64,000 nt of DNA, from IMG/VR virus record IMGVR_UViG_3300049893_002454, positions 61,546-125,545 of that record, one strand, 5' to 3'. A program made the translations under genes and the position numbers. This DNA is from a virus. Of the stretch, positions 1 to 64,000 are shown piece by piece. The notes beneath the pieces are model-generated. The model was not told the DNA's origin, ran no database searches, and saw only the letters and a list, made by a program, of their open reading frames with translations. Position 1 is the first letter of the stretch; each line of letters begins with the position of its first letter.

Positions 1-14
1 TTGGCGAGGTATAG

Positions 15-1049
15 ATGGCGAACAACGATGCTACTGAGCAAAATCGTCTTAGAGGCGAATTATATAATAGATATAATCGAGGTATCAATAATATAAAGCA
101 AGATATCTCTGACGGGTATCATGATCATAGATTCATATCTAGATTTATAGGCAAGTACCACACATATAGCGATAGAGGACTCTGTTTCTCAGAGGGTTTG
201 GGCCGTATGACATGGGGTCATGTGATCGGCTTCTTTGCAAATAAAACTCAATATGCTTGGTCTAGAGAGATGGAGGGGAGCAGAAGCAAGTACGAATCTA
301 GGGTTGGCAATATTTTAGCAAATAATATTAAAGCCTTGAAAAGCGCTGATATAACTGATATATTTGAGTTATTCTTGTATCTATATGCTCATAACGATAC
401 TAATCTTTTGTCATTTGCGCAAACACATATAGCTTTGAGTAGAAATTTAGAGGAGTGTTACGGCGTCAGTCATAATATAGTGGCGCCTGACGGAACCAGC
501 ATTATACCAGAGGAGGGTTATTCTGCTGATGAGATAGCAACTATATGCAAGGCGCTTCGTTCTGACGCTAGAGGGCGTTATAAAAATATTTATAGCGCCA
601 CTGTATTATCGCCAACAGACGGGACGGGGACTTTTCCAATTCCCGCAGTTGGTTATTCTATAGTTCCACTCATTGGTGTTGATGGATCTGCGATATTCTT
701 ACCCTGGAAAAAAGATAGATGTATACTATTAGAGTGTCATAAGGATAGCCTGCCCGAAGATCACAAGCCGCATATATACCGAAGGCCTATAGATCCAAAA
801 GACCTGTTTCCATATATATTATCTGATGAATGTAATATCTACAATCCAGATGATTACGATTTTGTGCGCACCACATTGTATTATCGTACTGAAGAAAATT
901 GCATAATGTGTTGGTTCTCCAGTAAAGCATTATTAGACATTAGTAAGCAGTGTTTTACCCGACGTATAATCAATTGGTGGAAGTACCAGAAATTTAAATT
1001 CCGAGCAAGAATTAATAGATGTAGGCTTGCACGCATAGGTCTTGAGTGA
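15..1049 (+). CDS. hypothetical protein (344 aa)
   Basis: Long ORF with GAGGT upstream of the ATG; no recognisable motif. Confidence 0.7.
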   Translation: MANNDATEQNRLRGELYNRYNRGINNIKQDISDGYHDHRFISRFIGKYHTYSDRGLCFSEGLGRMTWGHVIGFFANKTQYAWSREMEGSRSKYESRVGNILANNIKALKSADITDIFELFLYLYAHNDTNLLSFAQTHIALSRNLEECYGVSHNIVAPDGTSIIPEEGYSADEIATICKALRSDARGRYKNIYSATVLSPTDGTGTFPIPAVGYSIVPLIGVDGSAIFLPWKKDRCILLECHKDSLPEDHKPHIYRRPIDPKDLFPYILSDECNIYNPDDYDFVRTTLYYRTEENCIMCWFSSKALLDISKQCFTRRIINWWKYQKFKFRARINRCRLARIGLE

Positions 1050-1232
1050 ACTTTACTACAATAGCTACGGAGCGTACCAATAAGATTACAGCGCTACACC
1101 TTAATATACTACATGGCAAGCTGAGCTATCTAATCCCACTATCTCCATATACTGTATATAAATAATATACGGATTTTTCTATATCCGGAAGCAATAGCCA
1201 TTGCCCTGGTAGTAGAATATATGGAGATTTGT

Positions 1233-1661
1233 ATGGCATCTAAAAGTGACCCGATACAGTTTAAATATCGCGAAATGAGCCTCGAGCCATCGCTATTGGG
1301 CAATTTCTGCGAATCTGATGGGCTTTACAGTACTGACTATCAAAAAACCGATGAATTATTAGATCTTGTGGATGAGTTGAATGAACGGATCCGCGAGATT
1401 ATAACCGTTCGTCTAACTGACCGGCAGCGGGAAGTAATGGAGCTGCTATATTATCATGGACTCACACAGACCGAAGTCGCACTTAGACTTGGGTTGTGTC
1501 AGCCTACCATACACAAGACCACATCTGGCAACCTTGACTATAAAAATGGTGGTAAGAGATATGGCGGGGCACTGAAGAAGATTAAAAAAATCTGTGATGA
1601 GGATGAACGTATTAGCTTTATTATGAAACGTATAACCGAAATTAAGACAGGAAGTATATGA
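1233..1661 (+). CDS. sigma70 region-4-like HTH protein (putative transcription regulator)
   Basis: LTDRQREVMELLYYHGLTQTEVALRLGLCQPTIHK matches the sigma70 r4 HTH pattern; no region 2 visible; GGAG precedes ATG 1233 (ORF track starts at 1221). Confidence 0.75.
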   Translation: MASKSDPIQFKYREMSLEPSLLGNFCESDGLYSTDYQKTDELLDLVDELNERIREIITVRLTDRQREVMELLYYHGLTQTEVALRLGLCQPTIHKTTSGNLDYKNGGKRYGGALKKIKKICDEDERISFIMKRITEIKTGSI

Positions 1662-1801
1662 AGAAGACTGGGATTACTGTTAAGGTATATGAGCGCACCA
1701 AGCAAGTTGCAGAGGATGGTTTTAGTCAGGCTAGAGTAGTATTGTGTTGTCAGGGTAAGGCTCATACCCATGGCGGTTTAGGATGGAAGTATTTGACCTA
1801 A
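1658..1801 (+). CDS. 47-aa stand-alone NUMOD1-like DNA-binding microprotein (not in ORF track)
   Basis: Hand translation MKKTGITVKVYERTKQVAEDGFSQARVVLCCQGKAHTHGGLGWKYLT; ATGA overlap with the upstream stop; resembles repeats in 37943..38995. Confidence 0.6.
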   Translation: MKKTGITVKVYERTKQVAEDGFSQARVVLCCQGKAHTHGGLGWKYLT

Positions 1802-1811
1802 GGAGTATTGT

Positions 1812-2402
1812 ATGAAATATACAGAAGAAAGCATTAGTTTAGAACTAGAGAAACTAAATAAAGAAATGCATTCACTTAATAGTGAAATTGAAAAAATGCG
1901 ATACACAAGTCTACCATCCGAGGTTGAGCCTGGTACTTGGTATAAAATAAAGTTACCAGAAGGGGAGTTTCTACGAAGAGCTGGGGAACATTTGCAACAA
2001 TATGCTGAGCTAAAGCGCGACAGGAGAGCCCTAGAGTATATGCTCAGAGAGTTGCGTGATGAGGAGAAGAGGCGTAAAAATATAGTCCCCAAGGAAAAGA
2101 ATTCAGATGACTATAGCTTTAATCTAGATTTCGAATCACTCGCATCCCGCAGAGCTGCCCGTTTGTTAAAAATTGCCGCTTGTGCGTGTGATGAAATGGG
2201 CGCTGAAGATCACGAAGATGAAGATTATATGTCTCATCAGAACGCGACCGCTATACTAGAGCAAGCGATTTTTATTGCAAAAACAATATCTGAACATACC
2301 GGAGAGGGCCATAAGTTGGATGACTGGTTGGAAGATAAGATTTCCAAGGTGGCCGACGACATGGATGAAATTTTTAAGTACTTAAAGCATGGTAAAGATT
2401 AA
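1812..2402 (+). CDS. hypothetical protein
   Basis: AGGAG RBS; helical, acidic C-terminus (LDDWLEDKISKVADDM). Confidence 0.75.
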   Translation: MKYTEESISLELEKLNKEMHSLNSEIEKMRYTSLPSEVEPGTWYKIKLPEGEFLRRAGEHLQQYAELKRDRRALEYMLRELRDEEKRRKNIVPKEKNSDDYSFNLDFESLASRRAARLLKIAACACDEMGAEDHEDEDYMSHQNATAILEQAIFIAKTISEHTGEGHKLDDWLEDKISKVADDMDEIFKYLKHGKD

Positions 2403-2477
2403 TTGTACGAACTGATAATATTAAGTATCTATCAATAACCAACTAGATACTTTGATCTTATTCTATTTGGAGGACGG

Positions 2478-2978
2478 ATGTCTACTGATTTTGATTGGGC
2501 TCATCTCATCAATGTTATTGAGCCGAAGCGTGACACTCAGTGCCTTGCTTGGGAAGACGTGCGAAGTAATTTCCGCAAGATAGCCTGGGACGTATACAAG
2601 CCTCTAGATGGCTCGGAACAATTATGGGAACTGCGCGATGGCGACGATGGTAGAAAGTATTTGTACGCCATGTATCAAAGTGCGCCAGAAAAGCCCGCCG
2701 AGAGCAATATAATTGAAGAGATCAGAACAACGGCCTCCGCTGACTGGACCGCTACTTGTGATCGAGATCGTAAAAATATAACCCTAAGTTTTAAAGGGTT
2801 TCCGCTCAAGCGCTTTGCATCTACAGAGTTTAAGTTTGAACCAGATGAAGCTGAGCAATTTGCTGCTTTTTTACAAGCGAAGACCGCACAACCAGAATTT
2901 GTGCGACAAGTGCTAAAGGGACTACCGTTACATATGGCAGAGGTTGTCTCTGAGCTAAAGACACATAGCGAGGAATAA
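2478..2978 (+). CDS. hypothetical protein, putative head-associated
   Basis: GGAGG RBS; K/R-x-A sites (RKIA, RTTAS, KTAQ). Confidence 0.75.
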   Translation: MSTDFDWAHLINVIEPKRDTQCLAWEDVRSNFRKIAWDVYKPLDGSEQLWELRDGDDGRKYLYAMYQSAPEKPAESNIIEEIRTTASADWTATCDRDRKNITLSFKGFPLKRFASTEFKFEPDEAEQFAAFLQAKTAQPEFVRQVLKGLPLHMAEVVSELKTHSEE

Positions 2979-2979
2979 T

Positions 2980-4524
2980 ATGTCTCAAAAAGTAGATTTG
3001 GCACAGTTGCTCAGTCTGACAAATCAGGTTCTGACTGGGAAGGAATATTTTGTTTCGACCGTATTAGGGCGTCTAGATGATGCGGCAACTGTTATGCCAC
3101 ATGATGCAGCCATTCGCACGGCCCAGTTAGCACTTAAGCGCAGGCTGGAGAAAGAAGGCAGCCTAAGCACAATTACTCAAAAACAATTTCAATCATTATA
3201 TGATGATGTGTGTGCTCTAGGCAATCGCACTGCCTTTCGAGAATTATTAGGAGACTTGCTGGTCACTGCAGCTCCTGAGCCCACCGCTCACTATAACCCA
3301 GATTTCACCGCCTCTCACAGAGATTCCGATGATGTCCTCAAACTCGCTGATGATAATTTGGTCGGAGAATTCTCTGTATTGTGGGGCAATACTAAGGTGG
3401 CCGGTGACCGAGTAGTCCAAAATGGTGCTGATAGTTTAAAGATACACTTCGCTTCTTTGGGTTTCAGTAATCCCACCGCAGAAGTAGTCGATCGTGCTGA
3501 CGGATTTCTTATGTTCTCCGTTCAGGCCGACAGTCCAATAGGCAGATTTACTACTTATGTTCCAGTGGAAGTAAATAGCGGTTCGGCGCTTATGCCTAGC
3601 GTATTTGCTTCTAGTAGCGGATTTTCTGAATTAACTAAGGATAATCTTCTTACTTATGCTCGTGACTTACATTCCGGCTCTACTCGACTAGCTTCTCCCC
3701 AAAAGTTATTAGCTGGGTTGGTAGCTGTCGCTGCCGAATCGAGGCCAGTGTTAGCAGTTAAGACCGCAAGCGGAGATGATATTGCCTTAGCCAGCCCAAC
3801 ACTCTATCAGACGGTCTCTGATCATGTAGTAGCTGAAGAGGAAGAGCGCTATACAGAATTCCCAGATCAATTAACTGGTATGGTAACCCCAGAGTTGCGT
3901 GATGCCATTATAGAAGCAGGTCTTACATACAGCAAGGATATTGTTATTACGGCCAAGACAATTGTTTCAGACAGTATCCGTAGTGCTGGTCTGATTATAG
4001 ATCGCTTAGCTATTGACTCTGAGTTTGATGGCGGGCTGGTCGTAGCAGCTTCAATTACCGGCCCTGGTGGCAAGAAAACCATTCAGGTTCCAATTGAAGT
4101 AGTCGGCAGTCAAGTGCTTATGCCTAGCGTATTTACTTCAGGTATAGCAGTTGAGGCCTTTGATGTTTCTTCATTAAAGAAATTTGCAGCTGCAACTGAT
4201 GTAGGCGTATTCAATGCTGCGTTTTCTACAAAGTCCGGATGGTCGTATAAAGACCTATACTCCCATGTTATCAAAAGTGCTGCATATGGAAACTTCGTTG
4301 AGGCAGAAGATGCTATGTCCGTTATAGCTGAGCAATATGGCCCAGATTTTCATAGAGCAGTTTTCACAGATTTATCAGACATACTGAGCAATGCTGCCAG
4401 CTCTGGCGAGAGCACTGCAACTCCGATTGAGCAGATGATCGCCGAAGCCGGTGAGCGTGCGCGTAATATCGAAGATCGCATAAAGATGAGCAGCACGCTT
4501 ATGTATCTTATTCCAGAAGATTGA
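2980..4524 (+). CDS. hypothetical protein with internal domain duplication, putative head-associated
   Basis: GAGGA RBS; duplicated VP(V/I)EV....LMPSVF module. Confidence 0.75.
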   Translation: MSQKVDLAQLLSLTNQVLTGKEYFVSTVLGRLDDAATVMPHDAAIRTAQLALKRRLEKEGSLSTITQKQFQSLYDDVCALGNRTAFRELLGDLLVTAAPEPTAHYNPDFTASHRDSDDVLKLADDNLVGEFSVLWGNTKVAGDRVVQNGADSLKIHFASLGFSNPTAEVVDRADGFLMFSVQADSPIGRFTTYVPVEVNSGSALMPSVFASSSGFSELTKDNLLTYARDLHSGSTRLASPQKLLAGLVAVAAESRPVLAVKTASGDDIALASPTLYQTVSDHVVAEEEERYTEFPDQLTGMVTPELRDAIIEAGLTYSKDIVITAKTIVSDSIRSAGLIIDRLAIDSEFDGGLVVAASITGPGGKKTIQVPIEVVGSQVLMPSVFTSGIAVEAFDVSSLKKFAAATDVGVFNAAFSTKSGWSYKDLYSHVIKSAAYGNFVEAEDAMSVIAEQYGPDFHRAVFTDLSDILSNAASSGESTATPIEQMIAEAGERARNIEDRIKMSSTLMYLIPED

Positions 4525-4532
4525 GGTGGTTA

Positions 4533-5807
4533 ATGCTTGATTTTTTATCTAAGACTGCGGGTATTTTAAATGAAATTGACAGCCCTGCAGCAAAGCAGGC
4601 TGCTGCTGCTCTTGAAAGTGTGCTTATGGCACACGCAGCTCGCCGTACTACGGTAATGACTCATGAAGAAGTAGTTGAGTTTAACACTAAATTAAAGCAG
4701 TTCTTGGATGATACGCTTGGTAGCGGCAAGATTCCGCGTGGGTTAAAATGGCGATTACTGCAGTTGCAGGACGGTCAGACCCAGTTAACCAAACAATTGG
4801 CTAATATGGAGAAGCGTAGGGGCAAGGGTCCACAGCCACTTATGCCAGCAGAGCCTCCTGGTAAACACACTTCAGTTGAGATGCCTGGCGAGATAATGCT
4901 GCAAGATGAAGTCGCGCCTACAGAGGCCCCAGTTGAAGCAGAGCAATCTTGGGCTGATATTGCCGAAGAAGGCCTGCGTGAAATGCAACAACGAGCTCCG
5001 ACAGTTGCTCCCGCAGCAGTGCCGGAATTAGCACGTAAGCCATTAGAAGTTATGGAGAAGTCTCCACCTGTAGCCACTGAATCTCCTATGGTGACCGAAG
5101 ATGCACAGAAAGATGTCCCTGCTCCAGCGTCATTTAAAATGCACAAGCAGCCGGCAGTTAAGGTTTTATCACCAGAGCAGATTAAGGATCTTGCTACCAA
5201 TCCACCATCGGCTCCTAGCAAATATGCTCCTAAGGGCACCAAGGCTGAGCCGCCCAAAGCTTCAGGCACTCATGCAGAGACATGGGATGATAAACTCAAG
5301 CGCTGGGTTGGCCTTAGCAATCGAGCCGAGTTATTAACTGATATGGTTAAAATAGCTGATAAATTAGATGCTGCTGGTTATGTCGAAGCAGCTAATATTG
5401 TAGAAAAAATTATTGTAGAGGCCGCTGAACAATATCCGTCCCCTAGCGAAGCACGTAAAGATCTCTATGATTTCAGTGCGCACAATAAAGAAACTATGCA
5501 CGGGGCTGTGAAATCAGAAGTGGAAGAGAACCGCAAGAATCATCATCTGCACACTCATCAGGGCACAGCTGTGTCACAAACACGGTATTCTCCTGATATG
5601 CCCGGCGTTATGATGCAGCGAGTCTCAGATGGAGTTTATAGAGATACTGTGACCGGTAAGGTCTATGATTTTCATCATGGATTTACTGATGCTAGTGGGA
5701 CCAGCCGTTCAGGTGGCAGTATTAAACATCAGACTCCAAGCTTTTCTCAATATGCTCCGCCATCACGTGTTTTCGAGGGTGCTGGAACATTATCCAGAAG
5801 AAAGTAA
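4533..5807 (+). CDS. putative internal head protein, Pro/Ala/Glu-rich linker
   Basis: GAGGTGG RBS before ATG 4533; contains KIADKLDAAGYVEAANIVE hairpin motif. Confidence 0.7.
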   Translation: MLDFLSKTAGILNEIDSPAAKQAAAALESVLMAHAARRTTVMTHEEVVEFNTKLKQFLDDTLGSGKIPRGLKWRLLQLQDGQTQLTKQLANMEKRRGKGPQPLMPAEPPGKHTSVEMPGEIMLQDEVAPTEAPVEAEQSWADIAEEGLREMQQRAPTVAPAAVPELARKPLEVMEKSPPVATESPMVTEDAQKDVPAPASFKMHKQPAVKVLSPEQIKDLATNPPSAPSKYAPKGTKAEPPKASGTHAETWDDKLKRWVGLSNRAELLTDMVKIADKLDAAGYVEAANIVEKIIVEAAEQYPSPSEARKDLYDFSAHNKETMHGAVKSEVEENRKNHHLHTHQGTAVSQTRYSPDMPGVMMQRVSDGVYRDTVTGKVYDFHHGFTDASGTSRSGGSIKHQTPSFSQYAPPSRVFEGAGTLSRRK

Positions 5808-5824
5808 TGCATCTGCGCATCTGT

Positions 5825-5869
5825 GAGGGGCGAGCTGTACATATAGGCAGCAGCCCCTCTATTTTTTTT
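5825..5869 (+). terminator. probable rho-independent terminator
   Basis: GAGGGGC..GCTG / CAGC.GCCCCTC bulged stem followed by a run of T. Confidence 0.6.
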
Positions 5870-5889
5870 GGAGATATTTGGAGTAGAAA

Positions 5890-6597
5890 ATGGCACCACA
5901 AAATAAAGTATTGCAGCACCCTCTTAAGGAAGAAATAATTTCTCAGTTAGTTAATGGAACTCCTGTTCGCGATGTCGCTGACTTTCTACGCCTCAAGTAT
6001 CCTGAAGAAGAGAATTCTCACCTACGGGTAAGTTTCTCTACTATTCAGAATTTTAAGAAAACCTACCTTGATATAGATGGCCAGATTGCTCGAGATGTAC
6101 GAGCTGCGGCTACAGAAGCGATTTCAGCTCGTAGAGTGGACGAGGGTCGGGAAAGTGTTGCATCTACATCTGCCTATCAAAGAAAAATAAATGAAATAGT
6201 TGATGGCAAACTAGACGTACAGAAAGAGATTTTAAAAGCATTCTCTCTCCTAGAATCACGCATTGAGCACTTTTATAACTTATTATCAAACTATGAATTT
6301 CCCAACTCCCGTGAAGAACGTGTATTTCAGGGATATATAGATCAATTAATTAAGCTGCTGGAAAGCTACAAGAAATATGTTGAAGGTTATTCTGAGTCAG
6401 TAGATCATAATGTCAATATCAATATTATGAATGATCAGATTGAATTAGTCCGTGATGCTGTGAGGCAATCGCTGGAAGATGTCTCTCCAGATCTAGCTAT
6501 ACGCTTTATGGATAACTTAAATAGGAATATGAAAACATTAGAGTATAGTGCTTCAGGACATGTAGTAGGAGAGGCGGTGATTAGTGGCCGACATTGA
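5890..6597 (+). CDS. HTH plus coiled-coil protein, candidate terminase small subunit
   Basis: N-terminal HPLKEEIISQLVNGTPVRDVADFL HTH-like segment followed by helical region; TerS assignment is inference only. Confidence 0.4.
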   Translation: MAPQNKVLQHPLKEEIISQLVNGTPVRDVADFLRLKYPEEENSHLRVSFSTIQNFKKTYLDIDGQIARDVRAAATEAISARRVDEGRESVASTSAYQRKINEIVDGKLDVQKEILKAFSLLESRIEHFYNLLSNYEFPNSREERVFQGYIDQLIKLLESYKKYVEGYSESVDHNVNINIMNDQIELVRDAVRQSLEDVSPDLAIRFMDNLNRNMKTLEYSASGHVVGEAVISGRH

Positions 6598-8146
6598 TTA
6601 TGATAACGAAATCGAATTAGCCCTGACCTATGGTCTAATTAATGACTATGCTGCAGAAAAATTAGCTAATATAGCTAAGCAAGGTATGACTGAGTCTTTG
6701 TGGCAAAGTACGCTAGAGAATTATAGAGAGGCCACAAGTGCGGGGGTAGGTAGCGACAAAGATTTCACTATATTTTTCTATATCGATCTATTTGCTGATG
6801 ACCTACTTAAGAAATTCTTCGGTGTATCATTATCGCAATTAGAAAAGGACGACTTTAAGCGATATTTATTTGAACACAGAGATGAATTAAATCTGACGAG
6901 CATAGAATCATTCAAGAATGCTGTTAATGAGTGGATTGGCAAGAATGAATCAGTACACAAGCTAGCCCACCGTAATACAGAATCACGAATCCCTTTAGCA
7001 CCATCATATGACCTAAATAAATGGGCTACTTTATTTGTGCAAATACAAAATTCAATACGTACTGGACTAGATCAAAGCATTGCTCTAGATCGAGTATCGT
7101 CAGTATTATCAGTTCCAGAAAAATATAAATTCTTAATATGGGCAAACTATCATTTGAAAAATGATAATAACAAATACGATGTCAATGGTCAGATTCGCGC
7201 TAAAGAGCAGCAACTGCGTAGAGAGGTACCTATGAAGAATAAAATAGCATCGGATGGACAATATTATTATATTCCGAAATTACTAGGCAGACAAGAACCT
7301 CAGCACGAGTCTCTACCAGCATTACCAGCATTCGATTATGAACACGAAGAGCAATATGCCATAGATTTTGAAACCGCTCGTAATAAGCTTATGAGCAGAG
7401 TATTTGCTATAGATAAATTGCTTGAAAAGTATAGAAGGGTAATCAAGCAAGAGCAAATGGATGCTGTTGAAGATGCCTTGTCTGAATTACGTAGGCGCAT
7501 CAGAAAGCTGCGTCTAGCTAGTTCAGTGAAGGATTCGATTATTAAAACAGCTAATATACTTGAGAAATTGCAGTTTGGCGATGGTGCGGCCGAGCTATTT
7601 GCGATAGCTGCTGATGAGCCAGTACTTCCCAATATCGGCAATACCAAAATGGTTGATCGTGAATTTAAAACTGTCCCTGCGGAACAGCGTGAGGTTGCAC
7701 TGGATGATGCCATCAAACGCCTTACTGATATAAGTGCTATCCTAAAGAATCGCGATCTAGTTCGCTCATTGGCCGAAATAGATCTGATGCTACATAAATT
7801 GCGTATGGCTAGCTTTTTTCCAGAAATACAAGAAGCACAATCTAAGCTAATCGACGCATTCGGCTATGCTAGCAATAAAGTGGAGGACCTGTTGCCCAAG
7901 CTTCGCGGCGGACTGCATACCCAACCAGAGGTAATTTCAGAGCAGATACCCGAAGCACCACCAGCTTTACCTGCAAGCAAGCAGTTGGGAGATGAAGTAC
8001 GTGAGATGTCTGCTGGTTTAGGCAGTCAACGAGCTCAGAAGCCCGAACCAAAAAAGCAACCTGAACCAGAACCGGTCAAAGAACAAGACGACGAGGGGTT
8101 TGAAGATGAGCCTATCAATTTAAAGTCAATCCCGGCATTAGAGTGA
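6584..8146 (+). CDS. hypothetical protein, putative head-associated
   Basis: GGAGAGG RBS, GTG start; multiple K/R-x-A sites. Confidence 0.7.
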   Translation: MADIDYDNEIELALTYGLINDYAAEKLANIAKQGMTESLWQSTLENYREATSAGVGSDKDFTIFFYIDLFADDLLKKFFGVSLSQLEKDDFKRYLFEHRDELNLTSIESFKNAVNEWIGKNESVHKLAHRNTESRIPLAPSYDLNKWATLFVQIQNSIRTGLDQSIALDRVSSVLSVPEKYKFLIWANYHLKNDNNKYDVNGQIRAKEQQLRREVPMKNKIASDGQYYYIPKLLGRQEPQHESLPALPAFDYEHEEQYAIDFETARNKLMSRVFAIDKLLEKYRRVIKQEQMDAVEDALSELRRRIRKLRLASSVKDSIIKTANILEKLQFGDGAAELFAIAADEPVLPNIGNTKMVDREFKTVPAEQREVALDDAIKRLTDISAILKNRDLVRSLAEIDLMLHKLRMASFFPEIQEAQSKLIDAFGYASNKVEDLLPKLRGGLHTQPEVISEQIPEAPPALPASKQLGDEVREMSAGLGSQRAQKPEPKKQPEPEPVKEQDDEGFEDEPINLKSIPALE

Positions 8147-8153
8147 GCACTTA

Positions 8154-8906
8154 ATGGATCTCAAAGAATTATTAAATTTAATCTCCGAAGTGGCAGACAC
8201 TCATGGAATCAGAGCTCCTCACATCGTTGGAGGTATTCCCCGAGATATCTATATGGGCTTACTCGAGGACTTAAATGACATCGATCTGACTAATGGAGAT
8301 AGCAGCATTTCTCGTTTGGCCGATCTGATAGGGGAGCGATTAGGAGTATCGCCTGCAACTCTTGCAGATGGACATAAAAAGATTAGATATGGTAGATTCT
8401 CTATAGATTTTTCTACAAATCAGATATACGATAATATTGACCAGTTGCTTATTGCTAGAGGTATGACTGTCGCAAACGATATGGTACGAGAAACCTTCTC
8501 GCGTGATTTTACAATAAATACCCTAATGGTGCCTTTAGATTTCTCTAAGATAGTCGACCTTACATCTATGGGAAAGTATGATATAGATCATAAAGTAATT
8601 AGGTGTCCTGTTGATCCACTTACTGCCATGACCTCGTCACCAAATCGTATAATTAGAGCATTTTATTATGCCGCTAGATATCGTATGTCAATAGATGACG
8701 ACCTTAAGAAAGTTATAAAAACAAACCTTCATCTATTAGAGCAGGTAAAGGAGAAATACTCCTCTGATAAGTTGGCGGCTGCTATAAAGCATGATGCTAA
8801 TATACTCAATGATCTTATTGAGTTGGGCGTGCTACAGAAGATTAAATTAACCAAGGAGATGACTGAGCAGCTTATTCAAAAGCGCCGTTTGGTCGATATA
8901 TTATGA
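8154..8906 (+). CDS. class II tRNA nucleotidyltransferase / poly(A) polymerase family protein (divergent)
   Basis: VGGIPRD, DIDLT, RDFTIN and R..RA...AAR motifs in the canonical order. Confidence 0.85.
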   Translation: MDLKELLNLISEVADTHGIRAPHIVGGIPRDIYMGLLEDLNDIDLTNGDSSISRLADLIGERLGVSPATLADGHKKIRYGRFSIDFSTNQIYDNIDQLLIARGMTVANDMVRETFSRDFTINTLMVPLDFSKIVDLTSMGKYDIDHKVIRCPVDPLTAMTSSPNRIIRAFYYAARYRMSIDDDLKKVIKTNLHLLEQVKEKYSSDKLAAAIKHDANILNDLIELGVLQKIKLTKEMTEQLIQKRRLVDIL

Positions 8907-9379
8907 GTATAATTATAGCATCTCTGGTGCACTTATCTACATTGATACGAAACATGGGACAGGCCTTAGAAATGCCAGAAATTTATTCTATGGGCAATGA
9001 GATACTCGATCTTAGCACATTTCCAGAAAAAACCATACTAGAACATATGGCTAATAACACTGTACGATACAAGATGGCATCCAAAGTCCCTCAACCACTT
9101 AGATCTAACTATGATTATGGAGAGCTTTGGCCAAAAGTGTTAGATGATTATCGTAGTGGCAAAATTCATACTATAGTAGACTATATACGAAAAAAGAAGA
9201 AAGCAGGAAATCGCAAAAAGAAGAAAGCAACTTACATGCCTCTACTAGACTCCTGTGGTGGTTCACAGGCTGATCCCGCCTATTGGATAGAATTACTACA
9301 TAGTAAGCCATCACCTACAATAGTTGATTTCATAAGTTATGTGAAGGGAAGTGTGCGTGATAGCGGAGATGATGTATGA
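8903..9379 (+). CDS. hypothetical protein
   Basis: ATGA overlaps at both ends; basic KKKKA tracts; duplicated TIVD(Y/F)I. Confidence 0.65.
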   Translation: MSIIIASLVHLSTLIRNMGQALEMPEIYSMGNEILDLSTFPEKTILEHMANNTVRYKMASKVPQPLRSNYDYGELWPKVLDDYRSGKIHTIVDYIRKKKKAGNRKKKKATYMPLLDSCGGSQADPAYWIELLHSKPSPTIVDFISYVKGSVRDSGDDV

Positions 9380-9903
9380 CATTTCGTAAAATAGCAATTA
9401 TTCGCCAGGATAATCATCTATCGTGTCCGTTCGGATTGCCTATAAGTGAGGCCTGTAAGTATGCCGGCGAAAGCATCCAATATATGACTCCTCTTGATGA
9501 GGTTGAGAAAGATGATCGTGAAAGATTTGCTAATGCTAATAAAAAGGTATACGTTCATCGTAATACTGGCGAACGCTGTCCGTACGCTGACAAGATCGCT
9601 GAGGGAGCGCCTGTTGTGCATTGTGATTTCGAAGAAGGTGGAGAAGGTTTAAGTGACTCGCCAATGCGTCCGAGTCCATACTATCCACGCGTCTTTAATG
9701 GATTGGCGAATAATGCTGGTGGCGGGATAGCCGGACTAGTAGCACATCCAATACACTCATACTGGGATAATATGGAGGCTCAGCAACTGTTTGCTAGTAT
9801 GCTAACTATGTTTGCTCGTGAGTCTATGGACGATGTAAAAATAACTAAGGTAGCAGCTGACTTATTTGAAGAGCTTTTAGAAAAAGGGCGCGGAGGACAA
9901 TAG
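9376..9903 (+). CDS. Cys-containing hypothetical protein
   Basis: GGAG RBS; CPFGLPI..AC, CPYA and HC motifs, possibly metal-binding. Confidence 0.7.
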   Translation: MTFRKIAIIRQDNHLSCPFGLPISEACKYAGESIQYMTPLDEVEKDDRERFANANKKVYVHRNTGERCPYADKIAEGAPVVHCDFEEGGEGLSDSPMRPSPYYPRVFNGLANNAGGGIAGLVAHPIHSYWDNMEAQQLFASMLTMFARESMDDVKITKVAADLFEELLEKGRGGQ

Positions 9904-9904
9904 T

Positions 9905-10825
9905 ATGCCATTATATAATGATGACAGTAATGATAAAGATGTCATTGAGATTTTTGAACAGGACGACTTGCTTGATGAAGCAGTTGAGGTCCTAGAAGAT
10001 ATTGTGCCTGGCGCTGACCTAGTAATAATTGCACCAGACGAAGATGATGATGCTAAGGTAGTTGAAGAGACTCGCGAGCGTGATTGGGTTAATGATGGGG
10101 ATCATAGCCAATTTATTAAATATGTTCGTGAGCGATTAGACGGAATACCACGCCATACCGGACAAACTACAGTGGGCTGTGAACGTGCGATTGCCTACTT
10201 AAAGCGACTCGATAAGGAAATCTCTCGTGCTATTCAGAGTGATGATGATAATGTCATAGATGAAGAAGAGGCTGAGAAGATTCGTGACACAATCATAGAG
10301 TTTGTTTCTAAGCTAGAAGATGCTTATGATACTCTAACGTCCAAGAAAAGATTAAAAAGGAAGGCATCAGTTAAAATAGGAAATCAAGTGATTGCTCGCA
10401 TCAATGATGGTGTGGATATCAAGTACTATGTTTCTGTTGATAATGGCGAAGGTGAGGAATTTCTTCCTGTTTCCATTGCCGAGCCTACAGATGAGCAAGT
10501 CCAGATATTTGCACTAGGTGAGCAGACAAATGACTCTCTAGTAAAAGAGGCTGGCAGTGCAAAGATTTTCCTATTTGAAGATCCGTTCTTGCATGCAATT
10601 ACTAGATTATTGTTAAATTCACATGTTTCTGCTGGTAGGGATATCGAGAAGGTTTATGCTGGTTTAAATAATAAGTATAACTTTACTCCGCGAGAAGAGC
10701 TCAGTATTCAGGAGCTACTATTACAGAAGGGATTTCCAATGTTCAAGGATCTTGGACGTCTAGGTGATAATCAAGACCATTCAACTGGAGAAGGTATAGA
10801 TTTCGGTACTACGTACCATGCATAG
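9905..10825 (+). CDS. acidic hypothetical protein
   Basis: GGAGG RBS; 306-aa ORF in tight operon. Confidence 0.75.
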   Translation: MPLYNDDSNDKDVIEIFEQDDLLDEAVEVLEDIVPGADLVIIAPDEDDDAKVVEETRERDWVNDGDHSQFIKYVRERLDGIPRHTGQTTVGCERAIAYLKRLDKEISRAIQSDDDNVIDEEEAEKIRDTIIEFVSKLEDAYDTLTSKKRLKRKASVKIGNQVIARINDGVDIKYYVSVDNGEGEEFLPVSIAEPTDEQVQIFALGEQTNDSLVKEAGSAKIFLFEDPFLHAITRLLLNSHVSAGRDIEKVYAGLNNKYNFTPREELSIQELLLQKGFPMFKDLGRLGDNQDHSTGEGIDFGTTYHA

Positions 10826-10832
10826 GTGACAT

Positions 10833-11465
10833 ATGAATGATGATTTACTAAAGGCAGTACGTATGCTTGAGCAATTCTCTATTGCTACTACCCGACAAGA
10901 GCATTTTCAAAAATTACGCGACTCAAACAAATCAGAGGTATTTGATAATTTTATCTCTCTAATATCGTCAGAAGATCCTACTATAAATAAAACTACTGGA
11001 AAACAGCATACAGTAGAAAGCATGGTTGCCGAATTACAGGAAAGAGTCGGTTTAGATAGTTTATTAAGAAAACGCTCTAATGATGACTCTATGCAGTTGA
11101 GCCGCAGAGCAAGCATATTGCAAGATACAGAGTCAATTACAAGCGATGAGGAATTAGAAAAAGTATTATCGGAATTCTGCAAGAAATACTTTTTGGCCCG
11201 TGATCACGGCTTATCATCAGCAGAGACTATGCTAGAAGAGCTAAAGTCAGCTCAGAACGGGATGCGCCTAATTGAAACATTCGGCCGCCAAAAGATTTAT
11301 GATTTATTGCATAAAATTGCTGACGAATATCCTAAAGACAATCCAATGCTAACCATCCCTGACGGTAGTGCTGTTACTATGCCAGCAGCAGATCAGATGT
11401 CATTAAATAAGAGTGAGGTTGCAAATATAGGGTTGGGTGGTCCTTCTAGCGCAACTACGCGTTAG
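10833..11465 (+). CDS. hypothetical protein upstream of terminase
   Basis: AGGTG RBS; 210-aa ORF. Confidence 0.7.
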   Translation: MNDDLLKAVRMLEQFSIATTRQEHFQKLRDSNKSEVFDNFISLISSEDPTINKTTGKQHTVESMVAELQERVGLDSLLRKRSNDDSMQLSRRASILQDTESITSDEELEKVLSEFCKKYFLARDHGLSSAETMLEELKSAQNGMRLIETFGRQKIYDLLHKIADEYPKDNPMLTIPDGSAVTMPAADQMSLNKSEVANIGLGGPSSATTR

Positions 11466-11473
11466 GAGGATAG

Positions 11474-13336
11474 GTGGCAGTGTCAGCAAATAACGAGATT
11501 ACTCTAAAACTCTTTAATAAGATCAAGAGCGAAATTTCCGTTCTTGATCCAGTTTCTTTTGCAGAAAATAATCTCACTGTAGATGGAAAACCTTTTCGTA
11601 TGAGCGGAACCGGTTGGAAATTTATGGCCGATTTGTATCGTGAGGTAGCCGCACAAGCGTCGAATAAAAATGCCAAGCCAATGGTAATTTTGAAGGGAAG
11701 GCAGATAGGCGCCACTATACTTGCAGCTGTTTTATCATTATATTTTACTGCTTCAGGGCTATACGGCACTGGCCCGGATAGACCTCCTATGCGAGTATTG
11801 CATGTTTTTCCTACGCTAGGATTAATGTCTAAATATGCCAAAGACAAATTAGGCCCAATGGTTGCTGGATCTCAAGGTGGCTATATTAGCAGTCGATTGC
11901 TGAAAAATGATCCAAATGCAGTTAAAGTAGCTGGTACTGATGAGGCTATCGCAGAAAAGACCTTTTATGGGTATAACAAGCTTCGTATAGACGCCACTGG
12001 TGCTGATGGGGACCGTATCCGTGGTCTTTCGCAAGACGTTATCTTCATAGATGAGGCTCAGGATGTCAGTAAAAAGGCCATCGAAACTGCTGGTCCGATC
12101 CTAACATCATCACAGTATGGAGCCCCGACCAAAGGTATACAGTTATATTTTGGGACTCCTAAAGGTACTGGCTCGCACTTCTATAACATATGGCAGAAGT
12201 CAGATCAGCGATTTTATCAACTAAAGTGTGTCGGATGTAATCACTTCTTTTTCCTATACACTATGGGCAGTGACTCATGGAAGCAAGTTTGGGTATCAGG
12301 GCATGATGTACGTTGTCCGGAGTGTGGCACATTACAGAAGAAAGCCGATGCTATTGAAGGTGGCAGATGGGTTCCTACAAAGCTAGGTGATACGCAATAT
12401 ATTGGATACCATGTAAGTGTACTGCTGCATCCATGGTTTACTAAAGAAAATATTTTAGACTTAGATCCTGCAGTCAATCCAGATCGGCGAGAGGTGGCTT
12501 GGAGAAATGAGACTCTTGGTGAGTTCTATAGCGGCGGCGGCCTCACTATATCAGTAGATGATATTCGTGAAAACTGTTTTGATACCACCAGAGGCTTAGC
12601 CAAGACAATTCTTGACCGTGGTGATAAAACTATTGTTATGGGAGTTGACTGGGGCGGCAAGGATTTGGTTGGTCCGGGTGGCGATGAGGATGATATTTCT
12701 GTAGATAGCAAATCAGATGCCGGACAATCATATACAGCAGTAGTTATTATGAGTGTAGATAAGAGCGGTGTCTTTACAATCGAAAATGCATATAGATTAA
12801 AGCGCAATGATTTTGAATATAAGGTAAATATTATTTCAGAAATGTATCGCATATTCAAGGTGCAGAATGGGGCAGCTGATATAGGGTACGGTCAGGATAT
12901 AGTACAACATATGCAGGGTCCTATGGGATTTGGGGAGCGATTCCTAGGCTGCATCAATAGCGGCACAATCAATAGTACTATATCATATAAACCAAAAGAG
13001 CTGCGTGTAGTCCTTAATAAAGATGCTTTAATAGAAGAAGTGTTCTCTATGGTGCGCAAGGGTAAAATTAGATTTCCTGTGCACGGTGAGTCCTATGATC
13101 GGATCGATTGGCTTATACAGCATTTTACCTCTATGGAGGTAAAGAAGGTTATCAAAAATGATAATGTATATAATAGATATGTGAAGGGTGCCGTACAGAA
13201 TGACGGTCTAATGGCTACAATATATGCCCTTATTGCATATAAATTCCTAGCTACCAGTGGCTTTAAGGGAAGTGATTCTAAAGTCAAGGGAAAGGGCGCA
13301 CCCAGACCAATTCTCGCGTATTTGCCTAAAATATAG
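11474..13336 (+). CDS. terL: terminase large subunit (GpA-like)
   Basis: Walker A-like KGRQIGAT, Walker B IFIDEAQD, GTPK coupling motif, CxxC...CxxC, RNase H-like GVDWG / ADIGYG / NDGLMA; GGAGG RBS. Confidence 0.92.
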   Translation: MAVSANNEITLKLFNKIKSEISVLDPVSFAENNLTVDGKPFRMSGTGWKFMADLYREVAAQASNKNAKPMVILKGRQIGATILAAVLSLYFTASGLYGTGPDRPPMRVLHVFPTLGLMSKYAKDKLGPMVAGSQGGYISSRLLKNDPNAVKVAGTDEAIAEKTFYGYNKLRIDATGADGDRIRGLSQDVIFIDEAQDVSKKAIETAGPILTSSQYGAPTKGIQLYFGTPKGTGSHFYNIWQKSDQRFYQLKCVGCNHFFFLYTMGSDSWKQVWVSGHDVRCPECGTLQKKADAIEGGRWVPTKLGDTQYIGYHVSVLLHPWFTKENILDLDPAVNPDRREVAWRNETLGEFYSGGGLTISVDDIRENCFDTTRGLAKTILDRGDKTIVMGVDWGGKDLVGPGGDEDDISVDSKSDAGQSYTAVVIMSVDKSGVFTIENAYRLKRNDFEYKVNIISEMYRIFKVQNGAADIGYGQDIVQHMQGPMGFGERFLGCINSGTINSTISYKPKELRVVLNKDALIEEVFSMVRKGKIRFPVHGESYDRIDWLIQHFTSMEVKKVIKNDNVYNRYVKGAVQNDGLMATIYALIAYKFLATSGFKGSDSKVKGKGAPRPILAYLPKI

Positions 13337-13349
13337 GAGTAGATTTATA

Positions 13350-15230
13350 ATGAAGAAAGATTACCACGATCAAATAAGCAGAGCTGAAGAGCAGGCTAAG
13401 AGATGGTCCGTTCCAGACTCTAGACAAAATGTTCTAGATCAAATGTATTACAATCAAGTGCAACGCCAATTAGGTATTCCTACTGATAGAATGCCTAAAA
13501 CTTTTTTGCAAAAAAATGCTATTGCATCTACTGGATTAAATTCACTGAGTAGTGAACGTAGAGAATATTTACAGGAATTAAATGATCGTGCAGAGGAGCA
13601 TCCCAGACCAAATCTTGCATTAGCTGCTGGAATACGCAAGAATGCATCAGTTAGTACTGGCGGGCTCGGCGGAACGCCAAATACTTCACATATAGGTCCA
13701 GAGCCATTTTCGCCACTGTTTCTTACACAAAATATGCAATTACCGAGAGATCGTATTACGATGAATGCGTGGAATAGAGCATATTTTGAAACAAATCCTA
13801 TTGTAAGAAATGCTATAACGCTACATGCAACATATCCAATATCAAAGCTACAGATCAGATGTGATGATAAGAATGTAGAAAAGTTCTTTTTTGATATGTG
13901 CGATAGAATCGATTTAGAGAATGTGGTCCAGCAAGCTGCGATGGAATTCTGGAAGCTAGGAGAATGTTTCGTGTATGCGTCATTTGATGAGTCCACTAGA
14001 TCATGGGATCAGCTATATCTTCACAATCCAGACTATATTCAAGTTGATGCTTCTCCGCTATCACCAAAAAATACAGTTATTCTATTAAGACCGGATGATG
14101 CATTGAGAAAGATCGTCTCCTCGGCCGACAGTCAATATGCGCGTCTGCGAGAGCAGCTCGACCCACGTATTGTTAATCATGTAATTAGAAATGAGATGAT
14201 TCCACTAGATTCATTTAATATTAGTCACCTAAAGATGCTAAACTCTCCATATGACTTGCGCGGAACATCTATTATCGTAAGCATATGGAAAGATCTTATG
14301 TTGTATGATAAGTATCGCGAGTGTAAATTTATTCAAGCCGACAGCATGGTGAATCCTCTTACATTAGTAAAGCTTGGCACTGATGGGGCGGAAGGATTTT
14401 ACCCCAGACAAGAAGAGATTGATAATTGGCGTTCTATTATGGAACAAGCTCAGTTTGATCGAGATTTTAAAATTATAACTCATGGTTCTGTAGCTATAGA
14501 GCGGGTTGGTTCTGCAGGGCATACTCTCGATACTGCGGCCGATATCAATCAGATTATGGACAATCTTTATACCGGACTGCAAGTACCAAAGTCTCTCTTA
14601 ACTCAAGAAGGTGCATCATATGCTACTGCCTCTGTAGCACTTGATGTGATGAGGCAGAGATATAATAGTTTTAGAACTATGATCTCAAATTGGTTAGAGC
14701 GAAAAATCTTTGCGCCAATATCTGAGGCGCAGGGTTTTTATGATATCGTCGGACAAGAAAAGCGACTAATCATACCTAAAGTTGAATGGAATCACATGAC
14801 GCTCTATGATCTCGATAATTACATAGCGCATCTGGCAACTCTTGTAGAAAAGAACCGTGTATCAGTAAGAACACTAGATCGCAGCCTGGGACTTAGCCGA
14901 AAAAACGAATTGGCAAACATTCGCCAAGAAATGATTGAAGCAGCAATCGTAGCTAAGGAACAAGAGAATTTGTCAAAGATGACATTGTCTCAGCTTAAGA
15001 GCTTAAACCCAACTGAGCCTATACCGGAACCAACAGATAATGGTTCCGGCGGGGCCGGCGGAATGATGGGAGGCCTACCGGGCGTGCCACCACCGTTACC
15101 GGGAGGGGATATGGGCTCACTTGGCCCTCCACCTATTGGTGGTATGGACTTAAATGCTCCGGCCCCAGCACCAATCGAACCTCCAGGAGGCATGCCTGGA
15201 GCCCCAACTCCGCCTGGACCATCAATGTGA
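13350..15230 (+). CDS. portal protein
   Basis: Directly follows terL; YFETNPIVRNAITLH, EFWKLGECF, HLKMLNSPYDLRGTS and LQVPKSLL are portal-like; Pro/Gly-rich tail; AGGAG RBS before ATG 13350. Confidence 0.85.
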   Translation: MKKDYHDQISRAEEQAKRWSVPDSRQNVLDQMYYNQVQRQLGIPTDRMPKTFLQKNAIASTGLNSLSSERREYLQELNDRAEEHPRPNLALAAGIRKNASVSTGGLGGTPNTSHIGPEPFSPLFLTQNMQLPRDRITMNAWNRAYFETNPIVRNAITLHATYPISKLQIRCDDKNVEKFFFDMCDRIDLENVVQQAAMEFWKLGECFVYASFDESTRSWDQLYLHNPDYIQVDASPLSPKNTVILLRPDDALRKIVSSADSQYARLREQLDPRIVNHVIRNEMIPLDSFNISHLKMLNSPYDLRGTSIIVSIWKDLMLYDKYRECKFIQADSMVNPLTLVKLGTDGAEGFYPRQEEIDNWRSIMEQAQFDRDFKIITHGSVAIERVGSAGHTLDTAADINQIMDNLYTGLQVPKSLLTQEGASYATASVALDVMRQRYNSFRTMISNWLERKIFAPISEAQGFYDIVGQEKRLIIPKVEWNHMTLYDLDNYIAHLATLVEKNRVSVRTLDRSLGLSRKNELANIRQEMIEAAIVAKEQENLSKMTLSQLKSLNPTEPIPEPTDNGSGGAGGMMGGLPGVPPPLPGGDMGSLGPPPIGGMDLNAPAPAPIEPPGGMPGAPTPPGPSM

Positions 15231-15233
15231 TGT

Positions 15234-15572
15234 ATGAGAATACCTAATGATATACGCAATATTTCATTTAAGACATATCACGGTATAGGCAATGCTCTAG
15301 ATTTTATTTGGCATACTTGTTGTGGCCGTCATGGCGATATTAAGCAGGCGGGTAAATATATAGATATTCTCTCCGGGTGGCGTCTAACTATTAATAAAAT
15401 GCGTATATATAGCTCACCCGAATTATCTCTCGCTGAGAGATTAAATTATAGTAGAGCTTGCAAAGATATAGATTCATTATTATTTAGGCTGAGCAGAATA
15501 TCCGGTGCTCTACCGAAAAAGGTGACCGATGCTATTGAGTCGACGAGCGCAGATCCAGATCAAGGGGATTGA
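15234..15572 (+). CDS. hypothetical protein
   Basis: 112-aa ORF right after portal; overlaps next gene by 44 nt. Confidence 0.45.
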   Translation: MRIPNDIRNISFKTYHGIGNALDFIWHTCCGRHGDIKQAGKYIDILSGWRLTINKMRIYSSPELSLAERLNYSRACKDIDSLLFRLSRISGALPKKVTDAIESTSADPDQGD

Positions 15573-16851
15573 AGTATATAGTGCATCTTCTATATATGTG
15601 TTAGCAAAGCGCAAGTATGAAAAGAACTATACTAAGAAGATAAAGACTGATTCTGGCGAAGTGCGTATATATGATGACGCTCATATAGCAAAGCGATGGG
15701 AGAAGAAGGTAGGGCAAATCAGTGCCCTCAAAAAGAATTTACCAAAGCTACAGCATAAGTATCGTGCAGATCTCAAGTCAGATGATCTTAAAATTCGTAC
15801 TATAGCAGCAATAGTAGCTATCTTAGATCTTACTGCAATGCGCATAGGGAATGACGGCTCAGTTGAAGATTTTGGGACATTTGGAGCCACTACTCTCAAA
15901 AAGAAGCATATAAAGATCAGTGGTAATACTGTTAAGTTCAATTTTCTAGGAAAGAAGAAGGTAGATCAGACATTTTCATTTACTGATGCTGGCGTTGCTA
16001 AAGTATTGAAGGAATTATTGAAGGGCAAATCCAACAATGATTTCGTTTTTGAATATGAAGATGGAAAGCGTATCCGCGCCAAAGTAGTTAATCGTTATCT
16101 GGCCGCTTTCAATATCACAGCTAAAGACCTTAGAGGCTTTCACGCTAATCAACTAATGCGCGATGAATTAAAGCATACTAAAGATTTCGAAAAAGCTCTA
16201 GAGCAAGTGTCAGATAGGGTGGGTCACGAGCCAAAGACGTTAATGAACCAATATCTAGATCCTGCATTAGTTAAGCGGTATAAAAAGGCTGCGCTTAGCC
16301 TTGCCGATTATATAAATTCAGAACTTTCAAGTATACTACAGAAACAGCCAAAATCAATGGCTCCATTATCGACAAAACCTAAGTCTAGTGCTCCAGGCAA
16401 GTCGACTCCATTACGTCCAGGAGAGCAGCTGGCAGGTGGGCAGAAGATTACTTCACCATATGGTATGCGCACTCATCCGCGCACAAAGAAAAGGGTTCAT
16501 CATGACGGCGTAGATCTACGCGCAGCAAAGAACACTGAAATCTTAGCTTATGATGATGGCATAGCTGTATTCGCCGGTAGAGGTAATGCTTATAGTGGAA
16601 ATATGGTGACTATTTTACATGGTCCGGATCAAAGGCTTGCAACTAAGTATCTTCATTTGAATAAAGTTCTGGTGTCTCCGGGAGCAAGTGTAAGCAAAGG
16701 TCAGGTTATAGGTCTTGCTGGTTCCACTGGTAGAGTTACGGGAGCGCACCTTCATTTTGTTATGGAATATGATTCGCAGGTCATAGACCCAACCCCATAC
16801 TTAAAAGATCGTACTGTAGTAGGAGCAATGCATGCCAGGGAAGCTGTCTAA
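15529..16851 (+). CDS. DNA topoisomerase IB fused to C-terminal M23 metallopeptidase
   Basis: TopIB catalytic set: MRIGN, GKKKV, KDLRGFHAN, VGH....NQY; M23: HDGVDL, GN.V.ILH, YLHL, TGRVTGAHLHF. Confidence 0.9.
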   Translation: MLLSRRAQIQIKGIEVYSASSIYVLAKRKYEKNYTKKIKTDSGEVRIYDDAHIAKRWEKKVGQISALKKNLPKLQHKYRADLKSDDLKIRTIAAIVAILDLTAMRIGNDGSVEDFGTFGATTLKKKHIKISGNTVKFNFLGKKKVDQTFSFTDAGVAKVLKELLKGKSNNDFVFEYEDGKRIRAKVVNRYLAAFNITAKDLRGFHANQLMRDELKHTKDFEKALEQVSDRVGHEPKTLMNQYLDPALVKRYKKAALSLADYINSELSSILQKQPKSMAPLSTKPKSSAPGKSTPLRPGEQLAGGQKITSPYGMRTHPRTKKRVHHDGVDLRAAKNTEILAYDDGIAVFAGRGNAYSGNMVTILHGPDQRLATKYLHLNKVLVSPGASVSKGQVIGLAGSTGRVTGAHLHFVMEYDSQVIDPTPYLKDRTVVGAMHAREAV

Positions 16852-17077
16852 GACCGATGAAAAGAAATGGCGTAAAGCCAAGCACATTGTACGTAAACAG
16901 AAGGGTTCTAAGCAATCTAAATTCACTGATCGCGACTGGGGTCTAGTTACTCACATATTTAAGAAACAGAAGAAAGCCGCAATAGTAGATGCGCTGTATG
17001 TAATTGCAACAGCATTTGATGCTATAGATGATACCCTGTCAGCAAATTGTATTGATGATATTTTGGAGAATATATGA
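16832..17077 (+). CDS. small basic protein with C-terminal hairpin motif (ChaB-like N-terminus, tentative)
   Basis: AGGAG RBS; DEKKWRKAK...DWGLVTHIFKK; IATAFDAIDDTLSANCID. Confidence 0.65.
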   Translation: MPGKLSKTDEKKWRKAKHIVRKQKGSKQSKFTDRDWGLVTHIFKKQKKAAIVDALYVIATAFDAIDDTLSANCIDDILENI

Positions 17078-20000
17078 AATATAGCAGCATTGTTAGTGAC
17101 CTGATCCGACGATTCTCATCCCTAGATATTATAATAGAGCCAGAAGAGAGTGCTGTACGCGAAGCTGTGAATAAGCTAATTGGATCAAATCCAAAGTATT
17201 TCGAAGGCGTTAAGAAAGTTGTCGTAGAGCATGACGTTCCACATTCTCCATATTTAGGAAAGTCTACTGGAGAGGGTATTATCTATATTTCATTAGATGC
17301 GATAAGAAATCAGCTCAAATCTCAAGGCGAAGAGCACAATCAGCAGGCTTTTATTCATGAACTGGTTAAGACTCTTGGACATGAGGTGGCTCATATCCGT
17401 GGCGGCATGGAGCACACTGAAGGGCCATCGGAAGTCGAAGAGCAAGTCTTAGAACAGAAGTTTCCAATGCCAGCATTAAAACGAGAGGCTGCTGACTTAA
17501 CAGACAAGCAGAGGAGAGCTATAGTACTGCAGAAAGAGATCGCTGCACTACAGGGGCAATTAAACCAGATTCAGACGGTATGGAAGCAACTTACTAAGCC
17601 AGGTATCAAGGTAGACCCCGCGCGCGAAGTTCATTTTAAAGCAGAACAGGATAGAATTAATAATGAAATAACTGCCAGGCGCTCAGAAATAGAATCTCTT
17701 GAAAAATTGGAACAAGCAGTTACCAAAGAAACGATATCTGATGAGAAGGCGGCTCCTAAATCACCAGCAGTTACAAATGTTAATGATCTGGCTAGATATG
17801 GCCCGCTATTTAAAGATTTAGCTGCATCACTAGGCAGCGCATTATCTGGTCTAGTAAAGCTATATCAGCTCTTAAATGGAGCTCCGGATTTCGTCAAAGG
17901 AGAGGGTAAGATTTTACCAAGGATGAAAGAAGTAATCTCTTCCACGGACGCTTTATATAAAAAGATGTCATCGCGTATACAGGCTCATACGGATGCACCT
18001 CATCTTCTTAAAGAATTAGCATTGGAAATATTATTTGAAGAAACTAGCGAATCGCTACTTGATACTGGTGATTTCCTAACATCAGAACAGGATTTTATTA
18101 CACCGCTGACGAATCAAGGAGTGGAATCAGATTTTTATAAAAATGCCATTGCTCCTTTAGTTAATGAAATACTAGCATCAATAACTAGAGCTGCTGCAGT
18201 TGTTGGTTCAGAGCATAAATCAATTCTTCAGATTCCAGAGTTGTCTACTTCCAAGTTGCCATCGGCACAAAAGAATATAGGTAAACCTCAGCGAGAGACA
18301 AAATCTCACGGCGAGCGCACGCTCTCTACAATACGAGAAGATTATCTTAATGAATTTAGTGGATTGACTGATAAATTAGAGGGGGCTCGGCGCCTTTGGA
18401 AGAATACTGCGGACCAGTCAAAATTAGCCCCGCTTTTAACAAGGAAGGACCAGCTTGAGGCTGAGTTGCAAATAGCTAAGCAAGAGTTGTCCGATGCATT
18501 TGCTGATGTAACCGCGCTTAGTGGCACTCCACGAACAAAGGAGCAGGCGGCAAAACAAAGAGCCTCTAGCGAACGATATCAGATGGCGAAGAGACGCGTA
18601 AAAGATGCTGAGGATGAACTCAGCGCACTAAAGACCAAGATATCATCTCTATATGACACTAGCGCTGTAAATGCAGATGACCTAATTGCTGCTATAGCGC
18701 CTTATTCTAACGTTGCTAGCGTAGAGGCAAGACTAAAGACTGTTTCTGAAAAACTAGAGCAGTTTAAGCTACTTGATGAATATAAGCGCCAACTTACCGA
18801 GCGACGCGAAGAACTGCTATCAAAGTCCAAGGAATTAGGCGAGGGCAATCCAGATGTCAAAGCACTGACTGCTCTTGTTGAAGTTAGCCTCCCTAAACAG
18901 ATAGCTGAGATAGAGGGTGACTTGGGAGCATCTTCTTCCCCAAAATCACGTGAAAAAGATCCTAATGAAAAACGTATAAGGGATGATATTAAGGCGAATA
19001 CTAAATTACTTAATTCACCATTGGTACGATCTATTTTTGATAAGCTTATGCCAGATATGGCTAGTGGCGGAGATCTTCGTACACAAAAGAAAAATCTTGA
19101 GAGAAAAATCAAGGTTCGTACACAAGATGTTGCTCCTGAAACTGATTATGATGAGCTGAAGGGAGTATTACCAGCCGATGTAGAAATTTCTACATGGCAG
19201 TCCCAGATAGCAGATGTCGATAGGGATATTAAATACAGAAAGCGTACTGAGATAATAGACTATATTGGTCGTTTAGGTCAGGCATTGTCTGCAATTGTTC
19301 AGCGAGCTGCTGGTAAATCCGATGTGGCTATTCCTACAGATATATTAGGCAAGTCATTACGCCTCGGCAAATACATTGGTGCTGATGGCAATGCTAAGAT
19401 TATCAGAGACTTAGAAAGCGTCGTAAACGCAAATATGAAGGCTGTTGGACCTATAGAGGCAGAATTAGGTAAGTTGCGCGATGAACTTGCTAATATCAAA
19501 CGCTCACCAAAAAAAGACGAAGTTAAAGCTGAGCGACTAAAGGCTAAGTATAAGTACCTTTCTGAGCAACCGGCTTTCAAGAAACTTAGATCAGATATCT
19601 CTTCGACAATAGAGAGACTAGTACAACATACTAGTCCAATTGTCACAGAGGAGGTATCTCAGCCAAAGATAGTTACTGAGAGAGAGGATGCTCCTGATAT
19701 TTCTGATAAACTACGTCGCAGGCGCGAAAAAGAGGAGCGGAATATCGCTAAGGAGTTTGGTTGGAAAACTGAGCTGCCTTCTCAGGAAGAATCAACTAAA
19801 TTTCCCGAATACGACGAGCGATCTAAGGCTGTTTCTAGACAATGGGAAGCACCGGAGCCGCTGGGCAAGTCTACACTAACAAATGCTATAAAGCAGGATA
19901 TAGAACGAGGTTTGATCGATCCGACAAAAATTCCTTCAGATGTACGCAAGCAGTTGTTAACTCAACTTCACGCCACCTCGGGAGAGTTGCGTTCAATAAA

Positions 20001-21921
20001 AGAACGCCTCGTAACTCCAGATGCAGAGTTGGCAGATTTACAAAAAGAGGAAGCTGCGTTTAGGCTAGATACTTCGGTTGATCCTGATTTTAATAATAAG
20101 CGTATTGAACAAAATATGGCCAAGCAGGAGTCTCTACGGCGTTCGTCCGCTAAACTACGAGAGCAGGCTAAGCGGCTTCATGCTGAGATTAGCAAAATTC
20201 GTGATGTATTGAAGGATCCAGAAAAATATGTACGTGGCACAGGCGAATTAGAAAAAGATTTGGAGAAGCAACTAGAGCGACAAGAAGCCAGGCTGTTGCA
20301 TCAGTATAAACTAGAAGATAGTATTAAAAAGCTTAGAGATGATCTCCTATATGCAGACCCATTGCAGCTTAAGAATATCCAGAAAACTATTGCTATCCAA
20401 GAAGCTGAACTTAAATCCGTAATTAAGGAGATTGCAGAGGCAGATGCCAGCATTGACAGGACTACGCGCCAATTAAGTTCCGCCCGCAAAAAACATAGCA
20501 CTGAAAGTGATAAGCCTTCGCCTATTAAGGAGAAGAGTGTACGTGTCTATGAGCCTACCGAGGAAGAGCGTGCTGCTGCTAAGCTACACAGACAGAGGTA
20601 TGAAGCTGCTGTTGATAAATCTGTGGAAGAAAAGGCCAAGCGATATCGCGCTGCAGATGAGGCGGAGAGAAGGACGATAGCTGAGCGGCGCAAATTCGTT
20701 GATCCTAATAAACCGGAGAAGCAACTTCCGTCTACGCGTATGCTTAATGCCGCACGGGCTATGCGCTATGCCTACAAGAAGGCCTTGGAGTTGAATCCTA
20801 AGGCAGCAACTTCGCGTGAAAGCAAAGTCAGAGATGCTCTCTACCGCCAAACTGAGCTAGATAATTATCTTCGCGTGCTAGACGACGAGTATTTAAAACA
20901 GGCTACTGAGCGTGCTTTATCAGAAACAAGTGATATTCAAGAGCAATTTAAATTACGTACAAAATACTTAGATGAGTTGCATAAAGCGCCAGAATATACA
21001 CAGGGCCTTGAAATGTTGCAGCAGGCAATGAATGATCTGGATAATGCTTCGATTATAGATCGTCCGGAGGGAACTGCTGCTCTGGAGTCAGTTGTTGAGC
21101 CACGCGATATGGGTAAAGGTGTCGGGAGAGTGCGTGGAAAGCCGGAGCGTATGTTAGGTGCGAAGGATCCGTACATGTTATTCTTCCGTGCTCAATATGA
21201 GGCCGAAATAGCTTTAATGCGCTATGAAGAAGCAGCTAAGGCCAAGAAGCACTTGGATAAGGTGGCAGCTAAGGCTAGAAAGGATGCTTCTGATGCGGGG
21301 TTGGACGAAAAGCAGATTAATGAGACTGTGGACAGGGAGTACAATGAAATGTTGGGCGGCATTATGGCAGCACAATATGAATCACTCTCTAAATTTGATA
21401 ATATTGTTGATAAATTAAAGGAAAGCACTCAAGGTAAAAAACCAACTGTATTTTTTGATCCTACCAAAGTAGAATCATATCTAAAGGACCTTGCAGACAA
21501 GCAGGCTGCTGCTGTTCATGAAAAGGAATTAGCAAGACGTTTTATTCAGGTACGGGAAATACCATTGCTTACGGCAGGGACATTCGACCCGGATCGCTAT
21601 CCGAAATTACTTGCTGCTGAATTTAGCGATGAGATGCCTCCAATGTCAGAACTGGCACGCCAACAACGTGGTGGCGAAGGGGTATACAAGAAGTTGCGAT
21701 ATGTCCTGCCACATCTATTGTGGGGACAAACTACACCAGGAAAGAAGGGCAAAAAGGGTGAAGGGGCAGCTGATGTACCTGCCGAAGTTGCGGGATTGCA
21801 AGAATCGCCATTTACTGAAGCTGTAAAGAAGCGCTATACGCCAGCCCCAATCAGACCAGGTGGTAAAGGTCAGCGTGGACAAAATGTACCTCAATTCATG
21901 CAATCAAAGAGTCGGAGCTAA
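17074..21921 (+). CDS. giant coiled-coil protein with N-terminal HExxH zinc-peptidase-like motif (1615 aa)
   Basis: GGAG RBS; TLGHEVAHIRGG near N-terminus; long K/E/R/L-rich helical body. Confidence 0.75.
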   Translation: MKYSSIVSDLIRRFSSLDIIIEPEESAVREAVNKLIGSNPKYFEGVKKVVVEHDVPHSPYLGKSTGEGIIYISLDAIRNQLKSQGEEHNQQAFIHELVKTLGHEVAHIRGGMEHTEGPSEVEEQVLEQKFPMPALKREAADLTDKQRRAIVLQKEIAALQGQLNQIQTVWKQLTKPGIKVDPAREVHFKAEQDRINNEITARRSEIESLEKLEQAVTKETISDEKAAPKSPAVTNVNDLARYGPLFKDLAASLGSALSGLVKLYQLLNGAPDFVKGEGKILPRMKEVISSTDALYKKMSSRIQAHTDAPHLLKELALEILFEETSESLLDTGDFLTSEQDFITPLTNQGVESDFYKNAIAPLVNEILASITRAAAVVGSEHKSILQIPELSTSKLPSAQKNIGKPQRETKSHGERTLSTIREDYLNEFSGLTDKLEGARRLWKNTADQSKLAPLLTRKDQLEAELQIAKQELSDAFADVTALSGTPRTKEQAAKQRASSERYQMAKRRVKDAEDELSALKTKISSLYDTSAVNADDLIAAIAPYSNVASVEARLKTVSEKLEQFKLLDEYKRQLTERREELLSKSKELGEGNPDVKALTALVEVSLPKQIAEIEGDLGASSSPKSREKDPNEKRIRDDIKANTKLLNSPLVRSIFDKLMPDMASGGDLRTQKKNLERKIKVRTQDVAPETDYDELKGVLPADVEISTWQSQIADVDRDIKYRKRTEIIDYIGRLGQALSAIVQRAAGKSDVAIPTDILGKSLRLGKYIGADGNAKIIRDLESVVNANMKAVGPIEAELGKLRDELANIKRSPKKDEVKAERLKAKYKYLSEQPAFKKLRSDISSTIERLVQHTSPIVTEEVSQPKIVTEREDAPDISDKLRRRREKEERNIAKEFGWKTELPSQEESTKFPEYDERSKAVSRQWEAPEPLGKSTLTNAIKQDIERGLIDPTKIPSDVRKQLLTQLHATSGELRSIKERLVTPDAELADLQKEEAAFRLDTSVDPDFNNKRIEQNMAKQESLRRSSAKLREQAKRLHAEISKIRDVLKDPEKYVRGTGELEKDLEKQLERQEARLLHQYKLEDSIKKLRDDLLYADPLQLKNIQKTIAIQEAELKSVIKEIAEADASIDRTTRQLSSARKKHSTESDKPSPIKEKSVRVYEPTEEERAAAKLHRQRYEAAVDKSVEEKAKRYRAADEAERRTIAERRKFVDPNKPEKQLPSTRMLNAARAMRYAYKKALELNPKAATSRESKVRDALYRQTELDNYLRVLDDEYLKQATERALSETSDIQEQFKLRTKYLDELHKAPEYTQGLEMLQQAMNDLDNASIIDRPEGTAALESVVEPRDMGKGVGRVRGKPERMLGAKDPYMLFFRAQYEAEIALMRYEEAAKAKKHLDKVAAKARKDASDAGLDEKQINETVDREYNEMLGGIMAAQYESLSKFDNIVDKLKESTQGKKPTVFFDPTKVESYLKDLADKQAAAVHEKELARRFIQVREIPLLTAGTFDPDRYPKLLAAEFSDEMPPMSELARQQRGGEGVYKKLRYVLPHLLWGQTTPGKKGKKGEGAADVPAEVAGLQESPFTEAVKKRYTPAPIRPGGKGQRGQNVPQFMQSKSRS

Positions 21922-21923
21922 TA

Positions 21924-22439
21924 ATGCTTAAATTATCAAGAAAATACAATGATGCATTAGACGAGTTATTTGATATTGCTGTTCGCGCTGCTGCCAAGAG
22001 GCTTATACATTCGGCAAAGCACGGTGATAAAGCAAAGTGTCAGTGTGATCATAGCAAGGAGATTGATGAGTTGGCTAAACAATTCATTGAGGATACAATG
22101 TATATAGATGATGGTAGATTTGGTCTATCTGAACCATTAGCAAAAGCTGCTGCTGGAGGTCAAAGGTATTCTGATCCATTGAATCCAAAGGATACTGCAG
22201 TAACTCTAGTTAGGCTAATACATCATTTAATGCAGCGTTCAAAAATACATAATAGACCAAAATTTATACAGAATATACGCGAACATCTTACAGAATTAAA
22301 TCCTTATATGCTGTCTAAAAAACGCAATAATCCTTCTGCAGCAATCGGTGCTGCAATGAATATTATGAAAAATGTATTACAGTCGCAGCCACCTACAGTT
22401 ATTGGGGCAATTCTTGGACAATTATATAGGATGCTATGA
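21924..22439 (+). CDS. hypothetical protein
   Basis: GGAG RBS; 171-aa ORF. Confidence 0.7.
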   Translation: MLKLSRKYNDALDELFDIAVRAAAKRLIHSAKHGDKAKCQCDHSKEIDELAKQFIEDTMYIDDGRFGLSEPLAKAAAGGQRYSDPLNPKDTAVTLVRLIHHLMQRSKIHNRPKFIQNIREHLTELNPYMLSKKRNNPSAAIGAAMNIMKNVLQSQPPTVIGAILGQLYRML

Positions 22440-23209
22440 TTAAGATATCTAATACTGGTATGGAGGATAGCGGCGTCTCAGATGTTGCCACTGGTCGCAG
22501 AATATACGTCACTGTTACTGCACGAAAGAAGTTCCGTGAAGCAAATCCTCAGTTTACCAAAGTAAGAAATGCATTACTCAATACTGCTATGGCAAATGAT
22601 TTTTCTAAAGCCAAGGTACAGCCAAAATTTTTTAAAGTACGCAAAGATCCGCATGCGAGGGGGCAAGTTCGCACTGGTGCTGGCGGAGAGTATATTGCGA
22701 TTATTGATTCAAATAGCATCAAGATTGTAGGATTTGGTAGGGCTGGAGTACCAAGGCTAACTGGCCTAGTTGCTCCGCAGGTACGAACTCCGGCTTCAGT
22801 GTCATTTGGAGATACCCCCTCTCCAGTGTCATTTGGAGATACCCCCTCTCCAGTGTCATTTGGTAAAACTCCGGCGCCCGTGGCACTTTCAAATACAGAA
22901 TTTTCATATTTCTTAATTAAGCACTCTTTTGATAATCTATGTGCAACTAACAATTTACACGAGGAGCGCCTGCATACAGTAGTCGATCTTTTATCTGAAA
23001 ATACTGGATTGCCTATAGATGAGATTTTACGTAAATTAGAGACGGTCGAAGATCCGTCGACGTTGTATGAACTATGTTCAAATGATCAGGCAGATTATCT
23101 TAAAATACCTGAAGATAAAAATTCATATATAACTGACCCAGTATATAGCACACAATCCTCACTGCCATCATCGGCATTGGCCATACAAACTAGCATTTCA
23201 AATCGCTAA
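22436..23209 (+). CDS. hypothetical protein with VSFGDTPSP repeats
   Basis: ATGA overlap; AGGA RBS. Confidence 0.7.
   Translation: MIKISNTGMEDSGVSDVATGRRIYVTVTARKKFREANPQFTKVRNALLNTAMANDFSKAKVQPKFFKVRKDPHARGQVRTGAGGEYIAIIDSNSIKIVGFGRAGVPRLTGLVAPQVRTPASVSFGDTPSPVSFGDTPSPVSFGKTPAPVALSNTEFSYFLIKHSFDNLCATNNLHEERLHTVVDLLSENTGLPIDEILRKLETVEDPSTLYELCSNDQADYLKIPEDKNSYITDPVYSTQSSLPSSALAIQTSISNR
22797..22863 (+). repeat. 27-bp tandem repeat, about 2.5 copies, in frame
   Basis: Unit CAGTGTCATTTGGAGATACCCCCTCTC at 22797 and 22824, partial at 22851. Confidence 0.95.
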
Positions 23210-23221
23210 TTCTATTAATAG

Positions 23222-23797
23222 ATGACCACACCAATATTAGTAGGAATGTCGGAGCTATCATTGAAGATTGCAATCCCAATTTACTCCATTAAAATTAGTC
23301 CTGCTGAAATGGAGCAGTCGAAGAAAGTCAGGGCGCTGCTCAAAGATGTAGTTCTAAAATTAGACCAACTCACTGACTCACTAAAGATATTCTCATCCAT
23401 TATTAGTGAACTTAGGGATGTTTCTGATATAAATCAGGTGCGACGAGAGCTAGTGTCATATAAACATAAAATTCAAGGTGATACCAATGATCTGTTAACC
23501 CTAGTAGAAGGATCACTAACAGAGTGGAATAAAATGATTTCAGATAGTAACTTTGATTCTATCAAACGAGCTTATATTGAAGAGATTCGTAAACTACGAG
23601 AGGATATTGGCAAGTTACTTGAAAGACTTAGAAGACCAACAGAACCATCATTTTTACAGGATACCCCGCAAGATGTAAATAATATTATAGCCGCTAGATT
23701 GGCCATAAATGAAATTATCTCTGCGCAATTATTTCAAAAAATAGATCGTGACATTTTAGGTCGTATAAAGATAGGAACAAAGATAGTGAATTTATAG
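23222..23797 (+). CDS. helical hypothetical protein
   Basis: 191-aa ORF, amphipathic helices. Confidence 0.7.
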   Translation: MTTPILVGMSELSLKIAIPIYSIKISPAEMEQSKKVRALLKDVVLKLDQLTDSLKIFSSIISELRDVSDINQVRRELVSYKHKIQGDTNDLLTLVEGSLTEWNKMISDSNFDSIKRAYIEEIRKLREDIGKLLERLRRPTEPSFLQDTPQDVNNIIAARLAINEIISAQLFQKIDRDILGRIKIGTKIVNL

Positions 23798-23804
23798 GTG
23801 TATT

Positions 23805-23969
23805 ATGGGATTTATTAAATACTCTGTATTAGAATTAGGGGTCGAAGAGACCCTTCCAGGTTGGATTAAGCAGTCCAGTAAAGCAGAATCTGAAGTGAAG
23901 GACGATGACCTCGAGACTGCTAATAAAAGTTTAGATGATGATAGTGAAGAAAATCAAACCAAGGAATAG
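23805..23969 (+). CDS. 54-aa acidic microprotein (not in ORF track)
   Basis: AGGTG RBS; MGFIKYSVLELGVEETLPGWIKQSSKAESEVKDDDL...; fills the gap before the protease gene. Confidence 0.55.
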   Translation: MGFIKYSVLELGVEETLPGWIKQSSKAESEVKDDDLETANKSLDDDSEENQTKE

Positions 23970-23971
23970 TG

Positions 23972-26900
23972 ATGGCTATTAAAAAGATTGCGTTTAGTGA
24001 TCAACTACATATATCAAATATAGTTTCTTCAGATGTTGTAGAGGCAGAAGCCGATATTGTAAACCGATTTAAGGAAATTGTTGCGTCCTTGCGAGATGAG
24101 CAAGAGCGTATCAAGGTCGGTACCAAGATTGCACCTAAAGTAGAAGACTTTATCTACTGTCATGCTATACAGATGCATGCTGCTGAAGCAAATCTTGTTG
24201 GTGAGGACAGCGGTGAGTTTAGGAAGAATTCCCGTGGTGAGCCAGTACGAGGACATTTTGAATCAGTAAAGGATGGGCGTGGTTCAGATTCGGTAAAGTG
24301 GGTTAGTCCGGATGGAATCCAGCTCTATAAGAATGCTAATGGCGATATTTTCCCAGAAGAAGATCTTATTAAATCGCATAAAGAATGGGTAGGTAAGCCT
24401 CTATGCAAAGATCATATAAGCAGCAGCGTAGATGGAATTCGCGGTATTATAGTTGATACTTTTTATGATAACCGCTTCAAACGTGTCCATGCATTATTTG
24501 CTTTAGATAAGAAGAACTATCCTGAACTTGCTCGTAAAGTTGAAGCCAATTATGCAGTTAATGTCTCGATGGGCACAGCAGTAGGCAGATCTATTTGTAC
24601 CGAATGTGCAAATGTAGCGACCACAGAGTCTGAATATTGTCATCATGTCAAATCAAAATCTAATTATGGTGAAATAAATAAGGATCTCAAGCCCATAGAG
24701 CTTAGCTTAGTGGTTGTGGGTGCTGACCCGCGTGCGAAAGTGCGTACTGTACTAGCTAGCTTTAATAATTATTTTATGCAAAAGGCGGCGGCTCTTGCTG
24801 ATTCTTTAGAAGAAAGCGTAGAACCGACATCAATATCAAAAAATCTTAGTGTATCCGAAGTTATAGATTTACTTGGAGCACTGAACCAAGAAAGTGAAAA
24901 ATATGCCGAGGTCATGCGTCATATTTCCACTATGAAAAATCATGAGCTGCGGGAGCTCGTGCTTAAATTGAAGTCAATGAAAGATCCTACATTAACAACT
25001 GTCAAAGATACTATTGGAGAGTTGTTAGCTGAACGATACATGGCTTCTCCCCCTCCCGCGCTTGATATTAATAATGCAGGACGCCCAACAGGTACGGCCA
25101 CTCAGCCTGATTTAGGATCTGCAGCAGCAACCGGACATGACTTAGCCGGGACAAGCTTAAATACTGAGATAGGTGAGGATCCTATTTCTATGGTAGATAA
25201 GGTCGTAGGAGTTTCACGAACTCTTCCAGATCCTAATAGTGGTATAGCAACGGCATCGGCTATTTTATCAAATTTTACTGATAGTTCTGACACCGATGTC
25301 AATAACAATTCTTTGCACAATAGATTTGCAATGTTGCAGAAGAAGGAGATTCCAATGAATTTTGCAGAGTTACGTAAGCGTGCAGAAGCGCGCAAACAAG
25401 CGTATCACCAGGGCACAGAAGACCCAGCGAAGGCACTTCCGTACGATAAAATGGGTGACGCAGATAAGATCCGAGACACACAGGATAAACAGATGGTTGG
25501 TGATGAGCTTGATACCTCATCCGACATTCCCGCCGAAGATGCTAAGAAGAAGGATATTCTTCAGCGCGCTTCACTTGAAGAGCGTCGAGCTAAGCGAGCT
25601 AAGCTCCTTGAGGCACTTACCAAGCAGGCCGATTCAGCTAAGCCTGGCAATGTAGAGGAGAAGACTGACTCTCTCGGTCGTAAGGTTATGGTCGCCACTA
25701 AACCAGATGGCTCAAAAGAGGTATTGAAGGCTGATGATGAAGCCGGCACTGTTGAGAAGAAGGCTTTCTGGCAAGGAACAGAAGAGCCTACCCCTGGCAA
25801 GACCAGATATCCTCTGATGGGTGAATCACATGATAGCATGCGTGCCAAAGACAAGCAAATGAATGGCGTTGTCGAGACTGGTGCAGATGGCCTTTTCCCT
25901 GGAGATGAGCAGCTGAAGAAATCACTGCAACGCTCAGCGTCCATCAAGGCACGTCTTACAAAGAGCGCTACGCCAGGAAAGAGCACGTGGAAATTTTTTG
26001 CAGGTAATGATGAGATTCTTACTGTAAAGGCTTCTTCGGCATATGAAGTTGGCTTAGATGAGCCCGTACAAAATACAGCCCATCTCTCGCAAGACGGCAA
26101 TGACCTTGTAGCTGATGACTTTTTCAAAACTGATGTTTATGCAAAGGAAGTTATGAAGCTCATCCGTTCTGCTGGTCTTGAGAAAGCAGCAGAGACTTTA
26201 GGTGGTGAGTTACCTCCTCCGCCAGCTGCCCCGCAAGCAGCGCCAGCACCAGCAGTGCAGGAATCGCCTGCTGATGCTGCTGGGGAGCAGGAGAAAGATG
26301 CTAATGATAAGATCGTAGAGGCACTCGCCTCGATCGAATCCGCTGTTGAAGAAATTCGCAATGCAGCTAATATTGAGGATCTGAAGCAGGTAGATGTTTC
26401 ATCTGAAGGCGCTGCGGTTACAGCATCATTCCGTACTCAGCTATTTAAAGTACAGGCGGAGCTAGCATCGGCAGCTGACGAACTAGCTACTTTATCAGAA
26501 TCTGCTGTATCAAGCGCAATCGTTGACGAGGCTGTGTCTGACGCATTTACAGTTGCTACTGCAGCCGCCGATTTGCTAGATAAGTTTGCTGCAAAGAAAA
26601 AGAAGAAAAAAGATGATGTCAAGAAGATGAAGAAGGTAAAGAAGCTTTTTGATAATAAGAAGCTTAAGAAGAAGGATGAAGATGAGGATGAAGATGAGGA
26701 ATTGGAGAAGAGGGCAAGCGCTACACTTGCTGAGCTTCTGGCTGCCAGAGCAGCTCGTCGCGAGGCATTAGTAGCTAGAGCCGCTGATGACGGCAGTGAG
26801 TGGGAAGAGGTTACACGTCCAGAAATCCCATCATTACTAATGCAGCCTGATACTGAAGTTGATACCATTCCTGAACAAACAGAGGTTGATACTACTGCAT

Positions 26901-27805
26901 TAGACGATGGTCTCGATGCTGCCGAAGAGTTAAGTGAAGCCCTGGAGGCATGGGACGCTGAAGACGCTGCATTATCCGCTAAGGATAAGGGAGATGTTGA
27001 AGGTCCGCTTAGCAAAGAAGAGGAAGATGAAGTTGCTGAGATAGCCGACGAAGAGGTTGATGAGCACGAAAAGGAGATGCATGCTGATGATGGCCTCTTA
27101 GATCGCAAGGCCTGGAGAGCGTCTCTTCTAAAGAAGATTGCTGGCGAATGGCAGTCTACGTATTCAGAAGCTCGCAAAGGTGCCGGTCCAGAAGTTAGCG
27201 TTGATGCTAATGTATCAAATAAGCTTAACAAGGTCGAGACTCTGGCCGAGGTTAAGGATGCTATGGAAGATGTAGCTCGTTCTGAGCCGCGTAATGTACG
27301 CATGGCTGCTGAGACCCTTGATCGAATGATTCGTGCCGGGGCCGTTAAAGCAGCTCAACTCAATGAACTTGTTGCTAAGGGGGCTGTAGATGCTGAAGCC
27401 GCCAAATACTGGAAGGAGTATTTTGGTCAGACTGATGGTGGTAGCGAATTCGCTGCTGGCTTAACACAGGAATTCAAGCAGGCTAAGGCCAGCCTTGACG
27501 TTAAGGCATCAGTGGAAGAGCAAGAGGCTAAACTTATGCGCGCTTACAATCTTGCTCTTGAGGCTCAGGAACGCGGCCTTATCCCAAGGTCACGCACTGA
27601 ATTACATCGCTTTGCTTCTAATATGGTTAAGTTGCCAACTGAGCAATTTGAAGCAATGAAGAATATGATTGGCCAGGCACGCAAGGTAGATGAGCACGTT
27701 AAGACTGCCGCTCCGGTAGTTGGACTTAACTACGATCGTGCGCCAGCAGTAGCTCAACAGCCAGATGATATTTCAGTAGAGGGCTTGACTAAGCTCTTCT
27801 TCTGA
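23972..27805 (+). CDS. prohead (capsid maturation) protease fused to scaffold-like domain
   Basis: NANGDIF, KPLCKDH, VSMGT and ELSLVVVGADPRA resemble HK97/assemblin-type protease motifs; long acidic/coiled-coil C-terminus; lies between portal and capsid genes. Confidence 0.8.
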   Translation: MAIKKIAFSDQLHISNIVSSDVVEAEADIVNRFKEIVASLRDEQERIKVGTKIAPKVEDFIYCHAIQMHAAEANLVGEDSGEFRKNSRGEPVRGHFESVKDGRGSDSVKWVSPDGIQLYKNANGDIFPEEDLIKSHKEWVGKPLCKDHISSSVDGIRGIIVDTFYDNRFKRVHALFALDKKNYPELARKVEANYAVNVSMGTAVGRSICTECANVATTESEYCHHVKSKSNYGEINKDLKPIELSLVVVGADPRAKVRTVLASFNNYFMQKAAALADSLEESVEPTSISKNLSVSEVIDLLGALNQESEKYAEVMRHISTMKNHELRELVLKLKSMKDPTLTTVKDTIGELLAERYMASPPPALDINNAGRPTGTATQPDLGSAAATGHDLAGTSLNTEIGEDPISMVDKVVGVSRTLPDPNSGIATASAILSNFTDSSDTDVNNNSLHNRFAMLQKKEIPMNFAELRKRAEARKQAYHQGTEDPAKALPYDKMGDADKIRDTQDKQMVGDELDTSSDIPAEDAKKKDILQRASLEERRAKRAKLLEALTKQADSAKPGNVEEKTDSLGRKVMVATKPDGSKEVLKADDEAGTVEKKAFWQGTEEPTPGKTRYPLMGESHDSMRAKDKQMNGVVETGADGLFPGDEQLKKSLQRSASIKARLTKSATPGKSTWKFFAGNDEILTVKASSAYEVGLDEPVQNTAHLSQDGNDLVADDFFKTDVYAKEVMKLIRSAGLEKAAETLGGELPPPPAAPQAAPAPAVQESPADAAGEQEKDANDKIVEALASIESAVEEIRNAANIEDLKQVDVSSEGAAVTASFRTQLFKVQAELASAADELATLSESAVSSAIVDEAVSDAFTVATAAADLLDKFAAKKKKKKDDVKKMKKVKKLFDNKKLKKKDEDEDEDEELEKRASATLAELLAARAARREALVARAADDGSEWEEVTRPEIPSLLMQPDTEVDTIPEQTEVDTTALDDGLDAAEELSEALEAWDAEDAALSAKDKGDVEGPLSKEEEDEVAEIADEEVDEHEKEMHADDGLLDRKAWRASLLKKIAGEWQSTYSEARKGAGPEVSVDANVSNKLNKVETLAEVKDAMEDVARSEPRNVRMAAETLDRMIRAGAVKAAQLNELVAKGAVDAEAAKYWKEYFGQTDGGSEFAAGLTQEFKQAKASLDVKASVEEQEAKLMRAYNLALEAQERGLIPRSRTELHRFASNMVKLPTEQFEAMKNMIGQARKVDEHVKTAAPVVGLNYDRAPAVAQQPDDISVEGLTKLFF

Positions 27806-27813
27806 GTCACTTA

Positions 27814-27844
27814 GCGGGAGCCCGGCCATAAACTGGGCTCCCGC
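27814..27844 (+). terminator. strong GC hairpin after protease-scaffold gene (no U-tract)
   Basis: GCGGGAGCCCGG-CCATAAA-CTGGGCTCCCGC, 12-bp stem. Confidence 0.55.
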
Positions 27845-27910
27845 AGAGATTAATTATGTTCAATAGTCTGCACTTAGAAATTCTAGAACTTGAATTGCTA
27901 GGATTAACAG

Positions 27911-28291
27911 ATGAAGAGATCATGGGATATATTGCCTTCTTCTATTATGACAAAAACTTCATCTCAACAGTATGAAATTTTTCGCAGATCCCAACAAGAT
28001 CTTCCGGCAATTATCAACCAATTTTTCCTTAAATACCCTCCATCAGGAAATATAACTAAGACCACTAATGGCCCTATAGAAAAATATATGTGGACCACGA
28101 AGGATGGGTCAAGAGCGATCCTGGCTACTTCTAAAAATGGGACTAAGGTTATAAATTTTATATTAGATCAACAGAATGACTTTATTGACAAGTCCTTAGT
28201 CATGAAGTTAGTTTCTGTTGGTGGTAAAAATAAAGATATAGACATTAGAGGGGTATTTGCTAACTTATTGACTGAGGTGTTAGATGCTTAG
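27911..28291 (+). CDS. hypothetical protein
   Basis: 126-aa ORF; start uncertain. Confidence 0.5.
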   Translation: MKRSWDILPSSIMTKTSSQQYEIFRRSQQDLPAIINQFFLKYPPSGNITKTTNGPIEKYMWTTKDGSRAILATSKNGTKVINFILDQQNDFIDKSLVMKLVSVGGKNKDIDIRGVFANLLTEVLDA

Positions 28292-28973
28292 AGTTATACA
28301 ATACTCTGGCAATGCTAGAGGTATTTCTTATCCGGTGCATCCAAATGATACATTTGAGCCTGGAATGATTGCACAATTTAAAGTGATAAATAACGATATA
28401 GTTCTGGGGGTCTCTGATGGACGAGCTCCATTTGGAATTATAGATGATATCCGAACTACGGCCTTTTCTGCTCCTGTCAATGATGAGCTGGTTGTCATTC
28501 CCGGTGTACCCGTATTTGACGGATATAAATGGGTTAATGGAATGGATACCTCTAAGGAACTATATAATGCTAATATAATTAGTTCCTCATTCGTAGCAGA
28601 TTATCCCGGCTTAAAGCTCAATCCAATTAATGGCATACTGAGAGCGCCTGCTGGTATAGAATTAAATTACTCCATTGATGGCTCCCCTACACCAAATGCC
28701 GTGCGTACGCGAGTCAAGTATGTGTATCACGTACCTAATATTGCTGGAGAAGATAGCACTATTGGTTCTGGAAGGGTGTCGGTGTGGTGGTCGCGTGGTA
28801 TATTTCAAACTGATCAGTATGAAATGACTGCATATAGTGTTAATGCCACCTTATTTGTTAGCTCACGCGGAAAGTTGACCACTGAACAAACTATGCCAGA
28901 GCAGCCAGGCGTGGGAATGTGCATTGTGCCACCTAGCGCACACAATCAATTTTTAGAATTTATTTGGCTGTGA
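28284..28973 (+). CDS. capsid decoration/cement-like protein, paralog 1
   Basis: GAGGTG RBS; GSGRVSVW..RG..Q...Y....LFVS..GKLTT shared with 34961 and 52744. Confidence 0.55.
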   Translation: MLRVIQYSGNARGISYPVHPNDTFEPGMIAQFKVINNDIVLGVSDGRAPFGIIDDIRTTAFSAPVNDELVVIPGVPVFDGYKWVNGMDTSKELYNANIISSSFVADYPGLKLNPINGILRAPAGIELNYSIDGSPTPNAVRTRVKYVYHVPNIAGEDSTIGSGRVSVWWSRGIFQTDQYEMTAYSVNATLFVSSRGKLTTEQTMPEQPGVGMCIVPPSAHNQFLEFIWL

Positions 28974-28980
28974 GGAAAAT

Positions 28981-29283
28981 ATGATTTTTGATCATGAGAA
29001 CGGTAATTGGAAGAATAGCGAGATTGCTCGTACAACATTAGAAATCTTGGCCAGCCAGACAGCTGATCATGTAGACGAGCCTAGTCAGGATACGCCTGAG
29101 GTGGTCGATGAAGAGCGCTTAGTGGCAGAGGCGCGTATTGAATTAGAATCAAATACCCGCATTGGCGCTAGTCATCTAATAATTAATGAACTGAATAGAA
29201 TTGCTGAGCTTATAGGCGATAATCCGCGTGCAGCTCTAGAAATTGAATTAGCGATAGATGATATAAAACATCTTTTAAAGTAG
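28981..29283 (+). CDS. putative internal head protein
   Basis: GAGGA RBS; C-terminal hairpin-like motif. Confidence 0.65.
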   Translation: MIFDHENGNWKNSEIARTTLEILASQTADHVDEPSQDTPEVVDEERLVAEARIELESNTRIGASHLIINELNRIAELIGDNPRAALEIELAIDDIKHLLK

Positions 29284-29291
29284 GAGCTATT

Positions 29292-30128
29292 ATGCAGCGT
29301 ATTAAATATAATGAAAGCGAGATTCTTGAGGCCTTCTATGTTAAGGCTGAAGCTGATGGCTTACTTGATAGACCATCAGAAAATCTTTATCCAGATTTCG
29401 ATATTAGCAGCCCTGTTAAGAATGAATTTGTTGATATAGTTGCCGTCGCTTCGCATGATAATACATTATATGGTCTTCCAGGAGAAAGTGGGGCAGAGAT
29501 GGTTGGCAAAGCCCATCCAGGTGGTGGAACTGCGATTAAACTTGATAACAATGCTCCTAAAGATAAGGATCTAGCTAATGTTGAAACTATCATCGAACGT
29601 CAAAAGGCGATGCACGATGTAGCTAAGAGTAAGCCGACTGGAAAGCTTGTACAGGCTATGACTAAATTAATAGCTTTGGCAAATCTTCTAGATGAGCAGG
29701 GGGAACATGTTGCTGCAGCTGAGTTGGATGCTGAGCTTGCAAAGATCGCTGCAGATTTCCCACAAGCCACTCAGATGCCAGTCAGCTCAGATACTCAGAT
29801 GAGTGCCGATAGAGCGGCCAGAATTAAGGCCAACAATGGGCGTGTGATCTCCATGTTAAACCAACTACGTGGTCTTAAAGGGTTGCCTCCGCTAGCAGCA
29901 TCTGTACAGGCTGGCGTAATTACCAAAGAGGTCAGTGATGAATTGGCTAATTCCATTCCTAATGGTTATTCTACTTGGCGAGAACTATTTTCTAAATTAG
30001 ATAAGTTAATTTCAGACGCTAAGGTTGTGAGGGCACCATCAGCTGGATTTGCTTCAATTCCAACCCCGCAAGTAGCATATCAATCTCCTGCTGCACCTCA
30101 AAAAGGTCCGCCAGCACAATTGCCGTAA
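29292..30128 (+). CDS. putative internal head protein with AHPGGG leader
   Basis: AGGAG RBS; AHPGGG...VET...DVAKSKP plus LANLLDEQG...AAELD. Confidence 0.7.
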   Translation: MQRIKYNESEILEAFYVKAEADGLLDRPSENLYPDFDISSPVKNEFVDIVAVASHDNTLYGLPGESGAEMVGKAHPGGGTAIKLDNNAPKDKDLANVETIIERQKAMHDVAKSKPTGKLVQAMTKLIALANLLDEQGEHVAAAELDAELAKIAADFPQATQMPVSSDTQMSADRAARIKANNGRVISMLNQLRGLKGLPPLAASVQAGVITKEVSDELANSIPNGYSTWRELFSKLDKLISDAKVVRAPSAGFASIPTPQVAYQSPAAPQKGPPAQLP

Positions 30129-30140
30129 GGATATAAACAT

Positions 30141-31097
30141 ATGACTTACTTACCAATGCTAGCAGATGTCAACAGATCCGCGCATCCTGGCGGAGGCACT
30201 CAGATTACTGATGCTTCTAGGGAGGGTTTAGTGGAAGATTTATTTGAGGCGCATTTGCGTCACTTGGATGTAGCCGCAAAATCAGCAGTCGTTGGCCGTC
30301 TTGTAACTGCAGCCAATAATTTAGATGCAATGGGATTTACCACTGCAGTGAATCGTATTGATTTACTAATTTCTGCCGCTGATCAAGAAGCAGCTCATTC
30401 TCCTGATATTGCTGAAGCCACACGTCTGATTCAAATGGCAAAGGCTATTTTAGCAGAAGTAGATACTGCTAGTATCAGAGATGTGCAAGATAGGTACATC
30501 TATGATTCACTACACAGTGTAGTGACTCAGGTTGAAGCGTTAATCTCCTCTAATAATATTCTTTCAGCAGAGGCAAAGATAAATGAACTTGATCGACAAT
30601 TGCACTCCTTTAGCATCACAGATGTAGCAGAGGCGCTGGGTGGTGGCGGGACATTTATTGTAAGCAAGAAGTCAGAAGCGCAGCGGTTCATTTATGCTAT
30701 AACTGCATTAAATAAATTGCTTGGCCAAATAGTGCAGTATGGGACTCGTGGCGCAGATGTGCCGAGCACACCTGTTCGCCGAAGAGAAGAAAATCCAGGG
30801 AGTAAGGTATTTCAAGAATACGCTTCCATCTTAAAGAACTTACATAACAGGTATCATGCTGTTGATTCGTGGACTGAACATGTTGAAGCAAATGATCCTA
30901 AGAGATTTATAGCTGTTGATGATGCTGTAGCAAAAATACCAAATCTTACGCACCTTAGTGACCTAGATTTCTATATATCTAATTTAGATAAAGATAAATC
31001 ATTATCCGATCAGGTATTGATGGGTCGTATACAGCAGCTAAAGACGTCATTTGCAACAATAGTTGTCGCTCTAGAATCTATAATGGGAGCTTATTAG
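30141..31097 (+). CDS. putative internal head protein with AHPGGG leader
   Basis: AAGGA RBS; AHPGGG...VED...DVAAKS plus AANNLDAMG...VNRID. Confidence 0.7.
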   Translation: MTYLPMLADVNRSAHPGGGTQITDASREGLVEDLFEAHLRHLDVAAKSAVVGRLVTAANNLDAMGFTTAVNRIDLLISAADQEAAHSPDIAEATRLIQMAKAILAEVDTASIRDVQDRYIYDSLHSVVTQVEALISSNNILSAEAKINELDRQLHSFSITDVAEALGGGGTFIVSKKSEAQRFIYAITALNKLLGQIVQYGTRGADVPSTPVRRREENPGSKVFQEYASILKNLHNRYHAVDSWTEHVEANDPKRFIAVDDAVAKIPNLTHLSDLDFYISNLDKDKSLSDQVLMGRIQQLKTSFATIVVALESIMGAY

Positions 31098-31098
31098 T

Positions 31099-32019
31099 AT
31101 GGGCTCAATATCTAGCAGACTTCCAAAAGCAAAAGATCGTTCTCAGGATAGCACAGCGCCGCGTCATAGCACTGGACCTGATCGCAGCACTGGCGCATCT
31201 CCAGTCATTACAGCACTGCAAACTATATTGCTTAATAATGGAAGGATCGACCATGGCGGCGTGAGTGGAGTTTACGATCAGAAAACTCATGATGCAATTA
31301 GTGCATGGCTAGATAGCTTAAAATATACAGATGAGCCTAGGGCTAAAAATATAAGTATAATCCTTGATTGGTTTACAAGAAAGGGTGTTGATTATTTGCA
31401 GAAGAATCCAGATGAAATTGCTGATCGCATATTTCAATTACAAACTGCATTTTATCAAAGACCGTCCCCTGTCAAAGAGCAGGGTACTATTTTTTCTGAG
31501 GTAACCTTGCCTAATGGTACACAAGCAAAGATGCCACTAACTATGGTATGGCAACGTGGCTGGCCAATGTACTTAGCATTACTAGAACAATACAATCTTG
31601 TTACGCGCACACTTCCATATGAACAACGCTTAAATCAATTAGCATTAGCAACAAGAGCAATAGCAGACTCGTTGTTAGAAGATCCTAGGAATCAAAATTT
31701 AGCCTCAGCAATTATAAAGGCCGATGCCGATCTGCGTGAGCATTGGAGTTTACAAGAAAAGCAACATACGCAATCTGTGCCTGGAAAGACATTAATTTCT
31801 ACCCTTGAAGATTGGATTCCAGAGCTCAGCTCAGCCTCTAGTAATGATAAATTGCGTATAATAAATCATATTTATTCCTCATTTCCATATGCAGAGACAT
31901 TTATGGAGACCCCTCCAAATATTAATTCACAGATAACAGATATAGGTGCTGTACGTCGCAACAGAGCTTCTCTTACAAGCAGCGTACAGACATTCTGGGA
32001 TCGTCTGAGAGGAATTTGA
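31099..32019 (+). CDS. protein with peptidoglycan-binding-like domain
   Basis: VITALQTILLNNG....GVSGVYDQKTHDAISAW resembles PG_binding_1. Confidence 0.55.
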   Translation: MGSISSRLPKAKDRSQDSTAPRHSTGPDRSTGASPVITALQTILLNNGRIDHGGVSGVYDQKTHDAISAWLDSLKYTDEPRAKNISIILDWFTRKGVDYLQKNPDEIADRIFQLQTAFYQRPSPVKEQGTIFSEVTLPNGTQAKMPLTMVWQRGWPMYLALLEQYNLVTRTLPYEQRLNQLALATRAIADSLLEDPRNQNLASAIIKADADLREHWSLQEKQHTQSVPGKTLISTLEDWIPELSSASSNDKLRIINHIYSSFPYAETFMETPPNINSQITDIGAVRRNRASLTSSVQTFWDRLRGI

Positions 32020-33416
32020 TGACAGTAAAGATCTCCAATGCATCATTAGGGTCACTACCGGAGCCAATTAAAGATTTATTATGGGATGATGAGAAGGGCT
32101 TTTTCGAAAACAGCCTTCGTTGGGGAGGGCGGGGACTGATGTTCGTCAGCACCCCCTTAGCAATTATCAATGTTGCAGCGGGAGCGCTTGGCATTAGCCT
32201 ACAAGATATAGGGCGCACCATTGATGCCGTGGTTACAAACTCACCATCAGGAAATCCAACTCAGATTGCAGAAATAGTATTCAATGACCTAGCTTCAAAA
32301 TTCAGTAAGAAGGCCGGAGCTGAATCTATCAATCTAGTAATCCAGGCGGCAGATCCAGCTGAAACTAAGTCAAGAGTCCCCATCTCATTTGAAGCCGAAC
32401 AGCCTAACGGTACAAAGAAACCTGTGCCAAAGACCATCTCATTTGAAGCAGAGCAGCCAGTTGCTAAAAGAAAGCCCGCTCCTAAGCCAGTATTATTTCC
32501 GACTGATTCAACTGATACTGTACATAACCAACCATCTCCTGATAATAAGAATTCCCCGTCACCAAAAGAGTCTAATCGCCAGCTGGCGCTTGAACAGGAG
32601 AAGATGCGGCTGCGAGATGAGGCAGATCAGCGCAAGCACCAACGTAGATTGCAGTATGTTGATAAGACATTTGAACAACAGAAATTACTGCGAGAACTCG
32701 ATCAAGATGCCGTGCGCGAGGCAAATAAGGGAAAGGCTGAATTGGCTGCCCATCATGCCAAGGTTGAAGAGGCTAAGTTTTCACGCGATCGCGCAGCGAT
32801 GGAGCATCAGATCCGTACAAAATTCGAAATCGAGAACAAATATTTAAGGGACCAAAAATTATTTGATCTACATCGGCAACTTATTCTTGGTCAAATTACG
32901 CCAGAGCAGCATAAAGTACTATCTGCTGCCCTTACAAATACCCCTATATCAGATCGCGATCTTAAGCAGGCGCGCAAATCTCTAACACGAGCCGAACGTG
33001 AACAACTTCAGAATCGACTAAAGATTCAGACTGAAGAAATGAAGCATGCCGCAAAGAATAAAGAGCTTCTGCAGAGACAGGAATTAAAGCATGCAAGATT
33101 AATGCATGGTGCCCGTCACGGTAATAGTGGATTACTTTCATTATTCTCAGGTAAAGTTGGAAAGGCAGGTATGATTGCCGCATTAGCCGCGATAATATTT
33201 GCTGGCCTCAAGGTAATGAATAGTTCTGGCGAAACAAATGTGCCACGTACGCGTATGGAGATCGAAGAGAGCCCCATCTCTGAAGCTGATGATACAATTC
33301 AAGATGCTGCTACAGATACGGATATGCATAGTCCAAGCGAGAGCTCTTCTAATAAGAATATACGTAATATAAGCACACATGTAAATAGCGAGCTTAAAGA
33401 TATATTGGGTGATTAA
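32019..33416 (+). CDS. coiled-coil protein with hydrophobic segments (candidate ejection protein)
   Basis: GAGGA RBS; hydrophobic LMFVSTPLAIINVAAGALGI and MIAALAAIIFAGL; duplicated ISFEAEQP. Confidence 0.65.
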   Translation: MTVKISNASLGSLPEPIKDLLWDDEKGFFENSLRWGGRGLMFVSTPLAIINVAAGALGISLQDIGRTIDAVVTNSPSGNPTQIAEIVFNDLASKFSKKAGAESINLVIQAADPAETKSRVPISFEAEQPNGTKKPVPKTISFEAEQPVAKRKPAPKPVLFPTDSTDTVHNQPSPDNKNSPSPKESNRQLALEQEKMRLRDEADQRKHQRRLQYVDKTFEQQKLLRELDQDAVREANKGKAELAAHHAKVEEAKFSRDRAAMEHQIRTKFEIENKYLRDQKLFDLHRQLILGQITPEQHKVLSAALTNTPISDRDLKQARKSLTRAEREQLQNRLKIQTEEMKHAAKNKELLQRQELKHARLMHGARHGNSGLLSLFSGKVGKAGMIAALAAIIFAGLKVMNSSGETNVPRTRMEIEESPISEADDTIQDAATDTDMHSPSESSSNKNIRNISTHVNSELKDILGD

Positions 33417-34854
33417 TATGAATATGAAAATTGATGAAGTCCTACATGCTTATGCACAAATTCTTAGTGACTTACCTGAACAATCTACACCAGAGCCGCT
33501 ATGGCATGCCACAGTAGATTTTCCAGATACTATCCCGGATCTAGATGTAGCCACTGTCTCATTGGAAACAAATGCATTTGTCTCTACAGCTGCTGATAAA
33601 CAAGAAGTAGAGCTACTTAAAGAAAAGCTGCATCCAGTTAAGATAGAGGATGTTATTGAGCTTGCCCATCCAGAACCAGTATATATTGCTGATGCCATGG
33701 GAGATGGCGGTCTGGTTGAAAATCAAAATGAGTTACATAAGAAGATCGTTGAAATGATCAACAAGTATCCATCGGGGACAGCGGTGCATAAGTATGCTGC
33801 TCTAGTCGAAGATCTTTTATCTGTAGCCAGCCATCTCGATGCAGATGGTCATAGCTCGGCTGCTAATGAATTGGATTCATTGGCTAGCGATATAGCTTCA
33901 GTTATAAAAAAAAAGAATAGTGAGTTAACGAAATCAGCATTTCTTTTCGCTATCCCTGCTGTTGTGAAGGGAGTGGCAGCAATCCTCTCTGCCACTGGTG
34001 CTGCATGGTATGCTTATAAAGGAAAGCAAGATAACCTAGCTGCAGACTTAAAAAAGCTTGGAGATAATGTAGATTCATGGAAAGATGATAGCACATTCGC
34101 CGCATTTAAGACACGCATCTATAAATTACGGGATGCAATAACAAGTATGCAGGGCGCAACTTCAAAATGGATTTCAGACTCCAATGCTTATGCAAGTCAT
34201 AAATCGCCACTAGCATTAAAGGATCTACACGATTCTACTGAGGAACTCAAAAATACGTTTGATGCATATAAGCCGATTAGAGATGAGGTTATTGAAAGTA
34301 AGCTCTCCGGTGGCTGGTTCCCTTTATTTAAATTATATGAGTCAAATGTTATGAGCGGATATAAGGATCTAATGAACTATGCTGCATCGCAAGAGGCGGG
34401 TGCAACTAGAGCAAAGCAGGATCAGGATCCATTTGAATCAAAGGAAATGTTAGACGCTCCTGGTGTAGAAGAGCCTGCAACGTCTAGTAATGCAGATTCT
34501 ACTCCGCTAGACAAATCTTTGACTACTCAAGCACAATTATTTATTAATCAAGCTTATGAGCCGATTGGCCCTGCGCATGGAATCATTGATGACGTGTGGT
34601 ATAGAGGTATTAAGGGAATGGTCGATTCATTAAGATCTCGTCTACAGCGTGCGTCTGCTGTGCAAGATCCTAATACTGCTGCCGAGACTGCAATGCAGTT
34701 AAACATTTCAAGATTTGTAAAGATGAATAATGATGGAAGCTACTCATTACTAGTCAGTGCTTCTGATATAAATAAGATCATAAATCTAACCGAATTAGTA
34801 GAGTCTCAGGCACAAGCAATACGCGCTCAACCACATGAGAGCCTCTTAAAATAG
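33409..34854 (+). CDS. putative internal head/ejection protein with AHP leader and hydrophobic helix
   Basis: AHPE...GLVEN, VASHLDADG..AANELD, LTKSA followed by FLFAIPAVVKGVAAIL; start may be ATG 33418 or 33424. Confidence 0.7.
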   Translation: MINMNMKIDEVLHAYAQILSDLPEQSTPEPLWHATVDFPDTIPDLDVATVSLETNAFVSTAADKQEVELLKEKLHPVKIEDVIELAHPEPVYIADAMGDGGLVENQNELHKKIVEMINKYPSGTAVHKYAALVEDLLSVASHLDADGHSSAANELDSLASDIASVIKKKNSELTKSAFLFAIPAVVKGVAAILSATGAAWYAYKGKQDNLAADLKKLGDNVDSWKDDSTFAAFKTRIYKLRDAITSMQGATSKWISDSNAYASHKSPLALKDLHDSTEELKNTFDAYKPIRDEVIESKLSGGWFPLFKLYESNVMSGYKDLMNYAASQEAGATRAKQDQDPFESKEMLDAPGVEEPATSSNADSTPLDKSLTTQAQLFINQAYEPIGPAHGIIDDVWYRGIKGMVDSLRSRLQRASAVQDPNTAAETAMQLNISRFVKMNNDGSYSLLVSASDINKIINLTELVESQAQAIRAQPHESLLK

Positions 34855-34872
34855 TATCGATATTACTACGAC

Positions 34873-34880
34873 TACTAATA
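34873..34880 (+). promoter_or_regulatory. TACTAATA motif, candidate phage late promoter
   Basis: Same octamer in four intergenic gaps upstream of structural genes. Confidence 0.5.
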
Positions 34881-34960
34881 AAATAGTAAAAAATCTGACC
34901 TGTTTTTCTGTATCAAGTTGTTTGAGCAGTATAAAACAAAATCCATACAAGGAATAAATC

Positions 34961-35638
34961 ATGGCTCTTTTCCCCATGCAGCCCGGCCTTCAACCGCTGG
35001 GTCATTTCGATTGTCTCGACACTAGCTTAACCAGCGTTACTGGTGGCGAAGTTATGTCACTCACTGCTGTTGCAACCGCCCTCTCTTCTACCGAGAAGGC
35101 TGCTGCAGACGCAACTGACGGCTATCTCTATGATGCCTCAGGCTCTATCACAAATCGCGCTGTTGCTTATTTAGCTGCGGCTGGCGACGTTAACCGCTTT
35201 CTTGCTCTAGCTGATGACGGTCTTGCTGGTTATGGCACCTCTTTCGGCGAATCTATCGGTGTACCGGTAGGCATGTCGACGACTGGAACCAATCTCGGCC
35301 CGCATACCGCCGCAGCTTCAGGTAAGGTAACCCTATGGGATAAGCCTGGTACCTACGAAGTTACAGTTTCTTCGTTGGCCTCAGACTTCGTCTCGACACT
35401 TACATCGGTAGGCCTAACCCCCGGTGCCTCACTTGGTTACAATGCCAGCTCTAAGCTAGCTCATACTGCCTGCTCAGGCGCAGTAGCCAACTCGGGCGTA
35501 GCTACATTTATTGAGTTCTCATCGAGCGGTTCACTCGTCACCACACCACCTAAGTTGGTTGGTACGACTTCCCTCTCGGTGCTCTACCCACGCATTGTAG
35601 TTTCATTCCATGCAGGACACGGGACCCGCGCTCTCTGA
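34961..35638 (+). CDS. capsid decoration/cement-like protein, paralog 2
   Basis: Immediately upstream of MCP; AAGGA RBS; PLGHFD..D.....GGEV and SGKVTLW; codon usage like MCP. Confidence 0.65.
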   Translation: MALFPMQPGLQPLGHFDCLDTSLTSVTGGEVMSLTAVATALSSTEKAAADATDGYLYDASGSITNRAVAYLAAAGDVNRFLALADDGLAGYGTSFGESIGVPVGMSTTGTNLGPHTAAASGKVTLWDKPGTYEVTVSSLASDFVSTLTSVGLTPGASLGYNASSKLAHTACSGAVANSGVATFIEFSSSGSLVTTPPKLVGTTSLSVLYPRIVVSFHAGHGTRAL

Positions 35639-35650
35639 TAGCTGATCTCT

Positions 35651-35683
35651 AATAAGTGGGGCCTAAAAAACCCCACTTATTTT
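35651..35683 (+). terminator. hairpin / probable intrinsic terminator or stabiliser
   Basis: AATAAGTGGGG-CCTAAAAAA-CCCCACTTATT then TT. Confidence 0.6.
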
Positions 35684-35804
35684 ATACTGCAATGCATGCT
35701 GATGCTATATATGGTCGTCCCATAATTGCGGTCTTAAAGCCTCCAGGATAGTATAAGAAGGTTAAGTAAGTGAAAGTAAAAACTATATCTATAGGAGATA
35801 TTCA

Positions 35805-36307
35805 ATGACTACAGGTCTTTTTAATGACAAGGGAGAGCTGAATGCTACATCAGTAGCCGATGCAGTCTCTAACCTTGCCAAGTATGCAAGTGTTATTCAA
35901 AATCATATGAGCTCAAATCAGTCTCTCGCCGGCCGCCCATCCCTCAATGAGCAGCAACGTGACGACATGGTTAAGCGCGCTCTTCAAACAACCGAAGGCA
36001 AGATTGCACTCGGCCAAGCCATGGCTTTGCCGATCCGACGCAACCTTGACTATCAAGGCGTTGCGAGAAAGGCTTTCGTCGTAGATCCTTTGCCAAACGG
36101 CGCCCTTGCCGTTTATGATCGCGACGTCGATGTGGCTGCAGTAGTTGTAGCCAGCAACGGTTCAGCTCCAGAATCACAAGTTCGTGGCGACCGCATAAAC
36201 GTTCCGGAATTTGAAATCGTTTCAAACCCGGTCGTTCGTATCCGTGAAGTCAAGATGCGTCGATTCAATGTGATCGACCGTGCTGTTCAAAAGGCACGCC
36301 AGGAGAT
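35805..36307 (+). CDS. major capsid protein, exon 1
   Basis: AGGAG RBS; joins in frame to 37291..37810 to give a 340-aa protein (..KARQEI/QAQEDANAFAALD..) with HK97-like features. Confidence 0.88.
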
Positions 36308-37290
36308 CAACTGACCTTGGGTCTCCGTTAAATACCAGGTTATGCTGGAAATCCTCGAAGCTGTTTAGTACCGAATAATCGAGTAATAATCTAAACAGTA
36401 TGGGACAATCAGCAGGGGATAGTTAAATGAAAGTCGAAGATATCCTTTCTTATGAACAGCTTTATGAGCTCTATGTAGTAATTAAACTTTCTGATGCAGA
36501 AATTGCAGAGAAATTTGATTTAACAGTAGGGCAGGTTCACAGACTTAGAAATAAGTATTTGATTAAAGCTATTGAGCCATATGAACGCCATCCTAAGGCA
36601 AAATTAGATGATCAAGAGATTAGCCTAATTATAGGATTGCTTTTGGGCGACGGCCATATGCGTTTAAGAGAAGGCAGGAACACCTACCCGTCTCTTATTA
36701 TTGAGCAGTCAGCTAAGCATAGAGAATATTGCTTTTGGCTGTTTGAAGCACTTAAAGATTGGGTCCCGGATAGAAAAAGGTACCCGCGTCAGGCTCAGCA
36801 TAAGAATAAAGAAAAGATATATCACTCGTACACTTTTAGCACAGTTAGCCACCCAGCATTCTTTCAATTATATAATGCATTTTATAAGAATGGAAGAAAG
36901 ACCCTTGATATACAATATATAGCCAATCACTTTAATGTATTATCACTGGCTGTATGGTTGCAGGATGATGGCTCACTAACTGGAACTTGTAAAAGAAATA
37001 TTCTGTACACTAATTCATTTTCAAGAAGTGATATTAATGGCTTAAGGGATATTTTATTTGATAGGTTTGGGCTAAAAACTTGGATTTCTAAACGCACTAC
37101 AACTACCGAAATTAGTTATGAGATTGCGTTTGATAGAGAATCATCCAAGAAACTTTCAGACATGCTACGACACATCGTTGTACCAAGTATGTTGTACAAG
37201 CTAATCCCCTCAGAGACTACAAATGGTACTGCTACATAGTAGCAGAAGGTATAGTCCGACACTCCGAGCGATTGGAGATTAACAGAGCTG
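36308..37290 (+). ncRNA. group I self-splicing intron (983 nt) in major capsid gene
   Basis: P1 GGAGAU/GUCUCC with U-G wobble; P10 CUUGG/CCAAG; terminal G at 37290; core elements AUGCUGGAAA, AAUCAGCAGG, UCAGAGACUA, AAGGUAUAGUCC; P8 CUGCUAC/GUAGCAG. Confidence 0.93.
36427..37239 (+). CDS. intron-encoded LAGLIDADG homing endonuclease (two-motif type) with N-terminal HTH
   Basis: IIGLLLGDGH and LAVWLQDDGS motifs; LSDAEIAEKFDLTVGQVHRLR HTH. Confidence 0.9.
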   Translation: MKVEDILSYEQLYELYVVIKLSDAEIAEKFDLTVGQVHRLRNKYLIKAIEPYERHPKAKLDDQEISLIIGLLLGDGHMRLREGRNTYPSLIIEQSAKHREYCFWLFEALKDWVPDRKRYPRQAQHKNKEKIYHSYTFSTVSHPAFFQLYNAFYKNGRKTLDIQYIANHFNVLSLAVWLQDDGSLTGTCKRNILYTNSFSRSDINGLRDILFDRFGLKTWISKRTTTTEISYEIAFDRESSKKLSDMLRHIVVPSMLYKLIPSETTNGTAT

Positions 37291-37810
37291 CCAAGCTCAA
37301 GAAGATGCTAACGCATTTGCTGCGCTGGATTTCGCAGCCGACGCCTCCCTTAGTGGTGAAAACACCGCTCAGGACATCGTCGATGGTGGTTTAACCCGTC
37401 GCGATCTCGTTGAGATCTCGACCCAGGTTGATCGCTGGGATCTGGCTACCTCGAAGTTCTTCATGAACATCTTCGAGTTTAACGATATGCGTCTGTGGTC
37501 CTCACAGAACGGCACTGGCGTTGCCGATGTAGATCCGGTTACCCACCGTGAAATCCTCCAAACCGGTCTTTATGGCCGTATCTTTGGAGCGGACATTATC
37601 GTCAGCAAGATGGTTACCCCAGGTACCGTATTTGCTTGCGCTGATGCCGAATTCGTCGGTGTTATGCCAGTACGACAGGACATCGAAATCCTCCCAGCGG
37701 ACGAACCAAAGCGTCTAATGTTAGGATGGGTGGTCTCGGAAATTATCGGCATAGGCGTTGCAAACCCACGCGGTGTTGCAGTAGGCCGTAAGAGCGTAAC
37801 TGTAGGCTGA
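37291..37810 (+). CDS. major capsid protein, exon 2
   Basis: Open from 37292 in the frame of ORF 37463..37810; GRIFGADIIVS and GWVVSEIIGIGVANPRGVA are typical capsid C-terminal strands. Confidence 0.88.
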
Positions 37811-37812
37811 TA

Positions 37813-37841
37813 TTGATTTAATGGCGTATTGACGCTATAAT
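37813..37841 (+). promoter_or_regulatory. sigma70-type promoter (TTGATT-17-TATAAT)
   Basis: -35 at 37813-37818, -10 at 37836-37841, 17-nt spacer. Confidence 0.6.
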
Positions 37842-37843
37842 CT

Positions 37844-37872
37844 GCCCCGCAGGGTTACCTGCGGGGCTTTTT
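37844..37872 (+). terminator. rho-independent terminator after MCP
   Basis: GCCCCGCAGG-GTTA-CCTGCGGGGC-TTTTT. Confidence 0.88.
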
Positions 37873-37942
37873 ATTTGTAGAAATCACATGGTTTTAAAAT
37901 TTCTCGTCCAAGCCATTGTTACAAGCTCATATGATCATCATC

Positions 37943-38995
37943 ATGATCGGCATCTACCGAATTTATAACTTAGTCTCCAAACATTCATATATAGGATCAT
38001 CGAAAAATATTTCTTCTCGATGGGATTCTCATAGGCGGGAGCTGAATAGAGGAGTCCATCATTCGAAATATCTACAGGCAGCATGGAATAAATATGGCGA
38101 AGGGAGCTTTGTATTTGAGATCGTAGAGCTATGTGATCAGGACGATTTACGAGATAGAGAGCAGTCGATGATCAATCTGATTAAACCCGAATATAACATC
38201 TCTATGATTGTAGATCTTCCCAATCCTCCTCCGAATAGGCCAATTATCCGTACAAATATACTTACTGGCGAAACTGTTATCTTTGCAACACGCGACCTTG
38301 CCGCTATGGATGGTGACTTCAATGAAGGCAGCATTACCTCATGTTGCCATGGTCATGCATCTAGTCATCGTGGATATTTTTGGAAGTTTGCTGACGGATC
38401 AACTCCAGAATTTAGACCTGTCAATGGCGTATTTAATGTATTGCGTATTGAAATAGATGGATACTCTGTTCAGAAATTTCCCTCTATCAGGAATGCAGAG
38501 ATAAACACTCCTGGTTCCACATATAAGGGCATACATGCCTGTTGCAAAAAGCAGCTAAAGAGTCATGCTGGTTATCGTTGGTGCTTCGATGGGTATCAAC
38601 AAGTTTATGCTAGATCGCCTAGGCGTAAAAGGATATGTAATAGGGCAGTACGTAGAGTTTCAATTGACTCTAATGAAATTTATATCTACAGCAGAGTTTC
38701 TGACGTTAAGAGTGATGGTTATTCTCTTGGCAATGTTATATCTTGCTGTAATGGACATAGAAAGTCGCATAAGAGATGTATTTGGGAGTGGGATGACCAG
38801 ACTACTCCACGCGCATATGAGTCAGAAGAGAAAGGTAAGGGATCTGTTATTGGCACCTCTGTTCATACTGGAGAGATTCGTATTTATCCCAGTATATCTG
38901 CAACTTCTGTAGACGGATTTAGTCCGGGCAAAGTCTCAGCATGCTGTCTTGGAAGAAGAAAAACTCATGGAGGCTACAGATGGCAGAGACAGTAG
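37943..38995 (+). CDS. free-standing GIY-YIG homing endonuclease with four NUMOD1-like repeats
   Basis: GIYRIYNL...YIGSS...RW..H; LQAAWNKYG; repeats ITSCCHG, IHACCKK, VISCCNG, VSACCLG; start uncertain (ORF track 37916). Confidence 0.88.
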   Translation: MIGIYRIYNLVSKHSYIGSSKNISSRWDSHRRELNRGVHHSKYLQAAWNKYGEGSFVFEIVELCDQDDLRDREQSMINLIKPEYNISMIVDLPNPPPNRPIIRTNILTGETVIFATRDLAAMDGDFNEGSITSCCHGHASSHRGYFWKFADGSTPEFRPVNGVFNVLRIEIDGYSVQKFPSIRNAEINTPGSTYKGIHACCKKQLKSHAGYRWCFDGYQQVYARSPRRKRICNRAVRRVSIDSNEIYIYSRVSDVKSDGYSLGNVISCCNGHRKSHKRCIWEWDDQTTPRAYESEEKGKGSVIGTSVHTGEIRIYPSISATSVDGFSPGKVSACCLGRRKTHGGYRWQRQ

Positions 38996-40161
38996 TATGT
39001 CCGATATGCAATAGCAATCATAAATATATTGCGAAACATCTGCAACTAGTACACAGTGATGTATATCGTCAGAATGAAATGCTGTGTATAGAACTCTATA
39101 ATTCAGGTTTAACCGTAGCAGAGATTTCTAAACATCCGGATATTATCTTCAATAATAAAATGACTATAAGTAGGATTCTGCGCCGTTTTATTGACGTAGA
39201 TACTATAGAGCGAGCGCGTCGCCTTCGTGCAGCTACGTCGCTAAGTCGTGCTGGTAGAAAGAAGAAAGCTTTAGCTAATGCGAAGGCGATAGCTTCGAGT
39301 TCTAATAGACATAATGTACTTAATGCTATATCGGATTTAGTTACTCTGGACTCATCTCACATTAGAGAGGTTCAAGAATTTGCAGCTGAGTCTGGATTAG
39401 ATTTTAATCCACGCAATGGTATAATCTCAAAAGATAATAAGATAATACTAATCCTTCCAATCTCAGATATATTCTCAACATACTCTTTTCTTGCCCGTGA
39501 CTTTTATCAACAAGCCATTAGTACCTCAAATCCTCTAATATTATTCTTAGATGAATTGCGATCAAAGAAGGTCCTAATTAGCTCTATGATTGATGCTAGA
39601 ATAGGTAGCGAGAATTTAATCCGCTGCTCGGCCAGGCAGTGTCTAGTTCGACAACTATCATCACAAGAGTCAAGAGCATTTTTTGACAATAACCATATAT
39701 CAGGTCACGTTACCGGCAGCATGTATGTTGGTCTAGAATTTAATAATGAAATTATAGCCGCTATATCTATGCGCAGGCCATTCACTAATCGGTATAGCGG
39801 ATATCTAGAAATTGCTAGATTTGCAGTAAAATCAGGATATATTGTTAGGGGCGCCTTCAGTAAATTACTAAGTAATATCATTAATCAAATAGGTGCGTCA
39901 TATACTCATATATTATCGTACTGTGATTTGCGCTATGGTACTGGAAATGTATATCGTGTGAATGGATTTACTGAAATTGGTCGCACTAAGCCAGATTACT
40001 GCTATACGGACGGTATAAGACGATACCATAGATTTAAGTATCGTGCTGCAGACGGTCGTACTGAACGCGAGATTGCTGAAGCGGCTGGATTGCATAGGTT
40101 ATATGGGGTAGGGTCGATTATATACGAACTGGAGATTCCCGCAGGCAGGAGCCGGACCTAA
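38980..40161 (+). CDS. C2H2 zinc finger plus Hef-like / Mom-like (GNAT-type) domain protein
   Basis: GGAGG RBS before ATG 38980; CPIC...H...H; FFDNNHISG, LEIARFA, GAFSKLL, LSYCDLRYGTGNVY..NGF. Confidence 0.65.
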   Translation: MAETVVCPICNSNHKYIAKHLQLVHSDVYRQNEMLCIELYNSGLTVAEISKHPDIIFNNKMTISRILRRFIDVDTIERARRLRAATSLSRAGRKKKALANAKAIASSSNRHNVLNAISDLVTLDSSHIREVQEFAAESGLDFNPRNGIISKDNKIILILPISDIFSTYSFLARDFYQQAISTSNPLILFLDELRSKKVLISSMIDARIGSENLIRCSARQCLVRQLSSQESRAFFDNNHISGHVTGSMYVGLEFNNEIIAAISMRRPFTNRYSGYLEIARFAVKSGYIVRGAFSKLLSNIINQIGASYTHILSYCDLRYGTGNVYRVNGFTEIGRTKPDYCYTDGIRRYHRFKYRAADGRTEREIAEAAGLHRLYGVGSIIYELEIPAGRSRT

Positions 40162-40253
40162 TAGTCTTGTGTCGATCTGCAGAATTATATTCTCAGCAAT
40201 GCGATTATTTTAAATTTTCTGTCTATGGTTCATCTGCTAGCAGTATTTTCCAC

Positions 40254-40397
40254 ATGAAGACTTGTCCGCTATGCCATAAGCCGTCATCGCGCATCATTAA
40301 ACACGTTGTAGAAGCTCATCCAGATGAAGCTGCGCACCAAGAGGCTCTTAAAGGGAAGTTGCCTCTGCGGCCGGAGTTTACAAGCTCTGGGGTCTAG
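40254..40397 (+). pseudogene. zinc-finger fragment resembling the N-terminus of the upstream gene
   Basis: MKTCPLCHKPSSRIIKHVVEAHPD vs VCPICNSNHKYIAKHLQLVHSD. Confidence 0.4.
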
Positions 40398-40433
40398 GTC
40401 ACGCCAAATACGAGATTGCTCTCGACTAAACCA

Positions 40434-40441
40434 TACTAATA
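40434..40441 (+). promoter_or_regulatory. TACTAATA motif, candidate phage late promoter
   Basis: Intergenic, about 50 nt upstream of ATG 40492. Confidence 0.5.
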
Positions 40442-40491
40442 TTTAGCCATACCAATGCCCTTGTAATATATCATTAGCATTGGAGCGTGGC

Positions 40492-41976
40492 ATGTTGGAT
40501 TTAACAGAAGTCTTTTTTAATATTGAAAATATTTCAAATAAAGACATTATCCTTTTTGGAAGCTATCGGCTGCGTCCAGGGGCCAAGGCAGATCTTTTCA
40601 AAGTTATACCTAATCTAAGCGAATCTCGGATAATCGACGCACTACGCTCACCTAGTGGCGAATTATTCGTATTTAGCGAATTACAGAAAAAGATAATCAT
40701 TCATGATTTTAGACTTACCTCACTTGACAGTGCGCGCGTAGGTGCTAAGCATATTGTGTCGAATAATGTCCCTGAACGAGGGAAGGTATTAGGTTTCGAT
40801 GGAGCAATGCTTAAGTGGGTTAGTGGTGGTGGCGGGCATTTTGACGTAGAGGCTCCGTTGGTACGCGAAGCTGATACACTGCGTATTGATCGTGCGGGTC
40901 CGCATACATCAGGATATCTTAGCAAAGAGGACTGGCTAGCATTTAGCAATATTACTACTGGATTTAGAATATGGCAATACTACGACCTGCCCGCCAATAT
41001 CGGAGTAAAATGCAAAATAGCATCGTTTAATACTGCATCGATACCGTTTAATACCGGATCTATTGTAAATGGCAGCGCTGTAATCGTAAATGCATCTACT
41101 CTGTCCGCTCCTGGAAAATCACGATGGAAGATTCTAGGATCTAAATCACAGATTGTAGTTACTCAACATATTGGAGATGAGGTGCTATTAAGTGCTGCCC
41201 CTAAAGCAGAAGAATTATGTAGATTATACTTCTTAGTGTGCTTGCCTGCCGGAGTTGATGTGCCGGATAGCTACTCTGGTGCCCCGGACTATGTACGTCA
41301 GCTACGCGCAGAATATTTTGATTTTATAGACCTTAATAGCTCTAAGACAGAATTAATAAATGGCACGAAAACTTTTAAGTCACCAGTTATATTTGAATCA
41401 GATCAGCAGATTAATCAAAGTTTAACTGTTGCTGGAAAAATTACAGCTCACTCAATAACTTTAAATGACGCACCTCAATCATATCACGTACTAACATCTT
41501 CTGCAATGGGCAGCGGCACTTGGCAAGCCAATCCAACAGTATCACAGGGACCTCCGTTAAACTGCTATGATGGGCAGTTGTGGGTTAGGACCCCAGACTT
41601 TGAGTTATTTGTATATGATGGTACTAGAACTAGTTGGCTAAGCGTAGCAGAGCGCTCTATAAGCGCTTGGTCAACTCAGACCCTTGCACATATGTACCTA
41701 GCGCAGGGAGGGGGCTCTACGTGCAATATACTGCCTCTAAAGAGCACTCTTGTTGGTATGGTGGCATCTAGCAGTCCAGGCTCATCATGGACTGCAGAAG
41801 TACATATTAATAATTCTATCATACCCGGTGCATTTATTAAAGTTGGCGAGGACGGTAGAGGATTCAGCAATAATCTGTCCGTGCCATTTAATCAAGGAGA
41901 CCGTATACAATTCTTTGTAAATGGTCATATGATTGACAATCCTAAGATTGAAGCAATCTTCAAGAAAAGCTTTTAA
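40492..41976 (+). CDS. virion structural protein (fibre-like), paralog of next gene
   Basis: ENIS.K, GYLSKEDWL.F, IWQY.D and CR.YFL shared with 41991; INGTKTF and GQLWVR..D..LFVYDG fibre-like motifs. Confidence 0.65.
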   Translation: MLDLTEVFFNIENISNKDIILFGSYRLRPGAKADLFKVIPNLSESRIIDALRSPSGELFVFSELQKKIIIHDFRLTSLDSARVGAKHIVSNNVPERGKVLGFDGAMLKWVSGGGGHFDVEAPLVREADTLRIDRAGPHTSGYLSKEDWLAFSNITTGFRIWQYYDLPANIGVKCKIASFNTASIPFNTGSIVNGSAVIVNASTLSAPGKSRWKILGSKSQIVVTQHIGDEVLLSAAPKAEELCRLYFLVCLPAGVDVPDSYSGAPDYVRQLRAEYFDFIDLNSSKTELINGTKTFKSPVIFESDQQINQSLTVAGKITAHSITLNDAPQSYHVLTSSAMGSGTWQANPTVSQGPPLNCYDGQLWVRTPDFELFVYDGTRTSWLSVAERSISAWSTQTLAHMYLAQGGGSTCNILPLKSTLVGMVASSSPGSSWTAEVHINNSIIPGAFIKVGEDGRGFSNNLSVPFNQGDRIQFFVNGHMIDNPKIEAIFKKSF

Positions 41977-41990
41977 CCGGTTGGTGAGTA

Positions 41991-43613
41991 GTGGCTGTAA
42001 AATTCTTCAGGCCTAAGCTTATAGTTGAAAATATTTCCCATAAAGCGGTCAGGCTTTTGGGCCTTACAACTATTTTACCTGGTGAAACAATAGATCTTTT
42101 CGATCAGGTGGAGCAGCTATCTCTGTACGAAGATCTTATCCTAAAGGCTCTTGAGAAGCCATGGGGCGATCTTTATAATGAGGTCGTTAATAAAAGAACT
42201 TTAGTTATTCACGATCTGGTATTATCAAGCTTTTACTATGGATTGGTGACACCTGATAATATTATTGCCGATAATAATTATTTTCCAGGCGCAGTTCCAG
42301 CAGTAGTTAACTCCGATACATTTTCCTGGATAGCTCCATCGATTGCCTTCGCTCAATCTCCTTTAGAAATATCGTCTGGTGTAATTTCGATTCCAAAGGC
42401 AAGCGCCACTTCAGACGGTTATTTATCCAAAGAAGACTGGCTATTATTTGCTGGAAATACAAAGCCGGCCATGAAGATATGGCAGTATCAAGATTTCTCT
42501 GCCCCGGTATCTACGAGCCTAACTCTTACGGCCTTTCAGAATGGCACGGGATTATCATTCAACGCATCGTATATACTTAATGATACAGCTCAGATAACAA
42601 TTAGCAGCAATAGCTCAGTACCTCCTACAACTACACTTTCATTTCCAGCCAGATATCTTCCATCCAATCGAGTTACTGTATCATCTCATGTAAGCACTAC
42701 AGTCATTCTAAGTGCAGCTCCAGACACATCACTCTCATGTAGAGTATATTTTTTAATTGAGTTGCCACCAGGCGAATCATTACCCTCAGGATACCAAGAG
42801 GATCCAGAGTTTCTTAATGACGTTAATTTAGAATTTTTAGATGATAACTATGTTAACCAGAATCAAGATGAAGACATTTATGGAAAGAAGACGTTTATAT
42901 CTGAGACTGTGTTCAACAATAGTGTTGGCATAAATGTAGCCTCTCCAGCAGCTGATTTAGATGTATTTGGGCTCATTCAGACTACATCACTTCGTATACC
43001 AACAGGAGCTTCCGACGGATACTTCTTTAGATCTGATGGATATGGATTAGGTTCATGGGCACCAATTCAGGCTGCTGGCATTACAGACCACGGATTGCTC
43101 TCCGGTCTTAGCGATGATGACCATCCTATTTATCTCAGAGTTGATGGAGCCAGGCCTATGGCCGGGGCATTGGATATGGATGGATACTCCATTCTATCAG
43201 CGCAGTTGGATGGGATATTGTATTTTCGAATGCCAAGCGGAGCAGTGGATGGCTATGTACTTACATCTAATGCGCTTGGCGAGGCAAGCTGGCAGCCTAG
43301 TGCATCAATGATTGGGTCGGGGATCTCTGAGACTCAGCATGAAAACTTAGATACGTTGGTGCATAATCTAGCAGAAACGTATTTTGAAGAAATAATTACT
43401 GTGGGCGGCAAGGTGACTGCTGTAATCGATTGGACATCTCCTGCTAAGATATTAAAGATCAGAGAATTTCAATACTCATATAATGGCACTAAAATATCAC
43501 AGGAGATTGCAATTCAATATGACGGTTCTGGTACTGAGGTCCAGCGGCTAACGACTGACTTTAATTATGTCGGAAGTTCTATAGTCTCTTCTACCACTAC
43601 GGAGATACCATAA
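41991..43613 (+). CDS. virion structural protein (fibre-like)
   Basis: VGINVASP, DHGLLSGLSDDDHP and YLRVDGARPMAG fibre modules; 5 DGY. Confidence 0.7.
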   Translation: MAVKFFRPKLIVENISHKAVRLLGLTTILPGETIDLFDQVEQLSLYEDLILKALEKPWGDLYNEVVNKRTLVIHDLVLSSFYYGLVTPDNIIADNNYFPGAVPAVVNSDTFSWIAPSIAFAQSPLEISSGVISIPKASATSDGYLSKEDWLLFAGNTKPAMKIWQYQDFSAPVSTSLTLTAFQNGTGLSFNASYILNDTAQITISSNSSVPPTTTLSFPARYLPSNRVTVSSHVSTTVILSAAPDTSLSCRVYFLIELPPGESLPSGYQEDPEFLNDVNLEFLDDNYVNQNQDEDIYGKKTFISETVFNNSVGINVASPAADLDVFGLIQTTSLRIPTGASDGYFFRSDGYGLGSWAPIQAAGITDHGLLSGLSDDDHPIYLRVDGARPMAGALDMDGYSILSAQLDGILYFRMPSGAVDGYVLTSNALGEASWQPSASMIGSGISETQHENLDTLVHNLAETYFEEIITVGGKVTAVIDWTSPAKILKIREFQYSYNGTKISQEIAIQYDGSGTEVQRLTTDFNYVGSSIVSSTTTEIP

Positions 43614-44272
43614 TGAGTGGAGTAATAGTTCTAAATCAACTATCTGCTGAAATAGTTAGTGCTGATGGTTATTCCGCAGTTGTTCTTTCTGGCAACTCTC
43701 TAGATAATGAAACTAGTGGAGTGTTGTTAGCAGGTACTGATGGTTACACTGTAAGTTTCATACGCACAAATTCAGACGGAGTACTGCAGATAGATCCAAT
43801 CGGTACTACTGTTCAGCCCATTTCAGGAACGGTTGCATCTAATCAGAGTGGGATATGGTATGTAAGGCTGACTGATGGTTACGGTAATCCAGTATTGGTA
43901 CGTACTAGTGCCGCACAGGCTGGCGATCCTGGTGTAGTTGTACGCGTAGCTAGCTCTACTACTGATGGATATGTCGCATCCTTATTAGACAGAAGTAAGG
44001 CTAATACTGCCTCTAGGACTACGGTAGCAAATACTACAGTAGCGACCACAATACTTTCAAATAATGATCTTAGGAAGGGTGCTACCATTTATAACAGCTC
44101 TAATAAGTTATTATATATCGCCTTTGGGCCTGTAGACGCTACACTTGCTAGCTTCACTGCACTGATAGCTACAAATGGATACTATGAATTGCCCTATGGA
44201 TTTACTGGACGCATTTCTGGCATATGGGGGGCTTCCGGTAGCGGAGGAGCTCTAGTGACGGAGCTAACATAA
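43613..44272 (+). CDS. virion structural protein
   Basis: GGAG RBS; Ser/Thr/Gly/Val-rich beta protein; RKGATIYN; 4 DGY. Confidence 0.65.
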   Translation: MSGVIVLNQLSAEIVSADGYSAVVLSGNSLDNETSGVLLAGTDGYTVSFIRTNSDGVLQIDPIGTTVQPISGTVASNQSGIWYVRLTDGYGNPVLVRTSAAQAGDPGVVVRVASSTTDGYVASLLDRSKANTASRTTVANTTVATTILSNNDLRKGATIYNSSNKLLYIAFGPVDATLASFTALIATNGYYELPYGFTGRISGIWGASGSGGALVTELT

Positions 44273-44619
44273 TGCCATACTTTCCTCCTACGCCAAGGTC
44301 TATATATATTACCGCAGATGATATCCCGGCTGGCAATATAACTCTCTTAGATGACGGGTATTGGGCATCTGGATATGTTTATCTTGACTCAATTCACGTA
44401 GAAACAACATCTACTGATTGGGATTTATATTTATGTCAGGATAGCTCCTTTAACATTAGCGATATTACAACAATTAAGTTGGTAGCCAATGGGCTTGGAA
44501 GTAGCGTCGTTCCAGTCAATATATCATACGACAGTCTAGACGGCAATGTATTTCTTGTCTATGAAAATAATGTAGGTACATCTAATGTGTCGCTATACAT
44601 CGTAGGTAGAACTCTTTAG
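44272..44619 (+). CDS. small structural protein
   Basis: GGAG RBS; TAATG coupling. Confidence 0.6.
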   Translation: MPYFPPTPRSIYITADDIPAGNITLLDDGYWASGYVYLDSIHVETTSTDWDLYLCQDSSFNISDITTIKLVANGLGSSVVPVNISYDSLDGNVFLVYENNVGTSNVSLYIVGRTL

Positions 44620-44621
44620 CA

Positions 44622-44629
44622 TACTAATA
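44622..44629 (+). promoter_or_regulatory. TACTAATA motif, candidate phage late promoter
   Basis: In the 50-nt gap upstream of 44670. Confidence 0.5.
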
Positions 44630-44669
44630 TTAATTCACATCTTAGATATTTAGACTTGGAGGATTTAGC

Positions 44670-46787
44670 ATGGCAATAGCTGATGACTTTAGCATTTCTG
44701 CTACTGGCGATATTAGATATACTGGCACAGGAAGTAATTATTCTGTTATTTCATTTCACCGATGGTTGGGCGATCTTATGGATGACGCTCAAGCTTCAGG
44801 TAATGATATTCTTGATATTACCGATGCTACCGCTTCAGAGCGTTCGACTGATAACATCATCACATTAAATTCTCCATACAATATCGACAATACTGCGGCT
44901 CAGCATCTCTATGACGGTTCCATTATACAGGATAGCGGTAACACCATCTATGATGGCATCGTCTGCTTTTCTGCTCCAGGTACATATCTGCAGATTATCC
45001 AAAACGGTCGCCCAGCATCTCCAAATTTCTGGACTACTGGTCTAAACGCTGATGCTAATAACGGTATTAGCCATCGGTTCATGATAAAGGTCAGGACTGG
45101 TGGTGCGGATATAGATGGCCGTCGTATTCTTGGTCAAACTCGTGTATTTAATCAGACTTATTCAGAATTCCGTATTAATGGTACGTCGCGAGGTAATAAC
45201 GTACTAGCATTAACCTATGCTACAGATCTTAATAATCAAACTTCTGAACCAACAGTAGAAGGTTGGACTGGCATAACAAACACTCAGGGATATCGCCTTC
45301 TAGATGTCGACAATGATGGGTTCACCGAGCCATATTACTCAGAGTGGAATAAGGACATTTACACCATAAATCAGCTTTATGAGCGAACTAAATGGCTGAG
45401 TCGAACTTCCACGGAAGAAGATGGTTACAGTGGCACAGCGACTGATTATCCAGTAGGTGACGGAACGACTACTAGGCAAGCACAGTCATTTAGAAATGGC
45501 CCTGTACCTCAGAATCTAACACGTGTAATTGCTAGACTTAAAAAGTTTGGTACGCCAACGGGTAATCTTACGGCAAACTTATATGCGATTAGCGGTACTC
45601 ATGGAAGTACTGCGGTTCCAACCAGTAGTGCTCTGGCAACATCAGTAACGTTCGATGTAAGCCAACTTACGACATCATACTTACAATATGAGATTGCATT
45701 TAATACGCAATATAATATGATCGCTGATGGCTATTACGCTATATCATTTGAATATAGCGGTGGAAATGCATCTAATTATGTTCAGATTAGCGGTTCAAGT
45801 ACGGGCAGTCACGCTGGTAATAAATCTAGCTTTGCTGGAAGCTGGACCGCACAAGCATCAGAGGATCTTTGGTTCAAGTGCTTTGCCTCTCCATTACTAT
45901 ACGGTATTACCGGAGAAGTATTTAGAGGTATAACTCACGAAATTGAACTCGATGGTCCCAGTGGCACATTCTCATCGTGGGCCCCGGTATCATGGCCATC
46001 GGGCACAGGGCAGATGCTCGCTATTAACTCTACTACTGCGCCAAGCAAGATGTGGATACAGTTACTGACAGGCGTGGCCCCAATAGACAATCAGATAATT
46101 ACTGATGGGTACACTTCGGCCACCGCAACAGTAAATGTAACTGTCACTGAACGAGCACTATCGTTTCCATTTATCGGAGCCTCGACCGGTTCAGCTATAA
46201 TAGGCTCCTATGGCCTAGGTATAGAGACTTCCGATCTGACCGCTAGCGATCGTCTATTCGATCTAAATAATACATCTCGAGTGCCACCTAACAATGTGTC
46301 ATTCACTGTTAGCGGACTGGTAAGCGGAGAGGATCGGGTTCTAGTCGGGCCAGGTAACGGAGGTCTCCTACATACAAATCAATTATCTCTTAGCACTCCT
46401 CTGACTGGTGGGGCAGAAACAGCAGTTGTTGTATCTACAACAATACCTCTCGATACACCGTCATCTGGCACTATTAGAGTTCAGTTAAATAGCGGTATAT
46501 ATCGCAGATTAGCTTACTCATCATTCCTAGGATCAACATTTACCTTAACAGCCTCGACTGACTTTACCGGAGATAATGCTAGCGCGGCCAATAATGTATT
46601 TATTAGCTATATCGATAAGGTTGCTTCGGCTACTAGCGAAAGTTTCACTGTAGTTTTCCAATCTACACGTTCACTATTTGTGCGCGTGCGCGACGGCGGC
46701 GCAAGTCCGATTAAAACGTTCGAGACCACAGCATCACTCGGATCTGGTGGAGGCTCTGCTACGGCAATTAGAACCTCAGATGCGTAA
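44670..46787 (+). CDS. virion structural protein (705 aa)
   Basis: GGAGG RBS; Thr/Ser/Gly-rich beta composition. Confidence 0.7.
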   Translation: MAIADDFSISATGDIRYTGTGSNYSVISFHRWLGDLMDDAQASGNDILDITDATASERSTDNIITLNSPYNIDNTAAQHLYDGSIIQDSGNTIYDGIVCFSAPGTYLQIIQNGRPASPNFWTTGLNADANNGISHRFMIKVRTGGADIDGRRILGQTRVFNQTYSEFRINGTSRGNNVLALTYATDLNNQTSEPTVEGWTGITNTQGYRLLDVDNDGFTEPYYSEWNKDIYTINQLYERTKWLSRTSTEEDGYSGTATDYPVGDGTTTRQAQSFRNGPVPQNLTRVIARLKKFGTPTGNLTANLYAISGTHGSTAVPTSSALATSVTFDVSQLTTSYLQYEIAFNTQYNMIADGYYAISFEYSGGNASNYVQISGSSTGSHAGNKSSFAGSWTAQASEDLWFKCFASPLLYGITGEVFRGITHEIELDGPSGTFSSWAPVSWPSGTGQMLAINSTTAPSKMWIQLLTGVAPIDNQIITDGYTSATATVNVTVTERALSFPFIGASTGSAIIGSYGLGIETSDLTASDRLFDLNNTSRVPPNNVSFTVSGLVSGEDRVLVGPGNGGLLHTNQLSLSTPLTGGAETAVVVSTTIPLDTPSSGTIRVQLNSGIYRRLAYSSFLGSTFTLTASTDFTGDNASAANNVFISYIDKVASATSESFTVVFQSTRSLFVRVRDGGASPIKTFETTASLGSGGGSATAIRTSDA

Positions 46788-46793
46788 TATATT

Positions 46794-47240
46794 ATGGCAG
46801 GCATATTATTCTTTTTTGAAGATAATGATATTGATATATTCTCTGGTCGGAGACTCGATCTTTCGGCCTGGAATTATGCCATTAAATCTGCGGGAGATAT
46901 TACTAAGGTAATTATTGTCAATAGGACATCGCTTCAAATTTCTACATTTGACTCAGATCTAGAATACTTCTTAGTAACCAAAGATTTACCACAGCTAGAT
47001 GGTAGCATAATACACGTAGTATGTCCCTGGGATAATACATGTAATACAGTAAGTTTATGGAATTATGAGCACAGTGCTGATTGGTATTTATTTGGCCCGG
47101 CCAAGGGATGGAAAGAGTACGGTAAGTTGTCAAATGGATTAACTATTCCAGTGGCAAATAATATTGCATTCCATTCTGTTCATGCGGCATCAATCGTTAT
47201 GGCCCATCGCTATGGAGTTAATAAATGGCAGCACCGGTAG
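46794..47240 (+). CDS. SPOUT (SpoU/TrmH-like) methyltransferase-fold protein, tentative
   Basis: YLFGPAKGW...LTIPVANNIAFHSVHAASIVMAHR resembles the FG.E..G / IP / SLN...A..I knot motifs. Confidence 0.45.
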   Translation: MAGILFFFEDNDIDIFSGRRLDLSAWNYAIKSAGDITKVIIVNRTSLQISTFDSDLEYFLVTKDLPQLDGSIIHVVCPWDNTCNTVSLWNYEHSADWYLFGPAKGWKEYGKLSNGLTIPVANNIAFHSVHAASIVMAHRYGVNKWQHR

Positions 47241-49060
47241 TTTCATTTGTAGGAACCAAGGCCGTTAATGGTGAAAGCACCACTACTTATGTAGGAGGAT
47301 CGGTTGCTCTGAATGCCGATAATGTGCTAGAGGGGTCAAACTCTGTAGGAGATAAAGTCTCTGCCGCTACCGTGACTACCTATGCATTAGGTGCTGCTGT
47401 TACCGGCGAGCCTTTCAACTTCTCTTCAGGAGGGGCAAATCAATTTGATCACATATTTATGATCACTCAATTGCAGGGCTCAGTTGATACGCTTGCAAAT
47501 GGTGGGGTTGGAATTGTGGTGGCGGATGATCTTGCTACTGATAGTGTTGGAACGTGGTATGTTGGTCCCAAATCAGGGTATCTAGGTGGCTGGGTATATT
47601 ATGTTATAAATCCAGCAAGGGCTTTCGACACAGTCACTGCCGGCTCTGCTTCCTGGACGACAACTGGAAATCCTGCTCAATTATCAGGAGTAGATGGATT
47701 GGGTGTAAGGTGGAAGATTCTTAATACAATAATGGGTGCGTCAGATAATTGCTTCTTAGACGTTATGTCTGTTGGTACTGGTTATAGTATAACTAATGGC
47801 GATGCAGGGTCAGCAGAAGGTAAATTTAGTGATTTCTCGACATATGAGGAGTCGTCTTCAAATCGCTATGGCGCACTAGAGACCAAATCCGGAATTCTAT
47901 TCCCGCTATGCAAATTATATATAGGAGCATCATCGGGTTCAACTAATACCGAATTTATCGATAGTGGGTTTACTGTAGTGTGGCAGGATGCATATGTAGC
48001 TAGTGACTTCTATGGTCTCATATGTCGGCAAGGGACCGGCACGACAGACGTTCAGTTATCTAGTGGTATATTTAAGGCTGCCGGCTCTACTGAGGTATAT
48101 CTTGATTTTTCCGGAGTAGCAAATGTAGATTTGACTAATATAAATGTTGAAAGGGCAAGATTAATTGATCTGGATGTGAACTGTACCTGGACTGGTGGGC
48201 AAGTAGTTAATTCTGGTATGGTTGAGCTATTCGGCGCGGCGGCTATAACGGCTGTAGACTTCCTGAGATGCACTGATGGATACCAATTAAAGATTACAAA
48301 TAATTCTTATATGGATAATGTAGACAATATATCGTTTACCTCTGGCGGTACAGGACATGCTATATGGATTACTGCCACTGGAACATATTCATTTGATAAT
48401 ATCGTATTCTCTGGTTATGCTGGTTCCGATGGATCTACTGGAAATGAGTGTGTATTTAATAATAGTGGAGGAAGTATTACGATAAATGTAAATGGTGGTA
48501 CATCTCCGACTATACGCAATAGTGCAGGTTCAAGTACGACTGTAAATGCCGGATCAGTGTCAGCTACCGTTACTGTAGTAGACACAACTATCACTCCCAT
48601 TCAGTCGGCTAGAGTCCTGGCATTAGCCGCCTCAGGCGGGCCAATGCCATTCGATGTTACAGTTACTATAGTGAACTCTGGCACTACGGCAACTGTAACG
48701 CATACGAGTCACGGATTAAGTACTAATGATAAGGTTCAGATAAAGGGTGCTAGTCATTATCAGAACAATGGGGTATTTTCTATAACCAAAACAGATAATA
48801 ATACCTATACGTATACGATGCCATCTGCACCGGGAAGTAATCCTACAGGTACTATCAAAGCAACATTTGCTGTATTATCAGGAATGACTGATATTAATGG
48901 ACAAATTACAATGTCAAGAGTATTCCCATCAGATCAGCCAATTGCAGGTAAGGTGAGAAAATCAACCTCGTCCCCACTATATAAAACCACTACATTTGTA
49001 GGAACAGTTGATAGTTCTACTGGACTTACTGCGACTTTGCAAATGATTTCTGATGAATAA
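47225..49060 (+). CDS. virion structural protein (611 aa)
   Basis: GGAG RBS; beta-rich; TATVTHTSHGLSTNDKVQI..NGVFSIT module common in tail proteins. Confidence 0.7.
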   Translation: MAAPVVSFVGTKAVNGESTTTYVGGSVALNADNVLEGSNSVGDKVSAATVTTYALGAAVTGEPFNFSSGGANQFDHIFMITQLQGSVDTLANGGVGIVVADDLATDSVGTWYVGPKSGYLGGWVYYVINPARAFDTVTAGSASWTTTGNPAQLSGVDGLGVRWKILNTIMGASDNCFLDVMSVGTGYSITNGDAGSAEGKFSDFSTYEESSSNRYGALETKSGILFPLCKLYIGASSGSTNTEFIDSGFTVVWQDAYVASDFYGLICRQGTGTTDVQLSSGIFKAAGSTEVYLDFSGVANVDLTNINVERARLIDLDVNCTWTGGQVVNSGMVELFGAAAITAVDFLRCTDGYQLKITNNSYMDNVDNISFTSGGTGHAIWITATGTYSFDNIVFSGYAGSDGSTGNECVFNNSGGSITINVNGGTSPTIRNSAGSSTTVNAGSVSATVTVVDTTITPIQSARVLALAASGGPMPFDVTVTIVNSGTTATVTHTSHGLSTNDKVQIKGASHYQNNGVFSITKTDNNTYTYTMPSAPGSNPTGTIKATFAVLSGMTDINGQITMSRVFPSDQPIAGKVRKSTSSPLYKTTTFVGTVDSSTGLTATLQMISDE

Positions 49061-49069
49061 GGATTATTT

Positions 49070-49300
49070 ATGGATGATTTTGATAAGAAGGTAGTGCAGA
49101 TAGAGGTCGACAGAAAAAATACTGCGGCAGTCATACAAGCATTGGATGAGTTACGCAGTACGTGTCAGACGCAGCAGGAAAGAATTGACGGATTAATTTC
49201 AACAGTGTCTACCTTGCATCAGCGAATGTTAGAGCTCGAACAGCTCGTTCGTGTACAGAAGGCAATGACGTTTGGTAGTGGACCATCAGTAAGGACATAA
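49070..49300 (+). CDS. small coiled-coil protein
   Basis: AAGGA RBS; heptad pattern. Confidence 0.65.
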   Translation: MDDFDKKVVQIEVDRKNTAAVIQALDELRSTCQTQQERIDGLISTVSTLHQRMLELEQLVRVQKAMTFGSGPSVRT

Positions 49301-49301
49301 T

Positions 49302-50006
49302 ATGGCGATTATAACTAGGGCCTCTAAAGGTTCTGCTCTTTCACATGCTGAGGTAGATAATAATTTCACTGAGTTGGATGAGATCCCTAATGGAAAGACC
49401 TTTCCAAAAACACAGAATGTTGGTATTAAGGTCGACATTGACGCTCCAACATTTCCATGGGTAGATTTAGTTGGAGAAATAGGAATCAACACTGGTGCCC
49501 CAAACCCAGCATCGCAAGAATTATATATAAATGGGATCTATCAGATTAAGTTTGATGAAGATGACGCTGCATTTGTGAATTTTCACCTACCACATGACTA
49601 TGTAGTCGGAAGTGAGCTCTACATGCACATTCATTGGTCTCATACGAGTACTGTTGTAACAGGGGGATCCGTGACATTTGGCATTGAGATGACATATGCT
49701 AAAGGACATAACCAAGCAGCATTCTCATCTACCTCAACTCTAAGTATTGCACAAAATGCCTCAACTACTCAGTACCAGCACTTAATCGCCGAAGCTCAAG
49801 CCTCTACAGCGGGAGGATCTCCGACTGCTATAAATACTTCGCTATTGGAGCCAGATGGCCTTATCTTATGTAGAATTTTTTTAGACAGCAATGACATCAC
49901 CACAAGTGATATGAGCGTCGTAGCGCCATTTATCCACTTCGCTGATATACATTATCAATCTACAGGCATAGGAACTAAGAATAAAACTCCTTCATTTTGG
50001 GGATAG
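49302..50006 (+). CDS. structural protein with fibre-anchor-like N-terminus
   Basis: TRASKGSALSHAEVDNNF motif; AAGGA RBS. Confidence 0.65.
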   Translation: MAIITRASKGSALSHAEVDNNFTELDEIPNGKTFPKTQNVGIKVDIDAPTFPWVDLVGEIGINTGAPNPASQELYINGIYQIKFDEDDAAFVNFHLPHDYVVGSELYMHIHWSHTSTVVTGGSVTFGIEMTYAKGHNQAAFSSTSTLSIAQNASTTQYQHLIAEAQASTAGGSPTAINTSLLEPDGLILCRIFLDSNDITTSDMSVVAPFIHFADIHYQSTGIGTKNKTPSFWG

Positions 50007-50009
50007 TAA

Positions 50010-51209
50010 ATGTCAGTACTTTATGTAGATAATAATTATTGGGAAGAAGGGTATGCTCAGACCGGGATTACCATCGACTGGGATGATAAGATCATCTTTA
50101 TTCCTCGTTCATATATGCTTGAGATTCAGTCGACACCAACAGAAATACGACAACTTGATCTCAATCAATTTAGACTTGAGTTAAAAGACCTAGAAGATGA
50201 GGTCGACGGGATATCTTTTCTTGATACACACAATCACTCTCCCCCTGTCACTGTAGGTGGCGTCACATTGGCTAGAGTTATTGAAATTATAAATGGATAT
50301 ACTATCACTTTTGAGGATGGCCAGTATGCTGTCAACTTATTAGGTGCAAATTCTAATGTAGCGGACATAACTAATGTAAATCAGGTGTCTGTGCGATCAG
50401 CGAATTCTGCTGGTCTTACAGATCTTGGTTCGCTACAGAGCAGTGCATATAGCGGAGGTGTTGCTATAGATACTAATAGTATTTATAGCGGGACTAACTT
50501 TCCTATGGGTACAAGAGGATTCCCTGTTAATAACATGGATGACGCAATCTCAATTGCAACGGCAAGAGGTCTTAAGACTATATATGTAACAAAAGATCTG
50601 TACCTGCTGTCTGGTTCATACTCTACTCATCAGTTTACATTCGTAGGGAATAGTATTCATACTATCATGTATATAGGTGAGAGTGCAGATGCTGGATACT
50701 GTGAATTTCAGAATCTTACATTATCAGGATATCTCGATGCTGGGACTTTGATGCGCGAGTGTGTTGTGACGAATACCGTGATTAGCAACAGCACTATGTT
50801 TACGTCGGCTTTAGTTGGCCCAATCACTTTTCAAGGCAACCAGCAATGCACTATGTTGCAGTGTTTTTCTGCATTACCAACTCCAATTACATTAGACTTT
50901 AATGGTGCCAGTAGTGGCTTGATTTGTATTATTCGTGGTCTTATTGGAGATATTAATATTATTAATTGCTCTCAGCCGGTTATTGCTGATATTGGGCTAT
51001 CGCCTGGTATAATATCATTAGATGCTAGCGTAACAGTAGGGGTATTTAATATTCATGAAGAAAGCATTATATCGAATAGCAGCACGGCTACTGTAAATGA
51101 CAGCACAGTGTTTAAGCATACTGCTGATATTAATTGGGGATTAAACACATCTGCTATATCCTCTCCGGGATCTATAGGTGAAAAGATACGTAAGAATTTA
51201 TTAAGGTGA
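50010..51209 (+). CDS. structural protein, possible beta-helix
   Basis: 399-aa ORF; GTRGFPVNNMDDAI then repetitive beta pattern. Confidence 0.65.
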   Translation: MSVLYVDNNYWEEGYAQTGITIDWDDKIIFIPRSYMLEIQSTPTEIRQLDLNQFRLELKDLEDEVDGISFLDTHNHSPPVTVGGVTLARVIEIINGYTITFEDGQYAVNLLGANSNVADITNVNQVSVRSANSAGLTDLGSLQSSAYSGGVAIDTNSIYSGTNFPMGTRGFPVNNMDDAISIATARGLKTIYVTKDLYLLSGSYSTHQFTFVGNSIHTIMYIGESADAGYCEFQNLTLSGYLDAGTLMRECVVTNTVISNSTMFTSALVGPITFQGNQQCTMLQCFSALPTPITLDFNGASSGLICIIRGLIGDINIINCSQPVIADIGLSPGIISLDASVTVGVFNIHEESIISNSSTATVNDSTVFKHTADINWGLNTSAISSPGSIGEKIRKNLLR

Positions 51210-51215
51210 GGTATT

Positions 51216-52034
51216 ATGGATAATCTTAAATTAGTCCTGTCCGGCTCAGGAACTCCATACCCAGTGCATGTTGGTGCTATAATTTGTTTAGCGGAGCATG
51301 GACTGGTATTTAATGAGGTAGTTGGCACGAGCGGGGGCGCTATCGTAGCTTCGCTTCTAGCTTCAGGTTATAAACCAAATTATGAACTAATAGACTTAAT
51401 GAAGAAGACTATTCCAATTAAAAATAAGTTATATGATCCTTCCATATGGTCTCTCTTATCAAAATGGGGATTTATAAAGGGTGATAAGATTGAGCGTATG
51501 CTAGATAAATATCTGGTTAAAAAGCTAAAGGACACTAAGATCCCTCTGCATATCGTAACATGCAATATTGATCAAAGAAAGATGAGAGTATTCTCCACAG
51601 CAACAGATCCAAATATGGATATCTCACTTGCAGTAAGAGCTAGCATGTCAATTCCTGGTGTATTCGTGCCAGTGGTGATAGATGGTGAGCGATATGTGGA
51701 TGGTGGACTAGCTGGTAATTTTCTTATAGATCATTTTAAGGCAGATGATATGGTAATAGGCATTAGAATTAGATCAGTGCATGACAAACATAATAAAATT
51801 TCTAATGCATTTGATTACACAAGTGCTGTTGTAGATACGATGCTTGAAGCTATGGTAGATGAGAGATTAGAGGATGCTAAGAATACTCATGTTATTACAA
51901 TAAATACTAAACATAATAGTTTAAATCTAGTTATGACAGAAGCAGATGTGTTAGATATGATTTCTGAAGGGTATAATGCTACTACATTGTGGCTGAGGAA
52001 GAATAAGAGAATATTTCCCCCGCGATCTCAGTGA
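51216..52034 (+). CDS. patatin-like phospholipase
   Basis: LVLSGSG, GTSGG (GxSxG), ASMSIPGVF and YVDGG motifs; GAGGT RBS. Confidence 0.9.
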   Translation: MDNLKLVLSGSGTPYPVHVGAIICLAEHGLVFNEVVGTSGGAIVASLLASGYKPNYELIDLMKKTIPIKNKLYDPSIWSLLSKWGFIKGDKIERMLDKYLVKKLKDTKIPLHIVTCNIDQRKMRVFSTATDPNMDISLAVRASMSIPGVFVPVVIDGERYVDGGLAGNFLIDHFKADDMVIGIRIRSVHDKHNKISNAFDYTSAVVDTMLEAMVDERLEDAKNTHVITINTKHNSLNLVMTEADVLDMISEGYNATTLWLRKNKRIFPPRSQ

Positions 52035-52078
52035 TCTTATAGATCGGTTTTTTCGCAAAAGTATTTAATATCTTGGAC
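52008..52078. repeat. about 70-bp imperfect direct repeat, copy 1
   Basis: AGAATATTT.CC.CCGCGATCTC.GT.ATCTTATAGATCGGTTTTTT.GCAAAAGTATTTAATATCTT.GAC. Confidence 0.9.
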
Positions 52079-52280
52079 GTAGAACTATTATCTTAGATGT
52101 TATCGATTAGTACTTATATGGACTCATACGTGTGTGGCGTAGGTTGTTTAGAAGTAGTGTCACGAAACGCGTTTATATCGAATATGAGGCATCTCTGACA
52201 GCTGAATGTACCAATCGTAGATCACAAAAAGACGAGGCTCATAAGGCAAATAAACTCGTAGAATTATATAGAATACTTAG

Positions 52281-52330
52281 TAATAGGAAGTAATAGGAAG
52301 TAATAGGAAGTAATAGGAAGTAATAGGAAG
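52281..52330. repeat. 10-bp tandem repeat TAATAGGAAG x5
   Basis: Five perfect copies in non-coding DNA. Confidence 0.97.
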
Positions 52331-52362
52331 TAAAGACTTGGATCGCCCTATGCATTTGTCTA

Positions 52363-52434
52363 AGAATATTTTCCTCCGCGATCTCGGTTATCTTATAGAT
52401 CGGTTTTTTTGCAAAAGTATTTAATATCTTTGAC
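52363..52434. repeat. about 70-bp imperfect direct repeat, copy 2
   Basis: Matches 52008-52078 with a few substitutions and one indel. Confidence 0.9.
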
Positions 52435-52521
52435 ACCAAACATTTATCATAATAATATTAAAAATCTCGAATAAAACCACAACTGTCTTAACGAATGTAA
52501 TTATACTCAGAGGTGCCGAGG

Positions 52522-52740
52522 ATGAGTGTTGACGAACAGATTTTAAATGAGTTGAAGCAAATAAATATAACACTATCAAAACTAGTATATATACTAGATC
52601 ACAAATCATCTAATACTCAGACACATGGTCAACCTACAAAAGATCAATTTATGATAGATATAGAAGAAAGAATAAGAAAAGCCAGAAGCGAAGCAGAGGC
52701 AAAGATGAATAAGCTCAAAGCTGGCACCCTAGGATTGTAA
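52522..52740 (+). CDS. small hypothetical protein
   Basis: GAGG upstream; helical; ORF track starts at 52513. Confidence 0.55.
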   Translation: MSVDEQILNELKQINITLSKLVYILDHKSSNTQTHGQPTKDQFMIDIEERIRKARSEAEAKMNKLKAGTLGL

Positions 52741-52743
52741 GCA

Positions 52744-54540
52744 ATGATTAAACCGTTTCAGTCAGGCCTGGTGCCACTTGGTCATTTTGATTTTGATGAT
52801 ACTCAACTAAGCCTATTGAAAGGCGGAGAAGTAGTAGTTCTTGATAAAAAAGAAGTATCTGTTGTTGAAAAAACAGCAACGGACGTTTATGTTGATACTG
52901 ACAGGACCGGATTTAGATTAGCTAATGAAGCCGACATAGGCCCATTTTTCTTTACAGATCCAGGGACAAATGGTGGAGGATTTTCTAATATAGCGGCAGA
53001 AAGAACATCTCTCTTCTCCACTGGTCATGGTGTCATTACATACGAGCAAGCTAGCAGTAAAGCTACAGTATGGGGGACCGAAGGGTTCTATACCATCAGT
53101 ATAGACGCAATAGATCCTACAATAGACGACACGCTACTTCCAAATACAGAGTTATATGTAAGTGAAGATGGGCAACTAACTATAACTCCAAGTTCTAGCG
53201 GAAGAATTGTAGGTTACTTTATTGAGTATAGAAAAAAAAGCGTAGTAGCGAATAGGCTATACACAATGCCTGGCACTGAGATAAATACAGACGTTGTCGT
53301 GGTTTATAAATTAAATGCAGATGGATATAATGCTAACAGTGCTGGTACCACTATAGACCCAGATTCACTTACATTAGGTCAGCCTACAGATGGATACTTC
53401 TCAGACGGATATTTTAATTTCACATCAACAACGAGGATTGCCGATGCAGTTGATGAGATTTCAGAGCATATTCTAAGTATATCCGGCGGTGCAAATACAG
53501 CATTATCAAATTTAGGTCCAACATCGATAAATCAAGATCTATTGCCAGATACAGACGCAACTCACTTATTAGGGTCTCCAACACTAAGATGGAAAGATGG
53601 ATACTTTGGGCCGACATCACTACATATTGTAGGAACAGCAGCTGAAGTAGGAATTGAGACTGATTGGAGATTGGGCTTAAATAGTAGCGGGTCATTTACT
53701 GTATCGAATAATTCAGATTCACTTATCATAACACCAGACGGCTATGTTGGTATATCAAAAATTCCAACAGCACATTTAGACATATCAGGATTTATAAAGA
53801 CCGATTCAGGAATTATACTGTCTGACAACTCAGTAATATCAGATATGGAATCTATACTGCCATCACAAAGTGGCAATGCCGGAAACTTTCTTTATACAGA
53901 TGGAAGTACGACTTCTTGGCGAGGAATCCGCGCATCAGATATATTGGCCCAGTTTGCAATATCCACATTTGCAGTGACATCTGCCACTAGAGAGGTGGGA
54001 GAGTCGGTTAGTCCAGCTAGCTTCACGGCTACCTACAACAGGACGCCGGCCTCAGCTATACTGACAGATAATAATGGCTCAAGCGCTGTAGATGTAACAT
54101 CAACTCCAACAGCATTTAACTCTGCCGGACCATTCGTCAAAACAACAAATAATAGCTCTGTAATATTTACACTTACAGCAAATGATGGAGTAGATCCAAA
54201 CTCAGTGCTAACTTCAACTATGAGATGGAGACCTCGCGTGTACTATGGAATAGGGGTAGATGGCATTTCTACCGAAGCTGGCATAGAAGGACTGCCCAGT
54301 TACCAGTTGCTTGCAACTAAAGCACTTACATTTACGGTTACTGCCGGAGCAACCGACCACATATACTATGCCGCTCCAAGCTCATACGGAACGCCTACAT
54401 TCACAGTTGGTGGATTTTCTGGTGGATTTACTTTAGTCGGAACTATATCCGTGACGAATATATATAGCGTAACCCAAGACTATGTATTATATAAGTCTAC
54501 AAATGCAAACTTGGGTAATACAACAGTGGTGGTGACTTGA
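52744..54540 (+). CDS. decoration-like domain fused to fibre modules (candidate head fibre)
   Basis: N-terminus PLGHFD.DD......GGEV like 34961; ANTALSNL...RWKDGYFGP fibre module; 5 DGY. Confidence 0.7.
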   Translation: MIKPFQSGLVPLGHFDFDDTQLSLLKGGEVVVLDKKEVSVVEKTATDVYVDTDRTGFRLANEADIGPFFFTDPGTNGGGFSNIAAERTSLFSTGHGVITYEQASSKATVWGTEGFYTISIDAIDPTIDDTLLPNTELYVSEDGQLTITPSSSGRIVGYFIEYRKKSVVANRLYTMPGTEINTDVVVVYKLNADGYNANSAGTTIDPDSLTLGQPTDGYFSDGYFNFTSTTRIADAVDEISEHILSISGGANTALSNLGPTSINQDLLPDTDATHLLGSPTLRWKDGYFGPTSLHIVGTAAEVGIETDWRLGLNSSGSFTVSNNSDSLIITPDGYVGISKIPTAHLDISGFIKTDSGIILSDNSVISDMESILPSQSGNAGNFLYTDGSTTSWRGIRASDILAQFAISTFAVTSATREVGESVSPASFTATYNRTPASAILTDNNGSSAVDVTSTPTAFNSAGPFVKTTNNSSVIFTLTANDGVDPNSVLTSTMRWRPRVYYGIGVDGISTEAGIEGLPSYQLLATKALTFTVTAGATDHIYYAAPSSYGTPTFTVGGFSGGFTLVGTISVTNIYSVTQDYVLYKSTNANLGNTTVVVT

Positions 54541-56030
54541 TGCCAGTAGAGATTATTGATTATGTGTACCCGAAGAATAACGGCACCTTTCCAACTCACG
54601 ATGCAGCATACGGAAAAGGGGGGTATCTATCAGTAGCGGACGTTACTGCCAGAAATGCAATAGCAACTGCCCGCAGAACAGAAGGTATGCGCGTACGCAC
54701 AAATGACACTGGAATGGAATGGATACTAACATCTGATTTGCTTACCTGGGTACAGGCGCCAGGAAGTACACGGCAAGACATTATTTCAATGGCCGGCACT
54801 GTGATTGATATATATGTTGATATAAGTGGTGATGACGGGTACGACGGACTTTCGTATGCAACAGCATACAGGACTATTCAAGCAGCAATAGATTCGATAC
54901 CAGAGAATCTCTATACTATTTATGGCAAAAGTGTAAATGTACATCTTGGTACAGGAACATTTAGCAAATTCACGCTAAATAAAAAAGGTGTCTATATTAA
55001 AATTATAGGTGACAGAAGAAGCCCTTTAGAGACATGGGAATATGGAAGTAAGTCATTTTCAATAGTCAGCGGATACACTCACAGAGCGAGTACCACCATA
55101 TCTGCTTGGACAGGAACAGTAGATGAGACTACACATTGGTTAGAACTAGATTACTCATCATATGGTGGTCCAACAGATAATATCTCAGCATTATGTGTAC
55201 TCAACAGCACGAGCCCAACATTGCATGCTACGGCAGGGTTCACCGGAGATGACAGTATAGCACTACATCCCTTTCTATCAACTATAGATGATGAAGGAAA
55301 CCAATTTGAATTGTATGCCGATGATACATCAAAAATTGAACTAATAGGTGTTAAAATATTAAGCTCGAATGCTACATACTTTAAAAGAGTACTTATGTGG
55401 GGATGTTACTATTATAATACAATTGGAGCACTATATTTATTAGGATATAGCGGAGGTTCTATAACATTTGACGGCACCTCCAGCAACTCAGGAAGTGTGG
55501 TAATCGTAGATGGATTTTTAACAGGATGCGTCATAAGACAAAGGGCCTTAACGGTAAACTCATATGGCGGTACATTATTAGCATCAATTAGCAGTATAAC
55601 AGTAAAAGGGGCATTTACAGCTGCAGGCATAGTGATCGAGTCGCGCTGTAATATCAGTGATATAGATAATGAGACGCAGCGTCAGGGTATTACAGTACAA
55701 TATGATGGTATCTTGGAGATGACAAATGCTGGTAATGGCATAAAAATACAGGGGACCCCAACCAGGGCATTAACAGTAAATGATGGTGCAATAGTTAAAT
55801 TAATAAATAATGCCAGCAGACGATTTTCAGGAGCCATTGCCGGAGTACCGGTAGTTATTACCAGTGGTACCGTAATAAATGCAAAGGCATGCTGCAATAC
55901 ATTTCTAACAAATAGCTCTACACCAGGAAATGAAATAACAGTTGGGGCAAATGCTACTACAACCTTTGCTGCTCAGCCAACAACTGATCTAGCACTGGGA
56001 AATACATCAACAATGTCGAGGGCCACATGA
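54540..56030 (+). CDS. tailspike / beta-helix-like structural protein
   Basis: DIYVDISGDD..DGLS.ATAYRTIQAAID motif typical of beta-helix spike N-termini. Confidence 0.65.
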   Translation: MPVEIIDYVYPKNNGTFPTHDAAYGKGGYLSVADVTARNAIATARRTEGMRVRTNDTGMEWILTSDLLTWVQAPGSTRQDIISMAGTVIDIYVDISGDDGYDGLSYATAYRTIQAAIDSIPENLYTIYGKSVNVHLGTGTFSKFTLNKKGVYIKIIGDRRSPLETWEYGSKSFSIVSGYTHRASTTISAWTGTVDETTHWLELDYSSYGGPTDNISALCVLNSTSPTLHATAGFTGDDSIALHPFLSTIDDEGNQFELYADDTSKIELIGVKILSSNATYFKRVLMWGCYYYNTIGALYLLGYSGGSITFDGTSSNSGSVVIVDGFLTGCVIRQRALTVNSYGGTLLASISSITVKGAFTAAGIVIESRCNISDIDNETQRQGITVQYDGILEMTNAGNGIKIQGTPTRALTVNDGAIVKLINNASRRFSGAIAGVPVVITSGTVINAKACCNTFLTNSSTPGNEITVGANATTTFAAQPTTDLALGNTSTMSRAT

Positions 56031-56236
56031 AGATAGATATGGGAAACCCAAGAACTAGGATAGTGTATAATTTAATACTAAAAGATTTTGTCAAAACAGG
56101 AAGTACAGTTGCTGAGAAAAAGCATAAAATAGCAGAATTTATAGTCTCGGCAGATATTAGTCAATTAGTTGATGAGTATCCTGAAGCTGAAATGATTAAG
56201 AAAGCAGCAGAGGAATATCTTAGTATAGATGAGTGA
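56027..56236 (+). CDS. small hypothetical protein
   Basis: ATGA overlap; GAGG RBS. Confidence 0.55.
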   Translation: MKIDMGNPRTRIVYNLILKDFVKTGSTVAEKKHKIAEFIVSADISQLVDEYPEAEMIKKAAEEYLSIDE

Positions 56237-56273
56237 CGGGATTTCTAATTCATACATAATGGCCATACATAGG

Positions 56274-56281
56274 TACTAATA
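56274..56281 (+). promoter_or_regulatory. TACTAATA motif, candidate phage late promoter
   Basis: Intergenic, about 37 nt upstream of 56318. Confidence 0.5.
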
Positions 56282-56317
56282 AATAACACATATACCAGTT
56301 AGCTTACCTGGGGTTCT

Positions 56318-64000: not shown

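Follow-up and report, generated by a model that had tools for sequence, protein, structure and literature searches.

A huge uncultured freshwater phage carries, just after its portal gene, a single gene in which a predicted type IB topoisomerase (TopIB) is fused to a predicted M23 metallopeptidase, and it is on balance probable that the product is a minimal two-module "polyvalent" head protein which is packaged and delivered with the DNA. The gene lies in a stretch of 64,000 nucleotides (the window) that represents positions 61,546 to 125,545 of the IMG/VR record IMGVR_UViG_3300049893_002454.

One reading frame with two predicted enzyme modules

The beginning and extent of the fusion gene are defined by the following features:

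15519..15525, + strand: Shine-Dalgarno-like AAGGTGA, by direct reading of the sequence, 3 nt before the ATG at 15529
15529..16851, + strand: TopIB-M23 fusion open reading frame (ORF), 440 aa (49 kDa), uninterrupted, with two Pfam domains
15529..15618, + strand: variable N-terminal segment, residues 1-30, pLDDT <50, differing in length and sequence across the family

The N-terminus M(I/L)LSR(K/R) is kept in the homologues of the family comparison and, upon inspection of the sequence by eye, resembles neither an export signal nor a membrane anchor.

As the window comes from a metagenome assembly, an assembly chimera or a frameshift artefact has to be weighed as the origin of the fusion. That origin is effectively refuted, and we give it next to no credence. 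The two checks proposed in an earlier note on this DNA, a domain-architecture search for TopIB plus M23 and an examination of the junction for misassembly, both speak for a genuine gene: the architecture is common to 28 protein clusters with sources in JGI, ENA, NCBI and Logan, its synteny is shared by four IMG/VR contigs, and a second assembly of the probable source sample covers positions 15200-17100 with 0 differences at a word depth of ~50. The contig of the second assembler from this sample is 26,320 nt in length and matches with 0 differences. In addition, identical 151-nt pieces from a separate study (X3) match the last part of TopIB together with the start of the linker (16238-16388) and a part of M23 (16453-16603); the pieces in runs X2, X3 and X6 are short and none covers the whole ORF.

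The N-terminal module is predicted to belong to the type IB topoisomerases on the basis of its catalytic pentad and the fold of its catalytic domain. It is matched by the Pfam family PF01028 Topoisom_I over residues 58-281 (E 2.3e-29, 102.8 bits, cut-off 23.7), and the complete catalytic set claimed in the earlier note (R105, K142, R202, H233 and Y242) is present, the pentad having been paired through a phmmer alignment to the Deinococcus radiodurans TopIB 2f4q:

15619..16296, + strand: TopIB module, residues ~31-256, from PF01028 and from Foldseek and VIA-align comparison to 3m4a, 2h7f and 1k4t
15841..15843, + strand: R105, predicted TopIB catalytic arginine 1, pairs with R137 of 2f4q
15952..15954, + strand: K142, predicted TopIB catalytic lysine, pairs with the GK lysine of 2f4q
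16132..16134, + strand: R202, predicted TopIB catalytic arginine 2, pairs with the KDFR arginine of 2f4q
16225..16227, + strand: H233, fourth pentad residue, His here versus Asn (GN) in D. radiodurans 2f4q
16252..16254, + strand: Y242, predicted active-site tyrosine nucleophile, pairs with the Tyr of SYICP in 2f4q

All five residues are invariant in 20/20 aligned family members and in 72/72 viral loci, the latter figure being partly conditioned by the search for R105 and R202, which lie inside the patterns used to find the loci. The catalytic-domain fold was recovered by Foldseek with an E of 5.8e-14, and VIA-align superposed the model upon the D. radiodurans TopIB 3m4a (Z 23.8, rmsd 2.3 Å, 196 residues) and the variola TopIB 2h7f (Z 22.1, 231 residues). 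The variola alignment extends to model residue 23 and chain residue 21, with an overall rmsd of 6.0 Å. The module comprises a beta-hairpin (34-48), which may represent a reduced N-terminal clamp element, and a complete catalytic domain; the hairpin (pLDDT ~63) is all that precedes that domain. The poxvirus (vaccinia/variola) and bacterial enzymes share the catalytic fold and the R-K-R-H-Y pentad with the phage TopIB, whose sequence identity to them is only 20-28%. Unlike those enzymes, the phage TopIB appears to have its N-terminal clamp cut down to the hairpin and a low-confidence segment, and it is fused to a peptidase or placed inside giant proteins.

The C-terminal module is matched by PF01551 Peptidase_M23 over residues 324-421 (E 9.8e-26, 90.2 bits, cut-off 28.7). 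Its model superposes on LytM 2b13 (VIA-align Z 19.6, rmsd 1.4 Å, 121 residues), its sequence is 38-39% identical to that of ShyA, and each residue of the zinc site that had been claimed for it is in place:

16297..16425, + strand: linker, residues 257-299, from low pLDDT at 254-292 and family comparison
16426..16833, + strand: M23 (LytM-type) metallopeptidase domain, residues ~300-435, from PF01551, LytM and ShyA
16501..16515, + strand: H325-x3-D329 zinc-binding motif, from the ShyA alignment, found in the 16 canonical-order family members
16654..16656, + strand: H376, predicted M23 catalytic histidine, invariant in the family alignment
16747..16755, + strand: H407-x-H409 motif, invariant in the family alignment

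Judged by its zinc ligands (the H-x3-D pair and the last His of H-x-H) and its two catalytic histidines, the domain does not appear to be of the degenerate EnvC/NlpD type, and its model and sequence together indicate the expected M23 beta-sheet fold with a full predicted active site.

The AlphaFold2 model of the whole protein has a mean pLDDT of 80.1; its two domains (residues ~50-253 and ~300-435) are modelled with confidence, and confidence is low for residues 1-30 and 254-292. Between the modules there is a short conserved amphipathic helix (SELxxIL) followed by a Pro/Lys/Ser/Ala-rich spacer of variable length, and this ~45-residue linker is predicted to be flexible. The Pro/Lys/Ser linker that the earlier note described is there; YKKA, which it took as part of the joint, belongs instead to the last helix of TopIB.

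The head-gene neighbourhood and the relatives of the fusion

The fusion gene is part of a head-assembly block with the order large terminase (TerL), portal, 112-aa ORF, TopIB-M23, giant protein, protease-like protein and capsid gene. The genes of the window to which we refer are:

8154..8906: nucleotidyltransferase, a separate gene
11474..13336, + strand: large terminase, phrog_675 E 3.2e-60, GpA_ATPase
13257..15230, + strand: portal protein, phrog_16240 E 9.5e-48
15234..15572, + strand: conserved 112-aa ORF, homologues in contigs L001 and L002, overlaps the fusion ORF by 44 nt
16832..17077, + strand: conserved 81-aa ORF, homologues in L001 and L004
17074..21921, + strand: 1615-aa protein with no Pfam domain, at the place occupied in relatives by the remainder of giant TopIB proteins
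23969..27805, + strand: 1278-aa protein with a protease-like N-terminal region, phrog_18299 E 4.8e-10, residues 136-231

That the fusion lies next to the portal gene is borne out, as the portal ORF ends at 15230 and only the 112-aa ORF, for which Pfam and PHROG gave no family match, stands between the two. The order from TerL to the protease-like protein is kept in the four viral contigs L001-L004. Comparison of the 1615-aa protein with the giant TopIB proteins encoded by loci L005-L012 gave no homologue at E 1e-3, and thus lent no support to the idea that it is a piece split off a formerly larger polyvalent protein. A scan of positions 11000-24000 placed no + strand terminator-like site between the portal and TopIB-M23 ORFs; it otherwise gave no usable transcription-unit signal, with 34 promoter-like sites versus 33.1 expected and 15 terminator-like sites versus 9.4 expected. 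Searches of the window for tRNAs and Rfam families were both negative. Pfam identified no other peptidoglycan hydrolase or topoisomerase in the 125.5 kb of the record, whose CheckV completeness estimate of 34% implies a full genome of ~370 kb. As only about one third of the genome has been seen, the remainder may well encode an endolysin or topoisomerase of its own.

The 28 clusters with the TopIB-M23 architecture, which include P0001 (417 aa), the protein predicted from the window itself, have identities of 40-100%. None is from a cultured phage, as 0 of 50,697 phage records cover ≥80% of the protein. The same TopIB has also been joined independently to a different cell-wall peptidase, VanY, in protein P0030 (26.7 bits, cut-off 25); VanY matches are weaker in three further TopIB proteins (P0176, P0183 and P0186). 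M23 stands beside TopIB once more in the 1112-aa protein P0164.

Examination of the 72 viral loci with this TopIB showed that the phage-type enzyme is mostly built into large multidomain proteins adjoining portal genes. A portal homologue was found in 36 loci: it ends ≤500 nt upstream of the TopIB ORF in 20 of them, lies 0.97-5.1 kb upstream in 11 and 2.0-2.6 kb downstream in five. The window's portal was the sole query in this search, and the other 36 loci returned no homologue to it. A homologue of the protease-like protein lies downstream of TopIB in 32 of the 72 loci. The TopIB ORF is longer than 1,000 aa in 35 loci, reaching 3,125 aa in the largest, and among the best 150 representatives from 1.84 billion proteins 57 are >1,000 aa and 13 are ≤350 aa. 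TopIB ORFs of ≤500 aa occur in 28 loci, mostly on huge-phage contigs; only 12 of the 28 have a portal match, so some of these TopIBs could be ordinary replication enzymes.

The domains fused to TopIB are varied. PolyA_pol was found in eight of 25 giant ORFs, and the others are 2H/LigT, LigD 3'-phosphoesterase, RNA ligase, HAD_SAK_1, DUF5661 and four domains known as markers of polyvalent proteins, namely LPD1 (L055, P0151), LPD3 (P0261), ART-PolyVal (P0261, P0201) and InPase (L045).

Polyvalent proteins have been defined as single polypeptides of a phage or conjugative element with at least two domains of disparate biochemical activity, and Iyer, Burroughs, Anand, de Souza and Aravind (2017, PMC5512222) infer that those of phages travel in the particle and are injected, with the peptidoglycan-cleaving domains opening a breach in the wall as the phage invades. 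The TopIB-M23 protein resembles this class in having unrelated enzyme modules in one ORF, in its location among the virion genes of a phage of the portal-terminase kind, and in combining a peptidoglycan-cleaving module with a nucleic-acid enzyme, a pairing that these authors describe for single phage polyvalent proteins. It differs in having two modules only, in its length of 440 aa, and in that Pfam detected no marker domain (LPDs, ART-PolyVal, InPase) in it. The markers occur in the TopIB relatives, which speaks for the TopIB lineage being a polyvalent module and does not bear directly on TopIB-M23. The earlier note found it odd that activities of two compartments should be fused; the fusion is real, but it is not unprecedented in kind given the polyvalent proteins of Iyer et al. 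(2017). In the main text of that paper "topoisomerase" appears a single time, among the references, and "M23", "LytM" and "TopoIB" do not appear. Our literature search turned up no earlier description of TopIB in virion, ejection or polyvalent proteins of phages, the nearest being a one-sentence mention by Iyer et al. (2021, PMC7824862).

Processing of the protein

The earlier note viewed the protein as a packaged polyprotein cut at KxA, giving a topoisomerase and a wall hydrolase; in this model the prohead protease would cut between YKKA and AL and set both enzymes free. Several observations are consistent with such a cut. The head-maturation-protease-like region encoded within 23969..27805 could be the source of the activity, the low-confidence and variable linker would be open to a protease, the virion proteins of phage PaBG are multiply processed, and Iyer et al. 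(2017, PMC5512222) discuss that polyvalent proteins may be processed by proteolysis, either inside the head or once injected. However, YKKA lies in the helix that ends the TopIB fold (residues 245-253 of the model) and is matched there by FDRYLDG of the D. radiodurans enzyme, and its alanine is not kept in distant members, being replaced in five of 20 family members (P0023 to P0026 and P0028, with KKD, KG or KP). Just before the start of M23, a semi-conserved (P/S/A/G)-G/A-E in seven of 20 members is a candidate cut site at least as good as KxA. In addition, the protease-like protein has no Pfam family at E 0.01 and no credible PDB sequence match; the matches of its first 300 residues, to a nematode lipid-binding protein (E 0.0015) and DUF35 (E 0.13), were judged spurious. 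Neither enzyme activity needs cleavage. We consider release by a cut at K-x-A quite unlikely. With the flexible linker the modules may be able to work one after the other or on either side of the envelope, which would make proteolytic separation possible but not required.

Probable delivery with the genome and the rival roles

The placement of the gene in the slot between the portal and the protease-like and capsid genes indicates that its product belongs to the virion module. The packaging and delivery that the earlier note proposed is plausible from this genomic context, with which the kinship to giant post-portal proteins carrying polyvalent marker domains agrees. A precedent exists in gp28 of cyanophage A4, a capsid-packaged, portal-anchored pre-ejectosome protein of solved structure (PDB 9k2v; PMC12002296) which has an M23-like domain and is proposed to hydrolyse peptidoglycan at infection. 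The likeness is partial: the M23 of gp28 is paired with a lytic transglycosylase and helical bundles rather than a DNA enzyme, A4 is a small podophage in comparison to the huge phage here, and the two proteins are homologous in sequence only over M23 (E 0.00029).

Poxvirus TopIB is a virion component, and packaged TopIB of this kind is thought to relieve torsional stress. By analogy, it is a fair functional precedent for a packaged TopIB, as the earlier note had it, and it is the basis on which we would assign a role to the TopIB here. In the sequence of events we favour, TopIB-M23 would be packaged in the capsid near the portal and exit the particle with or ahead of the DNA. Its C-terminal endopeptidase would cut peptidoglycan cross-links locally, opening the wall for genome entry, and its N-terminal TopIB would nick and reseal the entering linear genome, releasing torsional stress during ejection and first transcription. 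TopIB could act on the entering genome because it needs neither ATP nor a host partner. As the N-terminus does not have the look of an export signal, the only evident routes of M23 from the producing cell to the wall would be delivery in a virion or holin-dependent release.

The second of those routes is the basis of a different explanation, in which the protein is unpackaged and acts late inside the cell, with TopIB relieving torsion of replication or of packaging at the portal and M23 serving as a holin-released lysis enzyme. The lack of an export-signal look is as in canonical holin-dependent endolysins, some of the PHROG families hit by the M23 half bear an endolysin annotation, and the 125.5 kb seen contain no other peptidoglycan hydrolase, although a missing second lysin is weak evidence because only 34% of the genome has been seen. 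The topoisomerase I of jumbo phages is also conventionally placed under DNA topology and repair, as by Iyer et al. (2021, PMC7824862), who in one sentence note a "phage-specific topoisomerase I" in phiRSL1, Lu11, PaBG, Motura and NCTB. Those are TopIB-fold enzymes of large phages as well, and PaBG gp84 (562 aa) and its counterpart in Xanthomonas PhiXhv-15 (668 aa) are longer than a bare TopIB and encoded a few genes away from the capsid or connector. However, their identity to the TopIB here is only 23-30%, the portal is not adjacent and no wall hydrolase is fused to them. The 14 Coomassie-visible bands of the PaBG virion proteome include the neighbours gp83, gp81 and gp80 and not gp84, a list that is uninformative on gp84 rather than negative because the method detects abundant proteins only.

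Against a late intracellular role stands the conserved gene position between the portal and the protease and capsid genes, as does the occurrence of the same TopIB inside proteins of 1,000-3,125 aa that also bear marker and effector domains of the polyvalent class, an architecture foreign to replication topoisomerases and endolysins. Moreover, the well-matching "endolysin" PHROG is a profile of 2,898 positions, i.e., a giant virion-type protein, and the other M23 matches are to tape-measure, minor-head and internal proteins. An unpackaged lysis and replication protein is for these reasons unlikely in our estimation.

It is also conceivable that the protein is packaged and its TopIB is not a relaxase. 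In one version, TopIB would cleave near the first-ejected genome end and remain covalently attached through Y242, giving a protein-capped, exonuclease-resistant DNA end, with the M23 "drill" tethered to the leading end by this end-protecting pilot. In the other, TopIB and the co-fused 2H, LigD-phosphoesterase, RNA-ligase and CCA-adding modules would be a delivered end-repair or anti-defence kit for the 3'-phosphate/5'-OH breaks made by host defence nucleases. The commonest domains fused to TopIB are indeed end-healing or RNA-repair enzymes (2H phosphoesterase, LigD 3'-phosphoesterase, RNA ligase, CCA/PolyA-type nucleotidyltransferase with HD, HAD_SAK_1), the window phage has a nucleotidyltransferase as its own gene, and the strict conservation of the pentad, including the tyrosine, is what covalent chemistry would require. 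Vaccinia TopIB has ribonuclease and suicide-cleavage activities. However, no sequence feature sets this chemistry apart from ordinary relaxation, and the record is a fragment without defined genome ends. Co-occurrence in polyvalent proteins does not demand a shared pathway either, since these proteins combine unrelated activities by definition (PMC5512222). We think a packaged non-relaxase improbable, and the broader proposal that TopIB is a new hallmark module of injected polyvalent proteins in a very large uncultured clade of huge phages, with non-relaxase 3'-phosphotyrosyl chemistry, would be a similarly long shot.

Should TopIB-M23 prove to be packaged, bacteriophages would have their own counterpart of the poxvirus virion topoisomerase, and a DNA-topology enzyme would join the activities that phages deliver with their genome. 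The significance extends beyond this one gene as its TopIB lineage resides mainly in large or giant multidomain proteins, often by the portal, across hundreds of clusters, a pattern that marks out a large group of presumptive injected effectors of huge phages, as yet unexplored. TopIB-M23, at 440 aa, is the smallest member of that group and should be easy to express and assay, which makes it a practical entry point to the role that a topoisomerase may have at genome entry.

A single ORF joining TopIB and M23

In this analysis, the earlier note's reading that complete TopIB and M23 sites lie in one ORF was borne out by a six-frame ORF list, Pfam, alignments and a structural model.

Start region and extent of the fusion ORF
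15519-15525 (+): AAGGTGA, preceding the ATG of the fusion ORF
15529..16851 (+): TopIB-M23 fusion ORF, unbroken, 440 aa

We preferred this start over that of P0001, the window's own database protein (417 aa), because of the upstream AAGGTGA and because homologues at 54-68% identity share the N-terminus M(I/L)LSR(K/R). Pfam placed Topoisom_I (PF01028) at residues 58-281 (102.8 bits, cut-off 23.7) and Peptidase_M23 (PF01551) at residues 324-421 (90.2 bits, cut-off 28.7); a weak, sub-threshold Phage_integrase match is expected from the fold shared with TopIB. In a phmmer alignment to the D. radiodurans TopIB (2f4q), R105 pairs with R137 (counted by eye), K142 with the lysine of GK, R202 with the arginine of KDFR, H233 with the asparagine of GN and Y242 with the tyrosine of SYICP. 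The closest solved relatives of the M23 half are Gram-negative DD-endopeptidases such as Vibrio ShyA (38-39% identity), with which H325-x3-D329 and H407-x-H409 are in register. An AlphaFold2 model built from a 20-sequence alignment (mean pLDDT 80.1) has two confident domains (~50-253 and 300-435), with low confidence at the N-terminus (1-30) and linker (254-292). Structure comparison matched the model to DNA-bound D. radiodurans TopIB (Z 23.8, rmsd 2.3 A, 196 residues), variola TopIB (Z 22.1, 231 residues) and S. aureus LytM (Z 19.6, rmsd 1.4 A, 121 residues). In the linker, a short amphipathic helix that is conserved precedes a Pro/Lys/Ser/Ala spacer of ~25 to >60 residues across the family.

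Misassembly as the origin of the fusion is effectively excluded. The earlier note held that a stop or frameshift between the domains would speak against the fusion. None was seen in a 26,320-nt contig made with another assembler from the probable source sample, which covers 15200-17100 with 0 differences at a word depth of ~50 (the same sample, hence not independent), and 151-nt pieces from the sequencing data of another study (X3) are identical over 16238-16388, running from the last part of TopIB to the linker, and over 16453-16603, within M23. Stronger evidence comes from the domain-architecture search that had been proposed: in a 5.8-billion-protein collection, PF01551 and PF01028 occur together in all 28 best clusters, which span 100% to 40% identity and were drawn from JGI, ENA, NCBI and Logan sources. 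Four IMG/VR contigs (L001-L004) keep the order TerL, portal, (112-aa ORF), TopIB-M23, (81-aa ORF), giant protein or equivalent, three small proteins and protease-like protein. An alignment of 20 members shows no variation at the five TopIB residues or at H376, H407 and H409; the 16 members whose domain order is canonical also have H325 and D329. In the other arrangement (P0024, P0025, P0027 and P0028) the M23 matches fall in two stretches, the C-terminal half (HxH) preceding the N-terminal half (HxxxD), which suggests a circularly permuted M23 or partial tandem copies. We are highly confident that TopIB-M23, with both folds and both active sites intact, is a genuine fusion predicted to be catalytically competent.

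Genomic setting of the fusion gene

The source record is a linear viral sequence of 125,545 nt, the window being its second half; a CheckV completeness of 34% makes this record part of a huge-phage genome, and a close relative of the fusion protein lies on a 367,953-nt contig. Every substantial ORF is on the + strand, and the fusion gene sits in the head module beside the portal gene.

Features around the fusion ORF
8154-8906: stand-alone PolyA_pol/tRNA-nucleotidyltransferase-like gene, upstream of the terminase
Upstream of the fusion ORF (+): large terminase (phrog_675, E 3.2e-60)
Upstream of the fusion ORF (+): portal protein (phrog_16240, E 9.5e-48)
15228-15236: junction of the portal and 112-aa ORFs (9700-9708 in L001, about 3611-3625 in L002)
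17074-21921 (+): 1615-aa Lys/Glu-rich protein, no Pfam domain, weak tape-measure-like PHROG match
36427..37239: LAGLIDADG homing-endonuclease ORF, between two capsid pieces
37916..38995: GIY-YIG/HNH homing-endonuclease-like ORF, directly after the capsid gene
38941..40161: HNH homing-endonuclease-like ORF, directly after the capsid gene
51216-52034: patatin-like phospholipase (PF01734, E 2.3e-31)

The portal ORF and the conserved 112-aa ORF that follows it share one reading frame in the window, L001 and L002, and in the window and L001 they are parted only by a stop codon and one codon; this could reflect read-through or a portal extension that was split off recently, and portals of relatives range from 634 to 1,413 aa. 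Downstream of the fusion ORF come the 1615-aa protein, three small conserved proteins, a 1278-aa protease-like protein that resembles a head-maturation-protease PHROG in its N-terminal part (E 4.8e-10), and the major capsid gene. The 1615-aa protein is kept in L001 and L002 and occupies the slot that in relatives is filled by the remainder of a giant TopIB polyvalent protein; no homology to the giant TopIB proteins of L005-L012 was demonstrable at E 1e-3. In related phages the PolyA_pol-type domain is a module of that giant protein; in the window it is a separate gene.

The major capsid gene is split, 35805..36314 matching positions 11-161 of phrog_2522 and 37463..37810 matching positions 215-317. 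Because each of the three pieces is in a frame of its own, the insertion resembles an intron rather than an intein; no group I or II intron reached the Rfam gathering score in the split gene. The large unannotated ORFs around the phospholipase presumably encode virion or tail proteins. Searches of the 64,000-nt window found neither a tRNA nor an Rfam family, and Pfam detected no further peptidoglycan hydrolase or topoisomerase in the 125,545-nt record (34% complete). Elsewhere in the record are genes for RecA and primase. Its upstream half (1-61545; L078-L081) carries PolIII-alpha with an intein, a PD-(D/E)XK nuclease with a LAGLIDADG insertion, the chaperones Cpn60, DnaJ and trigger factor, ClpP, peptide deformylase and ribosomal protein S21, besides a pair of sigma-factor-like genes and a sugar-biosynthesis block of ~20 kb with sugar-nucleotide and glycosyltransferase genes.

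The wider TopIB lineage

Our reading of the fusion protein was altered by 72 IMG/VR loci encoding relatives of its TopIB half, found by a pattern scan with the family alignment. R-K-R-H-Y is kept in all 72 (the patterns searched for include R105 and R202 but not K142, H233 or Y242). The TopIB ORFs are <=500 aa in 28 loci, 501-1,000 aa in nine and >1,000 aa in 35, the longest reaching 3,125 aa. A phmmer neighbour search using only the window's own proteins as queries found a protease-like homologue after TopIB in 32/72 loci and, with the single portal query, a portal homologue in 36/72. The portal ends within 500 nt upstream of the TopIB ORF in 20 of those 36, lies 0.97-5.1 kb upstream in 11 and 2.0-2.6 kb downstream in five. 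The 36 loci without a match to this one query include six with <2 kb of upstream sequence; in most of the others a short TopIB ORF sits on a very large contig. The closest relatives lacking M23 (L005-L012, 45-54% identity) have clear homologues of the window's TerL and portal, and their TopIB lies, usually N-terminally, inside a giant ORF (up to 2,634 aa) that comes after the portal gene.

Pfam examination of 25 of the 35 TopIB ORFs >1,000 aa identified as partners a PolyA_pol-type nucleotidyltransferase (8/25), 2H/LigT-type phosphoesterase (6/25), DUF5661 (3/25), LigD 3'-phosphoesterase (2/25), and RNA ligase, InPase, HD, SET, ASCH, an intein and LPD1 ("Large polyvalent protein-associated domain 1") in one each; TopIB stood alone in nine, and M23 or lysozyme was found in none of the 25. 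A search limited to longer proteins gave 41 of phage type (784-2,156 aa) with similar precomputed partners, two carrying Fe/Mn superoxide dismutase. HMMER over 1.84 billion cluster representatives returned 4,872 matches at E <=1e-3 (247 at E <=1e-30); among the best 150, 13 are <=350 aa, 113 are >500 aa, 57 are >1,000 aa and six have M23. In a Pfam survey of 75 of these 150 (74 of 351-1,000 aa, plus P0164), we found ART-PolyVal (2), LPD3 (1), HAD_SAK_1 "Swiss Army Knife RNA repair" (3), 2H (5), PolyA_pol (3), LigD_N, Ham1 and SET, with TopIB the sole recognised domain in 49. VanY matched in three at 25.9-29.1 bits (cut-off 25), no single stretch being significant alone, and the related protein P0030 joins VanY to TopIB with one significant stretch (26.7 bits). 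The relatives P0135, P0136, P0283, P0190, P0201 and P0261 join TopIB to Fe/Mn superoxide dismutase, Ham1-type ITPase, SET or ART-PolyVal/LPD3, an unusually broad range of effectors for one topoisomerase module.

The lineage is thus mainly a module of large multidomain proteins, often portal-adjacent and with polyvalent marker domains, and it is repeatedly fused to wall peptidases, at least twice to different families given the M23 and VanY fusions. This pattern agrees with the polyvalent proteins of phages and conjugative elements described by Iyer et al. 2017 (PMC5512222), which have 2 to 15 domains; the fusion that had seemed odd is real, and its oddness is accounted for by this known class. 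The main text of that paper includes neither TopIB nor M23: its only "topoisomerase" stands in the title of a reference, and it has no instance of "M23", "LytM", "TopoIB", "tyrosine recombinase" or "integrase".

Proposed processing, packaging and role

The fusion protein is most likely a polyvalent head protein with TopIB, in its most compact form, and that it is packaged and delivered is, on balance, probable. It would be packaged in the capsid near the portal and leave with or ahead of the DNA; M23 would cleave peptide cross-links locally, and TopIB, being ATP-independent, would nick and reseal the incoming genome, relieving torsional stress in ejection and first transcription. A solved precedent for the M23 half is gp28 of cyanophage A4 (PDB 9k2v; PMC12002296), described there as a capsid-packaged pre-ejectosome protein that touches the portal barrel and in whose lytic-transglycosylase and M23-like domains the catalytic residues are conserved. 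A replication or packaging topoisomerase that is not packaged and doubles as an endolysin is an unlikely reading, fitting poorly with the giant polyvalent relatives.

The specific assignment of TopIB as a relaxase is more tentative than packaging and less likely than not. The striking company of end-healing domains around its relatives suggests instead an end-repair kit or covalent end-cap, a role we consider improbable.

The earlier note's packaged polyprotein is plausible as to packaging, given the head-module position and polyvalent relatives, and unsupported as to its KxA cut at YKKA|AL. YKKA falls within the last TopIB helix (245-253 in the model), aligned to the D. radiodurans C-terminal helix, and its alanine is substituted in family members P0023 to P0026 and P0028. 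Processing is possible; (P/S/A/G)-(G/A)-E directly precedes the M23 start in 7/20 members as a candidate alternative site, and Iyer et al. 2017 (PMC5512222) suggest that embedded peptidases may process polyvalent proteins in the head or post-injection. Pfam and a PDB sequence search with the first 300 residues identified neither family nor specificity of the protease-like protein. Cleavage would not be required, since the linker would let the modules act in sequence or across the envelope.

None of 50,697 phage records covers at least 80% of the fusion protein. Jumbo-phage TopoI, filed under DNA topology in Iyer et al. 2021 (PMC7824862), has 23-30% identity to the window's TopIB in cultured phages. 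PaBG gp84 (562 aa) is encoded four genes upstream of the capsid gene, and its absence from the 14 Coomassie-visible bands in the PaBG virion study (PMC7412058) is uninformative on packaging. The literature searched yielded no report of TopIB in phage virions, ejection or polyvalent proteins. The apparently new element is the recurrence of TopIB, in this case joined to M23 or VanY, as a module of polyvalent proteins encoded next to the portal gene in uncultured huge phages.
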